From Polyangia bacterium (GTDB lineage Bacteria; Myxococcota_A; Polyangia; HGW-17), in assembly GCA_041686345.1 (NCBI GenBank), contig JAWLEA010000002.1, forward strand, positions 5,318-69,317: a DNA stretch of 64,000 nt. The letters are read 5' to 3'. Positions within the stretch are counted from its first letter, which is position 1. Every line of letters begins with the position of its first letter. Shown here piece by piece: positions 1 through 64,000 of the stretch. Both the position numbers and the translations under genes were made by a program. The notes below the pieces were generated by a model. That model worked only from the letters and a program-made list of their open reading frames with translations, did not search any database and had not been told where the DNA came from.

Positions 1-138
1 GCAAAACACCCAAAGTTCATAATGATTATTAGCAAAAGTACTTTTATAAAACAACAGGAAAATAGATATTCAGTCAACCTGTATTCAGTTCACTGATTTT
101 ATTGAATTCTAAAATGTATATTTTGATTTTGCGAAAAA

Positions 139-1218
139 TCATTCTCCGGTATTTTGAGAATCCTCTTTGGCTTTTTCCTGTTGGGCTTTATCGAGAATCC
201 TTTCTAGTTGCTGCTTTTTTATTTCCCTTTCTTCAGCCAGATTACGATCCACCAGTTCTTCTGTTTCTTTGTCGTAAATGTTCATTCCATCGACTATGTC
301 TTCAACATTCTGGGTAAGATAACGGGAAGTTTCCGAGGCTATGGTGGCCACCTGACTCATGCTTTTTTTCAAGGACTCCATGGATTGGGTGACATTGAGT
401 GACAACTCTCCCGCTTCGGAAAGGGTAGCCAAAGAACTGACATGCTGACGCAATTCATCAAGCACTGTCTGGGCGGCTTCATAGATAATGGTCATATTTG
501 AGTGAAGATTGTGGGAAATTTCGAGAAAATTTCCATTCATCTTGATAACAGATTCAAGCCTATCCTGAGCATTGTCAAATAATCTCATTTTTTGACCATT
601 ATCCCAGATCAGGCGATCAACTTCTGCCTGAGCCAATTCCAATGCCCGATACTCTTCACTGTTTTTATCTTCTAATTTATCGAGTTCAGTTTGAATCTCC
701 TCCATTGACTCCTTCAAACCCAAAACAATTTCCACCTGAGCTTTTTTATTTTGAGCCGCTTCTAATTGTTTCTGATGGAGAACTTCCAGATCATCTCTCA
801 AATTATCCATTGTTTCTTCCACTCTTTCAAGATAGGAGGCTGTCTGTCTGACTCTGATGTCAGCTATTTCAACTTTGGTTTCAAGCAATTCTTTGAGAGA
901 ACGTCTACGAAAAGGTTTGCCAACAAGTGGTATTCTGGCCAAAAAACCTTTAAACCCCCTGGACATGGATCCCTGTTCTCCCGAAGCCATTGTTTTAAAT
1001 TCATCCATGAGAGAACGCTGGTCCTCAATTTCTTTGTTCATTTCCTGGGAAAGCTTGTCATGCTCTTCTTTTAAAACTTTGAGATCTTTTACATGGTTCT
1101 GATGATTCTGACGATATTTGGAAACCATGGCTCCAACAGAATCACGAGAATACTTACTACCATCATATTCAACCTGTTTTTGCTTGATTTTATCTACCTT
1201 ATCAAGAATATCTGACAT
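139..1218 (-). CDS. Coiled-coil protein, possibly TelA/KlaA toxic-anion-resistance family
   Basis: 359-aa complete ORF that is heptad-rich throughout. Its length and overall pattern resemble TelA-family proteins, but I could not verify a family signature by eye. Confidence 0.45.
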   Translation of the reverse strand: MSDILDKVDKIKQKQVEYDGSKYSRDSVGAMVSKYRQNHQNHVKDLKVLKEEHDKLSQEMNKEIEDQRSLMDEFKTMASGEQGSMSRGFKGFLARIPLVGKPFRRRSLKELLETKVEIADIRVRQTASYLERVEETMDNLRDDLEVLHQKQLEAAQNKKAQVEIVLGLKESMEEIQTELDKLEDKNSEEYRALELAQAEVDRLIWDNGQKMRLFDNAQDRLESVIKMNGNFLEISHNLHSNMTIIYEAAQTVLDELRQHVSSLATLSEAGELSLNVTQSMESLKKSMSQVATIASETSRYLTQNVEDIVDGMNIYDKETEELVDRNLAEEREIKKQQLERILDKAQQEKAKEDSQNTGE

Positions 1219-1312
1219 TTAACGCTCCTCCCGACAGCATAGCCGAATCTGTTGCCATCACCGCAATTTAAATTATTGATTCCTGTCTAAAAATGGCGGT
1301 ATTTGCAACTTT

Positions 1313-1482
1313 AAATAATTCACATCCCAAACAGGAAGGTTGCAGGCTGGCGACGGAATTTGAATTAATCTGCTTTGTTTTAACTTCTTGAAATAGTATC
1401 AACTATGTCTTCGAAGTTATTCCGCGTATCTCAATCCAATTTCTTCACCAGTCAAAAACACCACTTCTGGGATGGCAACTAA
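1313..1482 (-). repeat. MITE-like 170-bp inverted-repeat element, copy A (left end degenerate)
   Basis: The internal block GACGGAATTTGAATTAATCTGCTTTG...CGAAGTTATTCCGCG...CCACTTCTGGGATGGCAACTAA matches copies at 14594, 19442, 36066, 38826 and 52572. It lies in the divergent intergenic region between the TelA-like gene and the histidine kinase. Orientation is given relative to copy F. Confidence 0.8.
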
Positions 1483-1620
1483 ATAATAAAAATAATGATT
1501 TTTTTAAAAAAATATAATATTGTCGATATAATAATACAGTGGCTAAAATTTTTATCAGCCAAATTTTTGTTTCCTTTATTTTGTTTAATAACATATTTAC
1601 CCTTTTGAAGCATTATAAAA

Positions 1621-3102
1621 ATGGAGAATCTCCTTAAAATTTCAGACATATTTCAGATGATGCTCAACATTTCCCAAATCAAGAGCATTGATGAAGCCAT
1701 TGAAACTTTTGTCAATACTCTCAATGAACAATTGGATTCAGTAACAATCGAACGTTATTACGGTCAGGAAACTGAAAAAAGTTTCAAAATCACAACTGAT
1801 AATTTTTATTTTGGGCAATTAATAATCAACGGCTCCATGGAAAAAATCCCGGCTGAAACCATAATCCTGATCCTGAAATCGATCAAACTCCTCTCTATCT
1901 TTCTGGAAAACATCAAAAAAGAAGAATTTCTGTTTAAAAAACAGGAAGAATTGCAAAAATCAGCCAAAAACAAATCGAGATTGATGCACCAGTTCGAAGA
2001 TTACTATTTTGATCTTGCCGCAATTATCAATGAGGGCCTTATAGTTGTGGACGACAACTTCAAAGTAGAATTATGGAATTCAAAATGTGAAAAATTTACC
2101 GGCATCAATTCCAATCAAGCCAAGGGGGAAAAATTATGGACTTTATTAAGCGTAATTGAAAAAGAAACCATGATTCCCTTTTTTATGGAAATCAAAGAAT
2201 CCCAAAAAACCAAAATATTCAATCAAAAGCTGGTATTGAACAAAATTGATTATATTTTTCAATTAACCATTGCCTACAAACAAAATAATTATTTTATTCT
2301 GATCAAAGATATTACCGAAGAAGAAAAGCAAAAAGCAAACAAGAAAAAGTTAAAAAAGCAGATCAATTCCCTCAAAAGAATTGAAAGTCTCAATATGATG
2401 GCTGGAGGAATAGCACATGATTTCAATAATATGCTTACTGTTATTCTGGGTCATCTGGGTTTTCTCGCGGAATGTAAAAACCAAAATCCAAAAACCAGGG
2501 AAAGCTTGGAAGCAATTGATGCAACCACCAAAAAAATGTCCAATATCGTGCAGAGTATCCTTGCTTATTCGGGCAATCTCCATCTCATCAATGATTCCTT
2601 TTCCCTGTTTGAATTGACTCAAAATATTATCAACCAGATTAAACCAAGACTTGGCAACCACATAGAACTTTTCCTCAAAAACGGGCTCAAAAATTCCATA
2701 GTTCAAGCTGATGAAACCCAAATCCGCAAAGTCATTCTCCATCTTCTGGCTAATTCCATTGAAGCCCTTGAAAACAATTCCCAAGGCAAAATTACCATCA
2801 ACATCGGTCTTGATTTTTTCAGCAGCGAAGTTTTAAAAGATTCAGCCGTACCCAATGTAAAACCAGGTGAATACTACTATCTGGAAATTCAAGACAACGG
2901 TCATGGAATCCAGAAAGAAATCAAAGGAAAAGTATTTGATCCATTTTTTACTACCAAATTTCAAGGTAGAGGTCTGGGACTTTCCTCCACCTTCGGTATC
3001 ATTAAAAGTCACCATGGAACCATTTTTCTCAAATCCAAACAGGAACAATTCACCACCGTAAAAATTCTTCTCCCGCCTCTTGATAAACATAATCTTTTTT
3101 AA
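1621..3102 (+). CDS. Sensor histidine kinase, cytoplasmic, PAS-containing
   Basis: H-box AGGIAHDFNNMLTVILG. HATPase_c N and G boxes: LLANSIEALEN, DNGHGI, GRGLGLS. No TM segments and no receiver domain. Confidence 0.85.
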   Translation: MENLLKISDIFQMMLNISQIKSIDEAIETFVNTLNEQLDSVTIERYYGQETEKSFKITTDNFYFGQLIINGSMEKIPAETIILILKSIKLLSIFLENIKKEEFLFKKQEELQKSAKNKSRLMHQFEDYYFDLAAIINEGLIVVDDNFKVELWNSKCEKFTGINSNQAKGEKLWTLLSVIEKETMIPFFMEIKESQKTKIFNQKLVLNKIDYIFQLTIAYKQNNYFILIKDITEEEKQKANKKKLKKQINSLKRIESLNMMAGGIAHDFNNMLTVILGHLGFLAECKNQNPKTRESLEAIDATTKKMSNIVQSILAYSGNLHLINDSFSLFELTQNIINQIKPRLGNHIELFLKNGLKNSIVQADETQIRKVILHLLANSIEALENNSQGKITINIGLDFFSSEVLKDSAVPNVKPGEYYYLEIQDNGHGIQKEIKGKVFDPFFTTKFQGRGLGLSSTFGIIKSHHGTIFLKSKQEQFTTVKILLPPLDKHNLF

Positions 3103-3240
3103 ATTTTATTTACAAATTAAAGTTCATCTCTCAAAAATTAACAGAAAAAAAGAATAATTTCGCGTGAAAATCTGGAATAAAGGGAAAGAGAATTAGCAGG
3201 AAGGAAGGAATAAGAAGGAAAAAATAAAGGAATAAACGGG

Positions 3241-3636
3241 TTATTTGGTATATTTGATTTTTACCCTTCTAATATCACTTCTACCTTTAAGCTTGAGATA
3301 TTTTTTCATCCTGGCGAAGATTTTATTGCCTATTCCTTTGATTCTTTTGATTTGATGAATTTTGGAAAACTTCTTCTTTTGACGGTATTTTGCAATTGCA
3401 GCAGCTTTTTTTCTGCCAATTCCGGGAATTATTACCATCTTCTTGGTAGATGCATTATTGATATTGAGTTTTCCCGAAATTTTCCATCTGTACTTTCTCG
3501 ATTTTCTTTTGGCTTTTACAGTTGAGAAGTGAAAACCTCCAACCAAAACAGAAAATAAGACAACCAACGAACAAAAAATACGCATTTTCATAATGTACTC
3601 CTTTAATTTAACTATGGTCTGAACTGAATGTGACAA
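3241..3636 (-). CDS. comEA: ComEA-family helix-hairpin-helix DNA-binding protein
   Basis: N-terminal signal/TM segment. Tandem HhH region NINNASTKKMVIIPGIGRKKAAAIAKYR...IKRIKGIGNKIFARMKKYL matches the ComEA consensus. Confidence 0.75.
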   Translation of the reverse strand: MSHSVQTIVKLKEYIMKMRIFCSLVVLFSVLVGGFHFSTVKAKRKSRKYRWKISGKLNINNASTKKMVIIPGIGRKKAAAIAKYRQKKKFSKIHQIKRIKGIGNKIFARMKKYLKLKGRSDIRRVKIKYTK

Positions 3637-3674
3637 TATTGTCCTTCAATTAACCAGAGTTTTAAATATGAATT

Positions 3675-3701
3675 GCCGCCCTCATTGGCGGTACTTTTTT
3701 T
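3675..3701 (+). terminator. Orphan intrinsic-terminator-like hairpin plus T-run
   Basis: GCCGCCctcattGGCGGT followed by ACTTTTTTT. No plus-strand gene lies upstream; it sits in the comEA/lamB divergent region. Confidence 0.3.
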
Positions 3702-4005
3702 AAAAGCACAACCTGTGCCAAAGTATAATTGACAATAATAACAGTATATTAAGCAGTTAACTCTGGAATAACCACTCCATTTGTCGTCCCCTTGCGGACA
3801 TAGTGTCCAAAACAGGTTACGTTTATAGTAAAAGTTTTCATTTGACCCTGTTCAACAGATAAATTATCCTCTGAAAATAATGATTTTTTCCCCGGTACTC
3901 GTACCAATATTATTCAGTTGAGCCATTTACATACATGGAAACTAACTAGTCTTCTTTCACTGAAGTCCAGGCGACCCTGTTTCCAACAGGAATAAAGAGG
4001 TTATA

Positions 4006-5694
4006 ATGAACACTTTCTTTACTGTTTTCTCATTATTTTTTTTATTGCAAAATACTGATATTAATTCCAATGACAATTCCCAAGAATCCGTCAATAATAT
4101 TGCTTCCGATCAGCCAGAAGAATCATCAGACACAAGTGATGCCACCTCCACTGGATTTGAAAACCAACCTGCTGTTTCTTCACCTGTTTCTAAGACCATA
4201 AAAAAAAACCAGCCTGTCTCCATTACCAATGACAGCACAACTTCAAATACCAATGACAGCACAACTTCAAATACCAAAAAGGTGACACCTGAAACTTCTG
4301 AAATTCCATCCCCCGTTAAAAATAAAACCAAAGAAAAACCCATTGAAAAATCTGACAAAGAAAAAAAGTCTCTTTTTTCCAATTTTGGTTTTGGAAGTTA
4401 TGGAAGGGTAAATTTCGGCTCCAATTTTGACGGAGAACCAATTTATCCTGTTAATATCACTGCCCATGGACCCCGCCTCGAAGAATCTACTTATCTGGAG
4501 TTGGATCTTTACTATCTTTACAACCCGGTTAAAAGCATCAAAACAAAAACTGTTACCACCCTGGCTTTGAAAAACTCGCTTTTTCACTATGATGCCCAAT
4601 GGGACGCAAGTATTGCGGTAAGAAATCTCTATCTCCAGGTACAACAGGAAAATTTTCCCCATCTTTCCCTGTGGGCCGGTTCCAGAATGTACAGAGGTGA
4701 CGACATCTATCTCCTTGATTATTGGCCTCTTGATAACCTGAACACCCTGGGAGCGGGAATCTGGTATGACAAAAAACCACTGAGGGGTGGTTTGCATATA
4801 GGTACCAACCGGGTTCTTGGTCAATACCAATATCAGGAAATGCAGGTTTCTGATCCTTTTATTGGAGCCCGCACCATTACAACCATGAACCGACAACGCA
4901 CCATTGCCAGTCTTAAATTTGAATATTGGAAAAAAATCAAAAATTCCGTTGGTTTCAAAATTAAGGGCTACACTGAATTTCACACACTGCCATCAGGAAC
5001 CTACAATGCCCTCGAAAGCGAGGAAGAACAAATAAATTTTCCTAATGAACAGGGGTATGTGGCCGGAGCTCAAATCGGTATCTGGGATTTCCATCCCCAT
5101 TCTTTTCTTAATATTTTTGCCAGATACGGCCGGGGACTTGGCGCCTATGGCGAATTTTCCCAACCTCTGGGACTGGGCTGGAGTCAGGATTATGATTCCA
5201 ATTACAGTGTAGAGGGAGCTCAAGATCTGGTGCTGGCATTCAGTGCCAACTTTGTCATTCCCAAGCGCTTCGGCTTGATGGCCGGTGGTTATTACCGCTA
5301 TTTCAAAGATGCCGATGACAGCAATTATGATTGGGACGATGGAACGGAAATGGTTTTTTCAGTGCGTCCTCATTTATGGATACCTGAACTCACAGGTAAC
5401 AATTTTGCCCTGGCAGGAGAAATATCCTGGCAGAATTCATCACGCAACGGTCTTTATCCTGATACTCAAACCCCACTTTCTCCTTCTGTCTGGAAATTTT
5501 CATTAATTCCAACCTGGATTTCAGGTTTGAATACATATTCCAGGCCTGCAATCAGACTGGTTTACACTGTGGCAATGCCCAACGAAGATACCAGAAAACT
5601 GTATCATGAAAACGACTGGCGCGTAACTCGCAAAGTGGAGCACTTTATTGGAATACAAGCTGAATGGTGGTTCAATTCCTCCACTTATCAATAA
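4006..5694 (+). CDS. lamB: Maltoporin (LamB-family carbohydrate-selective porin) with S/T-rich N-terminal extension
   Basis: Signal peptide. C-terminal SRPAIRLVYTV...IGIQAEWWF matches E. coli LamB SRPAIRVFATY...FGAQMEIWW. WAGSRMYRGDDIYLLDYW aligns with LamB [20 protein letters not shown]. It is adjacent to a GH13 amylase. Confidence 0.8.
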   Translation: MNTFFTVFSLFFLLQNTDINSNDNSQESVNNIASDQPEESSDTSDATSTGFENQPAVSSPVSKTIKKNQPVSITNDSTTSNTNDSTTSNTKKVTPETSEIPSPVKNKTKEKPIEKSDKEKKSLFSNFGFGSYGRVNFGSNFDGEPIYPVNITAHGPRLEESTYLELDLYYLYNPVKSIKTKTVTTLALKNSLFHYDAQWDASIAVRNLYLQVQQENFPHLSLWAGSRMYRGDDIYLLDYWPLDNLNTLGAGIWYDKKPLRGGLHIGTNRVLGQYQYQEMQVSDPFIGARTITTMNRQRTIASLKFEYWKKIKNSVGFKIKGYTEFHTLPSGTYNALESEEEQINFPNEQGYVAGAQIGIWDFHPHSFLNIFARYGRGLGAYGEFSQPLGLGWSQDYDSNYSVEGAQDLVLAFSANFVIPKRFGLMAGGYYRYFKDADDSNYDWDDGTEMVFSVRPHLWIPELTGNNFALAGEISWQNSSRNGLYPDTQTPLSPSVWKFSLIPTWISGLNTYSRPAIRLVYTVAMPNEDTRKLYHENDWRVTRKVEHFIGIQAEWWFNSSTYQ

Positions 5695-5745
5695 AAAGTT
5701 GATACAAATTTTCAAAACCGCTCCTTTCAAGCCAAGAGGATCAAA

Positions 5746-7716
5746 ATGAAATATTTACTTTTATATCTGCTGTTGATTTTATTTTCCTTCTCCTGTTCCA
5801 GCCATGACTCTGAATCCATACTTCAGGATTCTTTCATAACTAAAGTTGAAATTGGCGACTGGAGGGATGAAATAATTTACCAGGTGCTGGTAGATCGATT
5901 TCACGACGGAGACAAGAACAACAATTTCAACGTCGATACTTCTGCCATGGCTCGCTATCACGGCGGAGACTGGCAAGGGCTGATTGACAAGATGGACTAT
6001 CTTCAAACCCTCGGAGTAACCACCATCTGGATCAGTCCAGTGGTCAAAAATGTCGAAGAAGATGCAGGGTTCGCCAGTTATCATGGCTACTGGACCCAGG
6101 ATTTTCTGGAAACAAATCCTCACTTCGGTTCTCTGACAGATCTGCGAAAAATGGTCGATGCAGCTCATAAACGAGATATAAAAGTTATTCTCGATGTTGT
6201 CACCAACCATGTGGGACAACTTTTTTATTATGATATCAATGGCAACGGTCAACCTGATGATACCTTGATGGGGCAAGGAGAAACTTCTCCTCTTACCAGG
6301 ATCACCGAATGGGATCCTGATTATGATCCCAGAGGTATTCAGGGTTGGACTTCTTTGGGGGAATCTGGAGATGCACCTATCAGATGGGTTAAAATGCCGG
6401 AAATCAACCGTATGCCACCCAATCCAGCCAGCTTTCACAATGATTCCTGGTTTCACCGCCGGGGCAGAGTAACCGTCTGGGGCAGAGAACAACAAGCCTG
6501 TGACGATTTGGGACTGGCCGGGAGTCCCTCCGAACGATACAGCGAATGTTACGAATATATCAGAGAACAGGAAATCTACGGTGATTTTCCCGGAGGACTA
6601 AAAGATATAGCCACTGAACGTGAAGATGTTCAGGAAGCCCTGATTGAGGTTTTCAAATACTGGGTCAAAGTTGGAGATTTTGACGGCTTTCGCATCGATA
6701 CAGTCAAACACATAGATTATGATTTCTGGAGAAATTTTAATCGCTCCATCCGTGATTATGCAGTTAACAAATTAGGCAAGAAAAACTTCTATATTTTCGG
6801 CGAAGCCTTTACAGGCATAGATTGGCTGATTGCAAGCTACACCGGCGACGATATGTTCGACGGGCTTTTCTACTTTTCTCAAAAGTTTCAGGTTTTTGAC
6901 GCTGTTTTCAAAAACGGCCAACCTACAATCGGCGTTGAAAACATCCTCAATGACAGACTTAACGGAGCCGACGGCCAACCCCCTTATTCAGCTACCGGCA
7001 ATGAATTTGGTCCTGAAGACGACAACGGGAATCTGATTTCTCCCCGCAGCCTGCTGGTAAATTTCATGGATAATCACGATGTTCCCAGATTTCTTTTTGA
7101 TAAAAACAGCTTGGAAGCCCTGCATTCAGCTCTGGTTTTTCTGCTCACCTGGGATGGAATTCCCTGTATCTATTACGGGACTGAACAACAGTTTTCCGGG
7201 GGCAATGATCCCATGAACCGTGAAAATATGTGGAAAGAATACAATATGCCGATTAATCCGGAAAGTAACAGACGCTATCAAACTTTTAACACCGACAATC
7301 CCACCTTCAAAACTATCCAGACTCTGATTACCATTCGCAAAGAATATCCTCCTTTGAGACGGGGAGGAGTTTCCATAAAATGGGTTTCAAGTGTCAACGC
7401 CAATAACAATGAGCAGGACGGGTCAGGATTTCCACTTCATCCCGATCGTGGAATTCTTGCTTTTGAACGTTCCTACAACAGTGACAGGGTATTGGTAGTT
7501 ATCAACACCAGTGATACCCTCACCTCCTATACTCATTCCTATTCCAATGATCCCATGCCTACAAGCTTTTCCCAAGGAACCACTCTGAAAAATATCTATT
7601 GTCAGGATCGCGTATGCGAAGGAGATGAAGGTGGCACTTACACCACCGGAGTTAATGGAAGTCTCGATCTCACCCTTAAACCCCGCCAAGCTTTGATTCT
7701 GGTACAGAATAATTAA
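5746..7716 (+). CDS. Alpha-amylase family GH13 lipoprotein
   Basis: Lipobox LILFSFSCSS. GH13 conserved regions: DVVTNH, GFRIDTVKH (nucleophile Asp), FGEAF (acid/base Glu), FMDNHD. Confidence 0.9.
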   Translation: MKYLLLYLLLILFSFSCSSHDSESILQDSFITKVEIGDWRDEIIYQVLVDRFHDGDKNNNFNVDTSAMARYHGGDWQGLIDKMDYLQTLGVTTIWISPVVKNVEEDAGFASYHGYWTQDFLETNPHFGSLTDLRKMVDAAHKRDIKVILDVVTNHVGQLFYYDINGNGQPDDTLMGQGETSPLTRITEWDPDYDPRGIQGWTSLGESGDAPIRWVKMPEINRMPPNPASFHNDSWFHRRGRVTVWGREQQACDDLGLAGSPSERYSECYEYIREQEIYGDFPGGLKDIATEREDVQEALIEVFKYWVKVGDFDGFRIDTVKHIDYDFWRNFNRSIRDYAVNKLGKKNFYIFGEAFTGIDWLIASYTGDDMFDGLFYFSQKFQVFDAVFKNGQPTIGVENILNDRLNGADGQPPYSATGNEFGPEDDNGNLISPRSLLVNFMDNHDVPRFLFDKNSLEALHSALVFLLTWDGIPCIYYGTEQQFSGGNDPMNRENMWKEYNMPINPESNRRYQTFNTDNPTFKTIQTLITIRKEYPPLRRGGVSIKWVSSVNANNNEQDGSGFPLHPDRGILAFERSYNSDRVLVVINTSDTLTSYTHSYSNDPMPTSFSQGTTLKNIYCQDRVCEGDEGGTYTTGVNGSLDLTLKPRQALILVQNN

Positions 7717-7718
7717 TT

Positions 7719-9506
7719 ATGATAAATTTACCAAATTATTTCAACTGTCAAGCCAAATTATTTCTGTTTTTTCTTACTTTTTCCTTGCTTGGTTGCTCCA
7801 AGCAGAAAACATCAAATAAATCTCCCAGCAAAGAAGGATATATTAAAACCATCAAAAGATGTAATTCCGAAATTGTTCAGCACTATGTTCCTCTATTGGA
7901 TCAACATCTTAAAAAAACAGCCTTGATGCTGCAAAAAAGCAAAAAAGGGAAAATGGAAACAATCACCGGAAAAAACAAAAAAACTCTGGCCAGAAGACTT
8001 GTAAATGAAGTACTGAAAACCTTCAGAAGATCAAAAAGAAATAAACATCTTAAACGTCTGATGGCAACCCAATATCGACCATTGCGAAAATGTTACAAAT
8101 TGAGCAATTGTAAAAAATTTGCCAAATGCCTCACCGAAGTCACCAAACTTTCAAATTTTAATCAGATCAGAACCAGTGATATCATCAAGATTCGTCCTGA
8201 AAAACCCAAAAAAACCGACTCTGGATCTCTTCCCGGAAAACATAAATCTCCTTTAATTTCTATAACCTTAAAAAATTTCGATTTGGCAGTTTATAATCAG
8301 GAATTGGATTTGCGTAATGTTCTCAAAGCCTCCTCCCCTCATCTTTTGCTTGTAAAAAACAAAACTATTTCAATATTGGAGAAACAAAACTCCACCAAAA
8401 TAAAAACAATCAAAACTGTTGATTTATCTTCATATGGTGGAGAAATTGAACTGTTGAAAGGCCAAAATGGGGAAATAATCATCAAAACCAAACATGCTCT
8501 CCTGCTTCTTGATCGACGATTTCGCACCCTTCCAGTCTGGAAACCAAAAAAAGGAGAAATAATCGGTTCGGCTTATCTTCATAACAACCATCTCCTTCTT
8601 GGAACCGGAAGGGATTTTGTTGTTTTAAACAGCAAATTCCGCAAAATTGCCAGACTTGATTTAAAAATCCACAAGAGAGGCAAAGAAGTTCATGATATCA
8701 TGGTTCATAAAAACCAGGCTCTGCTTCTGGACAACCGCCGTGTCCCTGTATTAATTTTCAGAGTTGATATTTCCAAACCTGCTCAACCAAAAATCATCGA
8801 AAGAATAAATGAAGATGGGATTTATGCCCACCTGATTCATCAATGGGTGGATGTTCCCAAAAAACGTTGGGGTATTTTCATGAATACCCATGGACGCTGT
8901 GGCACAACCCAGCATCTTCTGCTGTTGAAACTCCAACTAAATGATAAACAAACTGCCACAAATACAATTCAATCAAAGTTTAAAACAAATAGATATTTTC
9001 CTTCAAATACGGGCAGCAAAAATTCGCATCTTCTTGCCAAAACTAAATTCTATCAATATCTTGCCAAACATTGTTCCCAACTTTCTCCTGTCAATAAAAA
9101 GGGAAAGAAAAACAAACTCTCCACCAGTAAAGACAAGTTTGGGAATTCTATTTCAGGTTATAAATTTCTCAGCGGTTCTCAATTATTTCCCTTTTGGAGT
9201 TTATTCAAACAAAAGGATTTTTTCTATTTGGGCAAACTGAAAATCACAGGAAAAATAGCCAAAGCTTATGATCTGAAAAAACTTAATCTGAAAAAATGCA
9301 CCGGCTGGTTTTCAAAAAGAGGCGAAAAAAAGAAATGCAGCAGTTATTCCTATCCCAGCAAGGCAGCATTTGCGGCAAACAAAAACAACCTGATTGTATT
9401 TGCTGAAAAAAATATATACTGGTACAGAGCGAATAATCCTCCCAAATTAATAAATAAACTGAAAACTGATATCTACAACCCGGATTCGATTATTTTTTAC
9501 CCCTGA
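7719..9506 (+). CDS. Hypothetical lysine-rich lipoprotein
   Basis: Lipobox LLGCSK. 595 aa with no recognisable domain. Immediately downstream of the amylase with a 2-bp gap. Confidence 0.6.
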   Translation: MINLPNYFNCQAKLFLFFLTFSLLGCSKQKTSNKSPSKEGYIKTIKRCNSEIVQHYVPLLDQHLKKTALMLQKSKKGKMETITGKNKKTLARRLVNEVLKTFRRSKRNKHLKRLMATQYRPLRKCYKLSNCKKFAKCLTEVTKLSNFNQIRTSDIIKIRPEKPKKTDSGSLPGKHKSPLISITLKNFDLAVYNQELDLRNVLKASSPHLLLVKNKTISILEKQNSTKIKTIKTVDLSSYGGEIELLKGQNGEIIIKTKHALLLLDRRFRTLPVWKPKKGEIIGSAYLHNNHLLLGTGRDFVVLNSKFRKIARLDLKIHKRGKEVHDIMVHKNQALLLDNRRVPVLIFRVDISKPAQPKIIERINEDGIYAHLIHQWVDVPKKRWGIFMNTHGRCGTTQHLLLLKLQLNDKQTATNTIQSKFKTNRYFPSNTGSKNSHLLAKTKFYQYLAKHCSQLSPVNKKGKKNKLSTSKDKFGNSISGYKFLSGSQLFPFWSLFKQKDFFYLGKLKITGKIAKAYDLKKLNLKKCTGWFSKRGEKKKCSSYSYPSKAAFAANKNNLIVFAEKNIYWYRANNPPKLINKLKTDIYNPDSIIFYP

Positions 9507-9564
9507 GATTGCAATTGTAATTATTGTTGACACAACAAGCAAGTCGGCAAAAAAGCAGGGGAAT

Positions 9565-10620
9565 CTATTCGTGAACTACACAATTTCTACCTGCATTTTT
9601 GGCCTTGTAGAGATTGGTGTCGGCTTTTTGAATAAGTTCTCCCGGTGAATTGATGTTTTCATGGTTGGGATTAAAGGTATAAACCCCTAAACTTATGGTT
9701 ACAGTTACCATATTGCCTTCTGTATTCATCTTTTTGTCACCAACGCTTTTTCGAGCTCTTTCAGCAAACTCTATAGCACCTTTTAAGCCTGTATCAGGAA
9801 GAACAACTGTAAATTCTTCTCCTCCATAGCGGGCAAAAATTTCATTTTTGCGTACAGTAGACCTGATCCTGCTGGCAACTTCTTTCAAAACCAGATCCCC
9901 GATTAGGTGTCCATAATTATCATTAAATTCTTTAAAATGGTCAATATCAATCATGACCAGGCTGAGAGGATAATCGGAGCGCTTGGTACGCTCTATTTCT
10001 CGATCGAGATAGTCCAGGAGATATCTTTTATTGTAGGCTTCGGTGAGGGCATCTATGATGGTAAGTCGGTAGACCTCATCATGGTAGATGGTTTCATATT
10101 GATCTCCATGGAGAAATTTAAGCAAAACAGTACCAACCCTGATCATGTCTTGATTTTTGATAAAACGCTTGCCTCTAACCATAGTGTCATTAACGTAGGT
10201 TCCATTTGTGGAACCCATATCCCTGATCATATATTTTCCATTATTTGAAATTATCTGGGCATGCTTGCGGGATACACTGTCATTGATAAGCTGGATATCG
10301 GTATCAGGCTGGCGACCAATTATAGTAACAGATGATGATGGTATTTCTTTTGTTCTGCCCAGACCTGCTTCCGGAGGATACATTATTATAAGAACCCCAT
10401 TGCGATTAACTTGTTCATGGGGTTCTTCCAATTTGGTCACTTTTGTCTGAATCTCTTCTTCTTCATTTTCCAGGTGTTGATTCACTTCTTCCCTGGCATC
10501 GGGCTGAAGAATATAATGGGTTCTTTTCATTGTTCTTTTTTTATTTTCAGGCCCATTTCCATTGTTTTTATCATCCATTGCCAAATCCTGCTGACCCTTA
10601 TAGTTTCTGTTTATCGCCAA
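9565..10620 (-). CDS. FHA-domain diguanylate cyclase (FHA-GGDEF)
   Basis: FHA motif block IIGRQPDTDIQLINDSVSRKHAQI...GSTNGTYVN. The GGDEF domain carries an intact GGEEF motif (RYGGEEFTVVL). An acidic/low-complexity leader of about 100 aa precedes the FHA domain. Confidence 0.85.
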   Translation of the reverse strand: MAINRNYKGQQDLAMDDKNNGNGPENKKRTMKRTHYILQPDAREEVNQHLENEEEEIQTKVTKLEEPHEQVNRNGVLIIMYPPEAGLGRTKEIPSSSVTIIGRQPDTDIQLINDSVSRKHAQIISNNGKYMIRDMGSTNGTYVNDTMVRGKRFIKNQDMIRVGTVLLKFLHGDQYETIYHDEVYRLTIIDALTEAYNKRYLLDYLDREIERTKRSDYPLSLVMIDIDHFKEFNDNYGHLIGDLVLKEVASRIRSTVRKNEIFARYGGEEFTVVLPDTGLKGAIEFAERARKSVGDKKMNTEGNMVTVTISLGVYTFNPNHENINSPGELIQKADTNLYKAKNAGRNCVVHE

Positions 10621-10644
10621 ATAAAACCTTAAAAATTAAAAATT

Positions 10645-10666
10645 AGTGTTGGACGACTCCAACACT
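10645..10666 (-). terminator. Putative intrinsic terminator downstream of glpK
   Basis: Perfect 9-bp stem AGTGTTGGA/TCCAACACT with a 4-nt loop. On the minus strand it is followed by a U-rich tract (AAUUUUUAAUUUUUAAGGUUUUAUUU), immediately before the FHA-GGDEF start. Confidence 0.4.
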
Positions 10667-10815
10667 TGATTATACACAGCACAAATAAAAGAGCAAATCT
10701 TATTTTAAAAAAAAGAAAAAAGTAAACTTGACTGAAAACTCAGAATACCAAGTTTTGGGGGATCAAGAATAAAAGTTGGAGTTCTGTGAACAAATTTTCA
10801 GCATCGAAAAGATAA

Positions 10816-12300
10816 TCAAATACAAGATTTCTTAACAATCTTTTCCCAATAATCAGTATAATATAAGACTCTTTCTTTGTCCATTTCTGGTTCAAAATTT
10901 CGATCAAATTGAATTTTTGCTTTGATCTGTTTTCGGGAATTGATGATTCCCGCTCCCATTGCAGCTATAGCTGCCGCTCCATAAGCTGTTACTTCCAGAT
11001 TTTTGGGACGATAAACTGTTTTCTGCAAAATATCAGCCTGGAATTGAAGTAAAAGATTGTTGGCTGCTGCTCCTCCGTCTACTTTTAATTGTTCAATCTC
11101 TCTTCCGGCCGCACTCTCCATGGATTTCAACAGGGTAAAATTCTGCAGGACAATCCCATCCAAAACAGCACGAGCTAGATGATTTTTATTGGTATTTCTG
11201 GTCATTCCCCAAAAAACCGCTCTGGCATCAGGCTCCCAATAAGGAGCTCCAAGTCCAGACAAAGCAGGAACAAAGAAAACTCCACCACTATCTTCAACTT
11301 TAGCAGCAAGTTCCTCTATCTCAGCCGAATAACTGATAAGACCTAGATTATCCCGAAACCACTGCACCGCAGCCCCTGCAACAAAAGCACTCCCTTCAAG
11401 ACAATATTCAGTATTACCATCTATATCCCAAGCAACAGTAGTCAACAATCCACTATCAGACAGGACAAATTCATAACCAGTGTTCATCATGATAAAAGCA
11501 CCGGTACCATAAGTACATTTTGCTTCTCCGGGCAAAAAAGCGGCTTGACCAAATAAAGCAGCCTGTTGATCGCCCAAAATCCCGGTTATGGGAATTCCAT
11601 CGGGTAAAACTCCAACTCCTCTGGTTTTACCAAAAAGTGCATTTGAACTTTTGATCTCAGGAAGAACTTTTGTCGGTACTTGCAAATATTCGGCAAGTTC
11701 TTGATCCCACTGCAGAGTTTTCAGGTTAAAAAGAAGAGTACGGGAAGCATTGGTAAAATCTGTGGCATGCTCTTTACCTCCAGTCAACCTGGAAAGAAGA
11801 AAAGAATCAACAGTTCCAAACTTGATTTCTCCCTTTCTGGCTTTTTGGTGAAGATCGTATTCATCAAGAATCCATCTGATTTTTGTCCCGGAAAAATAAG
11901 GATCCAGCAACAATCCGGTTTTCTGATGAAAAACAGGTTCCAACTTTCTTTTTTTCAATTCAGTACAGAGATCTCTGGTACGTCGACATTGCCAGACAAT
12001 AGCAGGTCCGATTGGTTTGAGGGTTTTATTGTCCCACAGAACAGTGGTTTCCCTCTGATTGGTAATTCCAATGGCAGCCAGATCTCTCGGATTTATCTGT
12101 CCTTTTTCCAACACCTGTTTAATAGAACCAAGAGTACTTTGCCAGATATCTTCAGAAGACTGTTCCATCCAGCCATTTTTTGGATAAACAGAAGAAAATT
12201 CAGTATATCCTTTTGCAATAATATTGAGGTCAAGATCCATAATCAGGCAGGTTGTTCCAGAAGTCCCCTGATCAATTGCAAGCAAATATGATTGAGTCAT
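10816..12300 (-). CDS. glpK: Glycerol kinase
   Basis: N-terminal AIDQGTSGTTCLIMD and the FGGY-family sugar-kinase pattern throughout 494 aa. Confidence 0.9.
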   Translation of the reverse strand: MTQSYLLAIDQGTSGTTCLIMDLDLNIIAKGYTEFSSVYPKNGWMEQSSEDIWQSTLGSIKQVLEKGQINPRDLAAIGITNQRETTVLWDNKTLKPIGPAIVWQCRRTRDLCTELKKRKLEPVFHQKTGLLLDPYFSGTKIRWILDEYDLHQKARKGEIKFGTVDSFLLSRLTGGKEHATDFTNASRTLLFNLKTLQWDQELAEYLQVPTKVLPEIKSSNALFGKTRGVGVLPDGIPITGILGDQQAALFGQAAFLPGEAKCTYGTGAFIMMNTGYEFVLSDSGLLTTVAWDIDGNTEYCLEGSAFVAGAAVQWFRDNLGLISYSAEIEELAAKVEDSGGVFFVPALSGLGAPYWEPDARAVFWGMTRNTNKNHLARAVLDGIVLQNFTLLKSMESAAGREIEQLKVDGGAAANNLLLQFQADILQKTVYRPKNLEVTAYGAAAIAAMGAGIINSRKQIKAKIQFDRNFEPEMDKERVLYYTDYWEKIVKKSCI

Positions 12301-12367
12301 TAAAATCCTTCCATAATAATTATTGATGATTTACAAAATTTAAAGCTTCTTTGGCAAAAGGCAGTAA

Positions 12368-14554
12368 TTAAAAATCACGACGCAGGTCACTGGTCATCAA
12401 TTTGGCAACTTCTTCCAGTTCATTGGCTGCATTCATCAAACCAATAAGTTTCAATTCATTTTCAACTTTGCTGATGGTTTCAACATATTTTTGAAAATTT
12501 GAATATTTGGCATCGAAAACAATCAAATCCGTTTCCAATTTCTCATTATTTTCTTCGAGCTCAGCCAATTGTTTGTTTTGCTGGGTAATAACTTCCTGCA
12601 GCTTTTTTATCTCTTTGGAATTGAACCCATTGTCTTCTCTATCCATTTCCTTAATTTTGTAATTCATCTCATCAATTTTTGAATTGAGAATATCGATTAT
12701 ATTGTTTTTTTCCTCGATATTGGCTCTTACCTGTTCTTTCAAAGTCTGAATCTCACTTGCGAATTGATTATTGCGATCCTTTTCGAGCAACAAAGAATCT
12801 TCAATTGAATCCATATAAAATTCGCAATTATCAAGACTCCCCATAACACTGGTCAAACTATTTCTACCGGCTTCCAGCATGGTCACCTTTTTATTGAGTT
12901 GTTCTTTCAAGATTTTCAATTTGTTACTTACAACCGTATTTTGCTTTTTTTCTTCGAGAAGTGATTTTGAATAGGATTCACAACTTGATTTCAGGTTCAT
13001 AATTCTTCTTTCAAGTTCTTCAATTTTCTTTTTATTTTCAGAATTTGATTCTCTTGTGGATGATTTGTTGATTTTTGCTTCCAATTGTGCCTTGTCGGTT
13101 TTTAATTGAGCAATTCTGTCTTCAAGATCTTTCAACTTTTTGTGGAGTTCTTTGTCTTCAGAATCCTTAACTTTTCTGGTAAGGTTATCATTTTCATCTT
13201 CCAGGAAAGCAATCTTCAACTCAAATTTTGATTTTTCAGAAGCCAATTGGTCGATATTGTCTCTTGCTTTTTCCAGATTATTCTTGAGGCTTTTCATTCT
13301 GGCGGATAATTCATCATTTTCCAGTTTTAATTTTTTTACATCTTCTATGATATGATTGAAACGACTGTCCTGATTGTCTTTATTCTCGACAACATTCATA
13401 ACTTCTGCCAACTCATCGATTCTTTTGGAAAATTCAGATGAAACAGAACCTTCTTCATAACTATTGGATTTCTCAATCCTGGCCTCCAGTTTTGCATTAT
13501 TGTTTTCCAATAACTCAATGGATTCATACAGAAATTTATTTTCTTCATAGAGTTCTTCCAAATCAATTTCTTTCAGTTCTCCATCGGCATCCTTGTCTAT
13601 TTGGCTTTCTCTGGTTTTAAGCTTTTCCAGTTCATATTGCAAAGCCTGATTATCATAATTGACTTGGGTCAATTTCTTTTCCAATTCAACAATTTCTTTG
13701 GCAAGAAGGGAATTCTCATCATTGAGATTATCCCTCTGGGTTTTCAAATCCTCTATTATCTCGGTCTGTTCGGCTTTTAATTTTGCCAGATGACGATTCT
13801 TGCCAGCTATCACCTTGTTAAGAGCCTCCACTTTATTGTCTTTTTCCATCAAACTAAGTTTTAGTTTTTTATTGCGTTTATTTTGTTTTGTTGTTTTTTT
13901 CTTGAGTTTTTCATATTTTTCCTGAATTCGCTCAAAGTCTGCAGCACCTTGGCTGAGAAGATGCTTGAGGCGGGAAACGGTTGAAGGGTATTTTTGTAAT
14001 TCTTCAATCTGCTCTTCCTGTTCGGATACCTTTTCCTGAAGACTGTTAATCCGAATCATAAATTCTTCTTCTTTTTTAAGAAGATTTTCTATCCTTTCGT
14101 TAGTGGCAATAAACTTTTTTCTGTAAACATCAATATCGGCAGAATTTTCTTTAAGATTTTCATTATCACTTTCCTGCTGTAAACAATTCAACTCTGATTT
14201 TCTGAGATTATTCCCCAATTCTTTAATTTTTTTCTGCAGATTTTTGATCTTTTTTTCTTTGGCTAATATTTCTCTTTTGACTAGAGAATTGAAATTATTT
14301 TGAAAAAAATTATCAAGTTCACCGGTATATTCAAAAATTCTTTCCAGTTTATTTTGAACAAAAGCACTGATTTTTTGAGTTGATTGAGGAAGTTGTTGAT
14401 CTTTTTCAAAATCATTGTTTTGAGAATTTTTGAGAAGTAAATACTTTTTTTTCCATTCTTCTTTTTCAGCCCAGTGGAACATAGTTCTTTCCCTGGATTT
14501 TTGCAGTTCCTCAGTTAAATATTCATGATTTGAAGTATCGCTGGAATTAGTCAT
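12368..14554 (-). CDS. Large coiled-coil protein (728 aa), function unknown
   Basis: Continuous heptad repeats and K/E-rich. No Walker motifs seen. Lies directly downstream of Ser/Thr kinase 14765-15682, with only a MITE between them. Confidence 0.7.
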   Translation of the reverse strand: MTNSSDTSNHEYLTEELQKSRERTMFHWAEKEEWKKKYLLLKNSQNNDFEKDQQLPQSTQKISAFVQNKLERIFEYTGELDNFFQNNFNSLVKREILAKEKKIKNLQKKIKELGNNLRKSELNCLQQESDNENLKENSADIDVYRKKFIATNERIENLLKKEEEFMIRINSLQEKVSEQEEQIEELQKYPSTVSRLKHLLSQGAADFERIQEKYEKLKKKTTKQNKRNKKLKLSLMEKDNKVEALNKVIAGKNRHLAKLKAEQTEIIEDLKTQRDNLNDENSLLAKEIVELEKKLTQVNYDNQALQYELEKLKTRESQIDKDADGELKEIDLEELYEENKFLYESIELLENNNAKLEARIEKSNSYEEGSVSSEFSKRIDELAEVMNVVENKDNQDSRFNHIIEDVKKLKLENDELSARMKSLKNNLEKARDNIDQLASEKSKFELKIAFLEDENDNLTRKVKDSEDKELHKKLKDLEDRIAQLKTDKAQLEAKINKSSTRESNSENKKKIEELERRIMNLKSSCESYSKSLLEEKKQNTVVSNKLKILKEQLNKKVTMLEAGRNSLTSVMGSLDNCEFYMDSIEDSLLLEKDRNNQFASEIQTLKEQVRANIEEKNNIIDILNSKIDEMNYKIKEMDREDNGFNSKEIKKLQEVITQQNKQLAELEENNEKLETDLIVFDAKYSNFQKYVETISKVENELKLIGLMNAANELEEVAKLMTSDLRRDF

Positions 14555-14593
14555 AAATTACTCCAATGAAAATAGTAAATTCCCAATTTTGAC

Positions 14594-14765
14594 TAGTTAG
14601 TTCCCATCCCCAAAATGGATGTCATCGTCTGACGACGGAAATTGAATTAATCTGCTTTGTCATAACTTCTTGAAATAGTGGCAACTATATCTGCGAAGTT
14701 ATTCCGCGCATCTCAATCCAATTTCTTCCCCAGCCGAAAACACCACTTCTGGGATGGGAACTAAT
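14594..14765 (-). repeat. MITE-like element, copy B (full, best-preserved TIRs)
   Basis: Left end ACTAGTTAGTTCCCATCCCCAAAATGGATGTC and right end CCACTTCTGGGATGGGAACTAATT form an imperfect terminal inverted repeat of about 22 bp. The copy exactly fills the gap between the kinase stop (14765) and the coiled-coil start (14554). Confidence 0.85.
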
Positions 14766-15682
14766 TATAACTTACCTAATGATCTGATAAAATCAGAAAA
14801 ATTAATACTGGAGAGAGGAATCCGTTCGTTGACAATAATCTGTTTTAAAAAATTCAAAGCCTCTCCACTGGTTGGTCTTTCCTCGATATTGGGGGAAAGA
14901 CCTGATAAAATCAATTCCTGCAAAGATCCAGGAACATCATTTCTGACATCTTCGAATTTTAACAGTGTACCTTTTTTTTTGAAATATATAAGGGGGTTTA
15001 TCAAAGTAAGGCTTTCAAAAAAACAAACCATGAGAGAATAAACATCAGTTCTTTCATCTCCAACCACCCCATCCAGTTGTTCAGGTGGCATATACCCTTT
15101 TTTGCCGGGAACTTTCCTGAATTTTTTTAATCTGAATCCAGCTTTGGAGATACCAAAATCCGTCAATTTTATCTCACCAGCATTGGAAAGCAGAATATTG
15201 GAAGGTGAAATGTCACGATGAACTATCCCGTCAATATCTTTGGATTTGATTTGTATATTATGGGCATAATTGAGAGCCTGTAACAACTCGAAATAAATAA
15301 ACACTGTAATTTCAACAGGAAAAGAAAGATAATTTTTGATCAATTTTTTAATTGCATTTCTCAAATCAAAACCTTCCACCCATTCCAAAATAATATAGTA
15401 GCGGGTCCGATCTTCAAAAAGGTCAATTACCCGTACAATATTGGAATGACAAAGAGTGGAATAAATTCGAGCTTCACTTTTGAAAAGCTCAACCAGATAG
15501 GGTTTTTTGGCCAGACCAGGCAATAATTCTTTGACAGCCACATCAACTTTGATTCCGCCGGCATTTCTTCTAATTCCTTTGTAAACCGCCCCCATTCCTC
15601 CTACAGTGATTAGTTTTTGTATTTTGTACATCCCATCTTTTAGAACATCACCGGGATCAAGCGGATTATCATTATTTTGCAT
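14765..15682 (-). CDS. Hanks-type Ser/Thr protein kinase, catalytic domain only
   Basis: Gly-loop VGGMGAVYKG. VAVKEL Lys. Catalytic loop HRDISPSNILL (Ser where Lys is canonical). DFGISK. PPE. Confidence 0.85.
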   Translation of the reverse strand: MQNNDNPLDPGDVLKDGMYKIQKLITVGGMGAVYKGIRRNAGGIKVDVAVKELLPGLAKKPYLVELFKSEARIYSTLCHSNIVRVIDLFEDRTRYYIILEWVEGFDLRNAIKKLIKNYLSFPVEITVFIYFELLQALNYAHNIQIKSKDIDGIVHRDISPSNILLSNAGEIKLTDFGISKAGFRLKKFRKVPGKKGYMPPEQLDGVVGDERTDVYSLMVCFFESLTLINPLIYFKKKGTLLKFEDVRNDVPGSLQELILSGLSPNIEERPTSGEALNFLKQIIVNERIPLSSINFSDFIRSLGKL

Positions 15683-15961
15683 GAATTTATAATAATTTTT
15701 ACCTTCAACAAACTCAAGAGAAAAAATCGGCTGTCAGTTGTTTTTCTAAACTTGACACCAAATATTCCCCGGAAAAGATTTCGATTATTTCCTGATTGAA
15801 TTGAAATAAAGTATTTTAATTACTTCAAACATGAGGAACAGTTCAATAATAAAGTACTATTAACTGATAAGGACATCTGATATAGTCAAGCAGAAACTTA
15901 TTATCTTTGAGATAAAAAGAGAATAATTGCTTTAAAAAGATTAAATTTGGAGTGAAATTCG

Positions 15962-17419
15962 ATGGAGTTTGAATACAGATTATTGCTGTTGACTGATGTT
16001 GAAAACATTGAGAAAGTCCTTGCAAGTTTCAAACCGCTGAATCTAACTCAAACCTCTGATAACAAAATTTATAATGTCACTTCTAATCAGAGTAATTTTG
16101 CTTTTCAATTGCATCTCAGTTATTCCATCAAAGACTGTCTTAAAAAAATTAAAAAATTTATTTATCACAGTTTTCTGATCGATGGCAATGCCAAGAAAAT
16201 TTCACCTCTCAAATTTATTGAAATTTACAACAAATCTCACTATAGCAACAGAATTCTCAGTATCAGCAAAATTCTTGTTATTTTTCCGTTATCACCACCT
16301 TCTTCCCGCTTACTGCTGGAATTAGGAAAAAAACAAATCGGTGATGTCTGGGTCAAAGGACAGGATCATCCTCTGATTCAACACATACAAAATATAATTA
16401 TCAGATCAAAACCGGGGAAAACAGCTCTCTGCCTTGCCGGAGGGGGAATAGAAGGACTTATCTACGAACTGGGAGTACTCAGTTACCTCAACGATATCAT
16501 GGTCAATAAAACAGTAAAGGACTTTGATATCTTTACAGGTATCAGTGCCGGTTCAATTATTTCATCAGCTCTAGTCAATGGAATTCCCACAGAAGAAATA
16601 ACCAGAGCTTTTTTTGCCGACTCTTCCTTGTTTAAGCCAATCCGGCCCTATAAGCTTTTTGATTTGAGTTTAAAAGAAATCACCAGTCGTTTTCTCAATA
16701 TTGCCCTTAATAAAAACAAAAATAAATTTAATCTTGAAAGCTTGACCAGCCTTATTCCAAACGCCGCTTTCAAAGGTGATATTATCGAAGATGTCATTCA
16801 AGATTTTCTTTCCAGTCCCGGTCATACAGGTGATTTTAAAAAACTGGAAAAAGAATTGTATATCGGAGCCACCGATCAGGACACCTACGAACACATAATC
16901 TTTGGTTCCAAAGGCTGGCAGGATGTTCCCATCCACAGGGCTGTCCATGCTTCCATGTCCCTGATTCCTTTTTATGAACCTCAATGGATAAACGGACGCT
17001 GGTTCATTGACGGCTCCTTTACCAAAACATCAGAAATTGATATCGCCATTGAAAAAGGTGCCACTCTGGTTGTAATTGTGGATCCTCTGGTACCGGTCAA
17101 AACCTCTCAAACCGGTTATGTCCGTGAAAAAGGGGGTATTTTTGCCGGGATTCAAGGGTTGAAAGCACTTATTAATACCCGTTTCAAGGAAGTTCTTCCC
17201 CACCTTATTGAATCCAACCCCAAAGTTGATTTTGTTGTCTTTGTTCCAGGAAAAGAAGATATGTCAAAAATGAGCGGAATCATGTTCAGATATAGATACC
17301 GCCTCGAAATAGTCAGGATTACCAGGGAAACAGCTATGGCCACCTTCAAGGAAAAAGGCCTCAGAGTTAAAGATGCTTTCAAAAGACATGGAATTGAACT
17401 TTCTGTTCATAATACATAA
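15962..17419 (+). CDS. Patatin-like phospholipase with about 150-aa N-terminal extension
   Basis: LAGGGIEGLIYELG, an oxyanion-hole-like motif. GISAGS (GxSxG nucleophile). IDGSF (catalytic Asp). Divergently oriented from the kinase. Confidence 0.8.
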   Translation: MEFEYRLLLLTDVENIEKVLASFKPLNLTQTSDNKIYNVTSNQSNFAFQLHLSYSIKDCLKKIKKFIYHSFLIDGNAKKISPLKFIEIYNKSHYSNRILSISKILVIFPLSPPSSRLLLELGKKQIGDVWVKGQDHPLIQHIQNIIIRSKPGKTALCLAGGGIEGLIYELGVLSYLNDIMVNKTVKDFDIFTGISAGSIISSALVNGIPTEEITRAFFADSSLFKPIRPYKLFDLSLKEITSRFLNIALNKNKNKFNLESLTSLIPNAAFKGDIIEDVIQDFLSSPGHTGDFKKLEKELYIGATDQDTYEHIIFGSKGWQDVPIHRAVHASMSLIPFYEPQWINGRWFIDGSFTKTSEIDIAIEKGATLVVIVDPLVPVKTSQTGYVREKGGIFAGIQGLKALINTRFKEVLPHLIESNPKVDFVVFVPGKEDMSKMSGIMFRYRYRLEIVRITRETAMATFKEKGLRVKDAFKRHGIELSVHNT

Positions 17420-17489
17420 GTTTACACTACCCGTTTCTCTGATCAATACTTTAAAGAAACGGAAATATACCGACTAATACAGGATTATC

Positions 17490-19301
17490 ATGAAATATAG
17501 ACTTTTTTTAATTATCTTTCTTTTTTTCTCCTGCAAAAACAATAAACCTGAATTAAGCGAAAAAAATCAGGACAAAAAATCACAGAATACTAAAAATAAA
17601 AACAAGAACACTGCTCGAAAAAAACAAAAGAAAAACAATCAAAACAAATTGAAAAATCGTTCCATCTTTAAATTAGAACTAGATAAAAAGCTTTTTGTTT
17701 TTGACAACATGACCATTGCTCCTTCCTTTGTTTTTGAACAAAACAGCAACCAGGATATTTCAAAATTGGTTGATTTCATGAACAAATGGGAAATAAACAG
17801 TTATTCCAGTGAAAACCAAAGATTCACTGCCCGGTTTCTGGCAAAATTGATCAACGCCCTTAATAATGATAAAAGCAAAAATTACAAGAAAATCTTTAAA
17901 TTGCGGAAATATGCTCTCTACCTGATGCTTACTAAAAACATACCTAATTCTGAACACTTCCCTCTTCAAAACAAAGAATTCGACAAGTTAACCATAAATT
18001 ATTTCAACAAGGGATATAATTTCTACAGCACTTCTCTCAAAAAGCTTAAAATTAATCTGGAAAAGGTAAAAAATGTTATTTTCAACCATAAGAAAACGAG
18101 TAGAATTTCGCGTCAATCAACTCTGGTGTCGCTGCAAGATCTATTCAAAAATTCCAAATCTGAAAATAATACCAAATTAGAAACAATGATTTCATTTCTT
18201 ACCAAGGGAAATCATCAAACCAAAAAGGATTTCAGATTTTTCCCTTTTGAATTCAGTATGCACCCCCAAAAGGGAAACGCTCCAAACATCTGGCTAAAGT
18301 TTCTTTTTCCCGAAAACAATGCCGGCAGTATTAAAAATAAAATCTCATCTATTCTTTCCTCCCCTCCCTTTAATTACGGAATCGAGTTGAATAAAAATAA
18401 ATATTACGATTCTTATCTTCTGCTGGCCTCGGGAAAGTGTCCCCTTTGCTTTAAACCTGAGGATACTCCCGGCAATGCAAATCTTCCACGCAATTTAAGA
18501 AAAATGGACTGGGGAAAATATGGAGAAAAACTTATAAAAAAATTATTTGGGAATAAAGTAACTTCAACTTTTTTCAGTTGTACCCCTTCCTATCTTGATT
18601 TTGTCTCCATCTACGAGCATCTAATTGCAAATTCTAAAAATATACCGGGGATATATCTCAACAGCCAATATATGTCCAAAAATTTTAAAGATAATCAACT
18701 TCTTAAAAAAATCTGGCTTAAAGCGTTTTTGCAATATCTTTTTCTCAACAAAGAATTCAGTCGTGCTTTTTTCAAGCCGGATTGCCAGTTAATTCCAGTT
18801 TTCTTTACCGCCTACAAATACATAATACAAAGGAGTATCGGAAAAAACAATATTGAAACTTTGGCCAACGGCTATTATCTTCGAGGTCTTCTTTCCAATC
18901 ATTTACCTGAAATTACCCGCAAAAATGAAGATGATATAGAACCAACAATTGAAAAAAGTAAAAATGATAAAAAGATATCCTTTGACAAATACGATTTTTT
19001 CTTTGATCCCAAACACCATCCTGTTCTGTTTGACCAGGACAAGTTAAAAACCAGGGTTGAACAATTATTGATCCAACTTTCCGGGATGCACGGTAATCCC
19101 GGACGCTGGCTCAAGGAAAATACAATACCTTTTGACAACATGATTTCCCCAGAAAAAATCAAGGAATTGAAAGAAAAAATATTAACCAAAGAAATACCTG
19201 ATGCCAGAGTCTATCTTCCTGCCCATATTATTTTCAGGGGAGAAAGAATACATTATACCCACGCTAATGATGCCTCTGAACATTTTATTTCTTTTTATTG
19301 A
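17490..19301 (+). CDS. Hypothetical lysine-rich lipoprotein
   Basis: Lipobox IFLFFSCKNN. 603 aa with no recognisable domain. Confidence 0.6.
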   Translation: MKYRLFLIIFLFFSCKNNKPELSEKNQDKKSQNTKNKNKNTARKKQKKNNQNKLKNRSIFKLELDKKLFVFDNMTIAPSFVFEQNSNQDISKLVDFMNKWEINSYSSENQRFTARFLAKLINALNNDKSKNYKKIFKLRKYALYLMLTKNIPNSEHFPLQNKEFDKLTINYFNKGYNFYSTSLKKLKINLEKVKNVIFNHKKTSRISRQSTLVSLQDLFKNSKSENNTKLETMISFLTKGNHQTKKDFRFFPFEFSMHPQKGNAPNIWLKFLFPENNAGSIKNKISSILSSPPFNYGIELNKNKYYDSYLLLASGKCPLCFKPEDTPGNANLPRNLRKMDWGKYGEKLIKKLFGNKVTSTFFSCTPSYLDFVSIYEHLIANSKNIPGIYLNSQYMSKNFKDNQLLKKIWLKAFLQYLFLNKEFSRAFFKPDCQLIPVFFTAYKYIIQRSIGKNNIETLANGYYLRGLLSNHLPEITRKNEDDIEPTIEKSKNDKKISFDKYDFFFDPKHHPVLFDQDKLKTRVEQLLIQLSGMHGNPGRWLKENTIPFDNMISPEKIKELKEKILTKEIPDARVYLPAHIIFRGERIHYTHANDASEHFISFY

Positions 19302-19349
19302 TTTCTGGGCAAACTAACGCCTTTTCTGCAAACAATCCTTCCTTAACCT

Positions 19350-19366
19350 GTTCCCGTCCCAAAATA
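19350..19366. repeat. Solo MITE-end remnant
   Basis: GTTCCCGTCCCAAAATA matches the terminal inverted repeat (TIR) core. Confidence 0.4.
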
Positions 19367-19441
19367 CAAATTAGCTTTTTTGTCTATATCCGCCGATATT
19401 TCTCGGTTATCCCTGTATGCTTGGTAATTTACTTATTTTTC

Positions 19442-19613
19442 AACTAAATAGTTCCCATCCCAGAATGGGGGTTATTGACTGAATGAGAAGTTTGCCTCAG
19501 ATGCGCGGAATAACTTCGCTGACATAGTTGACACTATTTCAAGAAGTGATGACAAAGCTGATGAGGTATAATTACGCTTTCAGGCGATGACCTTCCTTTT
19601 TGGGACGGGAACT
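19442..19613 (+). repeat. MITE-like element, copy C (full)
   Basis: AACTAAATAGTTCCCATCCCAGAATGGGGG...GCCTCAGATGCGCGGAATAACTTCG...CCTTTTTGGGACGGGAACT. Confidence 0.85.
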
Positions 19614-19665
19614 AAATAGTTCCCATCCCAGAATGGGGGTTATTGACTGTGGGACGGGAACTATA
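19614..19665 (+). repeat. Internally deleted mini-MITE (left 40 bp fused directly to right TIR), in tandem with copy C
   Basis: AAATAGTTCCCATCCCAGAATGGGGGTTATTGACTG is identical to the copy C left end. It is followed immediately by TGGGACGGGAACTATAG. Confidence 0.7.
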
Positions 19666-19781
19666 GTAATAACCTTTACCGGATAAAGCTTTGCATAACC
19701 CACCAGAGGATTCCCAGCCTGCAAACTTACCTGTGCAATGTAGTCAGAACCCCTGTTGATTTAAAAAAGGAAAAGGAAAGA

Positions 19782-20309
19782 TTATTGCCAGAGAATGGCG
19801 AAAACGAAGGAGAGAATAGCATAAAATTCAGGCAGTACAGCTAACAGCATAGCAATACCAACACCCATTTTTTCCTGGTTGATGGAACGAATACCTGCAG
19901 CACATACAACTCCTTGCCACCATCCGGAAAAAAGGCAGGCGATCCCGGTTGCAGTACCGGCGGCGAATATTTTAAGAAATACTTCAGGATCAAGACTGGC
20001 GAATTCTCCTTTCATTCTGCCAAAAAGCAAAATACCAACAACAAAAGAATAAAGTCCCTGAGTTCCGGGTAAAACTGAAACCAGAAGACCCATTCCTCGT
20101 TTTTCCTCTCTCATGCCGGCTACAGCTGAACCTGCAATTGAAAGTCCAATAGCACTTCCTGATAAACCTAATCCCAGCATACCAAGTCCGGCAAAGGCAA
20201 TGAAATGATTCCAGTTGAGGGCTATACCACCAACTGCTGGAAGTCCTGAATTGAAAAATGCATTAAAAAATTCATAAGTTGTGCTGATGAGAGGCTGAAG
20301 TGTGATCAC
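19782..20309 (-). CDS. ntpK: V-type ATPase subunit K (c-ring proteolipid)
   Basis: 175 aa with four hydrophobic helices. PGTQG in helix 2 and a conserved Glu in VLPEFYAIL (helix 4). Last gene of the V-ATPase operon. Confidence 0.85.
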   Translation of the reverse strand: MITLQPLISTTYEFFNAFFNSGLPAVGGIALNWNHFIAFAGLGMLGLGLSGSAIGLSIAGSAVAGMREEKRGMGLLVSVLPGTQGLYSFVVGILLFGRMKGEFASLDPEVFLKIFAAGTATGIACLFSGWWQGVVCAAGIRSINQEKMGVGIAMLLAVLPEFYAILSFVFAILWQ

Positions 20310-20377
20310 AGTATTTCTCCTTTAAATTTCTTCTACCCCGAAGAGTAAAAATAATATTAAATTTATGTTTTTAACTT

Positions 20378-22189
20378 TTATTTGCGACTTTTAAAAGGTG
20401 TATAGAGTTTGCCACCACCTTCAAAGAATTTATCATAGTACTCCAGAAAATTAAGTCTGGCCGAATGAACCAGACTTCCAATTACGGCCATGGCAAAATT
20501 GAAACTGTGGCCGAATAAAAAGATCAAGAGTGCAAAAAACCAGCCAAAATAGGGATTCGTGTTGAATACATCCAAAGCCAGAGTATTTACTATAGATGCA
20601 ATGATACCGGAACTCAGTCCAAGACCGAAAATACGGGCATAACTGACCATATCTCCGCCAACACCGACTATATTGTATAAAGCTCCAAATCCCCCCAATA
20701 TTCTCTTAAAGGGAGAACGGTGAGGTGAATTGAAAAAGAAAATCAATACTGAACAGGCTACGGCCGGCCAGAGAAAATCGGGTCTGGTCCAATTGGGCCA
20801 TATTCTGATGATTCGATAAAAAGAAATCGTAATTCCTATCCAACCGATATTAGCTACAATTAACTGATAATTTTTGCGGGTTACTGCCAGAAATATTTTA
20901 ATGATGAATCCGACAATAAGTTGAATAACTCCAAAATTCAAAGCCCAGAGCAAAAATTTGTTATAGTCGGTGGAAAACACCATCAAGGGCATTAAGTTGC
21001 GGAAATTTTGAGACCAACTGTGAGCAAATAATTGCACCCCCATAAACTGACCCATCAATAAACCGATTACCAAGGTTGAAAAACCAAGTACCTGAATCAA
21101 ACGCATGAAATACAGCCCAGTTTTATTCTCTTTAAATTTGGGAGCCAATACTCCTCCAATAATGAGAAGAAATAAACCATAAGCTGCATCAGCCAGGCAA
21201 AATCCAAAGAAAACTCCCAAGAATGGGGCTACCAGAACAGTAGGATCAAATTCTCGATAGTGAGGAGGATTGAATAATTTTATCAGTGGTTCAAAATATC
21301 TGATAATGGGTGGATTGTGCAATTTTACCGGAACTTCATCTTCTTCATCGGGATCTTCAATTACCACTGCTATAGGATCATCAGCAAATTCTTCCTCTAT
21401 TTTTGCAACCTTTTTGGCAGGAGTAAATCCCATCAGTGCAAAAAGAGTATCTTCATCTCTGATCCCACCTAACACCTTCGCATGATCGTATTTTGTCTGT
21501 AAATTTTTGAGATGTTTTTCGATTACATCTTTAAACTGGCAGATCTCAAAATATTTTTTCTGAGATTTTTTCTGTTTTTCCCGAAGCTTTTCCAAACGGG
21601 CTTTGATTTCACTCAGTGAATTGTCAGGAAGGGAAGGAGTTTCAAAGGGTACTTCCGGAACTTCATCTTTGAAAGCAACAATAAAACCGGTGTCCCTTGC
21701 ACCTCTCAATTTGACTTGCTTATACCAGAATGCGGCTTCCAGAAAATTTTTGCCTTTGTCCTTAATTTCTTTGGAAGATGCATGATAGAACTTTATTTGA
21801 ACTCCTCTTTTTGCTAGAAATTCAATATCTTTTCTTTCAAAATCACCCCAGCGCAGCAGTTGTTTTTCTTCTTTTTCCAAACCTGCAATTTCTTGCTCCA
21901 GAGAGTTTTTGAGATTGACTATGGTTTCATATTTTTCTACAAGTTCTTCACCTTTTCCTTTATGTATCTGTTTTATATCCTGATCTGACTTTTTGATTGC
22001 ATGTTTTAATTTTTTAACAATTCTTTCAACTTTTGAAACTTCTGCAGCAAGTTCTCCCGGAGGATCAACCGGGTTTTCCGCCATCTCCTTGACATGGAGT
22101 ACCCCCAGTTCCTGAAGTTTGTCAACCGTCATTTCCCTGGAATGATCAGGACCGACGATATAAACTTTTTTCATTGTTACAAGGGCCAT
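20378..22189 (-). CDS. ntpI: V-type ATPase subunit I (a subunit)
   Basis: 603 aa. A hydrophilic N-terminal half with coiled coil, then a polytopic C-terminal half. Its position in the operon supports the call. Confidence 0.85.
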   Translation of the reverse strand: MALVTMKKVYIVGPDHSREMTVDKLQELGVLHVKEMAENPVDPPGELAAEVSKVERIVKKLKHAIKKSDQDIKQIHKGKGEELVEKYETIVNLKNSLEQEIAGLEKEEKQLLRWGDFERKDIEFLAKRGVQIKFYHASSKEIKDKGKNFLEAAFWYKQVKLRGARDTGFIVAFKDEVPEVPFETPSLPDNSLSEIKARLEKLREKQKKSQKKYFEICQFKDVIEKHLKNLQTKYDHAKVLGGIRDEDTLFALMGFTPAKKVAKIEEEFADDPIAVVIEDPDEEDEVPVKLHNPPIIRYFEPLIKLFNPPHYREFDPTVLVAPFLGVFFGFCLADAAYGLFLLIIGGVLAPKFKENKTGLYFMRLIQVLGFSTLVIGLLMGQFMGVQLFAHSWSQNFRNLMPLMVFSTDYNKFLLWALNFGVIQLIVGFIIKIFLAVTRKNYQLIVANIGWIGITISFYRIIRIWPNWTRPDFLWPAVACSVLIFFFNSPHRSPFKRILGGFGALYNIVGVGGDMVSYARIFGLGLSSGIIASIVNTLALDVFNTNPYFGWFFALLIFLFGHSFNFAMAVIGSLVHSARLNFLEYYDKFFEGGGKLYTPFKSRK

Positions 22190-22201
22190 TTTACCTCCTA
22201 A

Positions 22202-22819
22202 TCAACCAGTAGCCTGTTGTGCTTTGGCTTCAATCTTGTTTTTGGCAATTTTTGCTCTGCAAACTGCAGCTGTTTGCTGATCACCAAGATAAACCTTGAT
22301 CTTTCTGATATTTTCTTTGGTTTTGGGAATCAGCACTTTTTCGTACAAATTGATTCGCTGGGTGGTTTTGGTAAGTTCTTTTTGCAGAAGCTCATGCTTT
22401 TTCTGAATGATTTTAACTTTTTCAATAGCTGACAAGGCCTTTTTGATAAAATCTACAGCTGCATCAAAAATCCAAGGAGTAGCAACCAGAGACCAAGGCT
22501 TTTCCTTAAATTTTATCTCATCAAATTGGGGAACCTTGACTCCGGCAATATTTACTAAACTGCTTTTCACTTCGTCGATAGATATCAGGTCCTTGATTTC
22601 ATTGGACAAGGTGGCAATTTTACCCTTCCAACTGGAAACATCTTCCAAGAGTGTTTGTTTTTCTCTGCGTGCTTCTTGTATTTCTTTTTTCACATCCCTG
22701 ACCTCAGTCTGCAATTGCTGCTTTCTGAGTTCCAAGGTGGGTAGAAACTCCTGATAAAGCTTCAAAGATTGAGTCTGTTCCCTTAATGAGTTTTTGTTGA
22801 GTTTGACTTGTTCACTCAT
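22202..22819 (-). CDS. ntpD: V-type ATPase subunit D
   Basis: 205 aa coiled-coil protein. N-terminus LNKNSLREQTQSLKLYQEFLPTLELRKQQL is typical of subunit D. Confidence 0.8.
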   Translation of the reverse strand: MSEQVKLNKNSLREQTQSLKLYQEFLPTLELRKQQLQTEVRDVKKEIQEARREKQTLLEDVSSWKGKIATLSNEIKDLISIDEVKSSLVNIAGVKVPQFDEIKFKEKPWSLVATPWIFDAAVDFIKKALSAIEKVKIIQKKHELLQKELTKTTQRINLYEKVLIPKTKENIRKIKVYLGDQQTAAVCRAKIAKNKIEAKAQQATG

Positions 22820-22823
22820 CTAA

Positions 22824-24149
22824 TTATTTCTCCGGCCAATGTTGATCAAGTATCTCCTTCTTAATTCCAACTTCTTTGGCACTGAAACATTCCGCCATGG
22901 TTTTCCATCCCATATCCAAGGCATCGTTTAAACTGACATCCACACTGAGATCCATGAACCTGTCCTGGAAAAGATCGGCATATTTGAGAAATTTCTCATC
23001 TTCTTCGGTTTTTTCAAAACCCATGGATATTTTCTTTTTGGATTCCAGTGCTTTGGCATAAAGCCTGATCATGGAATTCATAACAGCTCCGTGATCTTTC
23101 CTCGTTACTTTGCCGATAACAAGCTGTTTCAAACGACTGAGAGACCCGAAGGGGTTGATAACTCCATCATTCAAGTAATACTGTCCCTCTGTAATATAAC
23201 CGGTGTTGTCAGGAACCGGATGAGTGACATCTCCACCCGGCATGGTAGTAACTGCCAAGATAGTAATGGAACCTGCACCATCAAAATCAACAGCTTTCTC
23301 ATATCGGGAAGCCAAATCACTATAAAGGGAACCGGGATAACCAAGATTTGACGGAACCTGTTCCATGGCGACGCTGATCTCTTTGAGAGCATCGGCAAAG
23401 GCGGTGAGATCGCTGAGTAATACCAGAACTCTCTTACCTTCAATTCCGAATTTTTCAGCTACTGCCAGTGCCATATCAGGTACCAGCAATCTTTCAACCA
23501 CTGGATCTGCGGCAGTATGGATAAACATTACGGTTCTGTCCATGATACCGCCGTCTTCGAATTTTCTCCTGAAACCAATGAATTCATCAAATTTAAGCCC
23601 GATTCCGCCTAAAATTACCACATCGGCATCTGCCTGCAGGGCAATTCTGGACAAAAGTTCATTGTAGGGCTCACCAGGAGTCGAAAAAATTGGGAGTTTC
23701 TGACTTTCAACCAAAGGATTGAATATATCAATCATGGGGATTCTGGTTTCAATGAAATTGTGAGGTACTACCCTTTTGACGGGATTAACCGAAGGACCGC
23801 CGATATTAACTTCTTCGGCGTTTTCTATTTCGGGTTTTCCATCCATGGGAACTCCACTGCCGGTAAAAATCCGCCCGAGGAGGTTGTCCGAATAACCAAC
23901 CCGCATGGGATGACCGAGAAACCTGACTTTGGCTATATTGGAAAGCCCCTTTGCTCCGGAAAAAACCTGGAGAGAAACTTTGCTTCCTTCAATTCTGATA
24001 ACCTGAGCCAGTGAAACTTCCCCATTGGTATTGGTTATGGATGCCAACTCACGATAGGAAACTCCTTCGGCTTCCAATTCAATAATATCACCAATAATAT
24101 TTTTTATTCTGGTATATTCTTTAAACAATCTTTCCTCCTCCGGAAACAA
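22824..24149 (-). CDS. ntpB: V-type ATPase subunit B
   Basis: 441-aa A/B ATPase fold lacking a Walker A motif. It is 3' of subunit A and overlaps it by 29 nt. Confidence 0.85.
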
Positions 24150-25899
24150 TTATCTCTTCTATTTCACCAGTTAATTCACTGTATTTATCACTGTCTGTCT
24201 CCACGTAATTTTTCTGATAAAACTTGTCCTGCAGATCGGTAAAGAATTTGCGGGCTTCTTTTTTATCTTCCAAATCAAAAGGAGTACTTAAAACTTTGTA
24301 TAATAATTTGAAATCTTTGGCCTGTCTGCTGAGATCGGCAGCACAATCGATATCATCAAAGGCATTCTGTTGCAGATAGGTAAAGTCGACCAGTTCGGAT
24401 TTGAGATATTTAACGAGATCATCAACATTGACGCCCTCTTCTCCGACAACTGTCATCATTTTTCCTACTTCCGCTCCGATACTCAACAGATCCTTGGTTT
24501 TTTTAACCATTTTAGTCCAATCAGGATCCATTTGTTCATTGAGACTGTCTGCCATTTGACCGATGTAAAGGGAATAGGAATCAAGGGGATCAATAGCCGG
24601 ATATTTGCGTTCATCGGAACGCTTCCTGCTGAGACCGAGAAAAGCACCCACAACCTTGAGGGTTGCCTGGGTAACAGGTTCTTCAAAATTACCTCCGGCG
24701 GGTGAAACCGTACCGATTAAGGTGACAGCTCCCTTTTCATTGTTGTGTAATTTAACCAGGCCTGCTCTTTCATAAAGTCCGGCAATGCGGCTTTCCAGAT
24801 AAGCCGGGAAAGCTTCTTCACCGGGAATCTCTTCGAGGCGACCTGACATCTCGCGCAAGGCCTGAGCCCATCTGGAGGTGGAATCGGCGAGAACCAGAAC
24901 ATCAAGTCCCATCTCGCGATAATATTCAGCCAGAGTAATTCCGGTATATACTGATGCTTCACGAGCAGCAACAGGCATGGAAGATGTATTACAGATGATG
25001 ATGGTTCTATCCATCAGAGAACCACCTGTTTGTGGATCTTCCATCTCGGGGAATTCGTTGATAAGTTCCACAACTTCACCAGCACGCTCACCGCAGGCAA
25101 CTACAATAACAACATCCGCATTGGAAAATTTGGAGAGAAGATGTTGCAATACTGTTTTACCGGCTCCGAAAGGTCCCGGAATACAAGCAGTACCACCCCT
25201 GCTGACAGGAAACATTGTGTCAATCAAACGCTGTTTGGTGGTAAGCAGTTCTTCGGGAAAAATACGTTGCTTGTAGGCTTTGATGGCTTTTTTGACCGGC
25301 CATTCCTGTAGCATCATCACCTTGATGACTTTGCCGTCAAGTTCAAGCTCGGCCACAACATCTTTAACTTTGTATTCGCCTTTGGAAGAAATCTTTTTAA
25401 CCGTGGCAACACCAAGCATTCCCAAAGGAACCATAATTTTATGACTGAGATGATGTTCAGGTACTTCACCCAACCATTGTCCAGCTCTGACTTTATCGCC
25501 CTGTTTGACCAAAGGAGTGAATTCCCATTTTTTATCATGATCTACCGGTTCTTTGTACTGCCCTCTTTGAAGAAAAAAACCGTCTTTATTATCAAGCAGT
25601 TCCAGAGGATTCTGTAAACCATCATATATTTCACCGAGAATTCCCGGGGCAATACCCACAGCAAGCATTTCTCCGGTAAAATTGACCTTCATGCCAACGG
25701 TAATTCCGGTTGTATCTTCAAAAACCTGCATATAACATTGTTGACCCAGGACTTTAATGACTTCGGATTTAAGACTCATTTCACCAACCAGAACAAAAGC
25801 AACCTCGTTTTGAACAACACTGCCTTCGTCTATCTGTACGGTAACCATATTACCATTAATTCCGACCACGTGACCTGTTGTGGAAGAAGAATCGATCAA
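24121..25899 (-). CDS. ntpA: V-type ATPase catalytic subunit A
   Basis: Walker [10 protein letters not shown]. 592 aa with the non-homologous insert region typical of A subunits. Confidence 0.9.
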
Positions 25900-26612
25900 G
25901 CGAACACCTCCAACATTTTTTCTATATCGGCATCTTCATCTGTTTTCCATGAATCAATCACCATGGCTTTGGCAAGATATGCCAGCACCGCGTCTATGGA
26001 AAAAGGATCTATGCCTTCGAGTTCCAAATAATAAGCAAGTCGAGCCTTATCTATGACAAGTTCTCTTTCTTGCGGATCTTTAGCTTCAGATGCTCTCAAA
26101 ACCAGAGAGCCATACTGAAAACTGTTTTTACCATTAAAAATTTGTATTTTACCTTCTTCGACACCTAGTTCTTTGGCTCTAACTGCAGCTATAGCATTGC
26201 GAAGTCCAATTTCCATTTCCGTGTACCCTTGGAGAAATTTGGAATTGTGTTTTCTGGATATTTCGATAAGAGCATTGAAATAGGACTCCCAAAGTTTTTT
26301 AAGCAGTATTTCTTGTTGAACCACACCCTGTTCCATTCTGAAAATATTATCAAGAAAAGGAGGGAGATCCAATTTGTTTTCAAATTCCTCCTTGGATATG
26401 GTTCCCGATTCCCTGAAATGATCTTTATCAAGCAAAACAGCTTCGGCATTGGCAGTATCTACAAACCAGAGAATACTGCTGACAAGCTCTTTATCGGACC
26501 CTTCAACTTCAGTGAATATAAGTTGGGAAATTTTGGATAAAGATGGAGTTGAAGTTGATTTGAGATCTCCTTTTACAGGTGGCAGGGATGTCATCAATCT
26601 ATAGTATTTCAA
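25896..26612 (-). CDS. V-ATPase operon protein of the DUF2764-like type (occupies the C/F/G slot in Bacteroidetes-type operons)
   Basis: 238 aa. Lies between subunits E and A, with a 4-nt overlap onto A. This matches the E, DUF2764, A, B, D, I, K operon architecture known from Bacteroidetes. Confidence 0.55.
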   Translation of the reverse strand: MKYYRLMTSLPPVKGDLKSTSTPSLSKISQLIFTEVEGSDKELVSSILWFVDTANAEAVLLDKDHFRESGTISKEEFENKLDLPPFLDNIFRMEQGVVQQEILLKKLWESYFNALIEISRKHNSKFLQGYTEMEIGLRNAIAAVRAKELGVEEGKIQIFNGKNSFQYGSLVLRASEAKDPQERELVIDKARLAYYLELEGIDPFSIDAVLAYLAKAMVIDSWKTDEDADIEKMLEVFA

Positions 26613-26669
26613 AAAAAACTCCTTGAAAGGTTATAAGGTGAGTTTGTGTGAATCTGACAAAACAAGAGA

Positions 26670-27338
26670 TCAGGAATCTTTACCTTCACCGGAATTTTCT
26701 TTTTTTTCTTCTTTTGTTTTTTCTGAGTAAAAAAGTTCCCTGAATTTGGGAGAAATAAATTTAACAAAAATTTCACGAAATCCCTTGTCGGTAAGATCGA
26801 AAACAAAGCCTTTTTCTTTGGGACCGGCTTTGAAACCAAACCTGATATCATCATCGAATTCAACTATGGTTTTGCCGCCGGCTATGAGCATTTTGATTCT
26901 GGCAGCTATGGAGCTTCCCAGTTTCTTCTGCATTTCCGGGGACAGAACAAGTTGGATATCGGAATTTTTGTATCCACTTTTGACAAAACCCTTTACAACT
27001 TCAAGAATGACCTTTTCAAGGAATTTTGTCTGGTTGAGCTCTTTTTCGAGGGATTCATCCACCGCCGGAATAACCAATGCTTCTTCCACAGAACTTCTGA
27101 AAGCACCAAGGGCAACCTTGGCACTTCTTTGTAATTCTGTATCAAGCTGGTTTTTAATAGTTTCAGCCTCTTTCTTAGCTTCATCAACCGTCTTTTTAGC
27201 TTTCATCTCGGCTTGAATTTGAATATCTTCAGCCTTGGCCTCGGCATCCTGAATGATTTTATCAGCCTTTTCTTCGGCCGCTTCAATCCCCTCTTTTTTT
27301 AATTTTTTGATTACTGATTTTAATGAATCGCTAGCCAT
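26670..27338 (-). CDS. ntpE: V-type ATPase subunit E
   Basis: 222 aa. An N-terminal long charged helix (KADKIIQDAEAKAEDIQIQAEMKAKK) and a C-terminal globular part. First gene of the operon. Confidence 0.75.
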   Translation of the reverse strand: MASDSLKSVIKKLKKEGIEAAEEKADKIIQDAEAKAEDIQIQAEMKAKKTVDEAKKEAETIKNQLDTELQRSAKVALGAFRSSVEEALVIPAVDESLEKELNQTKFLEKVILEVVKGFVKSGYKNSDIQLVLSPEMQKKLGSSIAARIKMLIAGGKTIVEFDDDIRFGFKAGPKEKGFVFDLTDKGFREIFVKFISPKFRELFYSEKTKEEKKENSGEGKDS

Positions 27339-27438
27339 GAAACCTCCATTTATTTCAGCTGAACTATAAACGTGAACAAAAATACATTCAAGCTGAAAAT
27401 TAAATTTTTAAATTAACCAGTTCCCTTGAAACAACATA

Positions 27439-29562
27439 TTACTCAGATCCGATTTCAGCATAAATTTTTATGGAAGAAAGAATGGCATCTTTCTTTTTCA
27501 AGATCACCTCTCTGCAATTTTCATCGAATTCAAATCTCACCCCTGTACTTTGTTCACCTTTTCCTCTGAAATAATAGTAGATAAAATTATCCTGACTGTT
27601 TTTCCCTTTTATCTCCTGCCAATCGCCAAACTTGCCTATTGAAAGCAGATATTGATTTTCACTCAGGAAATCAAAAAGTTTCCTGGCGTCTTTTCCCCTG
27701 ATTATAAACATCGTATTATATCCTCCACAATAAGGGGAATAAAATATATTGAGCCGGTTGTTTTTGTTGGAAAATACATGTTTGTCTTCAACTAACTTGC
27801 CCTCAACTATTTTATGAGCCCAATAGTCAGGGTATTTCAAGCTTATACTATCTTCCTTTATTTTGATTTTTTTCCAATTTTCTGAGGAAGCAGTGGCATA
27901 AACTTCATATCCTGTCCACCCCATCAATCCCAGAGAAATCACAAAAAGAACCAGGGTAAGAGCTTTTCTGAAAGCTGATTTTTCAGTGGCAGCTCCCAAA
28001 ATTACAGCTGTAATTACTCCTCCCAAAAATCCACCGATGTGAGCAGCATTATCGATCATTCTGATGGAAAAACCCAATACCAGATTAAACAAAAGGATCA
28101 TAACCAGAAAAGAAAATTGTTTTTTTCTCCATTCTTCGGGAAAACGGTTCTTGTAAAAAAACAGCATGGCCATAGTGGCTCCCACCACTCCAAAAACTGA
28201 TGAGGAAAAACCGATTGAAACTCCGGCACCATACATCAGGGAAGAAAGAATATTACCGCTCAAGCCCGAAACAATAATAATGACCCAAGTTTTAAGAGCA
28301 CCATAATGGGGTTCTATCAAACGACCGAAAATCCAGGTGATATAAAGGTTGAAAAAAATATGGATAAAATTGGCGTGAAGAAACATGGCTGACACATGTC
28401 GCCACCACTGGCTGGAAATAGAAAGAGTTCTGAAATTACCACCCAGATTGTAGAGGGTATGCATATCCGAAGGCGAACCGTAGAAATGCTGACCAATGAA
28501 AACCAGGGAATTGAAAACAAGAAAAAACCAGGTAGCTTTCAAGAATCTGTTTTTGGAACCAATTTCAGAAATTTTTTCGTAATTGTCTTTTATTTTTTCC
28601 AGATTTTCTTTTTGAGTCGAGTCCAACTCAGGAAAGGATTTGACTCCTGAATTAATTTTTTCTGTTGCCAACTTGTGGTAAAGGGGAAAGTTTTTTTTCA
28701 ATTTTTTGGGAAAGGTTAGAACCTTTTCAGCTTTGGCTGTTTTATTATCGTTGAGCAGAGCAATTCCATACCAATATCTGCGCAAAGCCGCCGGGAAAAA
28801 GGTATCTTTTGAATCGAGAGGCAATAGCGCTTTTTTTAATATTCCTGGTTTGCCGTAAGCGGCCAAAATAATAGTTTGAGCCGAAAATAAAGCTCTTTTG
28901 ACAACCGGATCTTCAGAATCTTCATCCAGTTTCTCATAAAACTCCCAGAGCAGATCTTCCCGACCCAACTCAAAGGCTGCTTTCATGAGAGAGACATAAA
29001 CGGATGGTTTTGGAGTAACTTCTCCTGCTTTCAGATATTTATCGTAAAATTCCAAAGCTTTTTTCCATCTGGTTGAAAAAACATAGAGTTCCACCAGACT
29101 TTCAGCCAGTAATATTTTTTTGATGGCATCGTCGGTGCGATGAAGCTCCTGCTCCAATCCTCCTGAAATATCTACAACTTCACCTTTATTAGCTTTGAGC
29201 AGTTTGGAAAAATGTTTGATTTGAACAGCAACTTCCGTGCTGGGTTGAAAAATGTATTTCAATTGCAGAATACGAGCAGCCCTTGACCAGTCATAACGAT
29301 AAACAGCGGCAGCAATAAAACGATTCAAAATTGCCGGAACAATTACGGCAAAGAGAAAAATTCCGATTCCAAGCCAGGCTGACAGTGAATTCACCCCGGA
29401 AGATGCATTGAATGAATAAAGAATCAACCCGAAATCCACTGCCAAGATGGTGTTGTATATGGGATCCTTGGCAAAACCTCTTTTAATTTTGGCATAAAGA
29501 ATAATTCCAAGATTGACGGCTATAATAATAAAAAGAAGCTGGAACAAACTGATATCAAACAA
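27439..29562 (-). CDS. Rhomboid-family intramembrane serine protease with N-terminal TPR-like region and C-terminal extracytoplasmic domain
   Basis: Rhomboid core: HANFIHIFFNLY, GFSSSVFGVVGA (GxSG nucleophile), AHIGGFLGGV (catalytic His). 707 aa, multi-domain. Confidence 0.8.
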   Translation of the reverse strand: MFDISLFQLLFIIIAVNLGIILYAKIKRGFAKDPIYNTILAVDFGLILYSFNASSGVNSLSAWLGIGIFLFAVIVPAILNRFIAAAVYRYDWSRAARILQLKYIFQPSTEVAVQIKHFSKLLKANKGEVVDISGGLEQELHRTDDAIKKILLAESLVELYVFSTRWKKALEFYDKYLKAGEVTPKPSVYVSLMKAAFELGREDLLWEFYEKLDEDSEDPVVKRALFSAQTIILAAYGKPGILKKALLPLDSKDTFFPAALRRYWYGIALLNDNKTAKAEKVLTFPKKLKKNFPLYHKLATEKINSGVKSFPELDSTQKENLEKIKDNYEKISEIGSKNRFLKATWFFLVFNSLVFIGQHFYGSPSDMHTLYNLGGNFRTLSISSQWWRHVSAMFLHANFIHIFFNLYITWIFGRLIEPHYGALKTWVIIIVSGLSGNILSSLMYGAGVSIGFSSSVFGVVGATMAMLFFYKNRFPEEWRKKQFSFLVMILLFNLVLGFSIRMIDNAAHIGGFLGGVITAVILGAATEKSAFRKALTLVLFVISLGLMGWTGYEVYATASSENWKKIKIKEDSISLKYPDYWAHKIVEGKLVEDKHVFSNKNNRLNIFYSPYCGGYNTMFIIRGKDARKLFDFLSENQYLLSIGKFGDWQEIKGKNSQDNFIYYYFRGKGEQSTGVRFEFDENCREVILKKKDAILSSIKIYAEIGSE

Positions 29563-29673
29563 TTTTTACGAGACCTTTCGGTAATTTGAAAATGGTATCA
29601 ACTATTACTTTTGGTTTGGGAAAATTGACCGGCGAAAACAACCGAATTAATGAAAAAAACAAATCTGAAAACT

Positions 29674-30450
29674 TCAGGACTCTGAATGCAATTGGCCTGA
29701 CAATTCCTTGAGCTTTTTTTTGAAACGAAAAACAATTACTGCCAAAGAAACAATTACAACAACCGCCAAAGCACTAAAGATGATTAAAACCAAGGGGGGA
29801 AGATAAAAGAAACTACTTGCAGTTGAACTGCTGGTTTTTGCTTTTCTCAGATCAGCCAACTGAATAATTACAGATACACTGCCAGCATCAAGCTCAGCTA
29901 TGGAACCGGCAACCAGAGTCTGAACATCAGTGGGTTTCATTTGAAATTCTTCTTCGTTTACTTTGAGAACAACCGAAGCCTTTTCAGGAACCAGCTTTTT
30001 GTTGGTGTGACCGATGTTTGTATTGTTCTGGGGAATAGCAAAGTGGATGCGGGCAAAATGAATACCTGGAAGTCTCTCCATTGTTTTAGCCAATTCTCCG
30101 GCCAGGGCAATATAATAGCGGTTGATTTTATTTCCCGGATTAGGGAGCAAACCTGATTTTTTGGTTACTAAATCGTAATCCCGGTGTTTATCTGAAGGTA
30201 TATCAAGTTTATTCAGAATAGAAACAGCTTGTGCGGCATCACTTTTGTCAACTTCAATTCCATAATGTCCCTTGCGCTCGTCTCTGATGAATTTTTCGGC
30301 TTTTATCCCTCTGTTTTGCAGAACAGTCAATACTTTGTTGGCTTCTTTTTCAGAAAGTTCGTTAAAAAGATCTGCCTTGCAGCCGATAACAGTAAAACTG
30401 AGCAGTATAAAAATCCAAAAAAATAATTTATTAATTTTTACAGGAGCCAT
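29674..30450 (-). CDS. YscJ/EscJ/HrcJ (SctJ)-family lipoprotein, orphan
   Basis: Lipobox VIGCKADL. LSEKEANKVLTVLQNRGIKAEK...DKSDAAQAVSILNKL...KSGLLPNPGNKINRYYIALAGELAKTMERLPGIHFARIHFAIPQ aligns along the whole length with Yersinia YscJ ([33 protein letters not shown]...ESDVAQAIDILKRKG...[45 protein letters not shown]). It has a C-terminal TM anchor. 258 aa, the same size as SctJ. Confidence 0.75.
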   Translation of the reverse strand: MAPVKINKLFFWIFILLSFTVIGCKADLFNELSEKEANKVLTVLQNRGIKAEKFIRDERKGHYGIEVDKSDAAQAVSILNKLDIPSDKHRDYDLVTKKSGLLPNPGNKINRYYIALAGELAKTMERLPGIHFARIHFAIPQNNTNIGHTNKKLVPEKASVVLKVNEEEFQMKPTDVQTLVAGSIAELDAGSVSVIIQLADLRKAKTSSSTASSFFYLPPLVLIIFSALAVVVIVSLAVIVFRFKKKLKELSGQLHSES

Positions 30451-30625
30451 TAATCATAACCTGAAATAATCGTACAGAAAACTTGCCAATTCCCCTCTCA
30501 AAAGAGAAAATATCCGTCCTTCAAGAATTTCACCCAATGATAAAAAACACAAATGCCTGATTAAATAAAGTATATCTTACAATTATACGGGGAAATTTGG
30601 CGGACGGCCAATAAAGCTCCCTGTC

Positions 30626-31108
30626 CTATTTATCGAGTTTTCTCACGTAATCAAGAAAAGATGATTTGTTTTCCATGATGTTGTGGTATTTTTCTCTGGA
30701 CATATTGCCCTTGCGACGACCTCGTTTTCTCTGATTGCCAGATTTATTCCGGTTTTTTCTTCGATAATAACGATGTCCTCCATATCTTCTGCCCAAACCT
30801 TCAGCTATAAGCTCTTTAGCCAGAGTTTCAGGTTCAACTTCATCATTTTTGGCTAAAAATGCCAATTCCCGGTAAAGAGATTTTGACATTTCTATTTTGA
30901 AATCACCATCCCATTCATTTTCATCAATAGGGGTGGGAGGATGTTTGAGGGATTCAATCTTTTCTTCAGTTGATTTATCCAAAAGTTCAATAACTTCTTC
31001 CCAAGTTTCACCTTGAACTGTACACTCCGGCAACTCCGGCACTCTTCCTTCATACTTTTCTTCTTCAGGATTATAATTTACAACAATGCGATAATGTCTA
31101 TGTTTCAT
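30626..31108 (-). CDS. HicB-like (UPF0150) antitoxin-fold protein with RHH domain and arginine-rich tail
   Basis: N-terminal YRIVVNYNPEEEKYEGRVPELPECTVQGETWEEVIELL matches the HicB fold. FKIEMSKSLYRELAFLAKNDEVEPETLAKELIAEGL looks RHH-like. C-terminal RRKNRNKSGNQRKRGRRKG. No HicA partner in either flank. Confidence 0.65.
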   Translation of the reverse strand: MKHRHYRIVVNYNPEEEKYEGRVPELPECTVQGETWEEVIELLDKSTEEKIESLKHPPTPIDENEWDGDFKIEMSKSLYRELAFLAKNDEVEPETLAKELIAEGLGRRYGGHRYYRRKNRNKSGNQRKRGRRKGNMSREKYHNIMENKSSFLDYVRKLDK

Positions 31109-31278
31109 GTTAGAGAAAATCCTCCCTTTTTAACCATGGATTTCTCCTGGTCAGGTGTTTATTTGTTGAAATCTTCAATTGCTTTCAGATTTGTAATTTC
31201 TTGTCTTCACAACAGAAACTGAAAAAATTAAGAAAATGGATGGTATTAATGAAATACAGACCAACCGATTTTCATTTT

Positions 31279-31297
31279 AATTCCCGTCCCAGATTAA
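31279..31297. repeat. Solo MITE-end remnant
   Basis: AATTCCCGTCCCAGATTAA matches the TIR core. Confidence 0.35.
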
Positions 31298-31619
31298 TTC
31301 ATAAGGTTAATTTTGGAAATGTCAATATAATTGTAGTTCAGTCTGTACAATCAGATTAATGCATCCCGTATATCTGCGTGTCTGCGAAAGAACTGCCTGA
31401 GTTTTTTCTTGAAAAAATTTTAATTTTATATAACTTTAATCTTCTTGTGGATATCAATGAAAACAAACTTGAAATCTACAACAATCAATATTATTCATAA
31501 TTTTGTTCAACCACAACAAAATTACAGAAAGTACAAAATTCCAGTCCAATTTTCCCAATCTGCTTCAAAATTTCTGGAATTTTGAAACTGGAATAATCAA
31601 TAGCAAGTACAGGTGAAAC

Positions 31620-32183
31620 ATGGCTCAAAGTTCTGATCTCAGAAAAAATTTGAAAATCCTCATTGACGACGAACCCTATGTTGTTTTCGAAGTTAATTTT
31701 GTAAAACCGGGAAAGGGAACTGCCTTCTACAAATGCCGAATTCGCAATCTCATCACCGGAGCTGTTCTCGACAAAACCTGGAGATCAAGCGACAAAATTG
31801 AACTGGCTGATACTGAAGTCAGAGAACTTGAATACATCTATCAGGATGATCTGCATTATGTTTTCATGGATACCGAAACCTATGAACAAACAAGAATGAG
31901 CGGTGAGCTTCTTGACGAAGACAAATATTATCTCACAGACAACCTCAGGGTTGAAGTTCTTTTCTTTAACGACAAACCGGTAGGAATTGAACTCCCATAC
32001 TTTGTCGAACTTCAGGTAACCAAATGTGAACCCGGATTCAAAGGTGACACCGCTCAGGGAGCCACCAAACCTGCAACCGTAAGCACCGGACTCGAAGTTG
32101 ATGTTCCCCTGTTTGTAGAAGAAGGCGAATGGCTGAAAATCGATACCAGAACCGGTGAATATGTAGAAAGAATCCAAAAATAA
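31620..32183 (+). CDS. efp: Elongation factor P
   Basis: 187 aa. KPGKG loop (VKPGKGTAFYKCRI) with the lysine at the beta-lysylation position. Three OB-like domains. Confidence 0.9.
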   Translation: MAQSSDLRKNLKILIDDEPYVVFEVNFVKPGKGTAFYKCRIRNLITGAVLDKTWRSSDKIELADTEVRELEYIYQDDLHYVFMDTETYEQTRMSGELLDEDKYYLTDNLRVEVLFFNDKPVGIELPYFVELQVTKCEPGFKGDTAQGATKPATVSTGLEVDVPLFVEEGEWLKIDTRTGEYVERIQK

Positions 32184-32184
32184 A

Positions 32185-33357
32185 ATGAAGCCTGTTCTGG
32201 CCAGGATTATTTCTGCCGCTCCTCCTCAGGCGCAAAATCATATCCGTATTTACCAACTTCAAAGTACTCCCTCCCCACCATATAAAACAGGAGACTGGGT
32301 TTATCTCGACCACATATCCGGCAGCGATAAATATCGGATAAACAGCATGGCTCAACCCACTCGAAACAATTTTCCTTGCTTCGAATGGAAAAGATTGCAT
32401 CAACAACTCGATAACGGCCTGAATCGTCTCGAAATATTGCAACTCCGAAGTCGAATCCTGCATCAGATCAGAGAATTTTTTCGCACCAAAGGACATTTGG
32501 AAGTAGAAACTCCTCTACTGGTTCCTTCCCCGGGAGTGGAAACCCATCTCAAGGCCGTAAAAACTGAGGATTACTTTCTTTCCCCTTCTCCGGAATTTCA
32601 GATGAAAAGGCTGCTGGTCGGAGGTATCGGCTCTATCTATCAAATTGCCCATTCTTTCCGGGCAGGTGAAACAGGAAACAGGCACAATCCTGAATTTACC
32701 ATGCTGGAATGGTACTCAACCCAAATCAACGGAGAAGAACTGCGCCGAGAAACTGAAGAATTAATTTCCTTTTTGCAGGCCAAGCTCGAACTTCCCTGTC
32801 CCCTGCCTGAACCTCCTTATCGCAGAATCACCATGGAGCAAGCTTTTGCTGAGCATGCCGGGGTAACAGATCTGCGAGCCAATCCCAGACAGATGTTTGC
32901 CGAAGCCGGCATCCTGGAAAAATACCGGGAAGAAACAACTTGGGAAGAAGGTTTTTTTGAAATTTTCATAGAAAAAGTAGAACCGGCTTTAACAAGTGAG
33001 GGGCCGGTATTTCTTACCCAGTGGCCTCTTGAATTTGCCTCCCTCTCCAAACCTCTGGAGTCAAATTCCAAAGTTGCCGACCGCTTTGAGTTTTTTGCTG
33101 AAAATCTGGAAATAGCCAATGGTTTTGCCGAACTTATCGAACCAGATATCCAACGCAAACGTTGTCTGGAAGACTTGGAATATCGCAAAAAACACAAACT
33201 TGAACTCTATCCCCTTGACGAAAAATTTCTGAATTCGCTCAAGGAGGGAATGCCTCCCACCAGCGGTATTGCTCTGGGTTTGGATCGTTTGATCATGCTT
33301 TTTGCCGGAACCAGCAAAATAGAAAACGTACTTACTTTTTCTCACTCTGAACTTTAA
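32185..33357 (+). CDS. epmA: EF-P Lys34 lysyltransferase EpmA (PoxA/GenX); the true start is probably ATG 32347
   Basis: Class II aaRS catalytic core without an anticodon-binding domain. LEVETPLL, SFRAGETGNRHNPEFTMLEWY (motif 2), GIALGLDRLIML (motif 3). Immediately 3' of efp. Confidence 0.8.
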   Translation: MKPVLARIISAAPPQAQNHIRIYQLQSTPSPPYKTGDWVYLDHISGSDKYRINSMAQPTRNNFPCFEWKRLHQQLDNGLNRLEILQLRSRILHQIREFFRTKGHLEVETPLLVPSPGVETHLKAVKTEDYFLSPSPEFQMKRLLVGGIGSIYQIAHSFRAGETGNRHNPEFTMLEWYSTQINGEELRRETEELISFLQAKLELPCPLPEPPYRRITMEQAFAEHAGVTDLRANPRQMFAEAGILEKYREETTWEEGFFEIFIEKVEPALTSEGPVFLTQWPLEFASLSKPLESNSKVADRFEFFAENLEIANGFAELIEPDIQRKRCLEDLEYRKKHKLELYPLDEKFLNSLKEGMPPTSGIALGLDRLIMLFAGTSKIENVLTFSHSEL

Positions 33358-33388
33358 AACTAAACTGCAAATCTCTGCAAATTAAAAA

Positions 33389-34510
33389 TCAGGGTACAAT
33401 CACCTTGAGATAATTACCATCTATTTTGAGTTTGCCTTTATTTCGGAAAGTTCTGGAATATTTCCTGACTTTGCGATTGATTATTCTGCTCCATCTTTTA
33501 CCGGCAGGTCGGGGTAATTTTCCGTATTTTTTCTTTTTTTCCGAAGGACCGTTGAGAACAACGGGAATGAATTTTATCTTTTCCATTCTTGTGGACTTGC
33601 CCTTTTTAACAAATCTGAGGCTGGCTATCCCCGAATATTTTCTGGATTTCCAGGTATTATCAAATAAAAAATTTCCCAAAGACCAGAAAGCTAACATTTT
33701 GCCTTTCATCTGAATACCACGCAAAACATGGGGGTGAGAACCTATAAGCAGATCAAGACCGGCCTTGGCGAGCAAATTGATTAATTTTTTTTCAAACCTG
33801 AACGCAGTATTTTTGTACTCTTCTCCGAAATGAAGCATGAGAACTGCAAAATCGACTTTCTTTTTCAATTTGGCAATTACGGGAGGCAGGTATTTATAAT
33901 TGCCTCGAAAAGGTGAATAAGCATAAAAAGCCCCCTTTTTGGGAGGAGGAAAATTGAAAAGAGTTGTTACAGAAATTATTCCAACTTTAATACCATTTTT
34001 ATTGATGATGTGTGGATTCCAAGCCTCTTCAAGAGTTTTTCCGGATCCTGTTGCTCCCAGACTGGATTTTTTAAGAATGGAAACTGTCTCCAGAACTCCT
34101 TTTATTCCCTGATCGAAAGTATGATTATTGGCTGTTCCCAAAACTGTAAAACCTGCTTTTTTAAGAATTTTGGCTCCCTGGGGACGTCCATAAAAAGTGA
34201 GCATGTGATTACGGGCATATCTTGCCTCATCTGGGTTGCATTTCTTTAATTTGCATCGGCGAGGTTTGCGACGATTTCGGTATCTTTTGCGACAAAGAGG
34301 TGTTTCCAAGTTTCCCGCAACTATATCTCTATTCTGAAAATATTTTTTTACATAGCGAAAAGGATCGTCCAAACCGAATTTTTTGCCGGATCTTCCAAAA
34401 AAAATGTCTCCCACAGCTGCAAAATCAAGGTTTTTCGTTGTATCCGCAAAAGAAGAATTTTTGCCAATGGGAACAATTGAAAGGAAAAAAGCAAGATAGA
34501 CATTAAACAT
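33389..34510 (-). CDS. CapA/PGA_cap-family metallophosphatase-like protein
   Basis: Signal peptide. AAVGDIFFGR, GNLETPL, GTANNH, MLHFGEEY and GSHPHVLRG blocks are typical of CapA. A basic insertion RKRYRNRRKPRRCKLKKC is unusual. Confidence 0.7.
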   Translation of the reverse strand: MFNVYLAFFLSIVPIGKNSSFADTTKNLDFAAVGDIFFGRSGKKFGLDDPFRYVKKYFQNRDIVAGNLETPLCRKRYRNRRKPRRCKLKKCNPDEARYARNHMLTFYGRPQGAKILKKAGFTVLGTANNHTFDQGIKGVLETVSILKKSSLGATGSGKTLEEAWNPHIINKNGIKVGIISVTTLFNFPPPKKGAFYAYSPFRGNYKYLPPVIAKLKKKVDFAVLMLHFGEEYKNTAFRFEKKLINLLAKAGLDLLIGSHPHVLRGIQMKGKMLAFWSLGNFLFDNTWKSRKYSGIASLRFVKKGKSTRMEKIKFIPVVLNGPSEKKKKYGKLPRPAGKRWSRIINRKVRKYSRTFRNKGKLKIDGNYLKVIVP

Positions 34511-34706
34511 AAATTGTGTATTCTTAAGTAAAATTTTCCGGAAAATAATGCCGGTATTGGGTATTAGAAACCAAGATTGCCTGGTATTATACTAAATTTT
34601 AAGACAAATATTCAACCATAAAACCCGATTCGCCGGCAACTTGCTTTGCATTAAGGGTTTGAAGAATGTAAAAACTTTGTAATTTTATATTATCATGGAG
34701 ATTAAA

Positions 34707-36059
34707 ATGAAAAAATTATTTGGTACAGATGGTGTCAGAGGGATCGCCAATCAAGAACCAATGACACCTGAGATAGCTTTGAGATTAGGACAAGCCGCGG
34801 GATATATATTTTCCGGAAAAGGAAAAAGTGGGCGTTTTTTAATTGGCAAAGATACCCGTTTATCCTGCTATATGTTTGAAAATGCTATAGCTTCCGGCAT
34901 CATGTCCACCGGAGGGGATGTCTATTTTGTCGGTCCCATGCCAACTCCCGCTATTGCCCATCTCACCACTTCCATGAGAGCCGACGCCGGTATTGTCATC
35001 AGTGCCTCCCATAACCCCTATGATCACAACGGAATCAAATTTTTCTCGTCCAAAGGATACAAACTCCCTGACAAAACAGAAAAGTTAATTGAAAAATTTG
35101 TTTTTTCAGACGATTTCAAACAAAATCTGGTAACCAAAAAAAATATAGGTCGTTCTCGACGCATAGACGATGCTTCCGGGCGCTATATCACCTTCTGCAA
35201 AAACAGTTTTCCCGAAGAAATGAGCATGGACGGACTGCGCTTGGTTGTAGACTGCGCCCATGGAGCTGCTTACAAAGTTGCTCCGCTTATTTTCGAAGAA
35301 TTGGGAGCCGAGGTAATTCCAGTGGGGGTCAAACCAAACGGAGTCAATATAAACGACTATTCAGGAGCTTTGTATCCTCAAAATACAGCTAAACTCGTCA
35401 CCAAATACAGAGCGGATCTGGGAATTGCCCTGGACGGAGATGCAGACCGTGCCATCCTCATAGATGAAAAAGGCGAAATCGTTCACGGAGACGCTATTTT
35501 GGCTTTGATTGCTTCAAGAATGCTTAAAAATAATTCATTAGCTCACAAGACCCTGGTTACAACTGTAATGAGCAATCTCGGACTTGATCATGCCCTGAAA
35601 AGATTTGGAGGAAAGGTTGTCAGAACCGATGTTGGTGATCGTAATGTTTTTCAGGAGATGCAGGAAAATGGATATAATCTGGGAGGCGAACAATCCGGGC
35701 ACATAATTTTGCGTGATCACGCCACCACGGGGGATGGGATCATTGCCTCACTGCAGGTTCTTTCCATAATTCTCGATGAACGCAAATCCCTGAGTGAATT
35801 AAAAAATTTGATTGACTATATGCCTCAGGTGCTTAAAAATCTCAAAGTAAGTGAAAAACCTCCCCTTGCATCTATTGAAGGATATAATAAGCTTTTCGAA
35901 AAACTTTCAAAAAAACTGGGTGATCAGGGTAGAATTTTTATCCGCTACTCCGGTACAGAACTCAAGGTCAGAGTTCTGGTGGAATGCAACAATAAAACCC
36001 AGGCTGAAGAAATTGCCGATACCATGATCCACTTTTTTAAAAGAAAAATTGGAGCATGA
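34707..36059 (+). CDS. glmM: Phosphoglucosamine mutase
   Basis: MKKLFGTDGVRG. Active-site Ser loop ISASHNP. GIALDGDADR metal-binding loop. GGEQSGH. An RBS GGAG lies 7 nt upstream of ATG 34707 (the ORF track starts at 34695). Confidence 0.9.
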   Translation: MKKLFGTDGVRGIANQEPMTPEIALRLGQAAGYIFSGKGKSGRFLIGKDTRLSCYMFENAIASGIMSTGGDVYFVGPMPTPAIAHLTTSMRADAGIVISASHNPYDHNGIKFFSSKGYKLPDKTEKLIEKFVFSDDFKQNLVTKKNIGRSRRIDDASGRYITFCKNSFPEEMSMDGLRLVVDCAHGAAYKVAPLIFEELGAEVIPVGVKPNGVNINDYSGALYPQNTAKLVTKYRADLGIALDGDADRAILIDEKGEIVHGDAILALIASRMLKNNSLAHKTLVTTVMSNLGLDHALKRFGGKVVRTDVGDRNVFQEMQENGYNLGGEQSGHIILRDHATTGDGIIASLQVLSIILDERKSLSELKNLIDYMPQVLKNLKVSEKPPLASIEGYNKLFEKLSKKLGDQGRIFIRYSGTELKVRVLVECNNKTQAEEIADTMIHFFKRKIGA

Positions 36060-36065
36060 AATATC

Positions 36066-36238
36066 TTAGTTCCCATCCCAGAAGTGGTGTTTTTGGCTGG
36101 TGAAAAAGTTTGCCTCAGATGCGCAGATACTTCGCAGACATAGTTGATACTATTTCAAGAAGTTACAATAAAAATGATGAGGTAAAATCACGTCGCCAGA
36201 CGATAACATCCATTTTTTGAGATGTGAACATCTTAGTT
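36066..36238 (+). repeat. MITE-like element, copy D (right TIR decayed)
   Basis: TTAGTTCCCATCCCAGAAGTGGTG...GCCTCAGATGCGCAGATACTTCG...CATCCATTTTTTGAGATGTGAACATCTTAGTT. It is followed by an extra GACGGGAAATATTTCCCG palindrome, in the glmM-pdxJ intergenic region. Confidence 0.8.
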
Positions 36239-36276
36239 GTGACGGGAAATATTTCCCGTTCAAGGAGAATAAAAAA

Positions 36277-37005
36277 ATGAATAAAATTAGACTTCATATT
36301 AACGTTGATCATATTGCAACTCTGAGACAACAAAGAGGAACCAAATACCCGGATCCGGTAACCGCAGCGGCTCTGTGTGAACTAGCCGGAGCCGATGGGA
36401 TTACCATTCATCTCCGTGAAGATCGTCGCCATATTCAAGATCGCGATCTTCGTCTTATTCGTCAGACTGTTCAGACTGTTCTCAACCTGGAAATGGCAGC
36501 CACAACTGAAATGGTTGAAATAGCCTGCAGCGTCAAACCTGATTTTGTCACCCTTGTTCCTGAAAAACGTGAAGAAAAAACAACTGAAGGTGGATTAGCT
36601 CTGGATAATCCCAATACTTACTCCAATATCAATACCGCCGTAGTTAAATTACAAAAAGCAGGTATTCCGGTATCGTTATTTATTGATCCAGATTCCCGGA
36701 TAGTTGAACTTGCAAAAAAATTGCAGGCACAAATAATTGAACTTCATACAGGAGATTATACCCTGGCGGAAAACAAAGAGGATGAAGAAACTGAACTTGA
36801 TCGTCTTTTTGAAGCAGCTGAAAAAGCAAAAGAACTGGACTTGAAACTAGCTGCTGGCCACGGACTTGATTACACCAATGTTCAGGGTATTTTGGATCTT
36901 CCGGAATTGCAGGAATTGAACATCGGACATTCCATTATTTCCCGAGCTGCCCTGACGGGTCTGGAAAACGCCGTAAAAGACATGATCATTCACATCGAAT
37001 CATAA
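36277..37005 (+). CDS. pdxJ: Pyridoxine 5'-phosphate synthase
   Basis: MNKIRLHINVDHIATLRQQRG matches PdxJ N-termini. An AAGGAG RBS lies upstream. The ORF-track start at 36217 is upstream of the conserved N-terminus. Confidence 0.9.
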   Translation: MNKIRLHINVDHIATLRQQRGTKYPDPVTAAALCELAGADGITIHLREDRRHIQDRDLRLIRQTVQTVLNLEMAATTEMVEIACSVKPDFVTLVPEKREEKTTEGGLALDNPNTYSNINTAVVKLQKAGIPVSLFIDPDSRIVELAKKLQAQIIELHTGDYTLAENKEDEETELDRLFEAAEKAKELDLKLAAGHGLDYTNVQGILDLPELQELNIGHSIISRAALTGLENAVKDMIIHIES

Positions 37006-37101
37006 TCTTATTTTTTTCCATAATTCAAGCAAGGGGTTGTATTTTTTTCTTTGCATTTTTTCCTTCTCTTAATTAAATTTTATTCTCATGGAGGCAAAAA
37101 A

Positions 37102-38691
37102 ATGAGACTTGTTACGTCTGGAGAAATGAAAAAACTCGATCTGTTTACCATAAATGATCTGGAGGTTCCTGATTCAGTTTTGATGGAATTAGCCGGTTTT
37201 GGTGTAGTCCAGAAAATCATTGGTAAATGGGAGGTGGAATCCTCCACTTTTCTTATAATTTGCGGCAAAGGAAATAATGGCGGCGATGGTTATGTAGTCG
37301 CTCGCCATCTTTTCAACAAAGGACTCGAAGTAAGTATTCTTTCTCTGGGACCTGAAAAATTGGGGAAAAGCGGCAAAATCAACTATGATGTTGCGGTTAA
37401 CCTGGATATTCCCATTTATGAAGTAACTTCCACCGCAGATCTGATGAATTTTGAAAATATTATTCAAAATTCCGACTTCATAATTGATGCTGTTTTTGGC
37501 ACAGGTCTTGATCGCCCTATCATGGGAATTGCCCGAGAGATCATCTCCGCCGTCAATGCCACCGACAGTATCAAAATTGCTGTGGATATGCCTTCGGGAA
37601 TAAGTGCAGATCACGGCTGTGTCCTTGGAGAACATGCCATCAAAGCCGATCTTACTGTCACCTTTGCTTTTCCCAAAATAGGACAATTTTCCTCGCCGGG
37701 TTTTGCCTATTGCGGTGAAGTAGAAGTCGTTGATATTGGGGTGGTTGATCATCAGCAACCCCAATCCAGACGCTGTTTCCTGCTTACTGACAACTGGGTA
37801 CGTTCCAACCTGCCCTACAGACCTGCCTACGGTCACAAGGGAACTTTCGGCCATACTCTGATCATGGCCGGTTCTATTGGAAAATCCGGAGCTGCAATTA
37901 TGGCTTCAGAAGCTGCTGTAAGTGCCGGAGCCGGGTTGGTTACTGTCCTTGCTCCCCAAAATATTATTCCCACCCTGATGGGAAGACTCACAGAAGTTAT
38001 GGGAAGCGGTTACGGAACCGAAGATGGGACCATTCAAATCAATGATTATAATCTGATCAAAGCTGCAATGGCCAATAAAAAGGTTATGGCAATAGGTCCG
38101 GGTATACCCAATAATGAAATAATGCTGGGAATTCTGGAAAAAATTATCAAAAACTCAGAAATACCTCTGGTTCTTGATGCCGATGCACTCAATCTTATTT
38201 CCCGGAATCCACAAATTCTGAAAAATTCCAAAGTTCCCATCCTAATCACCCCTCACCCCGGGGAATTTTCCCGCCTCTTCGATCAACCGGTAGCTCAAAT
38301 TCAAAAAAGGCGCATTGAAACAGCCCTTGAATTTGCTCGCAAATACAAAGTATTTGTCTTGCTCAAAGGTGCCCGATCCATTATTGCTTCTCCTCAGGGA
38401 GAAATTGCTGTCAATCCCACTGGCAACAACGGCATGGCCAGTGGCGGCACCGGAGATGTTTTAACCGGAATAACAGCCTCTTTCATTTCCCAAGGAGTCG
38501 ATCCCTTTACAGCTGCTGGAATTGGAGCCTTCCTGCATGGCAGAGCCGGCGATCTTGCAGCCCGGGAAAAGGGCAAATTTTCCCTGAAGGCTACAGATCT
38601 GATCCAGTATTTGCCAGTCTCTTTTTATTCCCTCAACAGTGAAAATCTACACAATTTTTCTGAAAAACCCTACAAACAATATATATCTTAG
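37102..38691 (+). CDS. nnr: Bifunctional NAD(P)H-hydrate epimerase/dehydratase
   Basis: N-terminal YjeF-N (CGKGNNGGDG) and C-terminal carbohydrate-kinase-like domain (GPG...HPGE...GGTGDVL). A GGAGG RBS precedes ATG 37102. Confidence 0.85.
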   Translation: MRLVTSGEMKKLDLFTINDLEVPDSVLMELAGFGVVQKIIGKWEVESSTFLIICGKGNNGGDGYVVARHLFNKGLEVSILSLGPEKLGKSGKINYDVAVNLDIPIYEVTSTADLMNFENIIQNSDFIIDAVFGTGLDRPIMGIAREIISAVNATDSIKIAVDMPSGISADHGCVLGEHAIKADLTVTFAFPKIGQFSSPGFAYCGEVEVVDIGVVDHQQPQSRRCFLLTDNWVRSNLPYRPAYGHKGTFGHTLIMAGSIGKSGAAIMASEAAVSAGAGLVTVLAPQNIIPTLMGRLTEVMGSGYGTEDGTIQINDYNLIKAAMANKKVMAIGPGIPNNEIMLGILEKIIKNSEIPLVLDADALNLISRNPQILKNSKVPILITPHPGEFSRLFDQPVAQIQKRRIETALEFARKYKVFVLLKGARSIIASPQGEIAVNPTGNNGMASGGTGDVLTGITASFISQGVDPFTAAGIGAFLHGRAGDLAAREKGKFSLKATDLIQYLPVSFYSLNSENLHNFSEKPYKQYIS

Positions 38692-38825
38692 CTTTTTCAT
38701 CTTCTTCAATTAACCGGTTCGTCTGAAATTTTGCGATTCTTCATATTTTAGAGAATTTTTTCTTGAAAGTATTCAATGTTTAATTTAATAACTAGAAACG
38801 AGAATCAATAATTCCCGCAACAATT

Positions 38826-39001
38826 AACTAGTTTCCATCCCAAAAATGGGGTTATTGGTTGGTGAAGAAGTTTGCCTCAGATGCGCGGAATAACTTCGAA
38901 GACATAGTTGCCACTATATCAAGAAGTTATGACAAAGCAGATGAAGCCAGTTTCCGTCGCCAGACGATGACATCCATTTTTGGGATGGGAACTAACTAGT
39001 T
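38826..39001 (+). repeat. MITE-like element, copy E (full; both AACTAGTT ends intact)
   Basis: AACTAGTTTCCATCCCAAAAATGGGG...GCCTCAGATGCGCGGAATAACTTCG...CATCCATTTTTGGGATGGGAACTAACTAGTT. Lies between nnr and rnfA. Confidence 0.85.
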
Positions 39002-39070
39002 CCTGGAGTCTGTACCTTTGTTTCGGTTGTCATATCTGCTCCAGGTAATATTTTCGGGAGGAAATATCTG

Positions 39071-39649
39071 ATGGAATATCTCCTTATAGCAATCAACTCA
39101 GTTTTTATTGGCAACTTGATTTTGGCCAAATTTCTGGGAATCTGCCCCTTCCTGGGGGTAAGTAAAAAAGTATCTACTGCTTTGGGTATGAGTATGGCTG
39201 TGATGTTCGTCATGACCCTTGCTGCCACTGTCACTTGGATACTCTTTCACTTTCTGCTTGAACCATTGAACCTGCAATATCTGCGTACAATCGTTTTTAT
39301 TCTGGTGATTGCCTCTCTGGTTCAACTTACGGAAATGGCCATTCAAAAAATTTCTCCTGCACTCTATGAAGCCCTGGGAATTTATCTGCCACTAATAACC
39401 ACCAATTGTGCAATTCTTGGTGTAGCTATCAATTCAATAGAAAAGGAATATAATTTTCTGGGAATGCTGGTTTACGCTTTCTTTGGCGCCGTCGGCTTTG
39501 GTTTGGCATTACTGCTTTTCTCTGGAATCAGGGAAAGACTGGATATATCATCAGTACCAAAGTCCTTCAGGGGAGCCGCTTCCTCGTTGATAGTTGCAGG
39601 AATTTTGTCCCTTGCTTTCATGGGATTTGCAGGATTAGTACCGGGATAA
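39071..39649 (+). CDS. rnfA: Rnf complex subunit A
   Basis: 192-aa polytopic protein matching the RnfA/RsxA pattern (N-terminal LILAKFLGICPFLG) of the NqrDE/RnfAE family. Confidence 0.85.
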   Translation: MEYLLIAINSVFIGNLILAKFLGICPFLGVSKKVSTALGMSMAVMFVMTLAATVTWILFHFLLEPLNLQYLRTIVFILVIASLVQLTEMAIQKISPALYEALGIYLPLITTNCAILGVAINSIEKEYNFLGMLVYAFFGAVGFGLALLLFSGIRERLDISSVPKSFRGAASSLIVAGILSLAFMGFAGLVPG

Positions 39650-39653
39650 CAAC

Positions 39654-40613
39654 ATGAATGAAATAATTATAGCTGTAGTCGTACTTGCTGGTATAGGTCT
39701 GGTTGCGGGAATTTTGCTTTCTTACTTTTCCAAGGTGTTCCATGTAGAGCAGGATCCGCGCATTGAAGAAATCAACGAAAATATCCTTCCCGGAGCCAAT
39801 TGTGGAGCCTGCGGATATGCAGGTTGCATAGATTTTGCCAGAGCAGTCATTGAAGCTGCTCAAAGTGGTGAAAAACTGCCCGAATGTCCTCCCGGAGGAC
39901 CTGATGTTGCCCAGGAACTGGCATCTTTTCTCGGCCTTGAACATGAAGGTTCAGAAAGAAAAACAGCTTTGGTCAAATGTGCCGGAACCAGTGACCGAGC
40001 AACAGAAAGAGCTTATATCCGCAGTGTACATGATTGTCGTACTGCTGCACTTTTTGGTGGCAACAAGGAATGCCAGTATGGCTGTATGGGTTATGGTGAT
40101 TGTGTCAAAGCCTGTCCTTATGATGCCATTCATATTTACCAGGGGAATATTGCCATCGTCGATCCTGAAAAATGCACCGCCTGCGGTATTTGTGTCGATG
40201 TCTGCCCCAACGATGTGATTGAACTCGTCCCTGCCAATCGCCAAACCCATGTTCTGTGCAACTCTCAAGCACCAACCAAGGCTACCAGATCCGCTTGCAG
40301 CGTAGGTTGCATTGGTTGCAAACTCTGTCAACGCAAAGATAAAGATTTCTCCATTGAAAACAATCTGGCAATTTACAACGGAAATAAAGGCAAAGAAGAA
40401 GCTGCCTATGCCTGCCCCAACGATGTAATTGTCAACACTTGGCAATTTCCTGTAGTTGCTTTTGTGGAAAGTACAACAGCTCGAGAAAAATTTGCCGCCC
40501 GCAAGGCTGAATACAAAGCACAGGAAAAGGCAAAAAGAAAAAAAGCTGCCGCCGCCCGCAAAGCAAAAAAAGCTGCTGCCGCCAAAAAAAAGAAGGAGGA
40601 CAAAAGTGAGTAA
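39654..40613 (+). CDS. rnfB: Rnf complex subunit B (polyferredoxin) with Lys/Ala-rich C-terminal tail
   Basis: N-terminal TM. Multiple CxxCxxCxxxCP ferredoxin motifs. C-terminal KAQEKAKRKKAAAARKAKKAAAAKKKKEDKSE. Confidence 0.85.
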   Translation: MNEIIIAVVVLAGIGLVAGILLSYFSKVFHVEQDPRIEEINENILPGANCGACGYAGCIDFARAVIEAAQSGEKLPECPPGGPDVAQELASFLGLEHEGSERKTALVKCAGTSDRATERAYIRSVHDCRTAALFGGNKECQYGCMGYGDCVKACPYDAIHIYQGNIAIVDPEKCTACGICVDVCPNDVIELVPANRQTHVLCNSQAPTKATRSACSVGCIGCKLCQRKDKDFSIENNLAIYNGNKGKEEAAYACPNDVIVNTWQFPVVAFVESTTAREKFAARKAEYKAQEKAKRKKAAAARKAKKAAAAKKKKEDKSE

Positions 40614-41937
40614 AGCCAAAACTTTCAAAGGTGGAATCCATCCCTCCTACAACAAGCATTTATCTGAGCACAAAGAAATAGTTGAAGCACCTTTGCCCAA
40701 AATGGTCGCTCTTCCTCTCAGCCAGCATATAGGAGCACCTGCAAACCCCATAGTCAAACGCAAGGATAAAGTTAAATCCGGACAACTTATAGCCGAAGCC
40801 GGCGGGTTTATCAGTGCCCCGGTTCATGCCTCCATCAGCGGTACAATCAAAGGAATCGAGCCGGTAGAACATCCCTTGGGCAAAAAAGTCGATGCAATTA
40901 TTATCGAAAGTGACGGCAAGGATGAATGGATTGATCTCAATCCAGTGGACAATCCTTTTGATGTCGATCCCGACACCATCAAAAACAAAATCAAGGAAGC
41001 CGGAATAGTTGGACTGGGAGGAGCTACTTTTCCTTCCAATGTTAAACTTTCACCTCCTGAAGACAAAAAAATTGAATTTATCATTTTGAACGGTGCTGAA
41101 TGTGAGCCTTATCTCACCACTGATCACCGCCTAATGGTTGAAAAAACCGAGGAAATAGTCACCGGACTTAAACTGGCCGCCCAAGTTCTCGGTGTGAACA
41201 AAATCTACATAGGTATCGAAACCAATAAGCCCGATGCCATCAAAAAAATGGAAAAAAAAATCGGAAATGACGGTCAGGTTGTTCCCTTGCAGGTAAAATA
41301 TCCCCAAGGTTCTGAAAAACAACTTATCAGCGCCATTACCGGCAGGGAAACTCCCCCCACCAGTCTTCCCATGGAAGTAGGAGCAGTGGTTTTCAACGTA
41401 GGCACTACCCTTGCTATCTATGAAGCCGTTTTCAAAGGCAAACCGCTTGTGGAAAGAGTAGTTACCCTTACCGGTCATGGAATCAAAAATCCTGGAAACT
41501 TTAGAACCAGATTTGGCACCTATGTGGCTGAACTGGTAGATTTTTCAGGAGGTTATAAAGAAGATGCCGCCAAACTTGTTCTCGGCGGGCCCATGATGGG
41601 AAGAGCTGTTCCCACTGACGGCATTCCGATTATCAAAGGAACTGGTGGTATTCTGGTGATGACCCAATCAGAATTAATTGTCAGAGAATATTCTGATTGC
41701 ATCAGATGTGGAAAATGTATTGAAGCTTGCCCCAACAATCATAATCCACAATTACTGGGAATTTTGATTGAACAGGAAAAATTTGACAAAATCAGCGATG
41801 AACAACTTGAAGAAATAGTACTTGATGATTGTTTTGAATGCGGAAGTTGTACTTATGTCTGTCCAGCTCACAGACCCATGGTTCAATTCTTCCAGCAGGC
41901 AAAATCTTATTATAACAACAAGAAGAAAAAGAGATAG
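40606..41937 (+). CDS. rnfC: Rnf complex subunit C (NADH-binding / Fe-S)
   Basis: GTG start after an AAGGAGGA RBS. N-terminal KTFKGGIHP matches RsxC GGIHP. Two 4Fe-4S motifs (CIRCGKCIEACP, CFECGSCTYVCP). Confidence 0.85.
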   Translation: MSKAKTFKGGIHPSYNKHLSEHKEIVEAPLPKMVALPLSQHIGAPANPIVKRKDKVKSGQLIAEAGGFISAPVHASISGTIKGIEPVEHPLGKKVDAIIIESDGKDEWIDLNPVDNPFDVDPDTIKNKIKEAGIVGLGGATFPSNVKLSPPEDKKIEFIILNGAECEPYLTTDHRLMVEKTEEIVTGLKLAAQVLGVNKIYIGIETNKPDAIKKMEKKIGNDGQVVPLQVKYPQGSEKQLISAITGRETPPTSLPMEVGAVVFNVGTTLAIYEAVFKGKPLVERVVTLTGHGIKNPGNFRTRFGTYVAELVDFSGGYKEDAAKLVLGGPMMGRAVPTDGIPIIKGTGGILVMTQSELIVREYSDCIRCGKCIEACPNNHNPQLLGILIEQEKFDKISDEQLEEIVLDDCFECGSCTYVCPAHRPMVQFFQQAKSYYNNKKKKR

Positions 41938-41941
41938 AATA

Positions 41942-42958
41942 ATGAAAACACGTTCATTTATTGTCTCAGGTGCACCTCATATTCATAAAAACAGCAGTAT
42001 CCACAAAATCATGTGGAATGTATTTGCAGCTCTCCTGCCAGCATCTTTTGTCAGCGTTTATGCTTTCGGCATGGATTCTGTCCGGGTACTGGGAGTAAGC
42101 GTTATTTCCTGTATTTTCCTCGAAATAATCGCTCTACTTTTCATGGGACGGAATTGGAAAGCCGCTTTTGACGGCAGTGCCGCAGTTACAGGTTTATTGC
42201 TGGGTCTCACCCTGCCTTCCGGCATTTCCACGGGAATCATTCTTGTGGGCGCCATCGTGGCCATCATCATAGCCAAGCAGGTTTTCGGAGGTCTTGGCAA
42301 TAATCCTTTCAATCCTGCTTTGACTTCCAGAGTTTTCCTGCTGATAGCCTTTCCCGGGCCTCTTACTACCTGGCCTCTGCCTCGTGGACTTGAAAACATC
42401 AAGAATTTTATGGGGGTAGCTACTGCTAAAACTGGAGATGTAATCACTACTGCAACTCCCCTCGGAGCCATCAAGGAAAATGCGGTGAAAGCCATGCCTT
42501 CCATTCAAGTCAACGATCTTTTTCTGGGAATCCACACTCCGGGTTCCATCGGAGAAATTTCTGCCCTGGCCTTATTGATTGGAGCTGCCTGGCTTCTTTA
42601 CAAAAAAATTATCACTTGGCATATTCCGGTAGCCACAATTTTGACTGTTTTGGCAATTTCTCTCCTGACCCATTTAATCAGTCCCGAAAAATACGCTGAT
42701 CCTTTCTTCCATCTTTTTGCAGGAGGATTGATAATCGGAGCTTTCTTCATGGCTACCGACTATGTTACAGCTCCCATCTTCAATAAAGGCAAATTGATCT
42801 ATGGAATTGGAATAGGTGTTCTTACTATTGTTATCAGATTATGGGGAGGCTATCCCGAAGGAGTATCTTTTGCCATCTTGCTTATGAACAGCACCACTCC
42901 TCTCATAGACCGCTTTACTGTTCCCAAACCCTTCGGCTTCAGAAAAGCGAGGAATTAA
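41942..42958 (+). CDS. rnfD: Rnf complex subunit D
   Basis: 338-aa polytopic protein. The N-terminal SGAPHIH motif is typical of RnfD/NqrB. Confidence 0.85.
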   Translation: MKTRSFIVSGAPHIHKNSSIHKIMWNVFAALLPASFVSVYAFGMDSVRVLGVSVISCIFLEIIALLFMGRNWKAAFDGSAAVTGLLLGLTLPSGISTGIILVGAIVAIIIAKQVFGGLGNNPFNPALTSRVFLLIAFPGPLTTWPLPRGLENIKNFMGVATAKTGDVITTATPLGAIKENAVKAMPSIQVNDLFLGIHTPGSIGEISALALLIGAAWLLYKKIITWHIPVATILTVLAISLLTHLISPEKYADPFFHLFAGGLIIGAFFMATDYVTAPIFNKGKLIYGIGIGVLTIVIRLWGGYPEGVSFAILLMNSTTPLIDRFTVPKPFGFRKARN

Positions 42959-42960
42959 TC

Positions 42961-43764
42961 ATGAATAACACTTTAAAAATGGTTATCAGTTTGACTATTA
43001 TCACCGCTGTTGCCGCAGCTGCCCTTGCTTTCGGCAACTTTGTCACTCGCGACAAAATCAAAGCCCAAGCCAAGGCCAAAGCTGCCCGGGCAGTCAAAAA
43101 GATCTTTCCCTCCTGTCAAAATCCGGTGGAAAAAAAAGTAATCACCCCAAAAGGCAAAAAAACTGCTGTTTTTTTATGCAAAGGGGGTAAAAAGGCCTTT
43201 GTTTTTTCTTCAAAGTCAGCCCCGGATATTTCCAGCCCCTATGGTGGCACAATCAAGTTGATGATAGGTCTTGACAACAAAGACGTCATCAAAGGAGTAC
43301 AAGTGGTTAAACAAAGTGAAACTCCGGGTCTGGGAGCAAACTTGACGGAAAAGGATTTTCTTGACCAGTTCAAAAACTTGTCCCTGAAAACAGGAGGCAT
43401 TGCAGTTAAAAAAGATGATCCTGCAGGCAAAATTGATGCAATTAGTGGAGCCACCATTACTTCCCGCAGTGTTGCCTCCATAGTCAGATCCGCCCTGCTT
43501 TTCAACAACAAAAAATTGAAAAAACTTACCAGAAATGCAAATAAAAGAACCAGAAAAGGTAAAAAGAGCGGCAGCCGTTCAAAACGCAGAAATCAGCCTA
43601 TTGATCCAAGTAAACTCAAATATAAAAAGAATATACAAAATTATAAAATAATCAGAAAACAAATTCGCAAGAAAATTTATAATGCCAAAGAAAGAATGCA
43701 TAAAAACAAAGCTGAGAAAGACGGTAAACCAGCAGATGTCAGAAAAAGAAAAGGAGGCAGATAA
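42961..43764 (+). CDS. rnfG: Rnf complex subunit G (FMN-binding) with about 90-aa highly basic C-terminal tail
   Basis: N-terminal TM and FMN-attachment motif SGATITS. Tail KKLTRNANKRTRKGKKSGSRSKRRNQ...KRKGGR. Confidence 0.8.
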   Translation: MNNTLKMVISLTIITAVAAAALAFGNFVTRDKIKAQAKAKAARAVKKIFPSCQNPVEKKVITPKGKKTAVFLCKGGKKAFVFSSKSAPDISSPYGGTIKLMIGLDNKDVIKGVQVVKQSETPGLGANLTEKDFLDQFKNLSLKTGGIAVKKDDPAGKIDAISGATITSRSVASIVRSALLFNNKKLKKLTRNANKRTRKGKKSGSRSKRRNQPIDPSKLKYKKNIQNYKIIRKQIRKKIYNAKERMHKNKAEKDGKPADVRKRKGGR

Positions 43765-44420
43765 TGGGATCTTCTAAGGAATCTTCTGCAAATTATTTCA
43801 GAACCTTTACCAAGGGTTTTTGGTCCCAAAATGCAGCTCTCGTTCTGTTGCTGGGCATGTGTCCCACTTTGGCTGTCACTACCTCGGCCTTTAACGGTAT
43901 GGGAATGGGAATGGCAACAACTGCCGTTCTCCTGGGATCCAATATAATTATTTCCCTGATTGCTGGATTAATTCCTAAAAAAGTAAGGATTCCTGCCTAC
44001 ATAGTAGTAATTGCAACCCTGGTCACCCTGGTTGACATGTTCATGGCTGCTTATTCCCCGGAATTGCACAGCGAGCTGGGTCTTTTTATTCCTTTGATTG
44101 TTGTCAACTGTATTATTCTGGGCAGAGCCGAAGCTTTTGCCTCCAAATCCGAAAATAATGTACTTCAATCTTTACTCGACGGTTTGGGAATGGGATTGGG
44201 ATTTGCTCTCACTCTCTTTATTCTTGGTGCCATCAGAGAGATTCTCGGTAATGGGACAATTACTGTATTCAAATATACTACCACTATCATAAAATTTACA
44301 GTCTATCATAAAGAAATAATCAATCCCATTTTAGTATTTATTCTGGCTCCGGGAGCTTTCATCACTCTTGGTTTTCTGCTGGGATTGAAAAACTATATTG
44401 ATAATTTACTCGAAAATTGA
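43764..44420 (+). CDS. rnfE: Rnf complex subunit E
   Basis: 218-aa polytopic RnfE/NqrD-family protein. Its ATG overlaps the rnfG stop. Confidence 0.85.
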   Translation: MGSSKESSANYFRTFTKGFWSQNAALVLLLGMCPTLAVTTSAFNGMGMGMATTAVLLGSNIIISLIAGLIPKKVRIPAYIVVIATLVTLVDMFMAAYSPELHSELGLFIPLIVVNCIILGRAEAFASKSENNVLQSLLDGLGMGLGFALTLFILGAIREILGNGTITVFKYTTTIIKFTVYHKEIINPILVFILAPGAFITLGFLLGLKNYIDNLLEN

Positions 44421-44697
44421 CCTTTCCTCTGTAATTTTTTTCAAACTTATATTAATATAAGTTCGGGGAAAAACAATTCAGGAATTATTTTCAAAGTTTA
44501 CAAAAATCTGAATATTTTCTGCATTAATTTTGATTAAACTGGAAACACCGGTTTGAATCTTTGCTCTGAATTTATTTTCCCTGCCTGATAACCCGTTATT
44601 TTTTCCAATTTGGAAAAACAATCTCTGCTCTGATATGGGTGGGAGTTTGCCATTAATTGCCACGATTCCCGCCCATATTAAATTGAAAGGATCAATC

Positions 44698-45252
44698 ATG
44701 GAATACAGCCCCGATCAATTCGCCAATCACTTCCAGGAATGGATTGACAACTATTCCGACGACATTAAAGTAATTACAGAAGTGTTATCCCTTGAACAGG
44801 CACCTGAAGACCTCAAGCTTATGGCAATAGGAGCACTCAACTACGGTTTGAAACAACTTGATCTCATCCCTGATTTTTATAAACCTGTCGGTTTAATCGA
44901 TGATGCGATTATTCTTCATCTTTTTGCTTATATAGGCATCGACTATATTATCGAACTCGAAAATAACCGCATCAAAAAGCACCTGATAAACATGGCCGAA
45001 GGAAACGAGATCATCAAAGCCTTTGTCGGCAAAGATATCTATCGGTCCCTGCTTAATTATGTAAAAACTCTGCCTGAAGAAAAAGTAAGACAGAGAACAG
45101 CCAAGATGATTCTGCAAGATGAAGAGCTTCTCAATGAATTAATCAAAGACATAGAAGTCGAACTCAGAGGCTATCAAGGCGCTAAAATTGAAGACAGAAA
45201 AACAATTCTCAAGGATCTCAAATCTTTCCTTAAAATGAAGCTGGTTGGATGA
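44698..45252 (+). CDS. DUF1232 (YkvA-like) domain protein
   Basis: LDLIPDFYKPVGLIDDAIILHLF matches the DUF1232 signature LIPDxIPxxGxxDD. Confidence 0.55.
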   Translation: MEYSPDQFANHFQEWIDNYSDDIKVITEVLSLEQAPEDLKLMAIGALNYGLKQLDLIPDFYKPVGLIDDAIILHLFAYIGIDYIIELENNRIKKHLINMAEGNEIIKAFVGKDIYRSLLNYVKTLPEEKVRQRTAKMILQDEELLNELIKDIEVELRGYQGAKIEDRKTILKDLKSFLKMKLVG

Positions 45253-45366
45253 CAATTCCAGGTTCAATTTTCAAATTGGGAAAGCAAATTAATAATTCCC
45301 CTCTTAAAAACAGGGAATTTAATAAAACTGATTTTATAATCTTTGCATACAGGATACCAAGATAAT

Positions 45367-46776
45367 ATGGCACAGGATACCAGAATCAATATAATCAAAA
45401 AACTTGATGCCGGAGGTATGGCAGAAGTTTACATCGGCAAATTGATAGGTGCCCAGGGAATCAGCCGTCGTGTCGCAGTCAAAAAAATTCTTCCCCAATT
45501 AAACAAAAACAAGAAATTTGTTTCCATGTTTCTTGACGAAGCCCGACTGGCAATGAACCTGAGTCATGCCAATCTGGTTCAAACTTTTGATGTTACCCGG
45601 ATCAAAGATTCCTATTGTATTGTCATGGAATTTATTGAAGGCTCTTCCTTGAAAGCTGTCATGAATTTCATGAAAAAGAAAAATAAAACCCTCCCTATTG
45701 GAACCGCCATCTATATTGTCATGGAAGCAGCCAAAGGCCTTGGATATGCCCATAATGCCAAAGACGCCAACGGACAACCTCTCAAATTAATCCACCGTGA
45801 TGTCAGCCCTCCCAATATCCTTATTTCCAAAGAAGGCGAAATCAAGGTGGCTGATTTTGGTCTGGCCAAAGCCGCCTTGCAAGTTGAAACCACCGAACCG
45901 GGAATCATCAAAGGAAAATTTTCCTATCTTTCTCCCGAAATAATCATGGGTATTGAAATCGATAAAAGAGCCGATATTTTTTCCCTTGGAATTGTTCTTT
46001 TCGAATTGCTCACCGGCAGAAGACTTTTTTATGGAGAAAATGATCTTGAAACCGTCAAACTGGTCGAAAAAGCCCATATTCCCAGAGTTACCGCTCTCAA
46101 TCCCGAGGTACCGCCAGCTCTGGAAAGAGCTCTTTTCAGAGCACTCAAAAGGGATCGCAACAAACGCTATCAGGAAACTGCAGAATTTATTGACGATCTC
46201 AACAGTGTTCTTTTCACCTACGGATTAAAAGTCAATTCTCGAGATGTTGCCCAAATCATTAAAGAAGTCAAAGGATACTCTGTTCCTGAAAAAGAAAAAT
46301 CTGGAGATTATGATTTCGATTTAGACAGTGAATTCACCGGAGAATTCTCCTTTTCATCCAAAGAAAAATTGGAAGAAAAATTGGAAAATCCACCTCAAAA
46401 AGAAACTGAACAACAAGAAGACACCAGATCCTGGTTCAGTGATATGGATATGGATTTTGACAATATTATCGATGGAGAAAATTCCAATCCTTCTCCCCAA
46501 ACTGAAACCGATAACAACGAAGAATTTCTTTCTGATGATCTCCTTGAAGAAGTTCTTGAACCTGAAGAAGAAGAGGAAGAAGAAATCGAACTTGAAATGG
46601 AAGAAGAAAATTCCGTTGTTTCCGGGAAACTTGATTCCTCAGTCATGAAAAAAGCAGTTAAAATCTCAACAAAAAACGAATCTGAAGAACCCCATTCTGA
46701 AAATCAGAAACAGCCTCAAAAAGATTCACCTAAAAAGAAAAAAGGGTGGTTCAGTAAATTATTTGGAGGAAACTGA
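45367..46776 (+). CDS. Hanks-type Ser/Thr protein kinase with acidic low-complexity C-terminal region
   Basis: LDAGGMAEVY. VAVKKI. Catalytic loop HRDVSPPNILI. DFGLAK. SPE. The C-terminal 180 aa are D/E-rich (EEEEEEEIELEMEEE). The ORF track gives a TTG start at 45343. Confidence 0.85.
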   Translation: MAQDTRINIIKKLDAGGMAEVYIGKLIGAQGISRRVAVKKILPQLNKNKKFVSMFLDEARLAMNLSHANLVQTFDVTRIKDSYCIVMEFIEGSSLKAVMNFMKKKNKTLPIGTAIYIVMEAAKGLGYAHNAKDANGQPLKLIHRDVSPPNILISKEGEIKVADFGLAKAALQVETTEPGIIKGKFSYLSPEIIMGIEIDKRADIFSLGIVLFELLTGRRLFYGENDLETVKLVEKAHIPRVTALNPEVPPALERALFRALKRDRNKRYQETAEFIDDLNSVLFTYGLKVNSRDVAQIIKEVKGYSVPEKEKSGDYDFDLDSEFTGEFSFSSKEKLEEKLENPPQKETEQQEDTRSWFSDMDMDFDNIIDGENSNPSPQTETDNNEEFLSDDLLEEVLEPEEEEEEEIELEMEEENSVVSGKLDSSVMKKAVKISTKNESEEPHSENQKQPQKDSPKKKKGWFSKLFGGN

Positions 46777-46778
46777 AA

Positions 46779-48842
46779 TTGCAACTGCTTCTAATTACAC
46801 TTTTTTCCTTGCTTCCTCTTGATAAAAACCCAAAAGATCAAAGTAAAGATCCCCTCTTGGGTTTTCCCCTCAAGGGCAGGCAGAAAAATATTTCCTATTT
46901 CGAACGCAATTACAATAACTGGAAACAAAACAACGAGGGCAAATTTATCCTCAAGGCCTACAAGAATCCTCAAAAAACAGCCCAAGAGCTTTATACTTCA
47001 AAGATTAAAGAATCTTACAAACTAAAAGCTCTGGGTATCATCAATGATCGCAGACTGATCAATTACTACAAAACCCTCCTGCCCTCTTTTCATGATGCCA
47101 AATGGATATTATCTTTATTTGAAGGTCTTTCCCGTTCTCAAAATATAAAAGATCACCAATTCATCGCAAAACATATACCCTACTACAATTTACATTCCTC
47201 CGGTTTTAAAACTGTTTTTACTTTTATGGCCATCAACTATCCGGAAACTCTCGCACCTCTTATTCTAGACGGAAAACTTGCCCCCCACCTCATAAAAATA
47301 TTTACCAAACATTATGATTCAGCCTTTGTACCCTATTTAGACAAGGCTTTTCACAAAAATATCATCTCCAAAGAACAACTCCTGAATTTTACCAAAAATA
47401 ATTTTTTCCATTTTAATAACAACCATAAAAAACTGATCTGCAAACATCTTCTCCAAAATTTAAAGCCAGGAAAAGTTAACAATATCTTTTATTACAAAGA
47501 TATCTTCAAAATTATTGGAGCCTGCCCCAAATCAATACACACGTCCAAATGGAAAGCACTGCTTGGCAATAAAAAAATTAACCTGCTCATGATCAAAAAC
47601 ATGATTAAAAATAATAATTTTTTTGAAAAAGACCTGCTCTGGCCTTTTTCTTTCCTGCTGAAACATTATAAAAACCAAACTGGATGGACCAAACTAATTC
47701 TCGAAGTAATGGGCAGAATTAAAAGCAAAAAAGCTGTCAAAACCGTTGCCTCTTACGTTCTCACTTCTAATTTGTGGTTAAGGGAAAATGCACTTGAAAC
47801 CTTGGCTGCAGGAACACTCAGAACTTCTGGAAAAATGTTGCATGCTGCGGCTTTGGAAACAGCAGGAGAAGAAGCAGTAATGTATTTCTCCCCTTATCTT
47901 CACAATAGCCGCAATTTCAATTATCACAACTACGACCAACCCCTTTTGAAACTAGCTCTCAAATATCTGAGAGCAAAAAACCAGGATTACATAAACGCCG
48001 CCGCCTTTACTTTGGCCACTGCTCCAGAAAATAACCACGAAAATGATTGGTATCCAGTTGTTCTGGATTACCTTAAAAAACTGGAAAAAGATAAAAATCA
48101 TTCGGCAATTGCCGGTCTCATGCCTATAATCGCTCGTGCTTCCAGCTCTGACCAACTCCTCAAAAAATACCTCAATTCCGACAACCACAACATAAGAATA
48201 GGCACTGTACTTGCTCTCGGTTTCAGAAAATCTCCGATTTTTCTCAAACCCCTGTATAAATTTGCCTTTTCACCTGATCGAATGCTGGCAGTCAACAGCG
48301 TCTGGTCTCTGGCCAGAACTCCGGGAAGTTTCCCTTACCTTCTCAAAATAATATCCCGTTCCAATCTGCCGGCTGTTTTTACAAATGCTTTGGCCGGAAT
48401 CAACAGGATAAAACTTGCTGATAAGCAGAAAAAAAATCTCTGTTCAGTCCTTTTCAAAAGAGTCACCGCAAGAGATATTTCGGGAACAAATCTGATCAAT
48501 GCCAGCAGTTACCTGCTTAAACAGTGTCCCAACCTCAACGCCGTAATCTTCAAAAAGTGGATTAATTCCCTTTCTCTCAAATTGATTAACCATAATTTAA
48601 TTTTTAAAAATTCCAGTTTTTTTGAACCTTCTTCCTTACCCGAGGGTCACTTCTTCACCAGAAAATTATCCAAATTCCATACTGGAAAAGAAGGCAAAAA
48701 ATTCGACTTGCATTTACATACAGGAGAAAAAATTTATGGTTTTTCTACCACCGGAGGCATAGTTTTTATCGATGATATAGACTCTGATCCTCACAATAAA
48801 ATTTTCTGGTTCAACCCCAAACTAAAAAAATTCAAACCCTGA
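46779..48842 (+). CDS. Hypothetical protein, possible HEAT/PBS-lyase-like repeats
   Basis: 687 aa. TTG start 9 nt after a GGAGGA RBS and 2 nt after the kinase stop. Repetitive alpha-helical units (IRIGTVLALGF, LAVNSVWSLART). Confidence 0.45.
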   Translation: MQLLLITLFSLLPLDKNPKDQSKDPLLGFPLKGRQKNISYFERNYNNWKQNNEGKFILKAYKNPQKTAQELYTSKIKESYKLKALGIINDRRLINYYKTLLPSFHDAKWILSLFEGLSRSQNIKDHQFIAKHIPYYNLHSSGFKTVFTFMAINYPETLAPLILDGKLAPHLIKIFTKHYDSAFVPYLDKAFHKNIISKEQLLNFTKNNFFHFNNNHKKLICKHLLQNLKPGKVNNIFYYKDIFKIIGACPKSIHTSKWKALLGNKKINLLMIKNMIKNNNFFEKDLLWPFSFLLKHYKNQTGWTKLILEVMGRIKSKKAVKTVASYVLTSNLWLRENALETLAAGTLRTSGKMLHAAALETAGEEAVMYFSPYLHNSRNFNYHNYDQPLLKLALKYLRAKNQDYINAAAFTLATAPENNHENDWYPVVLDYLKKLEKDKNHSAIAGLMPIIARASSSDQLLKKYLNSDNHNIRIGTVLALGFRKSPIFLKPLYKFAFSPDRMLAVNSVWSLARTPGSFPYLLKIISRSNLPAVFTNALAGINRIKLADKQKKNLCSVLFKRVTARDISGTNLINASSYLLKQCPNLNAVIFKKWINSLSLKLINHNLIFKNSSFFEPSSLPEGHFFTRKLSKFHTGKEGKKFDLHLHTGEKIYGFSTTGGIVFIDDIDSDPHNKIFWFNPKLKKFKP

Positions 48843-48855
48843 GTAATCTTAATCC

Positions 48856-49608
48856 ATGTCCCGCAGAACCATTTCTCCTTTCGAAGAACCAGAAAACTTT
48901 CAAATACCCCAATTTCTGGCCAATTTTGCTGCAATCACCGGAAAAGGGGGAATTAAAAAATTAATGAAAGCCAAAATAGCTCTGATCGGAACCGGAGGAG
49001 TAGGGTCCTGGACCGGCGAATATCTTGTCCGAAGCGGTGTACATCATATTTTTATCTTTGATCCTGATCGAGTTCATCCCACCAACATTAATCGTCAACT
49101 TCCCGCCTCTCCTCATACTGTGGGAAAATTCAAGGTGGAAATCATGAAAAAGCGCCTTTTGTGGATTAATCCTCAGGGAAACTTCAAAGTCTACAAAAAT
49201 TTTGTGGATAAAAACTATCTGGAGAATTTTCCGGTAAAATTTGATTATATTATCGACGCCATCGATCATATGACGGCCAAATCATCAATTCTCTCCTGGT
49301 CTCACTCCAATAAAATTCCTGTTGTAACCAGTCTAGGAGCAGGAGCAAGGCTTGATCCTACTCAAGTGAGAACCGCAGATCTTGCTGATACAATGCGATG
49401 TCCCCTCGGACGCGATTTAAGAAGAATTATGCGACGCAAATATAATTTTCCTCAAACAGGAAAAATGGGCATTAAAGCTGTATATTCTTTGGAAAGGCCT
49501 CTGAAATCCCTCGACCCCGAAATTAAAAATGGAACCATTGCTCCTGTAACTTCAACCTTCGGGGCAGCTTTGGCCGCAATAATCATACAAGATATTTGTC
49601 TCCCTTAG
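48856..49608 (+). CDS. tcdA: tRNA threonylcarbamoyladenosine dehydratase (ThiF/MoeB-family)
   Basis: KIALIGTGGVGSWTGEYLVRSGVHHIFIFDPDRVHPTNINRQ matches TcdA/CsdL (VIGIGGVGSWAAEALARTG...D.D.V..TN.NRQ). Confidence 0.8.
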   Translation: MSRRTISPFEEPENFQIPQFLANFAAITGKGGIKKLMKAKIALIGTGGVGSWTGEYLVRSGVHHIFIFDPDRVHPTNINRQLPASPHTVGKFKVEIMKKRLLWINPQGNFKVYKNFVDKNYLENFPVKFDYIIDAIDHMTAKSSILSWSHSNKIPVVTSLGAGARLDPTQVRTADLADTMRCPLGRDLRRIMRRKYNFPQTGKMGIKAVYSLERPLKSLDPEIKNGTIAPVTSTFGAALAAIIIQDICLP

Positions 49609-50358
49609 ATTCTCTTACTTCTCCTTGATTTATTGCTTATATCACAAAGACAAATTCCCATTTCAAAGGGTAGATTACCGTCTGAGACAGGATTTTTTTC
49701 TCTTCAATTTTGCAGCAACTTCGTAAGCAGAATCAACCATGCCTGCAAAGTCACCGCGTACTTCCCAATCCAATTTCAACCCCGATCAAGAATCCCCAAT
49801 CATAATAAACAGGAGAATCGAAGAAAATTCATATTTACTGGTTGAATTATGGTATTTTTTCATTATAATAACCAACTAGTTCCCGTTTACTAATCAATTT
49901 TACTAATCAATTGACTTTTCTCGCCAGAGTAAATGGTGTTTCGGGTTTCTTAATTCCTTATTGAAGAACAATAACCTTACAAGGCAATAACAGGATGGTT
50001 TTCAAAAATAATCCTTTTTGTCTTCCATGCTTTTTTGAAAATCCGGGCCACATGGTCAATTTCCTTTTTGTATCTGTTTTATAATATTTTCAATTATATA
50101 TGCCCAGATAACAACTTGTTTTTTTACTCTTGAGTATTTTTCTGGAATTATTCTGGAAAAATCCCCTCTCTGAGATCTTTATCCTATCATTATCCCTTTA
50201 TTCCTTTTGAGTATTTTGCTGAAAACCAAGGAGAACTCATCAGTTTTATTGTTTCTCCTGAATAGATTAAACCAACTGCTGCAAAATTCAAAACGAGTCC
50301 AAAGCCAAAAAATTTTCTTCTTAAGGATTAAGAAACAGAGTTATGAGGAGATATTACC

Positions 50359-52110
50359 GTGAAATTAAAACACTTTCTCATTAAAACCCGCGCTGTAAAC
50401 AAAAATATTCTCAACAAATCGAGATCTGAAAAATTGCTCAACTTTCTGGAGGCAGGAATTTCTTTTGCAGAGCTGGCTGATAATCATCTCGAACTGCTGA
50501 AAGATATACCAAATTCACAATTGCGTCGTCTCAGTGATGCCCGCAGAAGCTGGTTAAAACTGGAAAAAGCCAAAGAAGAATTGCAAAACTATTTCCGGGA
50601 AAATGAGATTGAAATCAAAGATGACAAAGTCTATTCCATTGCCCTTTCTGAACGCAGAATAAGTGCTCTCAAACACATAATTCCCTTTATCAACTTGAGC
50701 GAATTTGCCACCAGTGACAAATGGATCAAAGCTGTGGAAATTGCATTGGGTGTATGGACCGGAGCCGTCAACCTTACCTTGAAAAAGGGAAAAGTAACTC
50801 TCAGAGCAACTCAAAGCGAAGTACCGGAAATATATGAAAACATGATTGACACCAAATATGAAATAGTCGACATGACTGTTTCCATCTGGACCAACATCAA
50901 AAACGCTCTCAATGAAAAATATATCGAACTTGAATTTGAATATCCCACTTCTTCTTTCAAATCCCATCTTCAAGCTGTCATTGATAAATTGGGAACCAAT
51001 ATCGCCGAAATGAACTTTGACGAGGTTATGGAACAATTGGTACTGAAGGAGCTTCCCAACACTCTTGTTTCCTATTTTGACAACAAAGTGGTACATAATA
51101 AACTGGAAAAAATCAGTGAAAACTATATCAACATTTTACGAACACCTCCCATAAAAACAGCTCGTCTTGGAAGTTTCTATCCCGATAAAGAAGGAAAAAC
51201 AGCTGGGATAAGCGTAATTAGCAACAATGGCAAAGTTATTTCCCATGAAATACTTGAGCTTGAAAATAATTGGTGGGAACAAGCCAGAATTCATTTTGTT
51301 CAGCATAAAACCTCCTACATTGCTGTCCCCAAATACATTTCTGCGGAAGACGAAACTTCTCCCGTCGATATAATCAAAGAAAATGAAGGTAATTTTCTGG
51401 TTTTTATTCCTGCAAAAAATGATGTTCTGGAACCTGTATATGAAACCATGGAAAGGGTTTCACCTGATTTACCGGAAGTTGATTACAGTGTTATTATCGC
51501 CCGCAGACTGCTCAATCCCCTTGAAGAGTGGTCCAAACTCGATCCCCTTAAAATAATTACAGTTGAATTGGATTCTGAATTGGATGAAACCATGGTACGT
51601 TCATATCTTCTGGAAAAAAAGGGTTTGGCTCTCCTCGATCCCAGTTTCAAAAGAATTCCTTCCAAAGTTATTCCTTCAGTTCCAGGTCGAATTACATCCG
51701 GTAAAAAGTTGAATCCCAAAGTAAAATCAATCAATGATGTCAAAGAAGGAATGACTCTCACCGGTATTGTCATCAATATCACCAAGTTTGGTGCTTTCGT
51801 CAATATAGGTCTTTCCCAGGAGGCTTTGATTCACGTCAGTGAAATGGCGGACCATTTTGTCAATGATCCCGGCGAAATAGTTCAACTGGGTCAACAAGTA
51901 AAGGTTACGGTAGTTTCCGTAGATCTGCAAAAAGGAAGAATTTCCCTTTCTCTGAAAAGTGAACCAGGCCTTGGTAACAAAAGGAGCAGAAGACCTTCCA
52001 ATTCACGCCGTACCGGGGGAAGACGCAACAGAAACAACAAAGAAAGATACCAATCCCCTGCCGCTCGTTCCAAGGCTTTGAAAAATCTGGAAAATCTATT
52101 TAAAAAATAG
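50359..52110 (+). CDS. Tex-like RNA-binding protein with C-terminal S1 domain and Arg-rich tail
   Basis: GTG start 7 nt after a GAGGAG RBS. S1 domain GMTLTGIVINITKFGAFVNIGLSQEALIHVSEMADHFVNDPGEIVQLGQQVKVTVVSVD closely matches the Tex S1 domain. Tail RSRRPSNSRRTGGRRNRNNKER. It is shorter than canonical Tex proteins. Confidence 0.6.
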   Translation: MKLKHFLIKTRAVNKNILNKSRSEKLLNFLEAGISFAELADNHLELLKDIPNSQLRRLSDARRSWLKLEKAKEELQNYFRENEIEIKDDKVYSIALSERRISALKHIIPFINLSEFATSDKWIKAVEIALGVWTGAVNLTLKKGKVTLRATQSEVPEIYENMIDTKYEIVDMTVSIWTNIKNALNEKYIELEFEYPTSSFKSHLQAVIDKLGTNIAEMNFDEVMEQLVLKELPNTLVSYFDNKVVHNKLEKISENYINILRTPPIKTARLGSFYPDKEGKTAGISVISNNGKVISHEILELENNWWEQARIHFVQHKTSYIAVPKYISAEDETSPVDIIKENEGNFLVFIPAKNDVLEPVYETMERVSPDLPEVDYSVIIARRLLNPLEEWSKLDPLKIITVELDSELDETMVRSYLLEKKGLALLDPSFKRIPSKVIPSVPGRITSGKKLNPKVKSINDVKEGMTLTGIVINITKFGAFVNIGLSQEALIHVSEMADHFVNDPGEIVQLGQQVKVTVVSVDLQKGRISLSLKSEPGLGNKRSRRPSNSRRTGGRRNRNNKERYQSPAARSKALKNLENLFKK

Positions 52111-52149
52111 CTGTCATTTACTTTTTAAATAATAAAATCAATAAAATAA

Positions 52150-52507
52150 GGGGTTTTGGGAGCAATAGACGTAAGCCGGGTTCTGTTCCAAAAATATTTG
52201 GTGTGATTATTCATCCAGGCCTGCAGTTACCTGCAGGCTCAAGCGACTACCGGAAAAAGCCCCAGACAGCTGTATATTTCCATTTGTCTTGCTTCAGATG
52301 GGGTTTACCATGCGTTTTTCGTCACCGAAAAACCGGTGCGCTCTTACCACACCCTTTCACCCTTACCGAACTTGTCGGCGGTTTGCTTTCTGTGGCACTT
52401 TCCTTCAGGTCACCCTGACTGGGAGTTACCCAGCATCCTGTCTGGAGAAGCCCGGACTTTCCTCCTGTAAATTTACAGGCAATCACATCACCATCTCCCA
52501 AAACCTG
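52150..52507 (-). ncRNA. rnpB: RNase P RNA, bacterial type A
   Basis: The reverse complement contains GGAGGAAAGTCCGGGC (P4 5' strand), the P3 hairpin CCTGTAAATTTACAGG, AAGGGTGAAAGGGTGTGGTAAGAGCGCACC, and ACAGAACCCGGCTTACG (P4 3' strand). P1 is formed by GGTTTTGGGAG pairing with CTCCCAAAACC. ORFs 52203-52418 and 52289-52570 are artefacts over this RNA. Confidence 0.9.
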
Positions 52508-52571
52508 ATTAATCTATGTAACAAATTAACTGAAAAAGCAATCTATTTTCTTGGAAGAAAACAATTATGAT

Positions 52572-52742
52572 AACTAGTTTCCATCCCAGAAGTGATGTTT
52601 TTAGCTGGGGAAGAAATTGGATTGAGATGCACGGAATAACTTCGCAGTCATAGTTGCCACTATTTCAAGAAGTTACGACAAAGCAGATTAATTCATTTTC
52701 CGTCGCCAGACGATGACCTTCCTTTTGGGGACGGGAACTAGT
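52572..52742 (+). repeat. MITE-like element, copy F (full; reference orientation)
   Basis: AACTAGTTTCCATCCCAGAAGTGATG...GATTGAGATGCACGGAATAACTTCGCAG...CCTTTTGGGGACGGGAACTAGTT. Lies between rnpB and proS. Confidence 0.85.
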
Positions 52743-52904
52743 TAAAATCTGTTTGATAATTTAACTGAATCGATTATTGTTGCATAACCAAAGTAAAGTT
52801 TACTGCCAATGCTGATAATTTGGATTGGCCACCTGGTGCCTCCAAAATCAACATTATCATAACTGAAAACCAGACTATTACCATCAAGTTCAAGGAAAAT
52901 GCAA

Positions 52905-54635
52905 ATGAGACTTTCTAAACTAATAGGTAAAACCCTCCGAGATGATCCTAAAGACGCTAAACTTGTCAGCCATAAATTTTTACTGAGAGGTGCCTATATA
53001 AGACAAGTCGGAGCAGGAATCTATTCCCTGCTTCCTATTGCCAAGAGGATTGTTGCTAAAATTGAAAATATAATCAGAGAAGAAATGAACCGGATCGAAG
53101 GCCAGGAAGTACTGTTGCCGGTTGTAATGCCCCGTGAACTCTGGGAAGAAGCCGGTCGTTATGATTCCATCGGAGACGAGATGCTTCGCTTCAAGGACAG
53201 AAACAACAATGATATGCTTTTGGGAATGACACATGAAGAAGCCATTGTTCACCTTGCCCGTACAGAAATCAATTCTTACAAACAATTACCGGTGATGCTC
53301 TATCAGATTCAAACGAAATTTCGAGATGAAACTCGCAGTAGAGGGGGTTTAATCCGAGTCAGAGAATTTACAATGAAAGACGCTTATTCTTTCCACACCT
53401 CCTTCGAAGATATGGTTGATTATTATCATAAAGTTCACGAAGCTTATGTTCGTATTTTCAAAAGAACCGGGCTTGTTGAATTTATCGATGTAGAATCAGA
53501 TGCCGGAATGATGGGTGGCAATGCTTCTCATGAATTCATGCTGCTCACCCCTGACGGAGAAGATGCCGTCTTCCTTTGCCCCAAGTGCAAATACAGAGCC
53601 AACAAAGAAATTGCCCAAGCTGACTACCCTGGTATTGAAGAAAATTCCAAGCCTCTAAAAAAAGTTGCAACTCCTGGCAAAAAGACCATTGAAGAAGTGG
53701 CCGCTTTCCTCAAAGTTGACAAGCAGCAGACGGCTAAAGCTGTTTTCTATGTTGCCGAGGAAGATCAACTGGTTTTTGTTCTGATCCGAGGAGATCTTGA
53801 AGTCAATGAGAATAAACTGGGAAAAGCTCTGCAAACAAACAATTTTCGACCTGCTCACGATGTTGAAATTGAGCAGGCAGGTGCAGTTCCCGGTTATGCT
53901 TCCCCCCTTGCTCTTTCCACTGATGATTTTACTCTGGTGGTAGATCCAACCGTTGAACAATCAAACAATCTCGTAACCGGTGCCAATCAAATTGATGCTC
54001 ATTACATGAATTTCAACACTAATCGTGATCTGAAGGATCTGGATTATATTCAGGCAGACATCGCCACTCCCAGAGAAGGTGATCCTTGTCCCCAATGCAA
54101 CCAACCCCTCAAATCAAACCGTGGAATAGAAATAGGCAATATTTTTCAATTGGGCACCAAATATTCGGAGCCTATGCAGGCTGACTTCCTCAATGAACAT
54201 GGTAAAAGAAAACCTGCAGTCATGGGTTGTTACGGAATCGGAGTCGGACGACTCATGGCTTCGGTTATTGAAGAAAAAAACGATGAATACGGTCCTGTCT
54301 GGCCTCTTTCAATAGCTCCCTGGCAAGTACAAATATGTGCAATTAATTACAAAAAACAGAAAGTAAAAGCCGCAACGGAAAAATTATATAACGATTTGAA
54401 AGAAGCGGGGATTGATGTTCTTCTTGATGACAGAGATGAAAAGGCAGGAGTTCAATTCAATGATGCTGATCTGCGCGGTATACCCTTCAGAATTGTTATT
54501 TCTCCCAGAAATCTGAAAAAAAATCAGGTGGAATTCAAAAGAAGAGACTCCAAAGATAAAGCTTTTATCCCCCTGAACAAAGTTGTCGAAACTCTTTCCC
54601 TCAAAATTAAACAGGAGTTAAAAAAATATTCCTGA
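52905..54635 (+). CDS. proS: Prolyl-tRNA synthetase (bacterial type with editing insertion)
   Basis: MRLSKLIGKTLRDDPKDA...HKFLLRGAYIRQ parallels E. coli ProS [20 protein letters not shown]. Class II motifs, and a C-terminal anticodon-binding domain. The ORF track starts 6 nt upstream at 52899. Confidence 0.9.
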   Translation: MRLSKLIGKTLRDDPKDAKLVSHKFLLRGAYIRQVGAGIYSLLPIAKRIVAKIENIIREEMNRIEGQEVLLPVVMPRELWEEAGRYDSIGDEMLRFKDRNNNDMLLGMTHEEAIVHLARTEINSYKQLPVMLYQIQTKFRDETRSRGGLIRVREFTMKDAYSFHTSFEDMVDYYHKVHEAYVRIFKRTGLVEFIDVESDAGMMGGNASHEFMLLTPDGEDAVFLCPKCKYRANKEIAQADYPGIEENSKPLKKVATPGKKTIEEVAAFLKVDKQQTAKAVFYVAEEDQLVFVLIRGDLEVNENKLGKALQTNNFRPAHDVEIEQAGAVPGYASPLALSTDDFTLVVDPTVEQSNNLVTGANQIDAHYMNFNTNRDLKDLDYIQADIATPREGDPCPQCNQPLKSNRGIEIGNIFQLGTKYSEPMQADFLNEHGKRKPAVMGCYGIGVGRLMASVIEEKNDEYGPVWPLSIAPWQVQICAINYKKQKVKAATEKLYNDLKEAGIDVLLDDRDEKAGVQFNDADLRGIPFRIVISPRNLKKNQVEFKRRDSKDKAFIPLNKVVETLSLKIKQELKKYS

Positions 54636-55414
54636 TGAATTCGGTCAACCACTTTGAAACTTTTGCAAACCAATACCAACTTCATTTCAAGAATTTGAAA
54701 ATATTTCTGCTGGGATTTACTCTGCTGTTTTTTCTGATTTTCGGATGCTTTTACTACTCTTCCTATCCCTTTACCATCGGCAAAACCAGAAAAAATACAG
54801 CCCATGCTCTTATTCAAAAAACCGGGATGTTTGTCAAACCTGAAAACATAATTCTTGCCAAACCCCTTTTTGCTGAATCAGAATTTTTTCCCCGACAACA
54901 CACTATTTTTTTCCTGGCTGCCGAGAATGAAAAAGGCAACAATGATGTCTATTCAGCCCAGGTCTTTCTGTCCAAAACAGGAGTTCCCTTTGCTCTGAAC
55001 AACATCAACAATCTATCACAAACTCCCGATTGCAACGAAAAACAAATGGCCAACTGGAAAAATCGACTGGCTTTTGTCAGTAAAAATAAAAAGAGTCTGG
55101 AAAAACCTCCTGTAATTACAGTTGCAATCATCAATAAAATTAAAATTGATAAGCTTTTCACCAAAACTCAACTTCCAGAATCTGATCAAATATTTCTTTC
55201 AGGTAAAAACCTGTTTGCACCCTTTATATATAAAATTACTCCTGCTTCAAATCAAAACAGGATTTTGCTAAAATGGGAAAAAGGAATATTGAAATTTATT
55301 GAAACAACTAAAACAGGCAAGATCAAAAAATACAAATTTGATCCGGTGAAGGGAAAATTGATTTCCAGACACAAATTGAGATCTTTTACAGCCAGAGGCT
55401 ATTCACCTCATTGA
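54635..55414 (+). CDS. Hypothetical membrane-anchored protein
   Basis: 259 aa. One N-terminal TM helix. No recognisable domain. Confidence 0.5.
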   Translation: MNSVNHFETFANQYQLHFKNLKIFLLGFTLLFFLIFGCFYYSSYPFTIGKTRKNTAHALIQKTGMFVKPENIILAKPLFAESEFFPRQHTIFFLAAENEKGNNDVYSAQVFLSKTGVPFALNNINNLSQTPDCNEKQMANWKNRLAFVSKNKKSLEKPPVITVAIINKIKIDKLFTKTQLPESDQIFLSGKNLFAPFIYKITPASNQNRILLKWEKGILKFIETTKTGKIKKYKFDPVKGKLISRHKLRSFTARGYSPH

Positions 55415-55436
55415 ACCGCAATAAGGAGAAACAGAT

Positions 55437-56534
55437 ATGACACCTTTTGAAGTAGCAATGATGGCAAGTGGTTTTCTGGTTATCCTCATGTTTATCATGT
55501 CAGTCATGTTGTTTTTTTCCATCAATTTTAAAAAAAACAACTTTCACAAGCCTCCAAAACTATTTTTTAAATTTGAAAATCTGTATAAAAATCGAAAAAT
55601 ATTGACCCCTCCTTTGCTGAACAAGGAAAGAATCATCCAAAAATCCGAAAATTTGCGCAGTAGCGGTAAATTAATCAGAGCCCGATATTTTGCAAATATA
55701 GCAGGGGAATTAAGCGATAATCCAAACTTCTGCCCTGAAAAACTCAAAGAAGTTTTATTGCCAGACATCAACAAGATAGAAAAACCAATATCCAATTCTC
55801 TGCTGGCCCAACATATTTCCCACCCCCAACTTCACAATCTTCTTACTCCCACTTTTGTTTCCATTTCCAAAGCTCAACTTGAAATCAATTCCCATCCAAC
55901 TGTCAATTACAATCTTAAAAGCCAAGATAAGGCATCCAATTACAATAAGAATGAAATAATTATTGGTTATTTCAGCAAAATTTCCAAAATACTCCTGGGA
56001 TTTGAACCGCAAATTTTTTACAAAAACGAAAACATCAATATTCTCCATGCCAACACTCAAAAAAATAACAAATGGTATCCCTCTTTACTTTTTGGTAATA
56101 AATTTCTCTTTTCTTCCACAGAAGAACAGATTTTTCTACTCGCTTCCAAACTTGCTCTTTTCCGCCCTGAACTCAGAATTATTCTTTGTTATCCAACCGA
56201 GAAAAAATTTGCGGATTTTGCCGATAAGATGCTTAATTACCCTAATTCCTCCCTCAAAACCGAAATAATGGAAAAAATTCATCCTGAAGATCAGAAAAAA
56301 ATCTTGAAATTTCTGACAGAAAATGAAATCGAAATTTCTGATTTTATTAACTGGAGAAAAGGTGCTATTCTTACAGCCAATCGCTTGGGTTTTATTTTTG
56401 CCAATGATTTTAATAAAATAAGTTCCCTGCTTAAAAAAAACGGAGAACTGGAAACCAAACTTGATCTGATGTCATATATTATCTCGGAGAGATTTATAAA
56501 AACTCTGATCAATTTAAAAATGATCCCCGAGTAA
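55437..56534 (+). CDS. Hypothetical protein
   Basis: 365 aa. N-terminal TM. No recognisable domain. Confidence 0.5.
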   Translation: MTPFEVAMMASGFLVILMFIMSVMLFFSINFKKNNFHKPPKLFFKFENLYKNRKILTPPLLNKERIIQKSENLRSSGKLIRARYFANIAGELSDNPNFCPEKLKEVLLPDINKIEKPISNSLLAQHISHPQLHNLLTPTFVSISKAQLEINSHPTVNYNLKSQDKASNYNKNEIIIGYFSKISKILLGFEPQIFYKNENINILHANTQKNNKWYPSLLFGNKFLFSSTEEQIFLLASKLALFRPELRIILCYPTEKKFADFADKMLNYPNSSLKTEIMEKIHPEDQKKILKFLTENEIEISDFINWRKGAILTANRLGFIFANDFNKISSLLKKNGELETKLDLMSYIISERFIKTLINLKMIPE

Positions 56535-56597
56535 TTTTAATTTTCCATGATCACCTGTTTTTGTGAGTTAAAGCATGATTAAAGTCAAACCAAGCCT

Positions 56598-59015
56598 ATG
56601 AATTTATATCTTCATCCCAGAGTCATCTTCTGGTTTATTACTCTGACTCCCTTTATTCTTTTTTATTTTTTTCTTGATCAACTTAATCCTGATAATCTTT
56701 ATTCCCTTAAAATCACTTACCTTTTTTCCTTTTCAATATATTTCATCATCAATCTTCTGATAAACTTCAAAAAAAAAGAACTTATCAACTCTTTTCTTTA
56801 TTTTTTGATCTGGCCCTTTTCTCTGGGAGCAGGATTTTTGATCCATAATTGTCTGACTCAGGATTTCTACGTTCTGACAGTTATTTCCATCAATTTTCTT
56901 TTTATTTTCATTCCCCTCAACAGAAATTTTGTCAAAAAAAACAAGCTTATAAAACCGGTCAAATCTTATCGCAACTTTATCTTCGACACCTTCATGCTAT
57001 CTCTGGTGGCTTTGGAAATTGCTGTTTTCGGAGGATTTATTTTCTTCATCAGTGTCAGAAACACCCAACCGGGACTGATCAAAAAAATCCTCTTTCTTAA
57101 TGCATTAATTCAACCCTTTTTTATCCTGGTTTATTATTGGGGCCTGGTTTTCATCGGCAAAAAAATTCATTCATTTTTCTTTTACAAAAACAAAAAGATA
57201 AAATTAAAAACAGCTTTCCGCAGATTACAGATTTTTCCTTATATCTGTGCAGCTTTTATCACTTTGCTTTCATTTTTGGCAATCACTATCTACTATCTCG
57301 CAGGTTATTATTTTCTGGCAATCAACATTTCTTCATTGCTCAGTCTCATGTTCATTATCATGATCAGCATAATCGGGGGTAATCTTTTTATTATCCCATT
57401 TCTACGCAATCTCATCCTTCCCCATCTCAAACAAATCGCCTGCAGTGGAATTTTTGAACATTCCAAGGTAAGATCCCCTCTTTCTTTGAGATTCAAACTC
57501 GGAATCTGGTTTGGAGCCGTGGTTTTCATTGCTACTGCTTTTTCAGCTTTCTGGAGTTACAGTCAATATGAAAATCTGGTTGAAAATTTTCTGAATAAAA
57601 GAGCTGAAACCCGAATCAACTCAATGAAAAATGATTTAAAAAACAAATTGGTTTTGGTCAGCAAGGTAGACAGTGGACCTACAATCAACAGCCTCCTTAA
57701 AAATTATGCACAGGGGGACAGTGGTTATTATTTTCATCTTCCCACCTCGGGAAAAGCATGGTTTACCAGTCAAAAAAACCGCTTGCTTGATGTAGTCAAC
57801 CGTTACAAGATCCGAAATTTTTCCCGTGGAACCCTGAAAATACCCCCAAAGAATCTTTATGGATATTTTGTAGAAATAAAATACGATAACAACAGAATTG
57901 GGGCAATTGGTGTTCTTTACCGTGATCAAAGCTCTTCGCGGTTGGATCGTCCCGGGAAAATTTTCAGGATCATCCTTTTTTACTTTTTTCTCTTCCTGAT
58001 GGCTGCAGGTGGAGTAGCCTACTATGTAAGTGAATTTACCTCCCCTCTGAGAAAACTTGAAAACAGGGTAAGTGCCATAACTGCTGGTAAATTCAACCAG
58101 AAAATTGAACCCCAGGGGGAAGTTGATGAAATAGGACGTTTGTCTTTTACTTTGGAATTGATGCGTAAAACCATCAGAGAAAAAGTTACCACAATTGAAA
58201 ACCTCAATATAAATCTAGAGAACATGGTTAAAGAAAGGACCATCGATCTGGCCAAAGCCAACAAGGAACTAAAGAAAACCCTGGCAGAATTGAAAAATGC
58301 CCAGAAACAACTGATAGCAACAGAAAAACTTGCCGCATTCGGACGTCTGCTGGCCGGACTGGCTCATGAAATCAACAATCCGGTCAACTCCATCGCCAAT
58401 ACTCTCAACCCCCTTGATAATCTGATTGACAAAATTACCAAAACAGATCCAGAACCCCAAGATATCAAAGATATCAAAAGCATGATCAATATTCTCAATC
58501 GAGGCACAAACAGAATCAGACAAGTTATTGACCGGATCACCAATACCCTTAAATCTGATAATTCACCCAGAAAAAAAATTCAGGTGAAAGAATCAATAGA
58601 AAATGCTATTTCACTGATCTCAGGAAAGCTAGAAGATATTAAGATTATAAAAGAATTACAGAAAGATGCTTATATTTCAGCCAGCCCCGGTGCTATTGAA
58701 GAAGTATTTGAAAATTTGATAATTAACGCTGCAGATGCCATGGAAAAAAGTTCTGAAAAAATTCTGAAAATCAAGGTAAAAGTTGAAGAAGATAAAGTCA
58801 GAATAGAATTTGAAGACAAAGGCAGCGGAATTCCTTATAAAATAAGGGAAAAAATCTTTGATCCCTTCTTTACTACCAAAGAAGTAGGAGGAGGAATGGG
58901 GCTTGGCTTGAGTATTGTCAATGATATTGTCAAAAGTTACAACGGAGATCTGGAAATTGTTTCCCTGAGAAAAGGAACCAGAGTTGTACTTGTATTTCCC
59001 AAACCATCGACGTGA
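56598..59015 (+). CDS. Multi-pass membrane sensor histidine kinase
   Basis: About 8 N-terminal TM helices, a HAMP-like linker, H-box LAGLAHEINNPVNSIAN, and HATPase_c (NLIINAADAM, DKGSGI, GGGMGLGLSIV). Confidence 0.85.
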   Translation: MNLYLHPRVIFWFITLTPFILFYFFLDQLNPDNLYSLKITYLFSFSIYFIINLLINFKKKELINSFLYFLIWPFSLGAGFLIHNCLTQDFYVLTVISINFLFIFIPLNRNFVKKNKLIKPVKSYRNFIFDTFMLSLVALEIAVFGGFIFFISVRNTQPGLIKKILFLNALIQPFFILVYYWGLVFIGKKIHSFFFYKNKKIKLKTAFRRLQIFPYICAAFITLLSFLAITIYYLAGYYFLAINISSLLSLMFIIMISIIGGNLFIIPFLRNLILPHLKQIACSGIFEHSKVRSPLSLRFKLGIWFGAVVFIATAFSAFWSYSQYENLVENFLNKRAETRINSMKNDLKNKLVLVSKVDSGPTINSLLKNYAQGDSGYYFHLPTSGKAWFTSQKNRLLDVVNRYKIRNFSRGTLKIPPKNLYGYFVEIKYDNNRIGAIGVLYRDQSSSRLDRPGKIFRIILFYFFLFLMAAGGVAYYVSEFTSPLRKLENRVSAITAGKFNQKIEPQGEVDEIGRLSFTLELMRKTIREKVTTIENLNINLENMVKERTIDLAKANKELKKTLAELKNAQKQLIATEKLAAFGRLLAGLAHEINNPVNSIANTLNPLDNLIDKITKTDPEPQDIKDIKSMINILNRGTNRIRQVIDRITNTLKSDNSPRKKIQVKESIENAISLISGKLEDIKIIKELQKDAYISASPGAIEEVFENLIINAADAMEKSSEKILKIKVKVEEDKVRIEFEDKGSGIPYKIREKIFDPFFTTKEVGGGMGLGLSIVNDIVKSYNGDLEIVSLRKGTRVVLVFPKPST

Positions 59016-59067
59016 TTGATTGTAAACCAAGTTTACACCGACAACATAAAATTTATGACCCGCCCTC

Positions 59068-60132
59068 TCAATAACACCCGGTATCACTGTCACTATTCAA
59101 CAGTTGACAATTTTCGTCAGGCATTTCTATTTCAATAGTGCAATGATTGATATTATAAGTCTTCAACAAAGCCCTGATTTTTTTTCTCAAGTCTTTGATT
59201 TTGGCCGGCTCTGTGATTATCTCCTTAATCCGAACATGAACAGTAAAAACATGGTTAAAACCGTCAAGCGTCCATAAATGGAGATGGTGAACAGAATAAA
59301 CCTCCTCCATGTCTGCAATGATCTTTTTTATTTTGTCTGCATCAATTCCTGCAGGGGATTTCTGAAGAAGAATAGAAATGGTATATTTGAAATTACGAAT
59401 CAAATTGTAAACAATCCACAAGGTTATCAAAAGGGAAAGAAGGGGATCGAGAAAATAAAAATCATAAAAAATTAAAATCACACCAGTAACAGCTACTGCC
59501 GCCCATCCGAGAAAATCCTCCAATAAATGCAACATCACAATCCGGGAATTTACTCCTTCATTGCGACTTAATTTAAAAACAGCCAGGCCATTGACCAAAA
59601 TCCCTCCCAGGGCAAAACCGATCATGCCTAAATGGTTGACCGGCTCCGGAGCAAATAAGCGGGGAAGAGCCTTCATCAATACAAAAACAGAACCGGCAGA
59701 GAGAACCACAGTACTTACCAGAGCACCGAGAAGAGAGAATCTCCGATAACCAAAAGTATAAAAACCATTCCCCTTTTTTTCGCTCTTTTTTTCAAGATAC
59801 CAGGAAGCTCCCAGAGAAAGAGTATCCCCCAAATCGTGGACAGCGTCGGCAACAATAGCTGTGGAGTTGGTCCATAATCCACCAAATATTTCTATGACAG
59901 TAAAAAATAAATTCAGGAAAAAAGCAGTTGAAATAGATTTGGTTTCACTGTGATGATGAACATGGTGATGAGAGTTTTTTTCTTTTTTATTTTCAGGATG
60001 TTTATTACTATCAACTCCTTCAGTACTAATGGGTTTGGAATTTGATAATTTCATGAATAAATCCTTGGACAAAATATTCTCAAGCAATGAAACAATGGTA
60101 TACTTGGAAATATTCTGTTTTTCAAGTTCCAT
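59068..60132 (-). CDS. Cation diffusion facilitator family metal exporter with His-rich N-terminus
   Basis: Six TM helices and a C-terminal cytoplasmic domain. HD/DD metal-site residues (HDLGD, HLLED). N-terminal KNSHHHVHHHSE. Confidence 0.8.
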   Translation of the reverse strand: MELEKQNISKYTIVSLLENILSKDLFMKLSNSKPISTEGVDSNKHPENKKEKNSHHHVHHHSETKSISTAFFLNLFFTVIEIFGGLWTNSTAIVADAVHDLGDTLSLGASWYLEKKSEKKGNGFYTFGYRRFSLLGALVSTVVLSAGSVFVLMKALPRLFAPEPVNHLGMIGFALGGILVNGLAVFKLSRNEGVNSRIVMLHLLEDFLGWAAVAVTGVILIFYDFYFLDPLLSLLITLWIVYNLIRNFKYTISILLQKSPAGIDADKIKKIIADMEEVYSVHHLHLWTLDGFNHVFTVHVRIKEIITEPAKIKDLRKKIRALLKTYNINHCTIEIEMPDENCQLLNSDSDTGCY

Positions 60133-60310
60133 TCAATTATTGAAATCCCATTTTGAATCACAAATCTTAAGATTGACAAAAATCCACTTCAGTCAACTTG
60201 ATTAATTAAGTTTGTACTGTTATTGTACTTAAACTTGGATTGGTTTAATTGTTTTAAAACTTGATGATTTGACTGAAAAGTTAATATTTTTTTAATACAA
60301 ATGATTATTC

Positions 60311-60455
60311 AGTTCCCATCTAAAATGGCTGGTCACCCTGAGAAACAGTGAAGTTGATTCTGTCAACTTGATTGTAACCATTATTAAACAGCAGTTATAA
60401 TGTCTGCCGGGTTGGTTCTTGCATTTCATTCAACTTCAACCCTAGAAGGGGAACT
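60311..60455. repeat. Degenerate MITE-like copy with divergent interior
   Basis: Left CAGTTCCCATCTAAAATGGCTGG and right GAAGGGGAACTAC resemble the two TIRs. The interior carries the direct repeat GTCAACTTGATT. Confidence 0.4.
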
Positions 60456-60531
60456 ACTTTTTTTCAACTTTTTCAACAAAACCTAGAATTTTTAACAGTT
60501 CCGGTATTATTTTCAGAGCGGATAATCTACG

Positions 60532-61488
60532 ATGGCGGATGATCAAAAAATAATCATTGGTGTCTTTGGCAGAACAGACGTCGGTACTGTTCGAGATCAT
60601 AATGAAGATAATTTTCTGGTGGCAAACCTTTCTACTGGAGAAAACTCCCTCAAACCAGAAATCAGAAATCATGAATTAAAAGATGAAGGATCTATTTTTA
60701 TGGTTTGTGACGGCATGGGAGGAGCTGCTGCCGGTGAAGTGGCAAGTCAAATTGCTACCACCAGTATTTTTGAGAAACTCAAAGAACTGGGAAAACCTGA
60801 AAATCGCAAAAGCCTGGCTTTAAATATGGTAAAAGCCATTAAACACGCCAATTCAGCCATTTACCAGGAAGCTCAGCAAAACAGAGCGAAACAGGGAATG
60901 GGAACCACCTGTACTCTGGCAGCTCTCATGGATGACATTATTCTGGTGGGACAGGTGGGCGATTCGAGAGCCTATCTCATTCGACACCACCAGATGTATC
61001 AGATGACCCAGGATCAAACCTTGTTGAATCGCCTTCTTGAAGTGGGAAAACTCTCCGACGATGAAGCTGCCAAGTTTGAACACAACCATGTTATTTTGCA
61101 AGCTCTTGGAGTAAAAAATAAAGTGGAACCAGTTCTCAGTGCAGCAGAAATAGCTCCTGGAGATTCACTGCTTTTGTGTTCCGACGGACTCAACGATGCC
61201 CTCAACGATAAAGAAATTCTCCAGATAATTAACAATCATGATATCCATAATCAAGTTGAGATCTGCCAGGCCCTCACTCAACAAGCCTGTCAAAAAGGAG
61301 CCAAAGATAATGTAACAGTTATTTTTGCTACCTTTTCCGGGCAAGGTTACGGGCCCGGCGATCTTCAAAGTGAAATACCCTATATCAAAATTCCCAAAAC
61401 CAAAATAGACTCCAACTATCTACTTAATCGTTCTCACAAAAAAACAACTGAAACCACTCAGGTTTTCGGTTCCTTCAATCTTGAATAA
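60532..61488 (+). CDS. PP2C-family Ser/Thr phosphatase
   Basis: GRTDVGTVRDHNED, MVCDGMGGAAAGEVAS, DGLND and the C-terminal DNVTV are PP2C metal-binding motifs. Confidence 0.85.
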   Translation: MADDQKIIIGVFGRTDVGTVRDHNEDNFLVANLSTGENSLKPEIRNHELKDEGSIFMVCDGMGGAAAGEVASQIATTSIFEKLKELGKPENRKSLALNMVKAIKHANSAIYQEAQQNRAKQGMGTTCTLAALMDDIILVGQVGDSRAYLIRHHQMYQMTQDQTLLNRLLEVGKLSDDEAAKFEHNHVILQALGVKNKVEPVLSAAEIAPGDSLLLCSDGLNDALNDKEILQIINNHDIHNQVEICQALTQQACQKGAKDNVTVIFATFSGQGYGPGDLQSEIPYIKIPKTKIDSNYLLNRSHKKTTETTQVFGSFNLE

Positions 61489-61514
61489 TCTTTTTCAAAC
61501 CTTTACGGTGTTTC

Positions 61515-62423
61515 ATGTTTTTTCTTTTTTTATCACTGCTGATTTTTTCTAATCCTTCAGATGAAACGAAAATTGCCATCCGCCATAACATCTCCAATGA
61601 AAATTGTACAAAAACTCTTTTCTTCACCTATTTTGCCAAAAATCCTGAATCTTTTCTCAATAAACAGGAATTGGAATTTATCAAACATTGCGAACAAAAA
61701 CTGATCTATACTTCCACAATCAAGCAAGTTACTTCCTCTTCACCTTTTTTCGGCTTCAAATTTCCTTCAACCTCTCTCAAGTTTAAAAACAATCCAATTG
61801 TCCACATTCCCGGAGGATCATGGTTCACTGGTTGGATTCCCAGGCAACTGCCTTATTTGAAAAATAAATTAAAATCCATGAAAATCTCCAAACTTAACCG
61901 CAAATTCAATCCCATTAAAACCGGAAAGTGGATCAAAGCCAAAGCTTTCAAAATCACCACCTGGGAAATTTCCCGGAAATCATACAAAACTGAAAAAATA
62001 ACTTCCAGTTCCGGCAAAGCCAAAACCGGTCTGAGTTTTTCCCAAGCCCGAAAATTTTGCCAAAAACTTGGTGGTGATCTGCCCACTCAAATTCAGTGGG
62101 TAATAGCCGCTCGCGGTTCCCAATACCAGAGACTTTTTACCTGGGGTGAATCTATCCCCCTCAATTGCCAGGATAAAACAGCTCAGAAATGTAATACCGG
62201 AAAGACCAAATACGATATTTCTCCTTGGGGAGTTAAAGGCATGGGCAGTCGAGTTTCAGAATGGGTCAGAGGAGGAAATCCTCCCCAAGGATATGCTTTA
62301 ACCAAAGGTGGAAGTAATAAAAGTTCATATTTTTGGAATATTATCCCCATTAGAAAATTGGAAAAAGTCAATGCAAATAATATCGGGTTTCGTTGTGTTT
62401 TTCCAATTATCAAAACTTCTTGA
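61515..62423 (+). CDS. Secreted protein with C-terminal FGE-sulfatase (SUMF1-like) domain
   Basis: Signal peptide. SFSQARKFCQKLGGDLPTQIQWVIAARG, TWGE, SPWGVKGMGSRVSEWV and NNIGFRCV match FGE-sulfatase domain blocks. Confidence 0.65.
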   Translation: MFFLFLSLLIFSNPSDETKIAIRHNISNENCTKTLFFTYFAKNPESFLNKQELEFIKHCEQKLIYTSTIKQVTSSSPFFGFKFPSTSLKFKNNPIVHIPGGSWFTGWIPRQLPYLKNKLKSMKISKLNRKFNPIKTGKWIKAKAFKITTWEISRKSYKTEKITSSSGKAKTGLSFSQARKFCQKLGGDLPTQIQWVIAARGSQYQRLFTWGESIPLNCQDKTAQKCNTGKTKYDISPWGVKGMGSRVSEWVRGGNPPQGYALTKGGSNKSSYFWNIIPIRKLEKVNANNIGFRCVFPIIKTS

Positions 62424-62435
62424 AAAGATCCCCCA

Positions 62436-63999
62436 TGACAAATTCAACTTGTCCTTTTTGTGGACTTAAAACAAAAGCAGGGGAAAAAAGAAAACATCTG
62501 TTTAAAATTGATGGTAAACAACCAACTTGGTTAAGCGGCGATAAAAACGGCTGTATTTTCTCCATCAATAAAGATACAAACGGCCTGGAATGGGGTAAAG
62601 TTCTTGATCCTGCACTTAAAACCAATTCCAATCTGCAAAACATCATCAAACATGAACAGCAACTTGAAAAACAACATCTTTTGAACAGAATCATCCAACA
62701 ACCTGATTTTCTGCTGATTTCCCATCTCAAACCCAATTTCTGGATTCCCCTGGCAGCTTGGAAACTCAAATATAAAACCATTTCAGTTGAACTTTTATGG
62801 TCCTGGTTCAAAATTATTGTTTCAAAGTGTAGCAATCTGCATGAACTTAATATCTATCATGGCAATATCTCGGAAGAATCCCTCATTATCAATGAAAAGG
62901 GAGAAGGCAATATTAACGATTGCAAATTATCCCAACTGGGATTCAATTATTTAACTGCTCAAAAAAGCGAAGAGAATATCCAACAGGATCTGACCATGAT
63001 TTCCAATTTGTTTTTAAATTATCTTGAACAATTGCCGGATAATTTTAAAAACAGATCTTTCAAAAATCTCCTTTTGGAAATCGAAGCCGGAAAATATTCT
63101 GACGCCAAAGAAATTAACCACGTTATAAAACCCTTTGAACGTCTTCATCTGTACGCATCAAGCCAAACTCAATCTCAAACAAAAGCACAAACAACTCCCT
63201 GGAAAAAATATCTCCTCTATTTTTTCCCTCTGCTGTTTATTCTTTCTCTCATTATTGCTTATCTGGGTTCACCTGAAAAGGATTTGAGTTTTCAACAATA
63301 TCAACCCTACACCCGACCTAAAACAAAAACCGCTCCCAAGCCGGATCTGATCATCGATAGTTATAAAGGAGTCTGGAACAGTAAATTTCCCTTGCACCGA
63401 GTAGATAAAAGAGGAGATCTCTACATTTATCTGAATCTGGAATTGATTAAACAGCACAACCTTCAAAGTTTGATTCAAATTTCAAAGTTTCTGGGCTATA
63501 AATTCAAATTATCCTGTCTTGATCGCTCCCGGGAATGTTTCAGCATATTCAAATATGATTCAAAAAGAAATTTGATGGCTCTGCGTTTGCTTGTGGAGAA
63601 AAAAATTGACGATTCCGCCAGGAACTCAGTTAAAAAATCAACAGAAAATTCTAAAACCAATTTCTGGCAAACCACTTATCGTCGTAAATTCAAGTTTGCC
63701 AAAAATCTGGAAACTCCGGATTTTTTATTCGGATTATCAGGAAAACTATTGAAAAAAATCAATTATAACCCCAGAAAAATTCAGGATGAACTAGCTTTGA
63801 TCTATTGGAAATATCAAGAAGGGAGCGTTAGGCGCAAATCGATCTGGAATTATCTTTTTGGCGGAATCCATCCTTCCAATTGTCTCATCAGAATCTATCT
63901 CAAAAATGATACTCCCTATCTCGGATTCAGTGGTTTTTTCCCCAATTCTGCCAATGCTGAAAGTGCGGCCAGACAACTAAATTCCCTGGCTCAATCTTA
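62436..63999 (+). CDS. Zinc-ribbon protein with probable pseudokinase core (partial; continues past the window end)
   Basis: No stop before the window end, so it is absent from the ORF track. N-terminal CPFCG. LHELNIYHGNISEESLIINEKGEGNINDCKLSQ aligns with kinase subdomains VIb-VII (LH..GIIHRDLKPENILI...G.IKL.DFGLS), with HRD replaced by HGN and DFG replaced by DCK. One internal TM helix (LLYFFPLLFILSLIIAYL). Confidence 0.5.
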
Positions 64000-64000
64000 T

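Follow-up and report, generated by a model that had tools for sequence, protein, structure and literature searches.

The short intergenic repeats scattered along the 64-kb stretch of DNA analysed here (the window) are, with a probability of about 0.9, a family of MITEs that carry the ends of IS with an ISNCY-type DDE transposase, are moved in trans, and duplicate a TANNTA target on insertion. An earlier interpretation made from the letters of the window (the sequence-only reading) had proposed either a non-autonomous transposon (MITE) or a REP/structured-RNA family. Its observation of a repeat family is confirmed, with small corrections to the coordinates and to the description of the ends, and the first of its proposals is favoured by the termini, the target-site duplication, the copy number, a filled/empty site, and IS with matching ends. 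The window elements have the properties by which MITEs are recognised: they are short, non-coding (the longest ATG-initiated ORF within a copy is at most 47 aa, with a median of 25), bounded by inverted repeats, flanked by a target-site duplication, dispersed, and share their ends with IS.

Copies of the repeat family in the window

The six full copies listed by the sequence-only reading were aligned, two of them after reverse complementation (mean column identity 77% over ~175 nt), and an nhmmer profile built from this alignment recovered all six at E = 1e-51 to 3e-59. The profile search yielded nine copies and fragments in the 64-kb window, whose GC content is 38.7%, and pairwise identity among window copies is 75-91%. 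Exact protein matching assigns the window to contig JBNJFU010000001.1 of assembly GCA_051747125.1, a MAG whose PdxJ is labelled ‘Myxococcota bacterium’ at NCBI. The copy at which the family was reported, at 14594-14767 on the minus strand (core 14600-14761, 162 nt), is flanked by the hexamers TAATTA and TAACTA, which differ by one mismatch, and spans the whole gap between two co-directional minus-strand genes (12368-14554 and 14765-15682). A second minus-strand copy at 1312-1485 (core 1318-1479; E = 2.5e-54; end motif at 1465-1479) lies between divergent genes and has the hexamers TATTTA / TATTTA. On the plus strand, the copy at 19445-19618 (core 19451-19612; TAAATA / TAAATA; found by both nhmmer and the end motif) is followed head-to-tail by an internally deleted 43-nt copy at 19619-19661 (+), which had also been described and was recovered at E = 2e-7; the TAAATA hexamer is common to both.

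The remaining full copies are likewise on the plus strand. One at 36063-36235 (core 36069-36229, 161 nt, with a degenerate right end; hexamers ATCTTA / ATCTTA) lies between a glmM-like gene and pdxJ and starts 3 nt past the glmM-like stop codon; a short perfect hairpin, GACGGGAAATATTTCCCGTT, occupies 36236-36262, between this MITE and the pdxJ ribosome-binding site. Another, at 38825-38998 (core 38831-38992; TAACTA / TAACTA), separates a YjeF/Nnr-like gene from rnfA. The last, at 52571-52744 (core 52577-52738), has hexamers that do not match (TAACTA / TAGTTA) and lies between the RNase P RNA gene and a proS-like gene. This RNA, at 52156-52499 on the minus strand, is a bacterial RNase P class A RNA (287 bits) and is 71 nt from the MITE copy at 52571.

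Degenerate and partial copies complete the set. The degenerate copy noted near 60.3 kb was recovered at 60304-60462 (-), although it is very degenerate and the match weak (E = 0.003), and the earlier list, every entry of which was found, had missed a degenerate copy at 49646-49805 (-) that is detected both by nhmmer (E = 1e-11) and by a repeat search of the window. The solo ends reported near 19350 and 31280 are borne out by the end motif, as GTTCCCGTCCCAAAA at 19350-19364 (+) and ATTCCCGTCCCAGAT at 31280-31294 (+). Two further reported remnants, GGAAAC-TAACTA-G at 3933-3951 (+) and AACTA-GTTCCCG at 49874-49886 (+), are very short and still readable. The former includes an 8-bp surplus relative to the related genome described below (locus L025, ~570-590), which we read as a terminal remnant or an excision footprint of a MITE. 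Allowing up to three mismatches, the 15-nt end motif GTTCCCRTCCCAGAA occurs 19 times in the window, compared with 3.6 +/- 2.1 times in shuffled sequences, and none of 100 shuffles reached this count. Copies account for ~1.6% of the contig, or 1.9% when deleted and degenerate copies are included.

Termini and target-site duplication

The copies share a core of 161-162 nt with the consensus GTTCCC(A/G)TCCCAGAA…TTYTGGGA(T/C)GGGAAC and terminal inverted repeats of ~20 bp. The core measures 162 nt in five of the six window copies and in nearly all of 72 oriented copies, and the R position of GTTCCC[A/G] covaries between the two ends (AU 41, GC 10). The elements had been described as ending in the palindrome AACTAGTT, which places the boundary too far out: the real termini are GTTCCC…GGGAAC, flanked by TA-NN-TA, and the palindrome is the inverted-repeat tip (AAC / GTT) plus TA, complete only where the commonest hexamers, TAACTA and TAGTTA, are present. 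The ~20-bp terminal inverted repeats of the earlier description do exist, but the outermost A/T assigned to them is part of the flanking hexamer.

On both sides of the core, the TA dinucleotides of TA-NN-TA are near-invariant while the central NN varies (AC, AA, GT, TT, CT, AT, and TC among others). Of 72 copies, 40 have the same NN on the left and on the right, where permutation predicts 10.3 (at most 22 in 10,000 permutations); 32 of the 72 agree at all six bases, and the direct repeat never reaches 7 bases. Since the hexamers are related directly and not as inverted sequences, they are not an extension of the hairpin, and the flanking TANNTA hexamers are a target-site duplication. Later mutation or recombination between copies is needed to account for the 32 of 72 copies in which NN differs between the sides. 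The left hexamer is mostly preceded by T or C and the right one mostly followed by G or A, so the target is the palindromic Y-TANNTA-R. In genomes of 39% GC the NN is AC, AA, GT, TT, or CT, while GG, GC, CC, and CG occur too in contigs of 62-70% GC; such tracking of host base composition is the behaviour of a true duplication. Perfect hexamer duplications (one of them a heptamer) flank 15 of 23 metagenome MITEs.

Distribution in a sister MAG and more distant relatives

An interior-motif scan over one genome per species listed at least 67 loci, and among the matches listed all are in one MAG, ‘Deltaproteobacteria bacterium GH18’ (the sister MAG), which is ~85% identical to the window (84-92% nucleotide identity over a single syntenic stretch, L025 versus window 3362-11233). 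A profile search of 67 sister-MAG loci, totalling 450 kb, found at least ~100 copies and fragments, at least 72 of them full length; the 78 full copies considered below are these 72 and the six of the window. One of them provides a filled and empty site. At L025 4322-4494 the sister MAG reads ggtacaaca-TAACTA-(162-nt core)-TAACTA-actcacg, and the equivalent place in the window reads ggtacagaa-TAATTA-attatg, with one hexamer (the empty target site TAATTA, 7711-7716) and no element. The TAA of this TAATTA is the stop codon of the ORF at 5746-7716.

No copy was found in 20 kb of the relatives L069-L071 (PdxJ ~69% identical, ~37.5% GC), and in L070 the gap between glmM and pdxJ is 8 bp, as opposed to the MITE-filled gap in the window. 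These relatives serve as empty sites and are too distant (~69%) for strain-level polymorphism. With no copies in these relatives and many in the window and the sister MAG, the family is restricted to a narrow clade, within which its density is very high. Sampled copies have a mean pairwise identity of 82%, a median nearest-neighbour identity of 91%, and a best pair at 97.5%; no two of those sampled are identical, so that recent activity is not demonstrable. Copies from the window are as close to sister-MAG copies as to one another. Judged from these identities, the expansion is not very recent, yet the two species differ in at least one insertion.

Genomic context of the insertions

The claim that the elements are always intergenic holds across both genomes: with a crude gene call (longest non-overlapping ORFs of at least 90 aa), none of the 78 full copies in the window and sister MAG lies within an ORF. 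In the window, intergenic positions account for only 18% of TANNTA and 30% of YTANNTAR sites, and the absence of copies from ORFs thus points to strong purifying selection. Distances to gene 5′ ends have a median of 125 nt, while those to 3′ ends have a lower quartile of 3 nt. At 26 of 77 adjacent gene 3′ ends the stop codon falls within the duplication or where it meets the element, the junction stops being formed by the last TA of the duplication and the G of the element. About one-third of the copies at gene 3′ ends are therefore placed on a stop codon because the target contains TAA or TAG. Copies show no preferred orientation relative to transcription at gene 3′ ends (41 same versus 36 opposite, p = 0.65), on stop codons (20 versus 12, p = 0.22), or between co-directional genes (26 versus 15, p = 0.12).

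Head-to-tail arrays with one common hexamer were found in the window (19445-19661) and at L012, L024, L042, L057, and L080. Insertion puts a G after the left hexamer and a C before the right one, which regenerates the preferred target, and this regeneration accounts for the head-to-tail arrays, the many solo ends, and the deleted derivatives of 22-52 nt that abut copies. These mini-copies keep both tips (L047 ~1409-1442, L045 ~877-925, L052 5413-5454, and window 19619-19661), and several have matching hexamers, as in TATGTA-GTTCCCCTCCCAGAATGGGAAC-TATGTA; they resemble palindrome-deletion products.

Full-length insertion sequences with the same ends

Metagenome and viral contigs were searched with the 20-nt pattern TAGTTCCCRTCCCAGAAKKG of the ends, which matched 43 metagenome loci and no viral contig. 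The window-type element is present at two of these loci (L102 and L108), and at the other 41 the same ends belong to elements other than the window-type MITE. Three are full-length IS: L099 489-2156 (1668 bp, duplication TAGCTA / TAGCTA), L097 (1716 bp), and L107 (1679 bp). A fourth IS, L116 1060-2744 (1685 bp, TAACTA / TAACTA), is a homologue from outside this set of loci. The one ORF of each long element, 443-452 aa in length, scores 403-445 bits against the NCBIfam model NF033593, ‘ISNCY family transposase’ (curated cut-off 325), contains the Pfam domains DUF772 and DDE_Tnp_1, and matches IS5 and IS1182 models more weakly. The ISNCY elements recognised by NF033593 may correspond to the ISDol1 group of ISfinder, with whose length (1.6-1.9 kb) and direct repeats (6-7 bp) they agree. 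Four further loci contain partial transposase copies beside the end motif. In GCA_964371655.1, the assembly of L116-L119, a Transposase_mut (IS256-type) gene lies beside the ISNCY copy at positions 1-1018, forming an IS cluster.

An annotated ISNCY copy on S. meliloti pSymA has a transposase that is 47% identical, ends that begin GTGCCCGTCC…, and a 7-bp duplication, TAGTCTA. At ~438-470 of this locus (L115, CP073679.1), a solo right-end remnant, …TTTATGGATGGGCAC, abuts the left 7-bp duplication, the same end-to-end arrangement of solo ends as in the window. Like the window MITE, ISNCY (NF033593) IS have ends of the form GTTCCC[A/G]TCCC…, duplications of 6-7 bp (TA-N2-3-TA), and solo ends that abut copies; unlike them, the MITE is 162 nt long, has no transposase, and has an interior unrelated to that of the IS. 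Because the window elements encode no transposase while their full-length relatives do (403-445 bits), they are therefore derivatives of an ISNCY (NF033593) IS and not members of the IS group itself.

The transposase family is large, with at least 7,893 protein clusters at E <= 1e-30, and most of its homologues come from contigs of 1.6-2.5 kb, which is the length of one IS. A tblastn search with three of the transposases gave no match in the 514 kb sampled, made up of the window and 450 kb of the sister MAG, an absence that is uninformative because contigs of IS size are normally lost from MAGs, and no paired solo ends 0.7-3 kb apart occur in the window or the sister-MAG loci. Shared ends and duplications identify the parent IS group. 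Its partner transposase comes from other metagenomes alone, and the window family may be an orphan. Self-BLAST for long repeats that might be an autonomous IS gave only a 483-bp segment of the sister MAG (L051 6442-6922 versus L052 1-473, 93.6% identity), which is unrelated to the MITE. It is adjacent to a RAYT-like 225-aa ORF that is cut by the locus end (L051 6701-7378, minus strand) and contains the motif ‘…NPVAAGLV…’, as in IS200/RAYT-type Y1 transposases.

The outcomes of the checks that the sequence-only reading had suggested favour the MITE: alignment reveals inverted termini common to the copies, duplications with a variable centre flank them, and the more than 70 copies in the sister MAG extend the family beyond the window. 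IS with matching ends exist in other metagenomes, but none was found in the window lineage as sampled. A search of Rfam, also suggested, returned no family that explains the conservation.

Other MITE families with the same ends

Two further MITE families, in unrelated contigs, are bounded by these ends. Contigs of 62-70% GC from metagenome Ga0272441 contain a 162-nt MITE at ~20 loci (for example L084 9758-9919 and L080 10138-10467), with the same 19-20-nt ends, TANNTA duplications, and one tandem pair; it folds as one hairpin (-97 and -119 kcal/mol). In its ends, duplication, 162-nt core, and full hairpin it resembles the window family, while the interiors have no significant similarity (z below 1), so that homology between the low-GC and high-GC interiors was rejected as not significant. 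The other, a 175-176-nt MITE in contigs of 51-55% GC (Ga0307990 and Ga0075120; L072 405-580, L077, L087, L089, and L094), has the same ends and duplication. Its interior likewise has no significant similarity to that of the window family, and it differs further in that it does not form a full single hairpin.

Proposed mechanism of mobilisation

In the MITE model, the ~20-bp inverted repeats would be the binding and cleavage sites of an ISNCY-family DDE transposase (NF033593; related to IS5 and IS1182), which in this organism would act in trans, being supplied by an autonomous IS of 1.7 kb that shares these ends. The transposase would excise or copy the MITE and insert it at Y-TA-NN-TA-R through cuts probably staggered by 6 bp (rarely 7), and repair would then leave TANNTA duplicated on both sides. 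Since the element starts with G and ends with C, each insertion would recreate the targets TANNTA-G and C-TANNTA, giving rise to arrays and solo ends. Duplication of a target that contains TAA or TAG would preserve the stop codon of the gene, selection would remove insertions within genes, and the intergenic copies would remain. The interior would form one long hairpin, as in many bacterial MITEs.

A conserved hairpin spans the core

Each copy folds as one imperfect hairpin on either strand (z = -8 to -10), with energies of -79 kcal/mol (forward) and -65 kcal/mol (reverse) for copy 38824-39001, and of -82 kcal/mol (forward; -81.8, z = -9.5) and -62 kcal/mol (reverse) for copy 14592-14768. Across 71 aligned copies, 90.2% of cells in the 66-pair hairpin are paired, as against 36-49% when partners are slid, 19 pairs have changed on both sides, and 231 cells are doubly changed compared with 98 +/- 13 in shuffles. 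The whole-core hairpin is maintained by compensatory changes. Stem segments exist in three or four compensating versions (CUGGUGA/UCGCCAG, CUGAAUG/CAUUCAG, CUGGGGA/UUUCCAG, and CUGGGACU/AGUUCCAG), and in some chimeric copies versions are mixed and pairing is lost. In 73 of 74 copies the forward strand folds more stably (mean difference 15.8 kcal/mol), an asymmetry given little weight because the copies share ancestry and the underlying ~7 versus 4 wobble pairs are not significantly different.

Little in the sequence around the hairpin suggests a transcriptional signal. No U-tract follows it, and a scan of one copy (38825-38998) found no promoter-like site inside and two outside, together with two weak terminator-like sites nearby, one of which is inside the copy (6-pair stem at 38837-38852); the shuffle expectation is 0.8 promoter-like and 0.3 terminator-like sites, and nothing in the scan was convincing. 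When the whole window was compared with Rfam at the gathering threshold, only RNase P was matched, and 38780-39040 searched alone gave no match at E <= 1. A strand-specific RNA function was considered and rejected, as the copies have no orientation bias and the folding asymmetry is inherited.

Upkeep of the 66-pair hairpin is not explained by the DDE MITE model alone, as a DDE transposase needs only the inverted repeats. It is conceivable, if rather doubtful, that the full-length hairpin is a functional requirement of the MITE lineage and not a by-product. Two families with unrelated interiors share the same ends, the 162-nt core, and the hairpin at 39% and ~67% GC, which could point to such a requirement. 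If so, the transposase may favour elements this short by way of an intermediate, a cruciform or a hairpin of single-stranded DNA, that unites the ends; alternatively, the host may keep an insertion only if it serves as an RNA hairpin in both directions at the 3′ end of a gene.

Alternative explanations

The structured-RNA alternative of the sequence-only reading, in which the repeats are cis-acting RNAs (3′-UTR terminators, stabilisers, or RNase III sites) conserved for RNA function, would accommodate the single hairpin of each copy (z = -8 to -10), the compensated stem (90% of cells paired over 66 pairs, 19 two-sided pairs, 231 versus 98 +/- 13 doubly changed), the advantage of ~16 kcal/mol that one strand gains in 73 of 74 copies through G-U pairs, and the position of copies near gene 3′ ends. 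It is nonetheless very unlikely as an account of the family: the variable-centre duplications and the ends shared with IS show spread by transposition, the orientation counts are unbiased (41 versus 36, p = 0.65; 26 versus 15, p = 0.12), and the strand asymmetry descends from a common ancestor and amounts to a non-significant ~7 versus 4 wobble pairs. The lack of a U-tract, the single weak terminator-like site and absence of a promoter-like site in the one copy scanned, and the lack of any Rfam match even at E <= 1 argue in the same direction. A secondary, co-opted effect of the MITEs on mRNA, in either orientation, is possible.

Two other modes of movement fit the data poorly. Small circles might integrate by site-specific recombination at a TANNTA core, in an att-like manner, with the direct repeats as crossover cores; tandem copies would then have one hexamer in common, as they do, and resolution of a heteroduplex could give the two differing typical hexamers at 52571-52744 (TAACTA / TAGTTA). 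We consider this highly improbable, given that no recombinase is associated with the elements, their full-length relatives have a gene for a DDE transposase, the central NN is free to follow the base composition of the host, and regeneration of Y-TANNTA-R at each end explains the tandem arrays. The REP proposal of the sequence-only reading, in which REPIN/BIME-like palindromes are moved as single-stranded DNA by a RAYT or IS200-type tyrosine (Y1) transposase, is scarcely credible in view of the 6-bp duplication with its variable centre. Y1 transposases (IS200/IS605, REP/RAYT) make no target-site duplication and insert beside a fixed short motif. A long palindrome with compensatory changes is what a single-stranded hairpin substrate would predict, and the sister MAG does encode an ORF with an IS200/RAYT-like motif (L051 6701-7378), but this RAYT-like ORF has no flanking MITEs at the loci examined, and the ends of the repeats are those that bound a DDE-transposase IS.

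Relation to known elements and implications

As MITEs derived from an ISNCY IS, the window elements invite comparison with Correia/NEMIS (Neisseria), ERIC, and RUP, which are non-coding sequences of 100-200 nt that have inverted repeats and duplications and occur between genes in hundreds of copies, in both orientations. MITEs of the Correia/NEMIS type are often located in 3′ UTRs and can form long RNA hairpins. The window MITE and Correia/NEMIS are both small, non-coding, intergenic hairpin elements found in both orientations, although their inverted repeats are unrelated and their parent transposases differ. Correia elements duplicate only TA, whereas the duplication of the window MITE is the 6-bp TANNTA. 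A promoter, an IHF site, and RNase III processing are further features that set Correia elements apart from the window MITE as described here. REP/REPIN sequences are likewise abundant intergenic palindromes, but REPINs lack a duplication with a variable centre and go with a Y1 transposase, in contrast to the duplication and DDE IS ends of the window MITE.

No description of this MITE family was found in the literature on ISDol1, on ISNCY MITEs, or on MITEs of Myxococc*. As far as we have checked, it is an ordinary kind of element that is unusually dense here and apparently not previously catalogued, and no new kind of system is revealed. Its points of interest are modest: the density, the target that overlaps stop codons, and the conserved 162-nt hairpin architecture. 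For annotation, a GTTCCC…GGGAAC core flanked by TANNTA offers a rule for hundreds of similar repeats in these MAGs, and ends, a target (Y-TANNTA-R), and several derived MITEs can now be assigned to an abundant yet under-described IS group. For the genomes that harbour them, such dense repeats fragment metagenome assemblies and promote rearrangements, and hairpins of 70-80 kcal/mol directly behind stop codons may alter mRNA 3′ ends.

Follow-up and report, generated by a model that had tools for sequence, protein, structure and literature searches.

Rings of SctJ and FliF are taken to serve type III machines exclusively, and a gene for such a ring protein that stands apart from those machines raises the question of what it encodes, what it travels with and what it might do. 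The window analysed here, a 64-kb stretch of a low-GC Myxococcota MAG, carries a gene of this kind: a 258-aa ORF with an ATG start (positions 29674-30450, minus strand) for a SctJ-family (YscJ/PrgK/EscJ-like) inner-membrane lipoprotein. The initial annotation described an orphan copy of this lipoprotein, with its lipobox cysteine, both ring domains and a C-terminal membrane anchor, set among unrelated neighbors and hinting at an undescribed envelope-spanning assembly. Our comparisons uphold that description of the protein and recast that of its surroundings.

Judged by sequence and by predicted structure, the product of this ORF is a bona fide SctJ-family lipoprotein. The PF01514 (YscJ_FliF) match that had been anticipated was found in Pfam at 77.8 bits (E=1.2e-21, residues 27-197), past the gathering cut-off of 24.4 bits. 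The NCBIfam SctJ model TIGR02544 is matched at 132.6 bits (E=1.4e-38), which is under its equivalog cut-off of 161.95. In a phmmer search of the PDB, the protein retrieved MxiJ (6rwx, E=2e-13, residues 11-238), PrgK (E=6e-12), EscJ (E=5e-9) and FliF (E=1.6e-6). An end-to-end SctJ alignment, as first claimed, is thereby recovered against MxiJ, PrgK and the YscJ-named TIGR02544 profile, and identity to solved SctJ structures is only 20-23%. The protein shares RBM1/RBM2 homology (PF01514) with FliF, the flagellar MS-ring protein, but FliF is ~550 aa long and has an N-terminal TM helix, two TM helices, RBM3, a FliG-binding C-terminus and no lipobox; the 258-aa product scores 34.3 bits on the FliF model TIGR00206 (cut-off 129.75) and does not qualify as one.

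The anatomy is that of a canonical SctJ from end to end: signal peptide and lipobox cysteine, two ring-building-motif (RBM) domains and a C-terminal TM helix. A lipobox V-I-G-C (residues 21-24; 30379-30390, minus strand) closes the signal peptide, with Cys24 as the predicted lipidation site, and the first of two hydrophobic segments (residues 6-24) ends at this cysteine. The second segment (residues 221-239, peak hydropathy score 3.2) aligns with the TM region of MxiJ; hydropathy, this alignment and the AlphaFold2 model place a C-terminal TM anchor at approximately residues 219-243 (29722-29796, minus strand), behind which lies a short, basic tail on the cytoplasmic side. The AlphaFold2 monomer model (mean pLDDT 87.8) has two modules of the beta-alpha-beta-beta-alpha type, residues 25-81 and 105-198, ahead of a C-terminal helix that spans 219-257, and its overall fold is that of PrgK, EscJ and MxiJ. 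Ring-building domain 1, as delimited by the model and Foldseek (residues 25-81; 30208-30378, minus strand), is predicted with pLDDT >90 to comprise strands at 25-32, 51-57 and 62-68 and helices at 34-46 and 69-81, and matches PrgK 19-92 (4w4m, TM 0.9). Domain 2, delimited in the same way (residues 105-198; 29857-30138, minus strand), is modeled with helices at 105-125 and 173-183 and strands at 130-138, 157-164 and 192-198, and matches PrgK domain 2 (4oyc) and FliF RBM2. Across the PDB, the best Foldseek hits of the whole model are PrgK, MxiJ and EscJ structures (2y9j, 8axn, 6rwx, 1yj7 and 5tcp; E 1e-12 to 1e-10), with TM scores of 0.64-0.75 normalised to the target, which backs the YscJ-type fold.

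Conservation follows the same plan. Cys24 is the sole invariant column across 98 SctJ-like sequences; the near-invariant residues of the wider SctJ family, E34, N38, G129, A133, R134 and H136 among others, are all retained; and the linker ahead of domain 2 is the SctJ-typical G-L-L-P-x-P (residues 100-105). In length, lipobox, domains, G-L-x-P-x-P linker and TM helix, the protein therefore resembles the injectisome SctJ proteins YscJ, PrgK, MxiJ and EscJ. It differs from them in that its gene has no sctD, sctI, sctK, sctL or other T3SS neighbor, always follows a HicB/RHH gene, falls under the NCBIfam equivalog cut-off, and belongs to a clade of its own found here only in Myxococcota-labelled sequences. 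Injectisome SctJ forms a ring of ~24 subunits nested within a ring of SctD.

The gene is nevertheless not isolated. Directly upstream and on the same strand lies a gene for a 160-aa orphan protein with a HicB fold and a ribbon-helix-helix-like (RHH) region (30626-31108, minus strand), identified by synteny, profile and AlphaFold2 model, and this order recurs in all 15 distinct loci compared. Over those loci, SctJ-like identity ranges from 30 to 80% and GC content from 38 to 70%, and all other neighbors vary; the pairing is kept even at 30% identity, with intergenic gaps of mostly 6-54 nt in the related loci. A metagenome scan supplied only five short loci, all fitting the pattern. The neighbor had been recognized at the outset as HicB-like, but taken as unrelated to the ring protein, and that second part does not survive its constant position.

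The HicB-like protein matches the profile of TTHA1756 (2yzt, E=1.7e-6), and its AlphaFold2 model (pLDDT 80) has HicB3, E. coli HicB and B. pseudomallei HicB as best Foldseek hits, with probability 1.0 yet E values of only 6e-3 to 2e-2. It combines a HicB N-terminal fold with a DNA-binding domain, probably an RHH to judge by a strand-helix-helix pattern at residues 70-108, and continues through a basic linker into a highly conserved C-terminal motif, Y-H-x-I-M-E-N-K-x-S-F-L-x-Y-V-R. Its gene has a good Shine-Dalgarno sequence (GGGAGG) and a dN/dS of 0.036. No HicA-like ORF of at least 30 aa was seen in 30451-31619, where translations were judged by eye rather than by HMM, and the gaps of 6-54 nt in relatives leave no room for hicA between the pair. 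We considered whether the cytoplasmic tail of the SctJ-like protein might dock the conserved C-terminal motif, and rejected this because the tail is short and unconserved and because the motif is also conserved in HicB-like proteins whose genes have no SctJ-like neighbor. The existence of such family members means that the motif is not peculiar to SctJ partners, and the pairing may reflect regulation or no more than synteny. None of the papers searched connected SctJ, YscJ, EscJ or PrgK with HicB.

The probable promoter region of this two-gene cassette is the intergenic region between the HicB-like gene and the divergent efp (31109-31619). Of 14 related loci, eight have a TTGACA-type -35 element ~40-90 nt ahead of the HicB-like start, and in five of these eight a GTGTATCGG-like element comes next; the window has no clear copy of this promoter. 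Upstream of the HicB-like gene, only the TTGACA-type -35 recurs among related loci, with no convincing shared operator or palindrome. A scan of 26500-31700 for promoter and terminator consensus sequences did not rise above shuffled controls, so the operon boundaries are putative.

Among the sequences found, every carrier of the subfamily to which the SctJ-like gene belongs is a MAG or metagenome contig labelled as Myxococcota. Profile scores separate it sharply (at least 298 bits for 12 members, the next falling to at most 165 bits), and its 17 members are monophyletic in a neighbor-joining (NJ) tree with 95 of 100 bootstraps. The nearest outgroups lie at NJ distances of 1.3-1.45, and MxiJ and PrgK at 2.2-2.3. 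No Myxococcus homologue appeared among the named matches to either the subfamily or the HicB-like protein.

No type III genes turned up in these surroundings. A Pfam scan of 50 window ORFs, nearly all those of at least 120 aa, found no T3SS or flagellar component, and where the flanks of related loci are annotated, they too are free of such genes to +-10 kb around the SctJ-like gene; the gene is thus not part of a cluster with sctD, I, K, L, N, Q, R, S, T, U or V. The 64-kb window likewise yielded no SctD homologue: an FHA-GGDEF protein (9565-10620) that matches Yop-YscD_cpl was rejected as a generic FHA domain match. The orphan label first given to the gene accordingly holds as regards T3SS and flagellar neighbors, and fails as regards isolation, as this is a conserved subfamily always found behind a HicB-like gene. 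The envelope-spanning assembly proposed with it is not demonstrated; nothing here reaches the outer membrane.

Overall, we tentatively favor, at somewhat less than even confidence, the reading that this lipoprotein, a ring or scaffold, derives from a T3SS and has had its gene uncoupled from the secretion locus. The protein would be exported by Sec and lipidated on Cys24; the N-terminal lipid and the C-terminal TM helix would together hold it in the inner membrane, with its two ring-building-motif domains displayed on the periplasmic face, where it may oligomerise through them. The subfamily is inherited as a two-gene cassette, an orphan HicB-fold/RHH gene and then the SctJ-like gene, amid housekeeping genes, and the lipoprotein may be expressed with, or controlled by, the HicB/RHH protein. 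It counts against this reading that SctJ rings are not known to form unless SctD and the export gate are present.

Alternatively, the protein may be the trans-encoded SctJ ring of a needle-less T3SS* or another T3SS whose sctV, N, R, S, T, U, Q and D lie elsewhere in the genome, as happens where T3SS loci are dispersed, an origin that we regard as quite possible while leaning against it. The full SctJ anatomy and the retention of every family-wide conserved residue are what such a component should display. The scenario is realistic because a needle-less T3SS* is known in the cultured Myxococcota member M. xanthus (PMC3459982, PMC10433427), where a SctJ ring works without secretin or needle ('Myxo' NF-T3SS; MXAN_2434-2464), and the system is reported to be conserved within myxobacteria; in addition, 'Type III (partial)' was reported, along with flagellar genes, for anaerobic Myxococcota MAGs from Zodletone. 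Relatives of the gene bear on both readings. The three nearest outgroups with usable flanks (L024, L025 and L032) were counted as lacking T3SS neighbors, which speaks for an uncoupled gene. In two of them, L024 and L032, which are closest in the NJ tree and were assessed over +-10 kb, the SctJ-like gene adjoins a FliA/WhiG-like sigma factor gene. These two resemble our locus in adjoining a transcription factor gene and differ from it in that the partner is sigma-28-like, with no HicB/RHH gene, and in their profile scores of 123-165 bits. L024 also speaks for a trans-encoded ring: it has just the sigma factor gene, an SctI-like rod gene and its SctJ and, as an inner rod needs an export apparatus, hints that T3SS genes may be spread over several loci in these genomes.

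Against a trans-encoded ring stands the organization of the characterized systems. In the Myxococcus T3SS* loci, sctJ lies within a cluster with sctD, sctI, sctQ, sctRSTUV, sctN and sctL (PMC3459982, PMC10433427), so a lone sctJ departs from the organization described so far in the phylum. Even scattered chlamydial loci still hold several core genes each (Abby & Rocha), whereas here neither the 64-kb window nor any of the +-10 kb flanks yielded a T3SS gene, and the gene stays beside the HicB-like gene and housekeeping genes down to 30% identity. Furthermore, at least 50% of M. xanthus T3SS homologues were present only in Myxococcaceae among activated-sludge Myxococcota bins.

What a scaffold uncoupled from its secretion locus might serve is suggested by the genes downstream. 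Immediately behind the SctJ-like gene is a 707-aa rhomboid intramembrane protease (27439-29562, minus strand; PF01694, E=8e-31), correctly named in the initial annotation, with an N-terminal TM and helical extension and a 6+1 TM core, in which the catalytic motifs GFSSS and AHIGG are present. The protease ends in a soluble domain of ~150 aa, approximately residues 555-707, that is probably periplasmic. A rhomboid of ~700 aa occupies this position in 7 of 8 loci of the window's low-GC clade, with spacing as tight as a 2-nt gap (L004) or a 1-nt overlap (L007), indicating translational coupling; in the eighth (L006), no protease adjoins the HicB-like/SctJ-like pair. The link is also limited to this clade, as an M50 peptidase directly follows the SctJ-like gene in all seven complete loci of the high-GC clade. 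None of the papers searched connected SctJ with rhomboid. Farther downstream and co-directional lies a V-type ATPase operon (E-like, DUF2764/C, A, B, D, I and K by Pfam; 19782-27338, minus strand), a context conserved only in the low-GC clade (L004, L010, L011, L012 and L013). The operon carries DUF2764, as the V-ATPase type claimed for it implied, and we rejected it as a disguised T3SS ATPase complex because the membrane subunits I and K accompany A, B and D.

In the window's clade, the large rhomboid, presumably co-transcribed, might be the partner of the SctJ-like protein, which would then either provide a platform organizing the protease or be trimmed by it as a single-pass substrate. The boldest form of this idea is a free-standing inner-membrane/periplasmic SctJ ring, particular to a Myxococcota branch, that serves no secretion system and, together with its HicB/RHH cassette, organizes or gates another membrane machine, here the giant rhomboid; we consider it unlikely. 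RBM-fold rings outside T3SS do exist in SpoIIIAG and SpoIIIAH of Firmicutes, which belong to different Pfam families and act near intramembrane-protease signaling. No sequence match between these and the SctJ-like protein was found, and the likeness is conceptual.

A less probable proposal is that the lipoprotein has been domesticated and that its RBM domains no longer close into a ring; as a monomer or a small oligomer, it might, for example, regulate the neighboring intramembrane protease, serve it as an adaptor or be its substrate. An intramembrane protease gene does stand directly behind the SctJ-like gene in both clades, the C-terminal TM helix is type-I-oriented with small residues and a proline ahead of it, and the SctJ-like gene is the fastest evolving of its neighborhood (80% identity, versus 87-98% for its neighbors). 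However, rhomboid and M50 proteases are unrelated; within the high-GC clade, where synteny is shallow, the translational coupling of M50 is with scpA/scpB and not with the SctJ-like gene; the pair in L006 manages with no adjoining protease; and the conserved linker and RBM cores argue for retained oligomerisation. Finally, the score under the TIGR02544 cut-off and the want of T3SS partners nearby could recall a decaying, functionless remnant of a lost T3SS in chance synteny, but this is largely refuted and scarcely credible given an ORF intact at every related locus, a dN/dS of 0.16 against an 80%-identical orthologue that signals purifying selection, a subfamily conserved over clades 30 GC points apart, and scores of 120-140 bits in all Myxococcota-type SctJ-likes tested, which mark lineage divergence and not decay.

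A conserved SctJ subfamily, maintained by purifying selection and accompanied by a HicB-like DNA-binding protein rather than by T3SS genes, would mean that the ring module is reusable. A free-standing ring, if true, would put the ring-building fold to a new use in Gram-negatives, comparable to the SpoIIIA rings; alternatively, the dispersal of myxobacterial T3SS* would go far beyond what the Myxococcus model suggests. Either outcome, stand-alone or dispersed, bears on the evolution of non-flagellar T3SS, because the Myxococcales systems lie at the base of its tree (PMC3459982). Lone SctJ-family genes such as this one may be one source of the 'partial T3SS' calls in Myxococcota MAGs, and the cassette offers two concrete genes to target in relatives amenable to cultivation, such as Haliangium-like strains.

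The SctJ-like gene (29674..30450, minus strand) is an ORF of 258 aa with an ATG start, and its product is a true member of the SctJ family by sequence, topology, and fold. Residues 27–197 match PF01514 (YscJ_FliF; 77.8 bits, E = 1.2e-21), the Pfam family that the initial annotation had expected. The best NCBIfam model is the SctJ equivalog TIGR02544 (132.6 bits, E = 1.4e-38, below the curated cut-off of 161.95); the FliF model TIGR00206 gives just 34 bits. Among PDB sequences, Shigella MxiJ aligns nearly end to end (residues 11–238, E = 2e-13), followed by Salmonella PrgK (E = 6e-12) and then by EscJ and FliF fragments. An AlphaFold2 model from 98 homologues (mean pLDDT 87.8) predicts two beta-alpha-beta-beta-alpha modules (residues 25–81 and 105–198), a linker, and a long C-terminal helix (219–257). 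Its top Foldseek matches in the PDB are PrgK, MxiJ, and EscJ (E 1e-12 to 4e-11; TM 0.64–0.75 on target), with ring-building motif domains of FliF next. Hydrophobic segments cover residues 6–24 and 221–239, and Cys24 of the V-I-G-C lipobox is the sole invariant column in a 98-sequence alignment. Because profile, PDB, model, lipobox, and hydropathy results agree, the anatomy first described (lipobox cysteine, two ring-building domains, and C-terminal transmembrane helix) is real. The protein departs from an injectisome SctJ in two respects, its equivalog score and its gene context.

The initial annotation had noted the lack of T3SS or flagellar neighbors, and a Pfam scan of 50 window ORFs (nearly all of at least 120 aa) likewise recovered no such component. 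An FHA-GGDEF diguanylate cyclase (9565–10620, minus strand) was considered as SctD and rejected, as its “Yop-YscD_cpl” match comes solely from its generic FHA fold. The neighbors already named are both present, and the minus strand reads HicB-like gene (30626–31108; 160 aa), SctJ-like gene, rhomboid (27439–29562; 707 aa), and a seven-gene V-type ATPase operon (19782–27338). The operon carries DUF2764, in keeping with the Bacteroidetes type originally assigned, here in a Myxococcota MAG. For its first gene (222 aa), Pfam gives no V-ATPase E match, just weak coiled-coil hits to DivIVA and RNase_Y_N. Divergent and upstream of the HicB-like gene, efp is directly followed by a gene for a 390-aa class II LysRS-like protein (EpmA/PoxA-type) that is extended at its N terminus by about 80 aa (31620–33357, plus strand). 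The rest of the window includes an Rnf operon, Ser/Thr kinases, a PP2C phosphatase, histidine kinases, ProRS, and a bacterial class A RNase P RNA (52156–52499, minus strand; RF00010, 287 bits), the only Rfam family above its gathering score. Large ORFs of 259–728 aa without a Pfam match lie at 139–1218, 7719–9506, 12368–14554, 17490–19301, and 54635–56534. One of these, a 595-aa ORF, directly follows a LamB-like porin and an alpha-amylase and could therefore be part of a glycan-uptake locus.

An identical SctJ-like protein is on record in MAG GCA_051747125.1, labeled “Myxococcota bacterium,” from a 70,968-bp contig. Exhaustive phmmer searching of 1.84 billion representatives returned 2,314 matches, with identities of 80% (one), 41–42% (three), and 32–34% (two), followed by generic proteins of SctJ size at about 30%. 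With a profile built from the close set, 12 members score at least 298 bits and nothing else exceeds 165 bits. In a neighbor-joining tree of 108 sequences, the subfamily (17 members) is monophyletic (bootstrap 95/100), divides into a low/mid-GC clade that includes the window protein (81) and a high-GC clade (100), and is distant from MxiJ and PrgK. All named sources are Myxococcota or “Deltaproteobacteria” MAGs, including Haliangium- and Kofleriaceae-labeled ones.

Across these relatives, the description of an orphan SctJ holds for T3SS and flagellar families, absent from every annotated ±10 kb flank, but not for the HicB-like gene: in all 15 distinct loci, this gene is the next one upstream and has the same orientation. 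The pairing persists at SctJ-like identities of only 30–36% and genomic GC of 65–70%. Most loci have a gap of 6–54 nt between the two genes; the window and its sister species have one of about 175–183 nt. All other neighbors differ between clades: efp-epmA upstream and rhomboid plus V-ATPase downstream in the low-GC clade, and the order RCC1-repeat protein, HicB-like, SctJ-like, M50 peptidase, ScpA, ScpB, and RluB in the high-GC clade. The efp/EpmA-type pair is kept throughout the low-GC clade and the V-ATPase operon, following the rhomboid, in five relatives; one low-GC locus (L006) has neither rhomboid nor V-ATPase. On a sister-species metagenome contig (L003, 7989–8356), the HicB-like gene lies in two frames, with a called gene of just 44 aa, the cause being a frameshift or a misassembly; the downstream SctJ-like gene is intact. 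In 8 of 14 related loci (L007, L009, L011, L012, and L016–L019), the HicB-like start codon is preceded, at a distance of about 40–90 nt, by a TTGACA-type -35 element, and in five of the eight a GTGTATCGG-like element comes after this -35 element; no clear copy precedes the window gene (31109–31438).

The HicB-like protein combines an N-terminal HicB/UPF0150 domain, a strand-helix-helix typical of ribbon-helix-helix (RHH) DNA binding (residues 70–108), a basic disordered linker, and a strongly conserved C-terminal helix (Y-H-x-I-M-E-N-K-x-S-F-L-x-Y-V-R). A profile search matches it to TTHA1756 (2yzt; E = 1.7e-6), the top PDB matches of its AF2 model (pLDDT 80) are HicB antitoxins, and no HicA-like ORF lies near the gene. 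Identity across clades is 37–58%, with a dN/dS of 0.036. The HicB-fold/RHH family has 61 members, shares the motif Y-H-x-I-M-E-[ND]-[KR]-A-x-F-[LI]-E-Y-V-R, and appears to be uncharacterized. Its distant tier, in which long RGG/GRG-rich tails are common (L020–L023 among the family loci), has no adjoining SctJ-like gene and sits beside PP2C phosphatases and PATAN-domain (PatA_N/DUF4388) proteins; an FHA-PATAN gene is also found two genes upstream in L019 (6388–7350). The motif therefore does not serve as a docking site specific to SctJ. We infer that the protein is a DNA-binding regulator or nucleoid-type protein rather than a structural partner, and that the SctJ-like gene joined its transcription unit.

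A component of T3SS*, the needle-less T3SS of Myxococcus, encoded in trans is a possible alternative, if a somewhat doubtful one. T3SS* components are reported from Myxococcia, Polyangia, and Bradymonadia, and a “Type III (partial)” system is described for anaerobic Myxococcota MAGs; among activated-sludge bins, only Myxococcaceae reach 50% of the M. xanthus T3SS homologs. Myxococcus T3SS* loci hold their own sctJ with sctD, sctI, sctQ, sctRSTUV, sctN, and sctL (PMC3459982; PMC10433427), whereas the window gene lies outside any T3SS cluster. Four SctJ-like proteins nearest the subfamily were viewed in context. Three (L024, L025, and L032) are also outside T3SS clusters, and the fourth (L026, 2.3 kb) is too short to judge. 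In L024 (3477–5542), a FliA/WhiG-like sigma factor and a 124-aa SctI-like protein precede SctJ and then unrelated genes; in L032 (8792–10786, on a 447-kb contig), a homologous FliA-like (sigma-28-type) factor adjoins SctJ; in L025, SctJ follows two small ORFs. Within ±10 kb, L032 has no other T3SS gene and L024 none but the SctI-like rod gene. This pattern cuts both ways: pairs of a solitary SctJ-like gene and a transcription factor gene seem to recur in high-GC Myxococcota-like genomes, yet the SctI-like gene suggests that these genomes can have their T3SS parts dispersed.

A domesticated, non-ring role tied to an intramembrane protease is unlikely. The unusually large rhomboid (32–41% identity across the low-GC clade) keeps the catalytic motifs GxSxxxG and AHxxG, and adds three TM helices at the N terminus, about 250 aa of helical sequence, and, beyond its 6+1 TM core, a soluble C-terminal domain of about 150 aa and unassigned fold that, given this topology, should be periplasmic. 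In L004, 2 nt separate the SctJ-like stop from the rhomboid start, and in L007 the two overlap by 1 nt; this tight coupling supports co-expression in the low-GC clade. Intriguingly, an unrelated intramembrane protease (M50) occupies this position in the high-GC clade, but there it is itself coupled to scpAB, and the group is shallow (M50 74–96% identical). A functional link between SctJ-like protein and protease is thus hypothetical, and the literature searched yielded none between SctJ/YscJ/EscJ/PrgK and HicB or between SctJ and a rhomboid. The SctJ-like gene is less conserved than its HicB-like partner, and at a dN/dS of 0.16 a decaying remnant is highly improbable.

Our tentatively preferred reading is that the protein may be a ring or scaffold lipoprotein of T3SS origin that is no longer coupled to the secretion locus and is expressed together with a HicB/RHH protein and, in the low-GC clade, with a large rhomboid.
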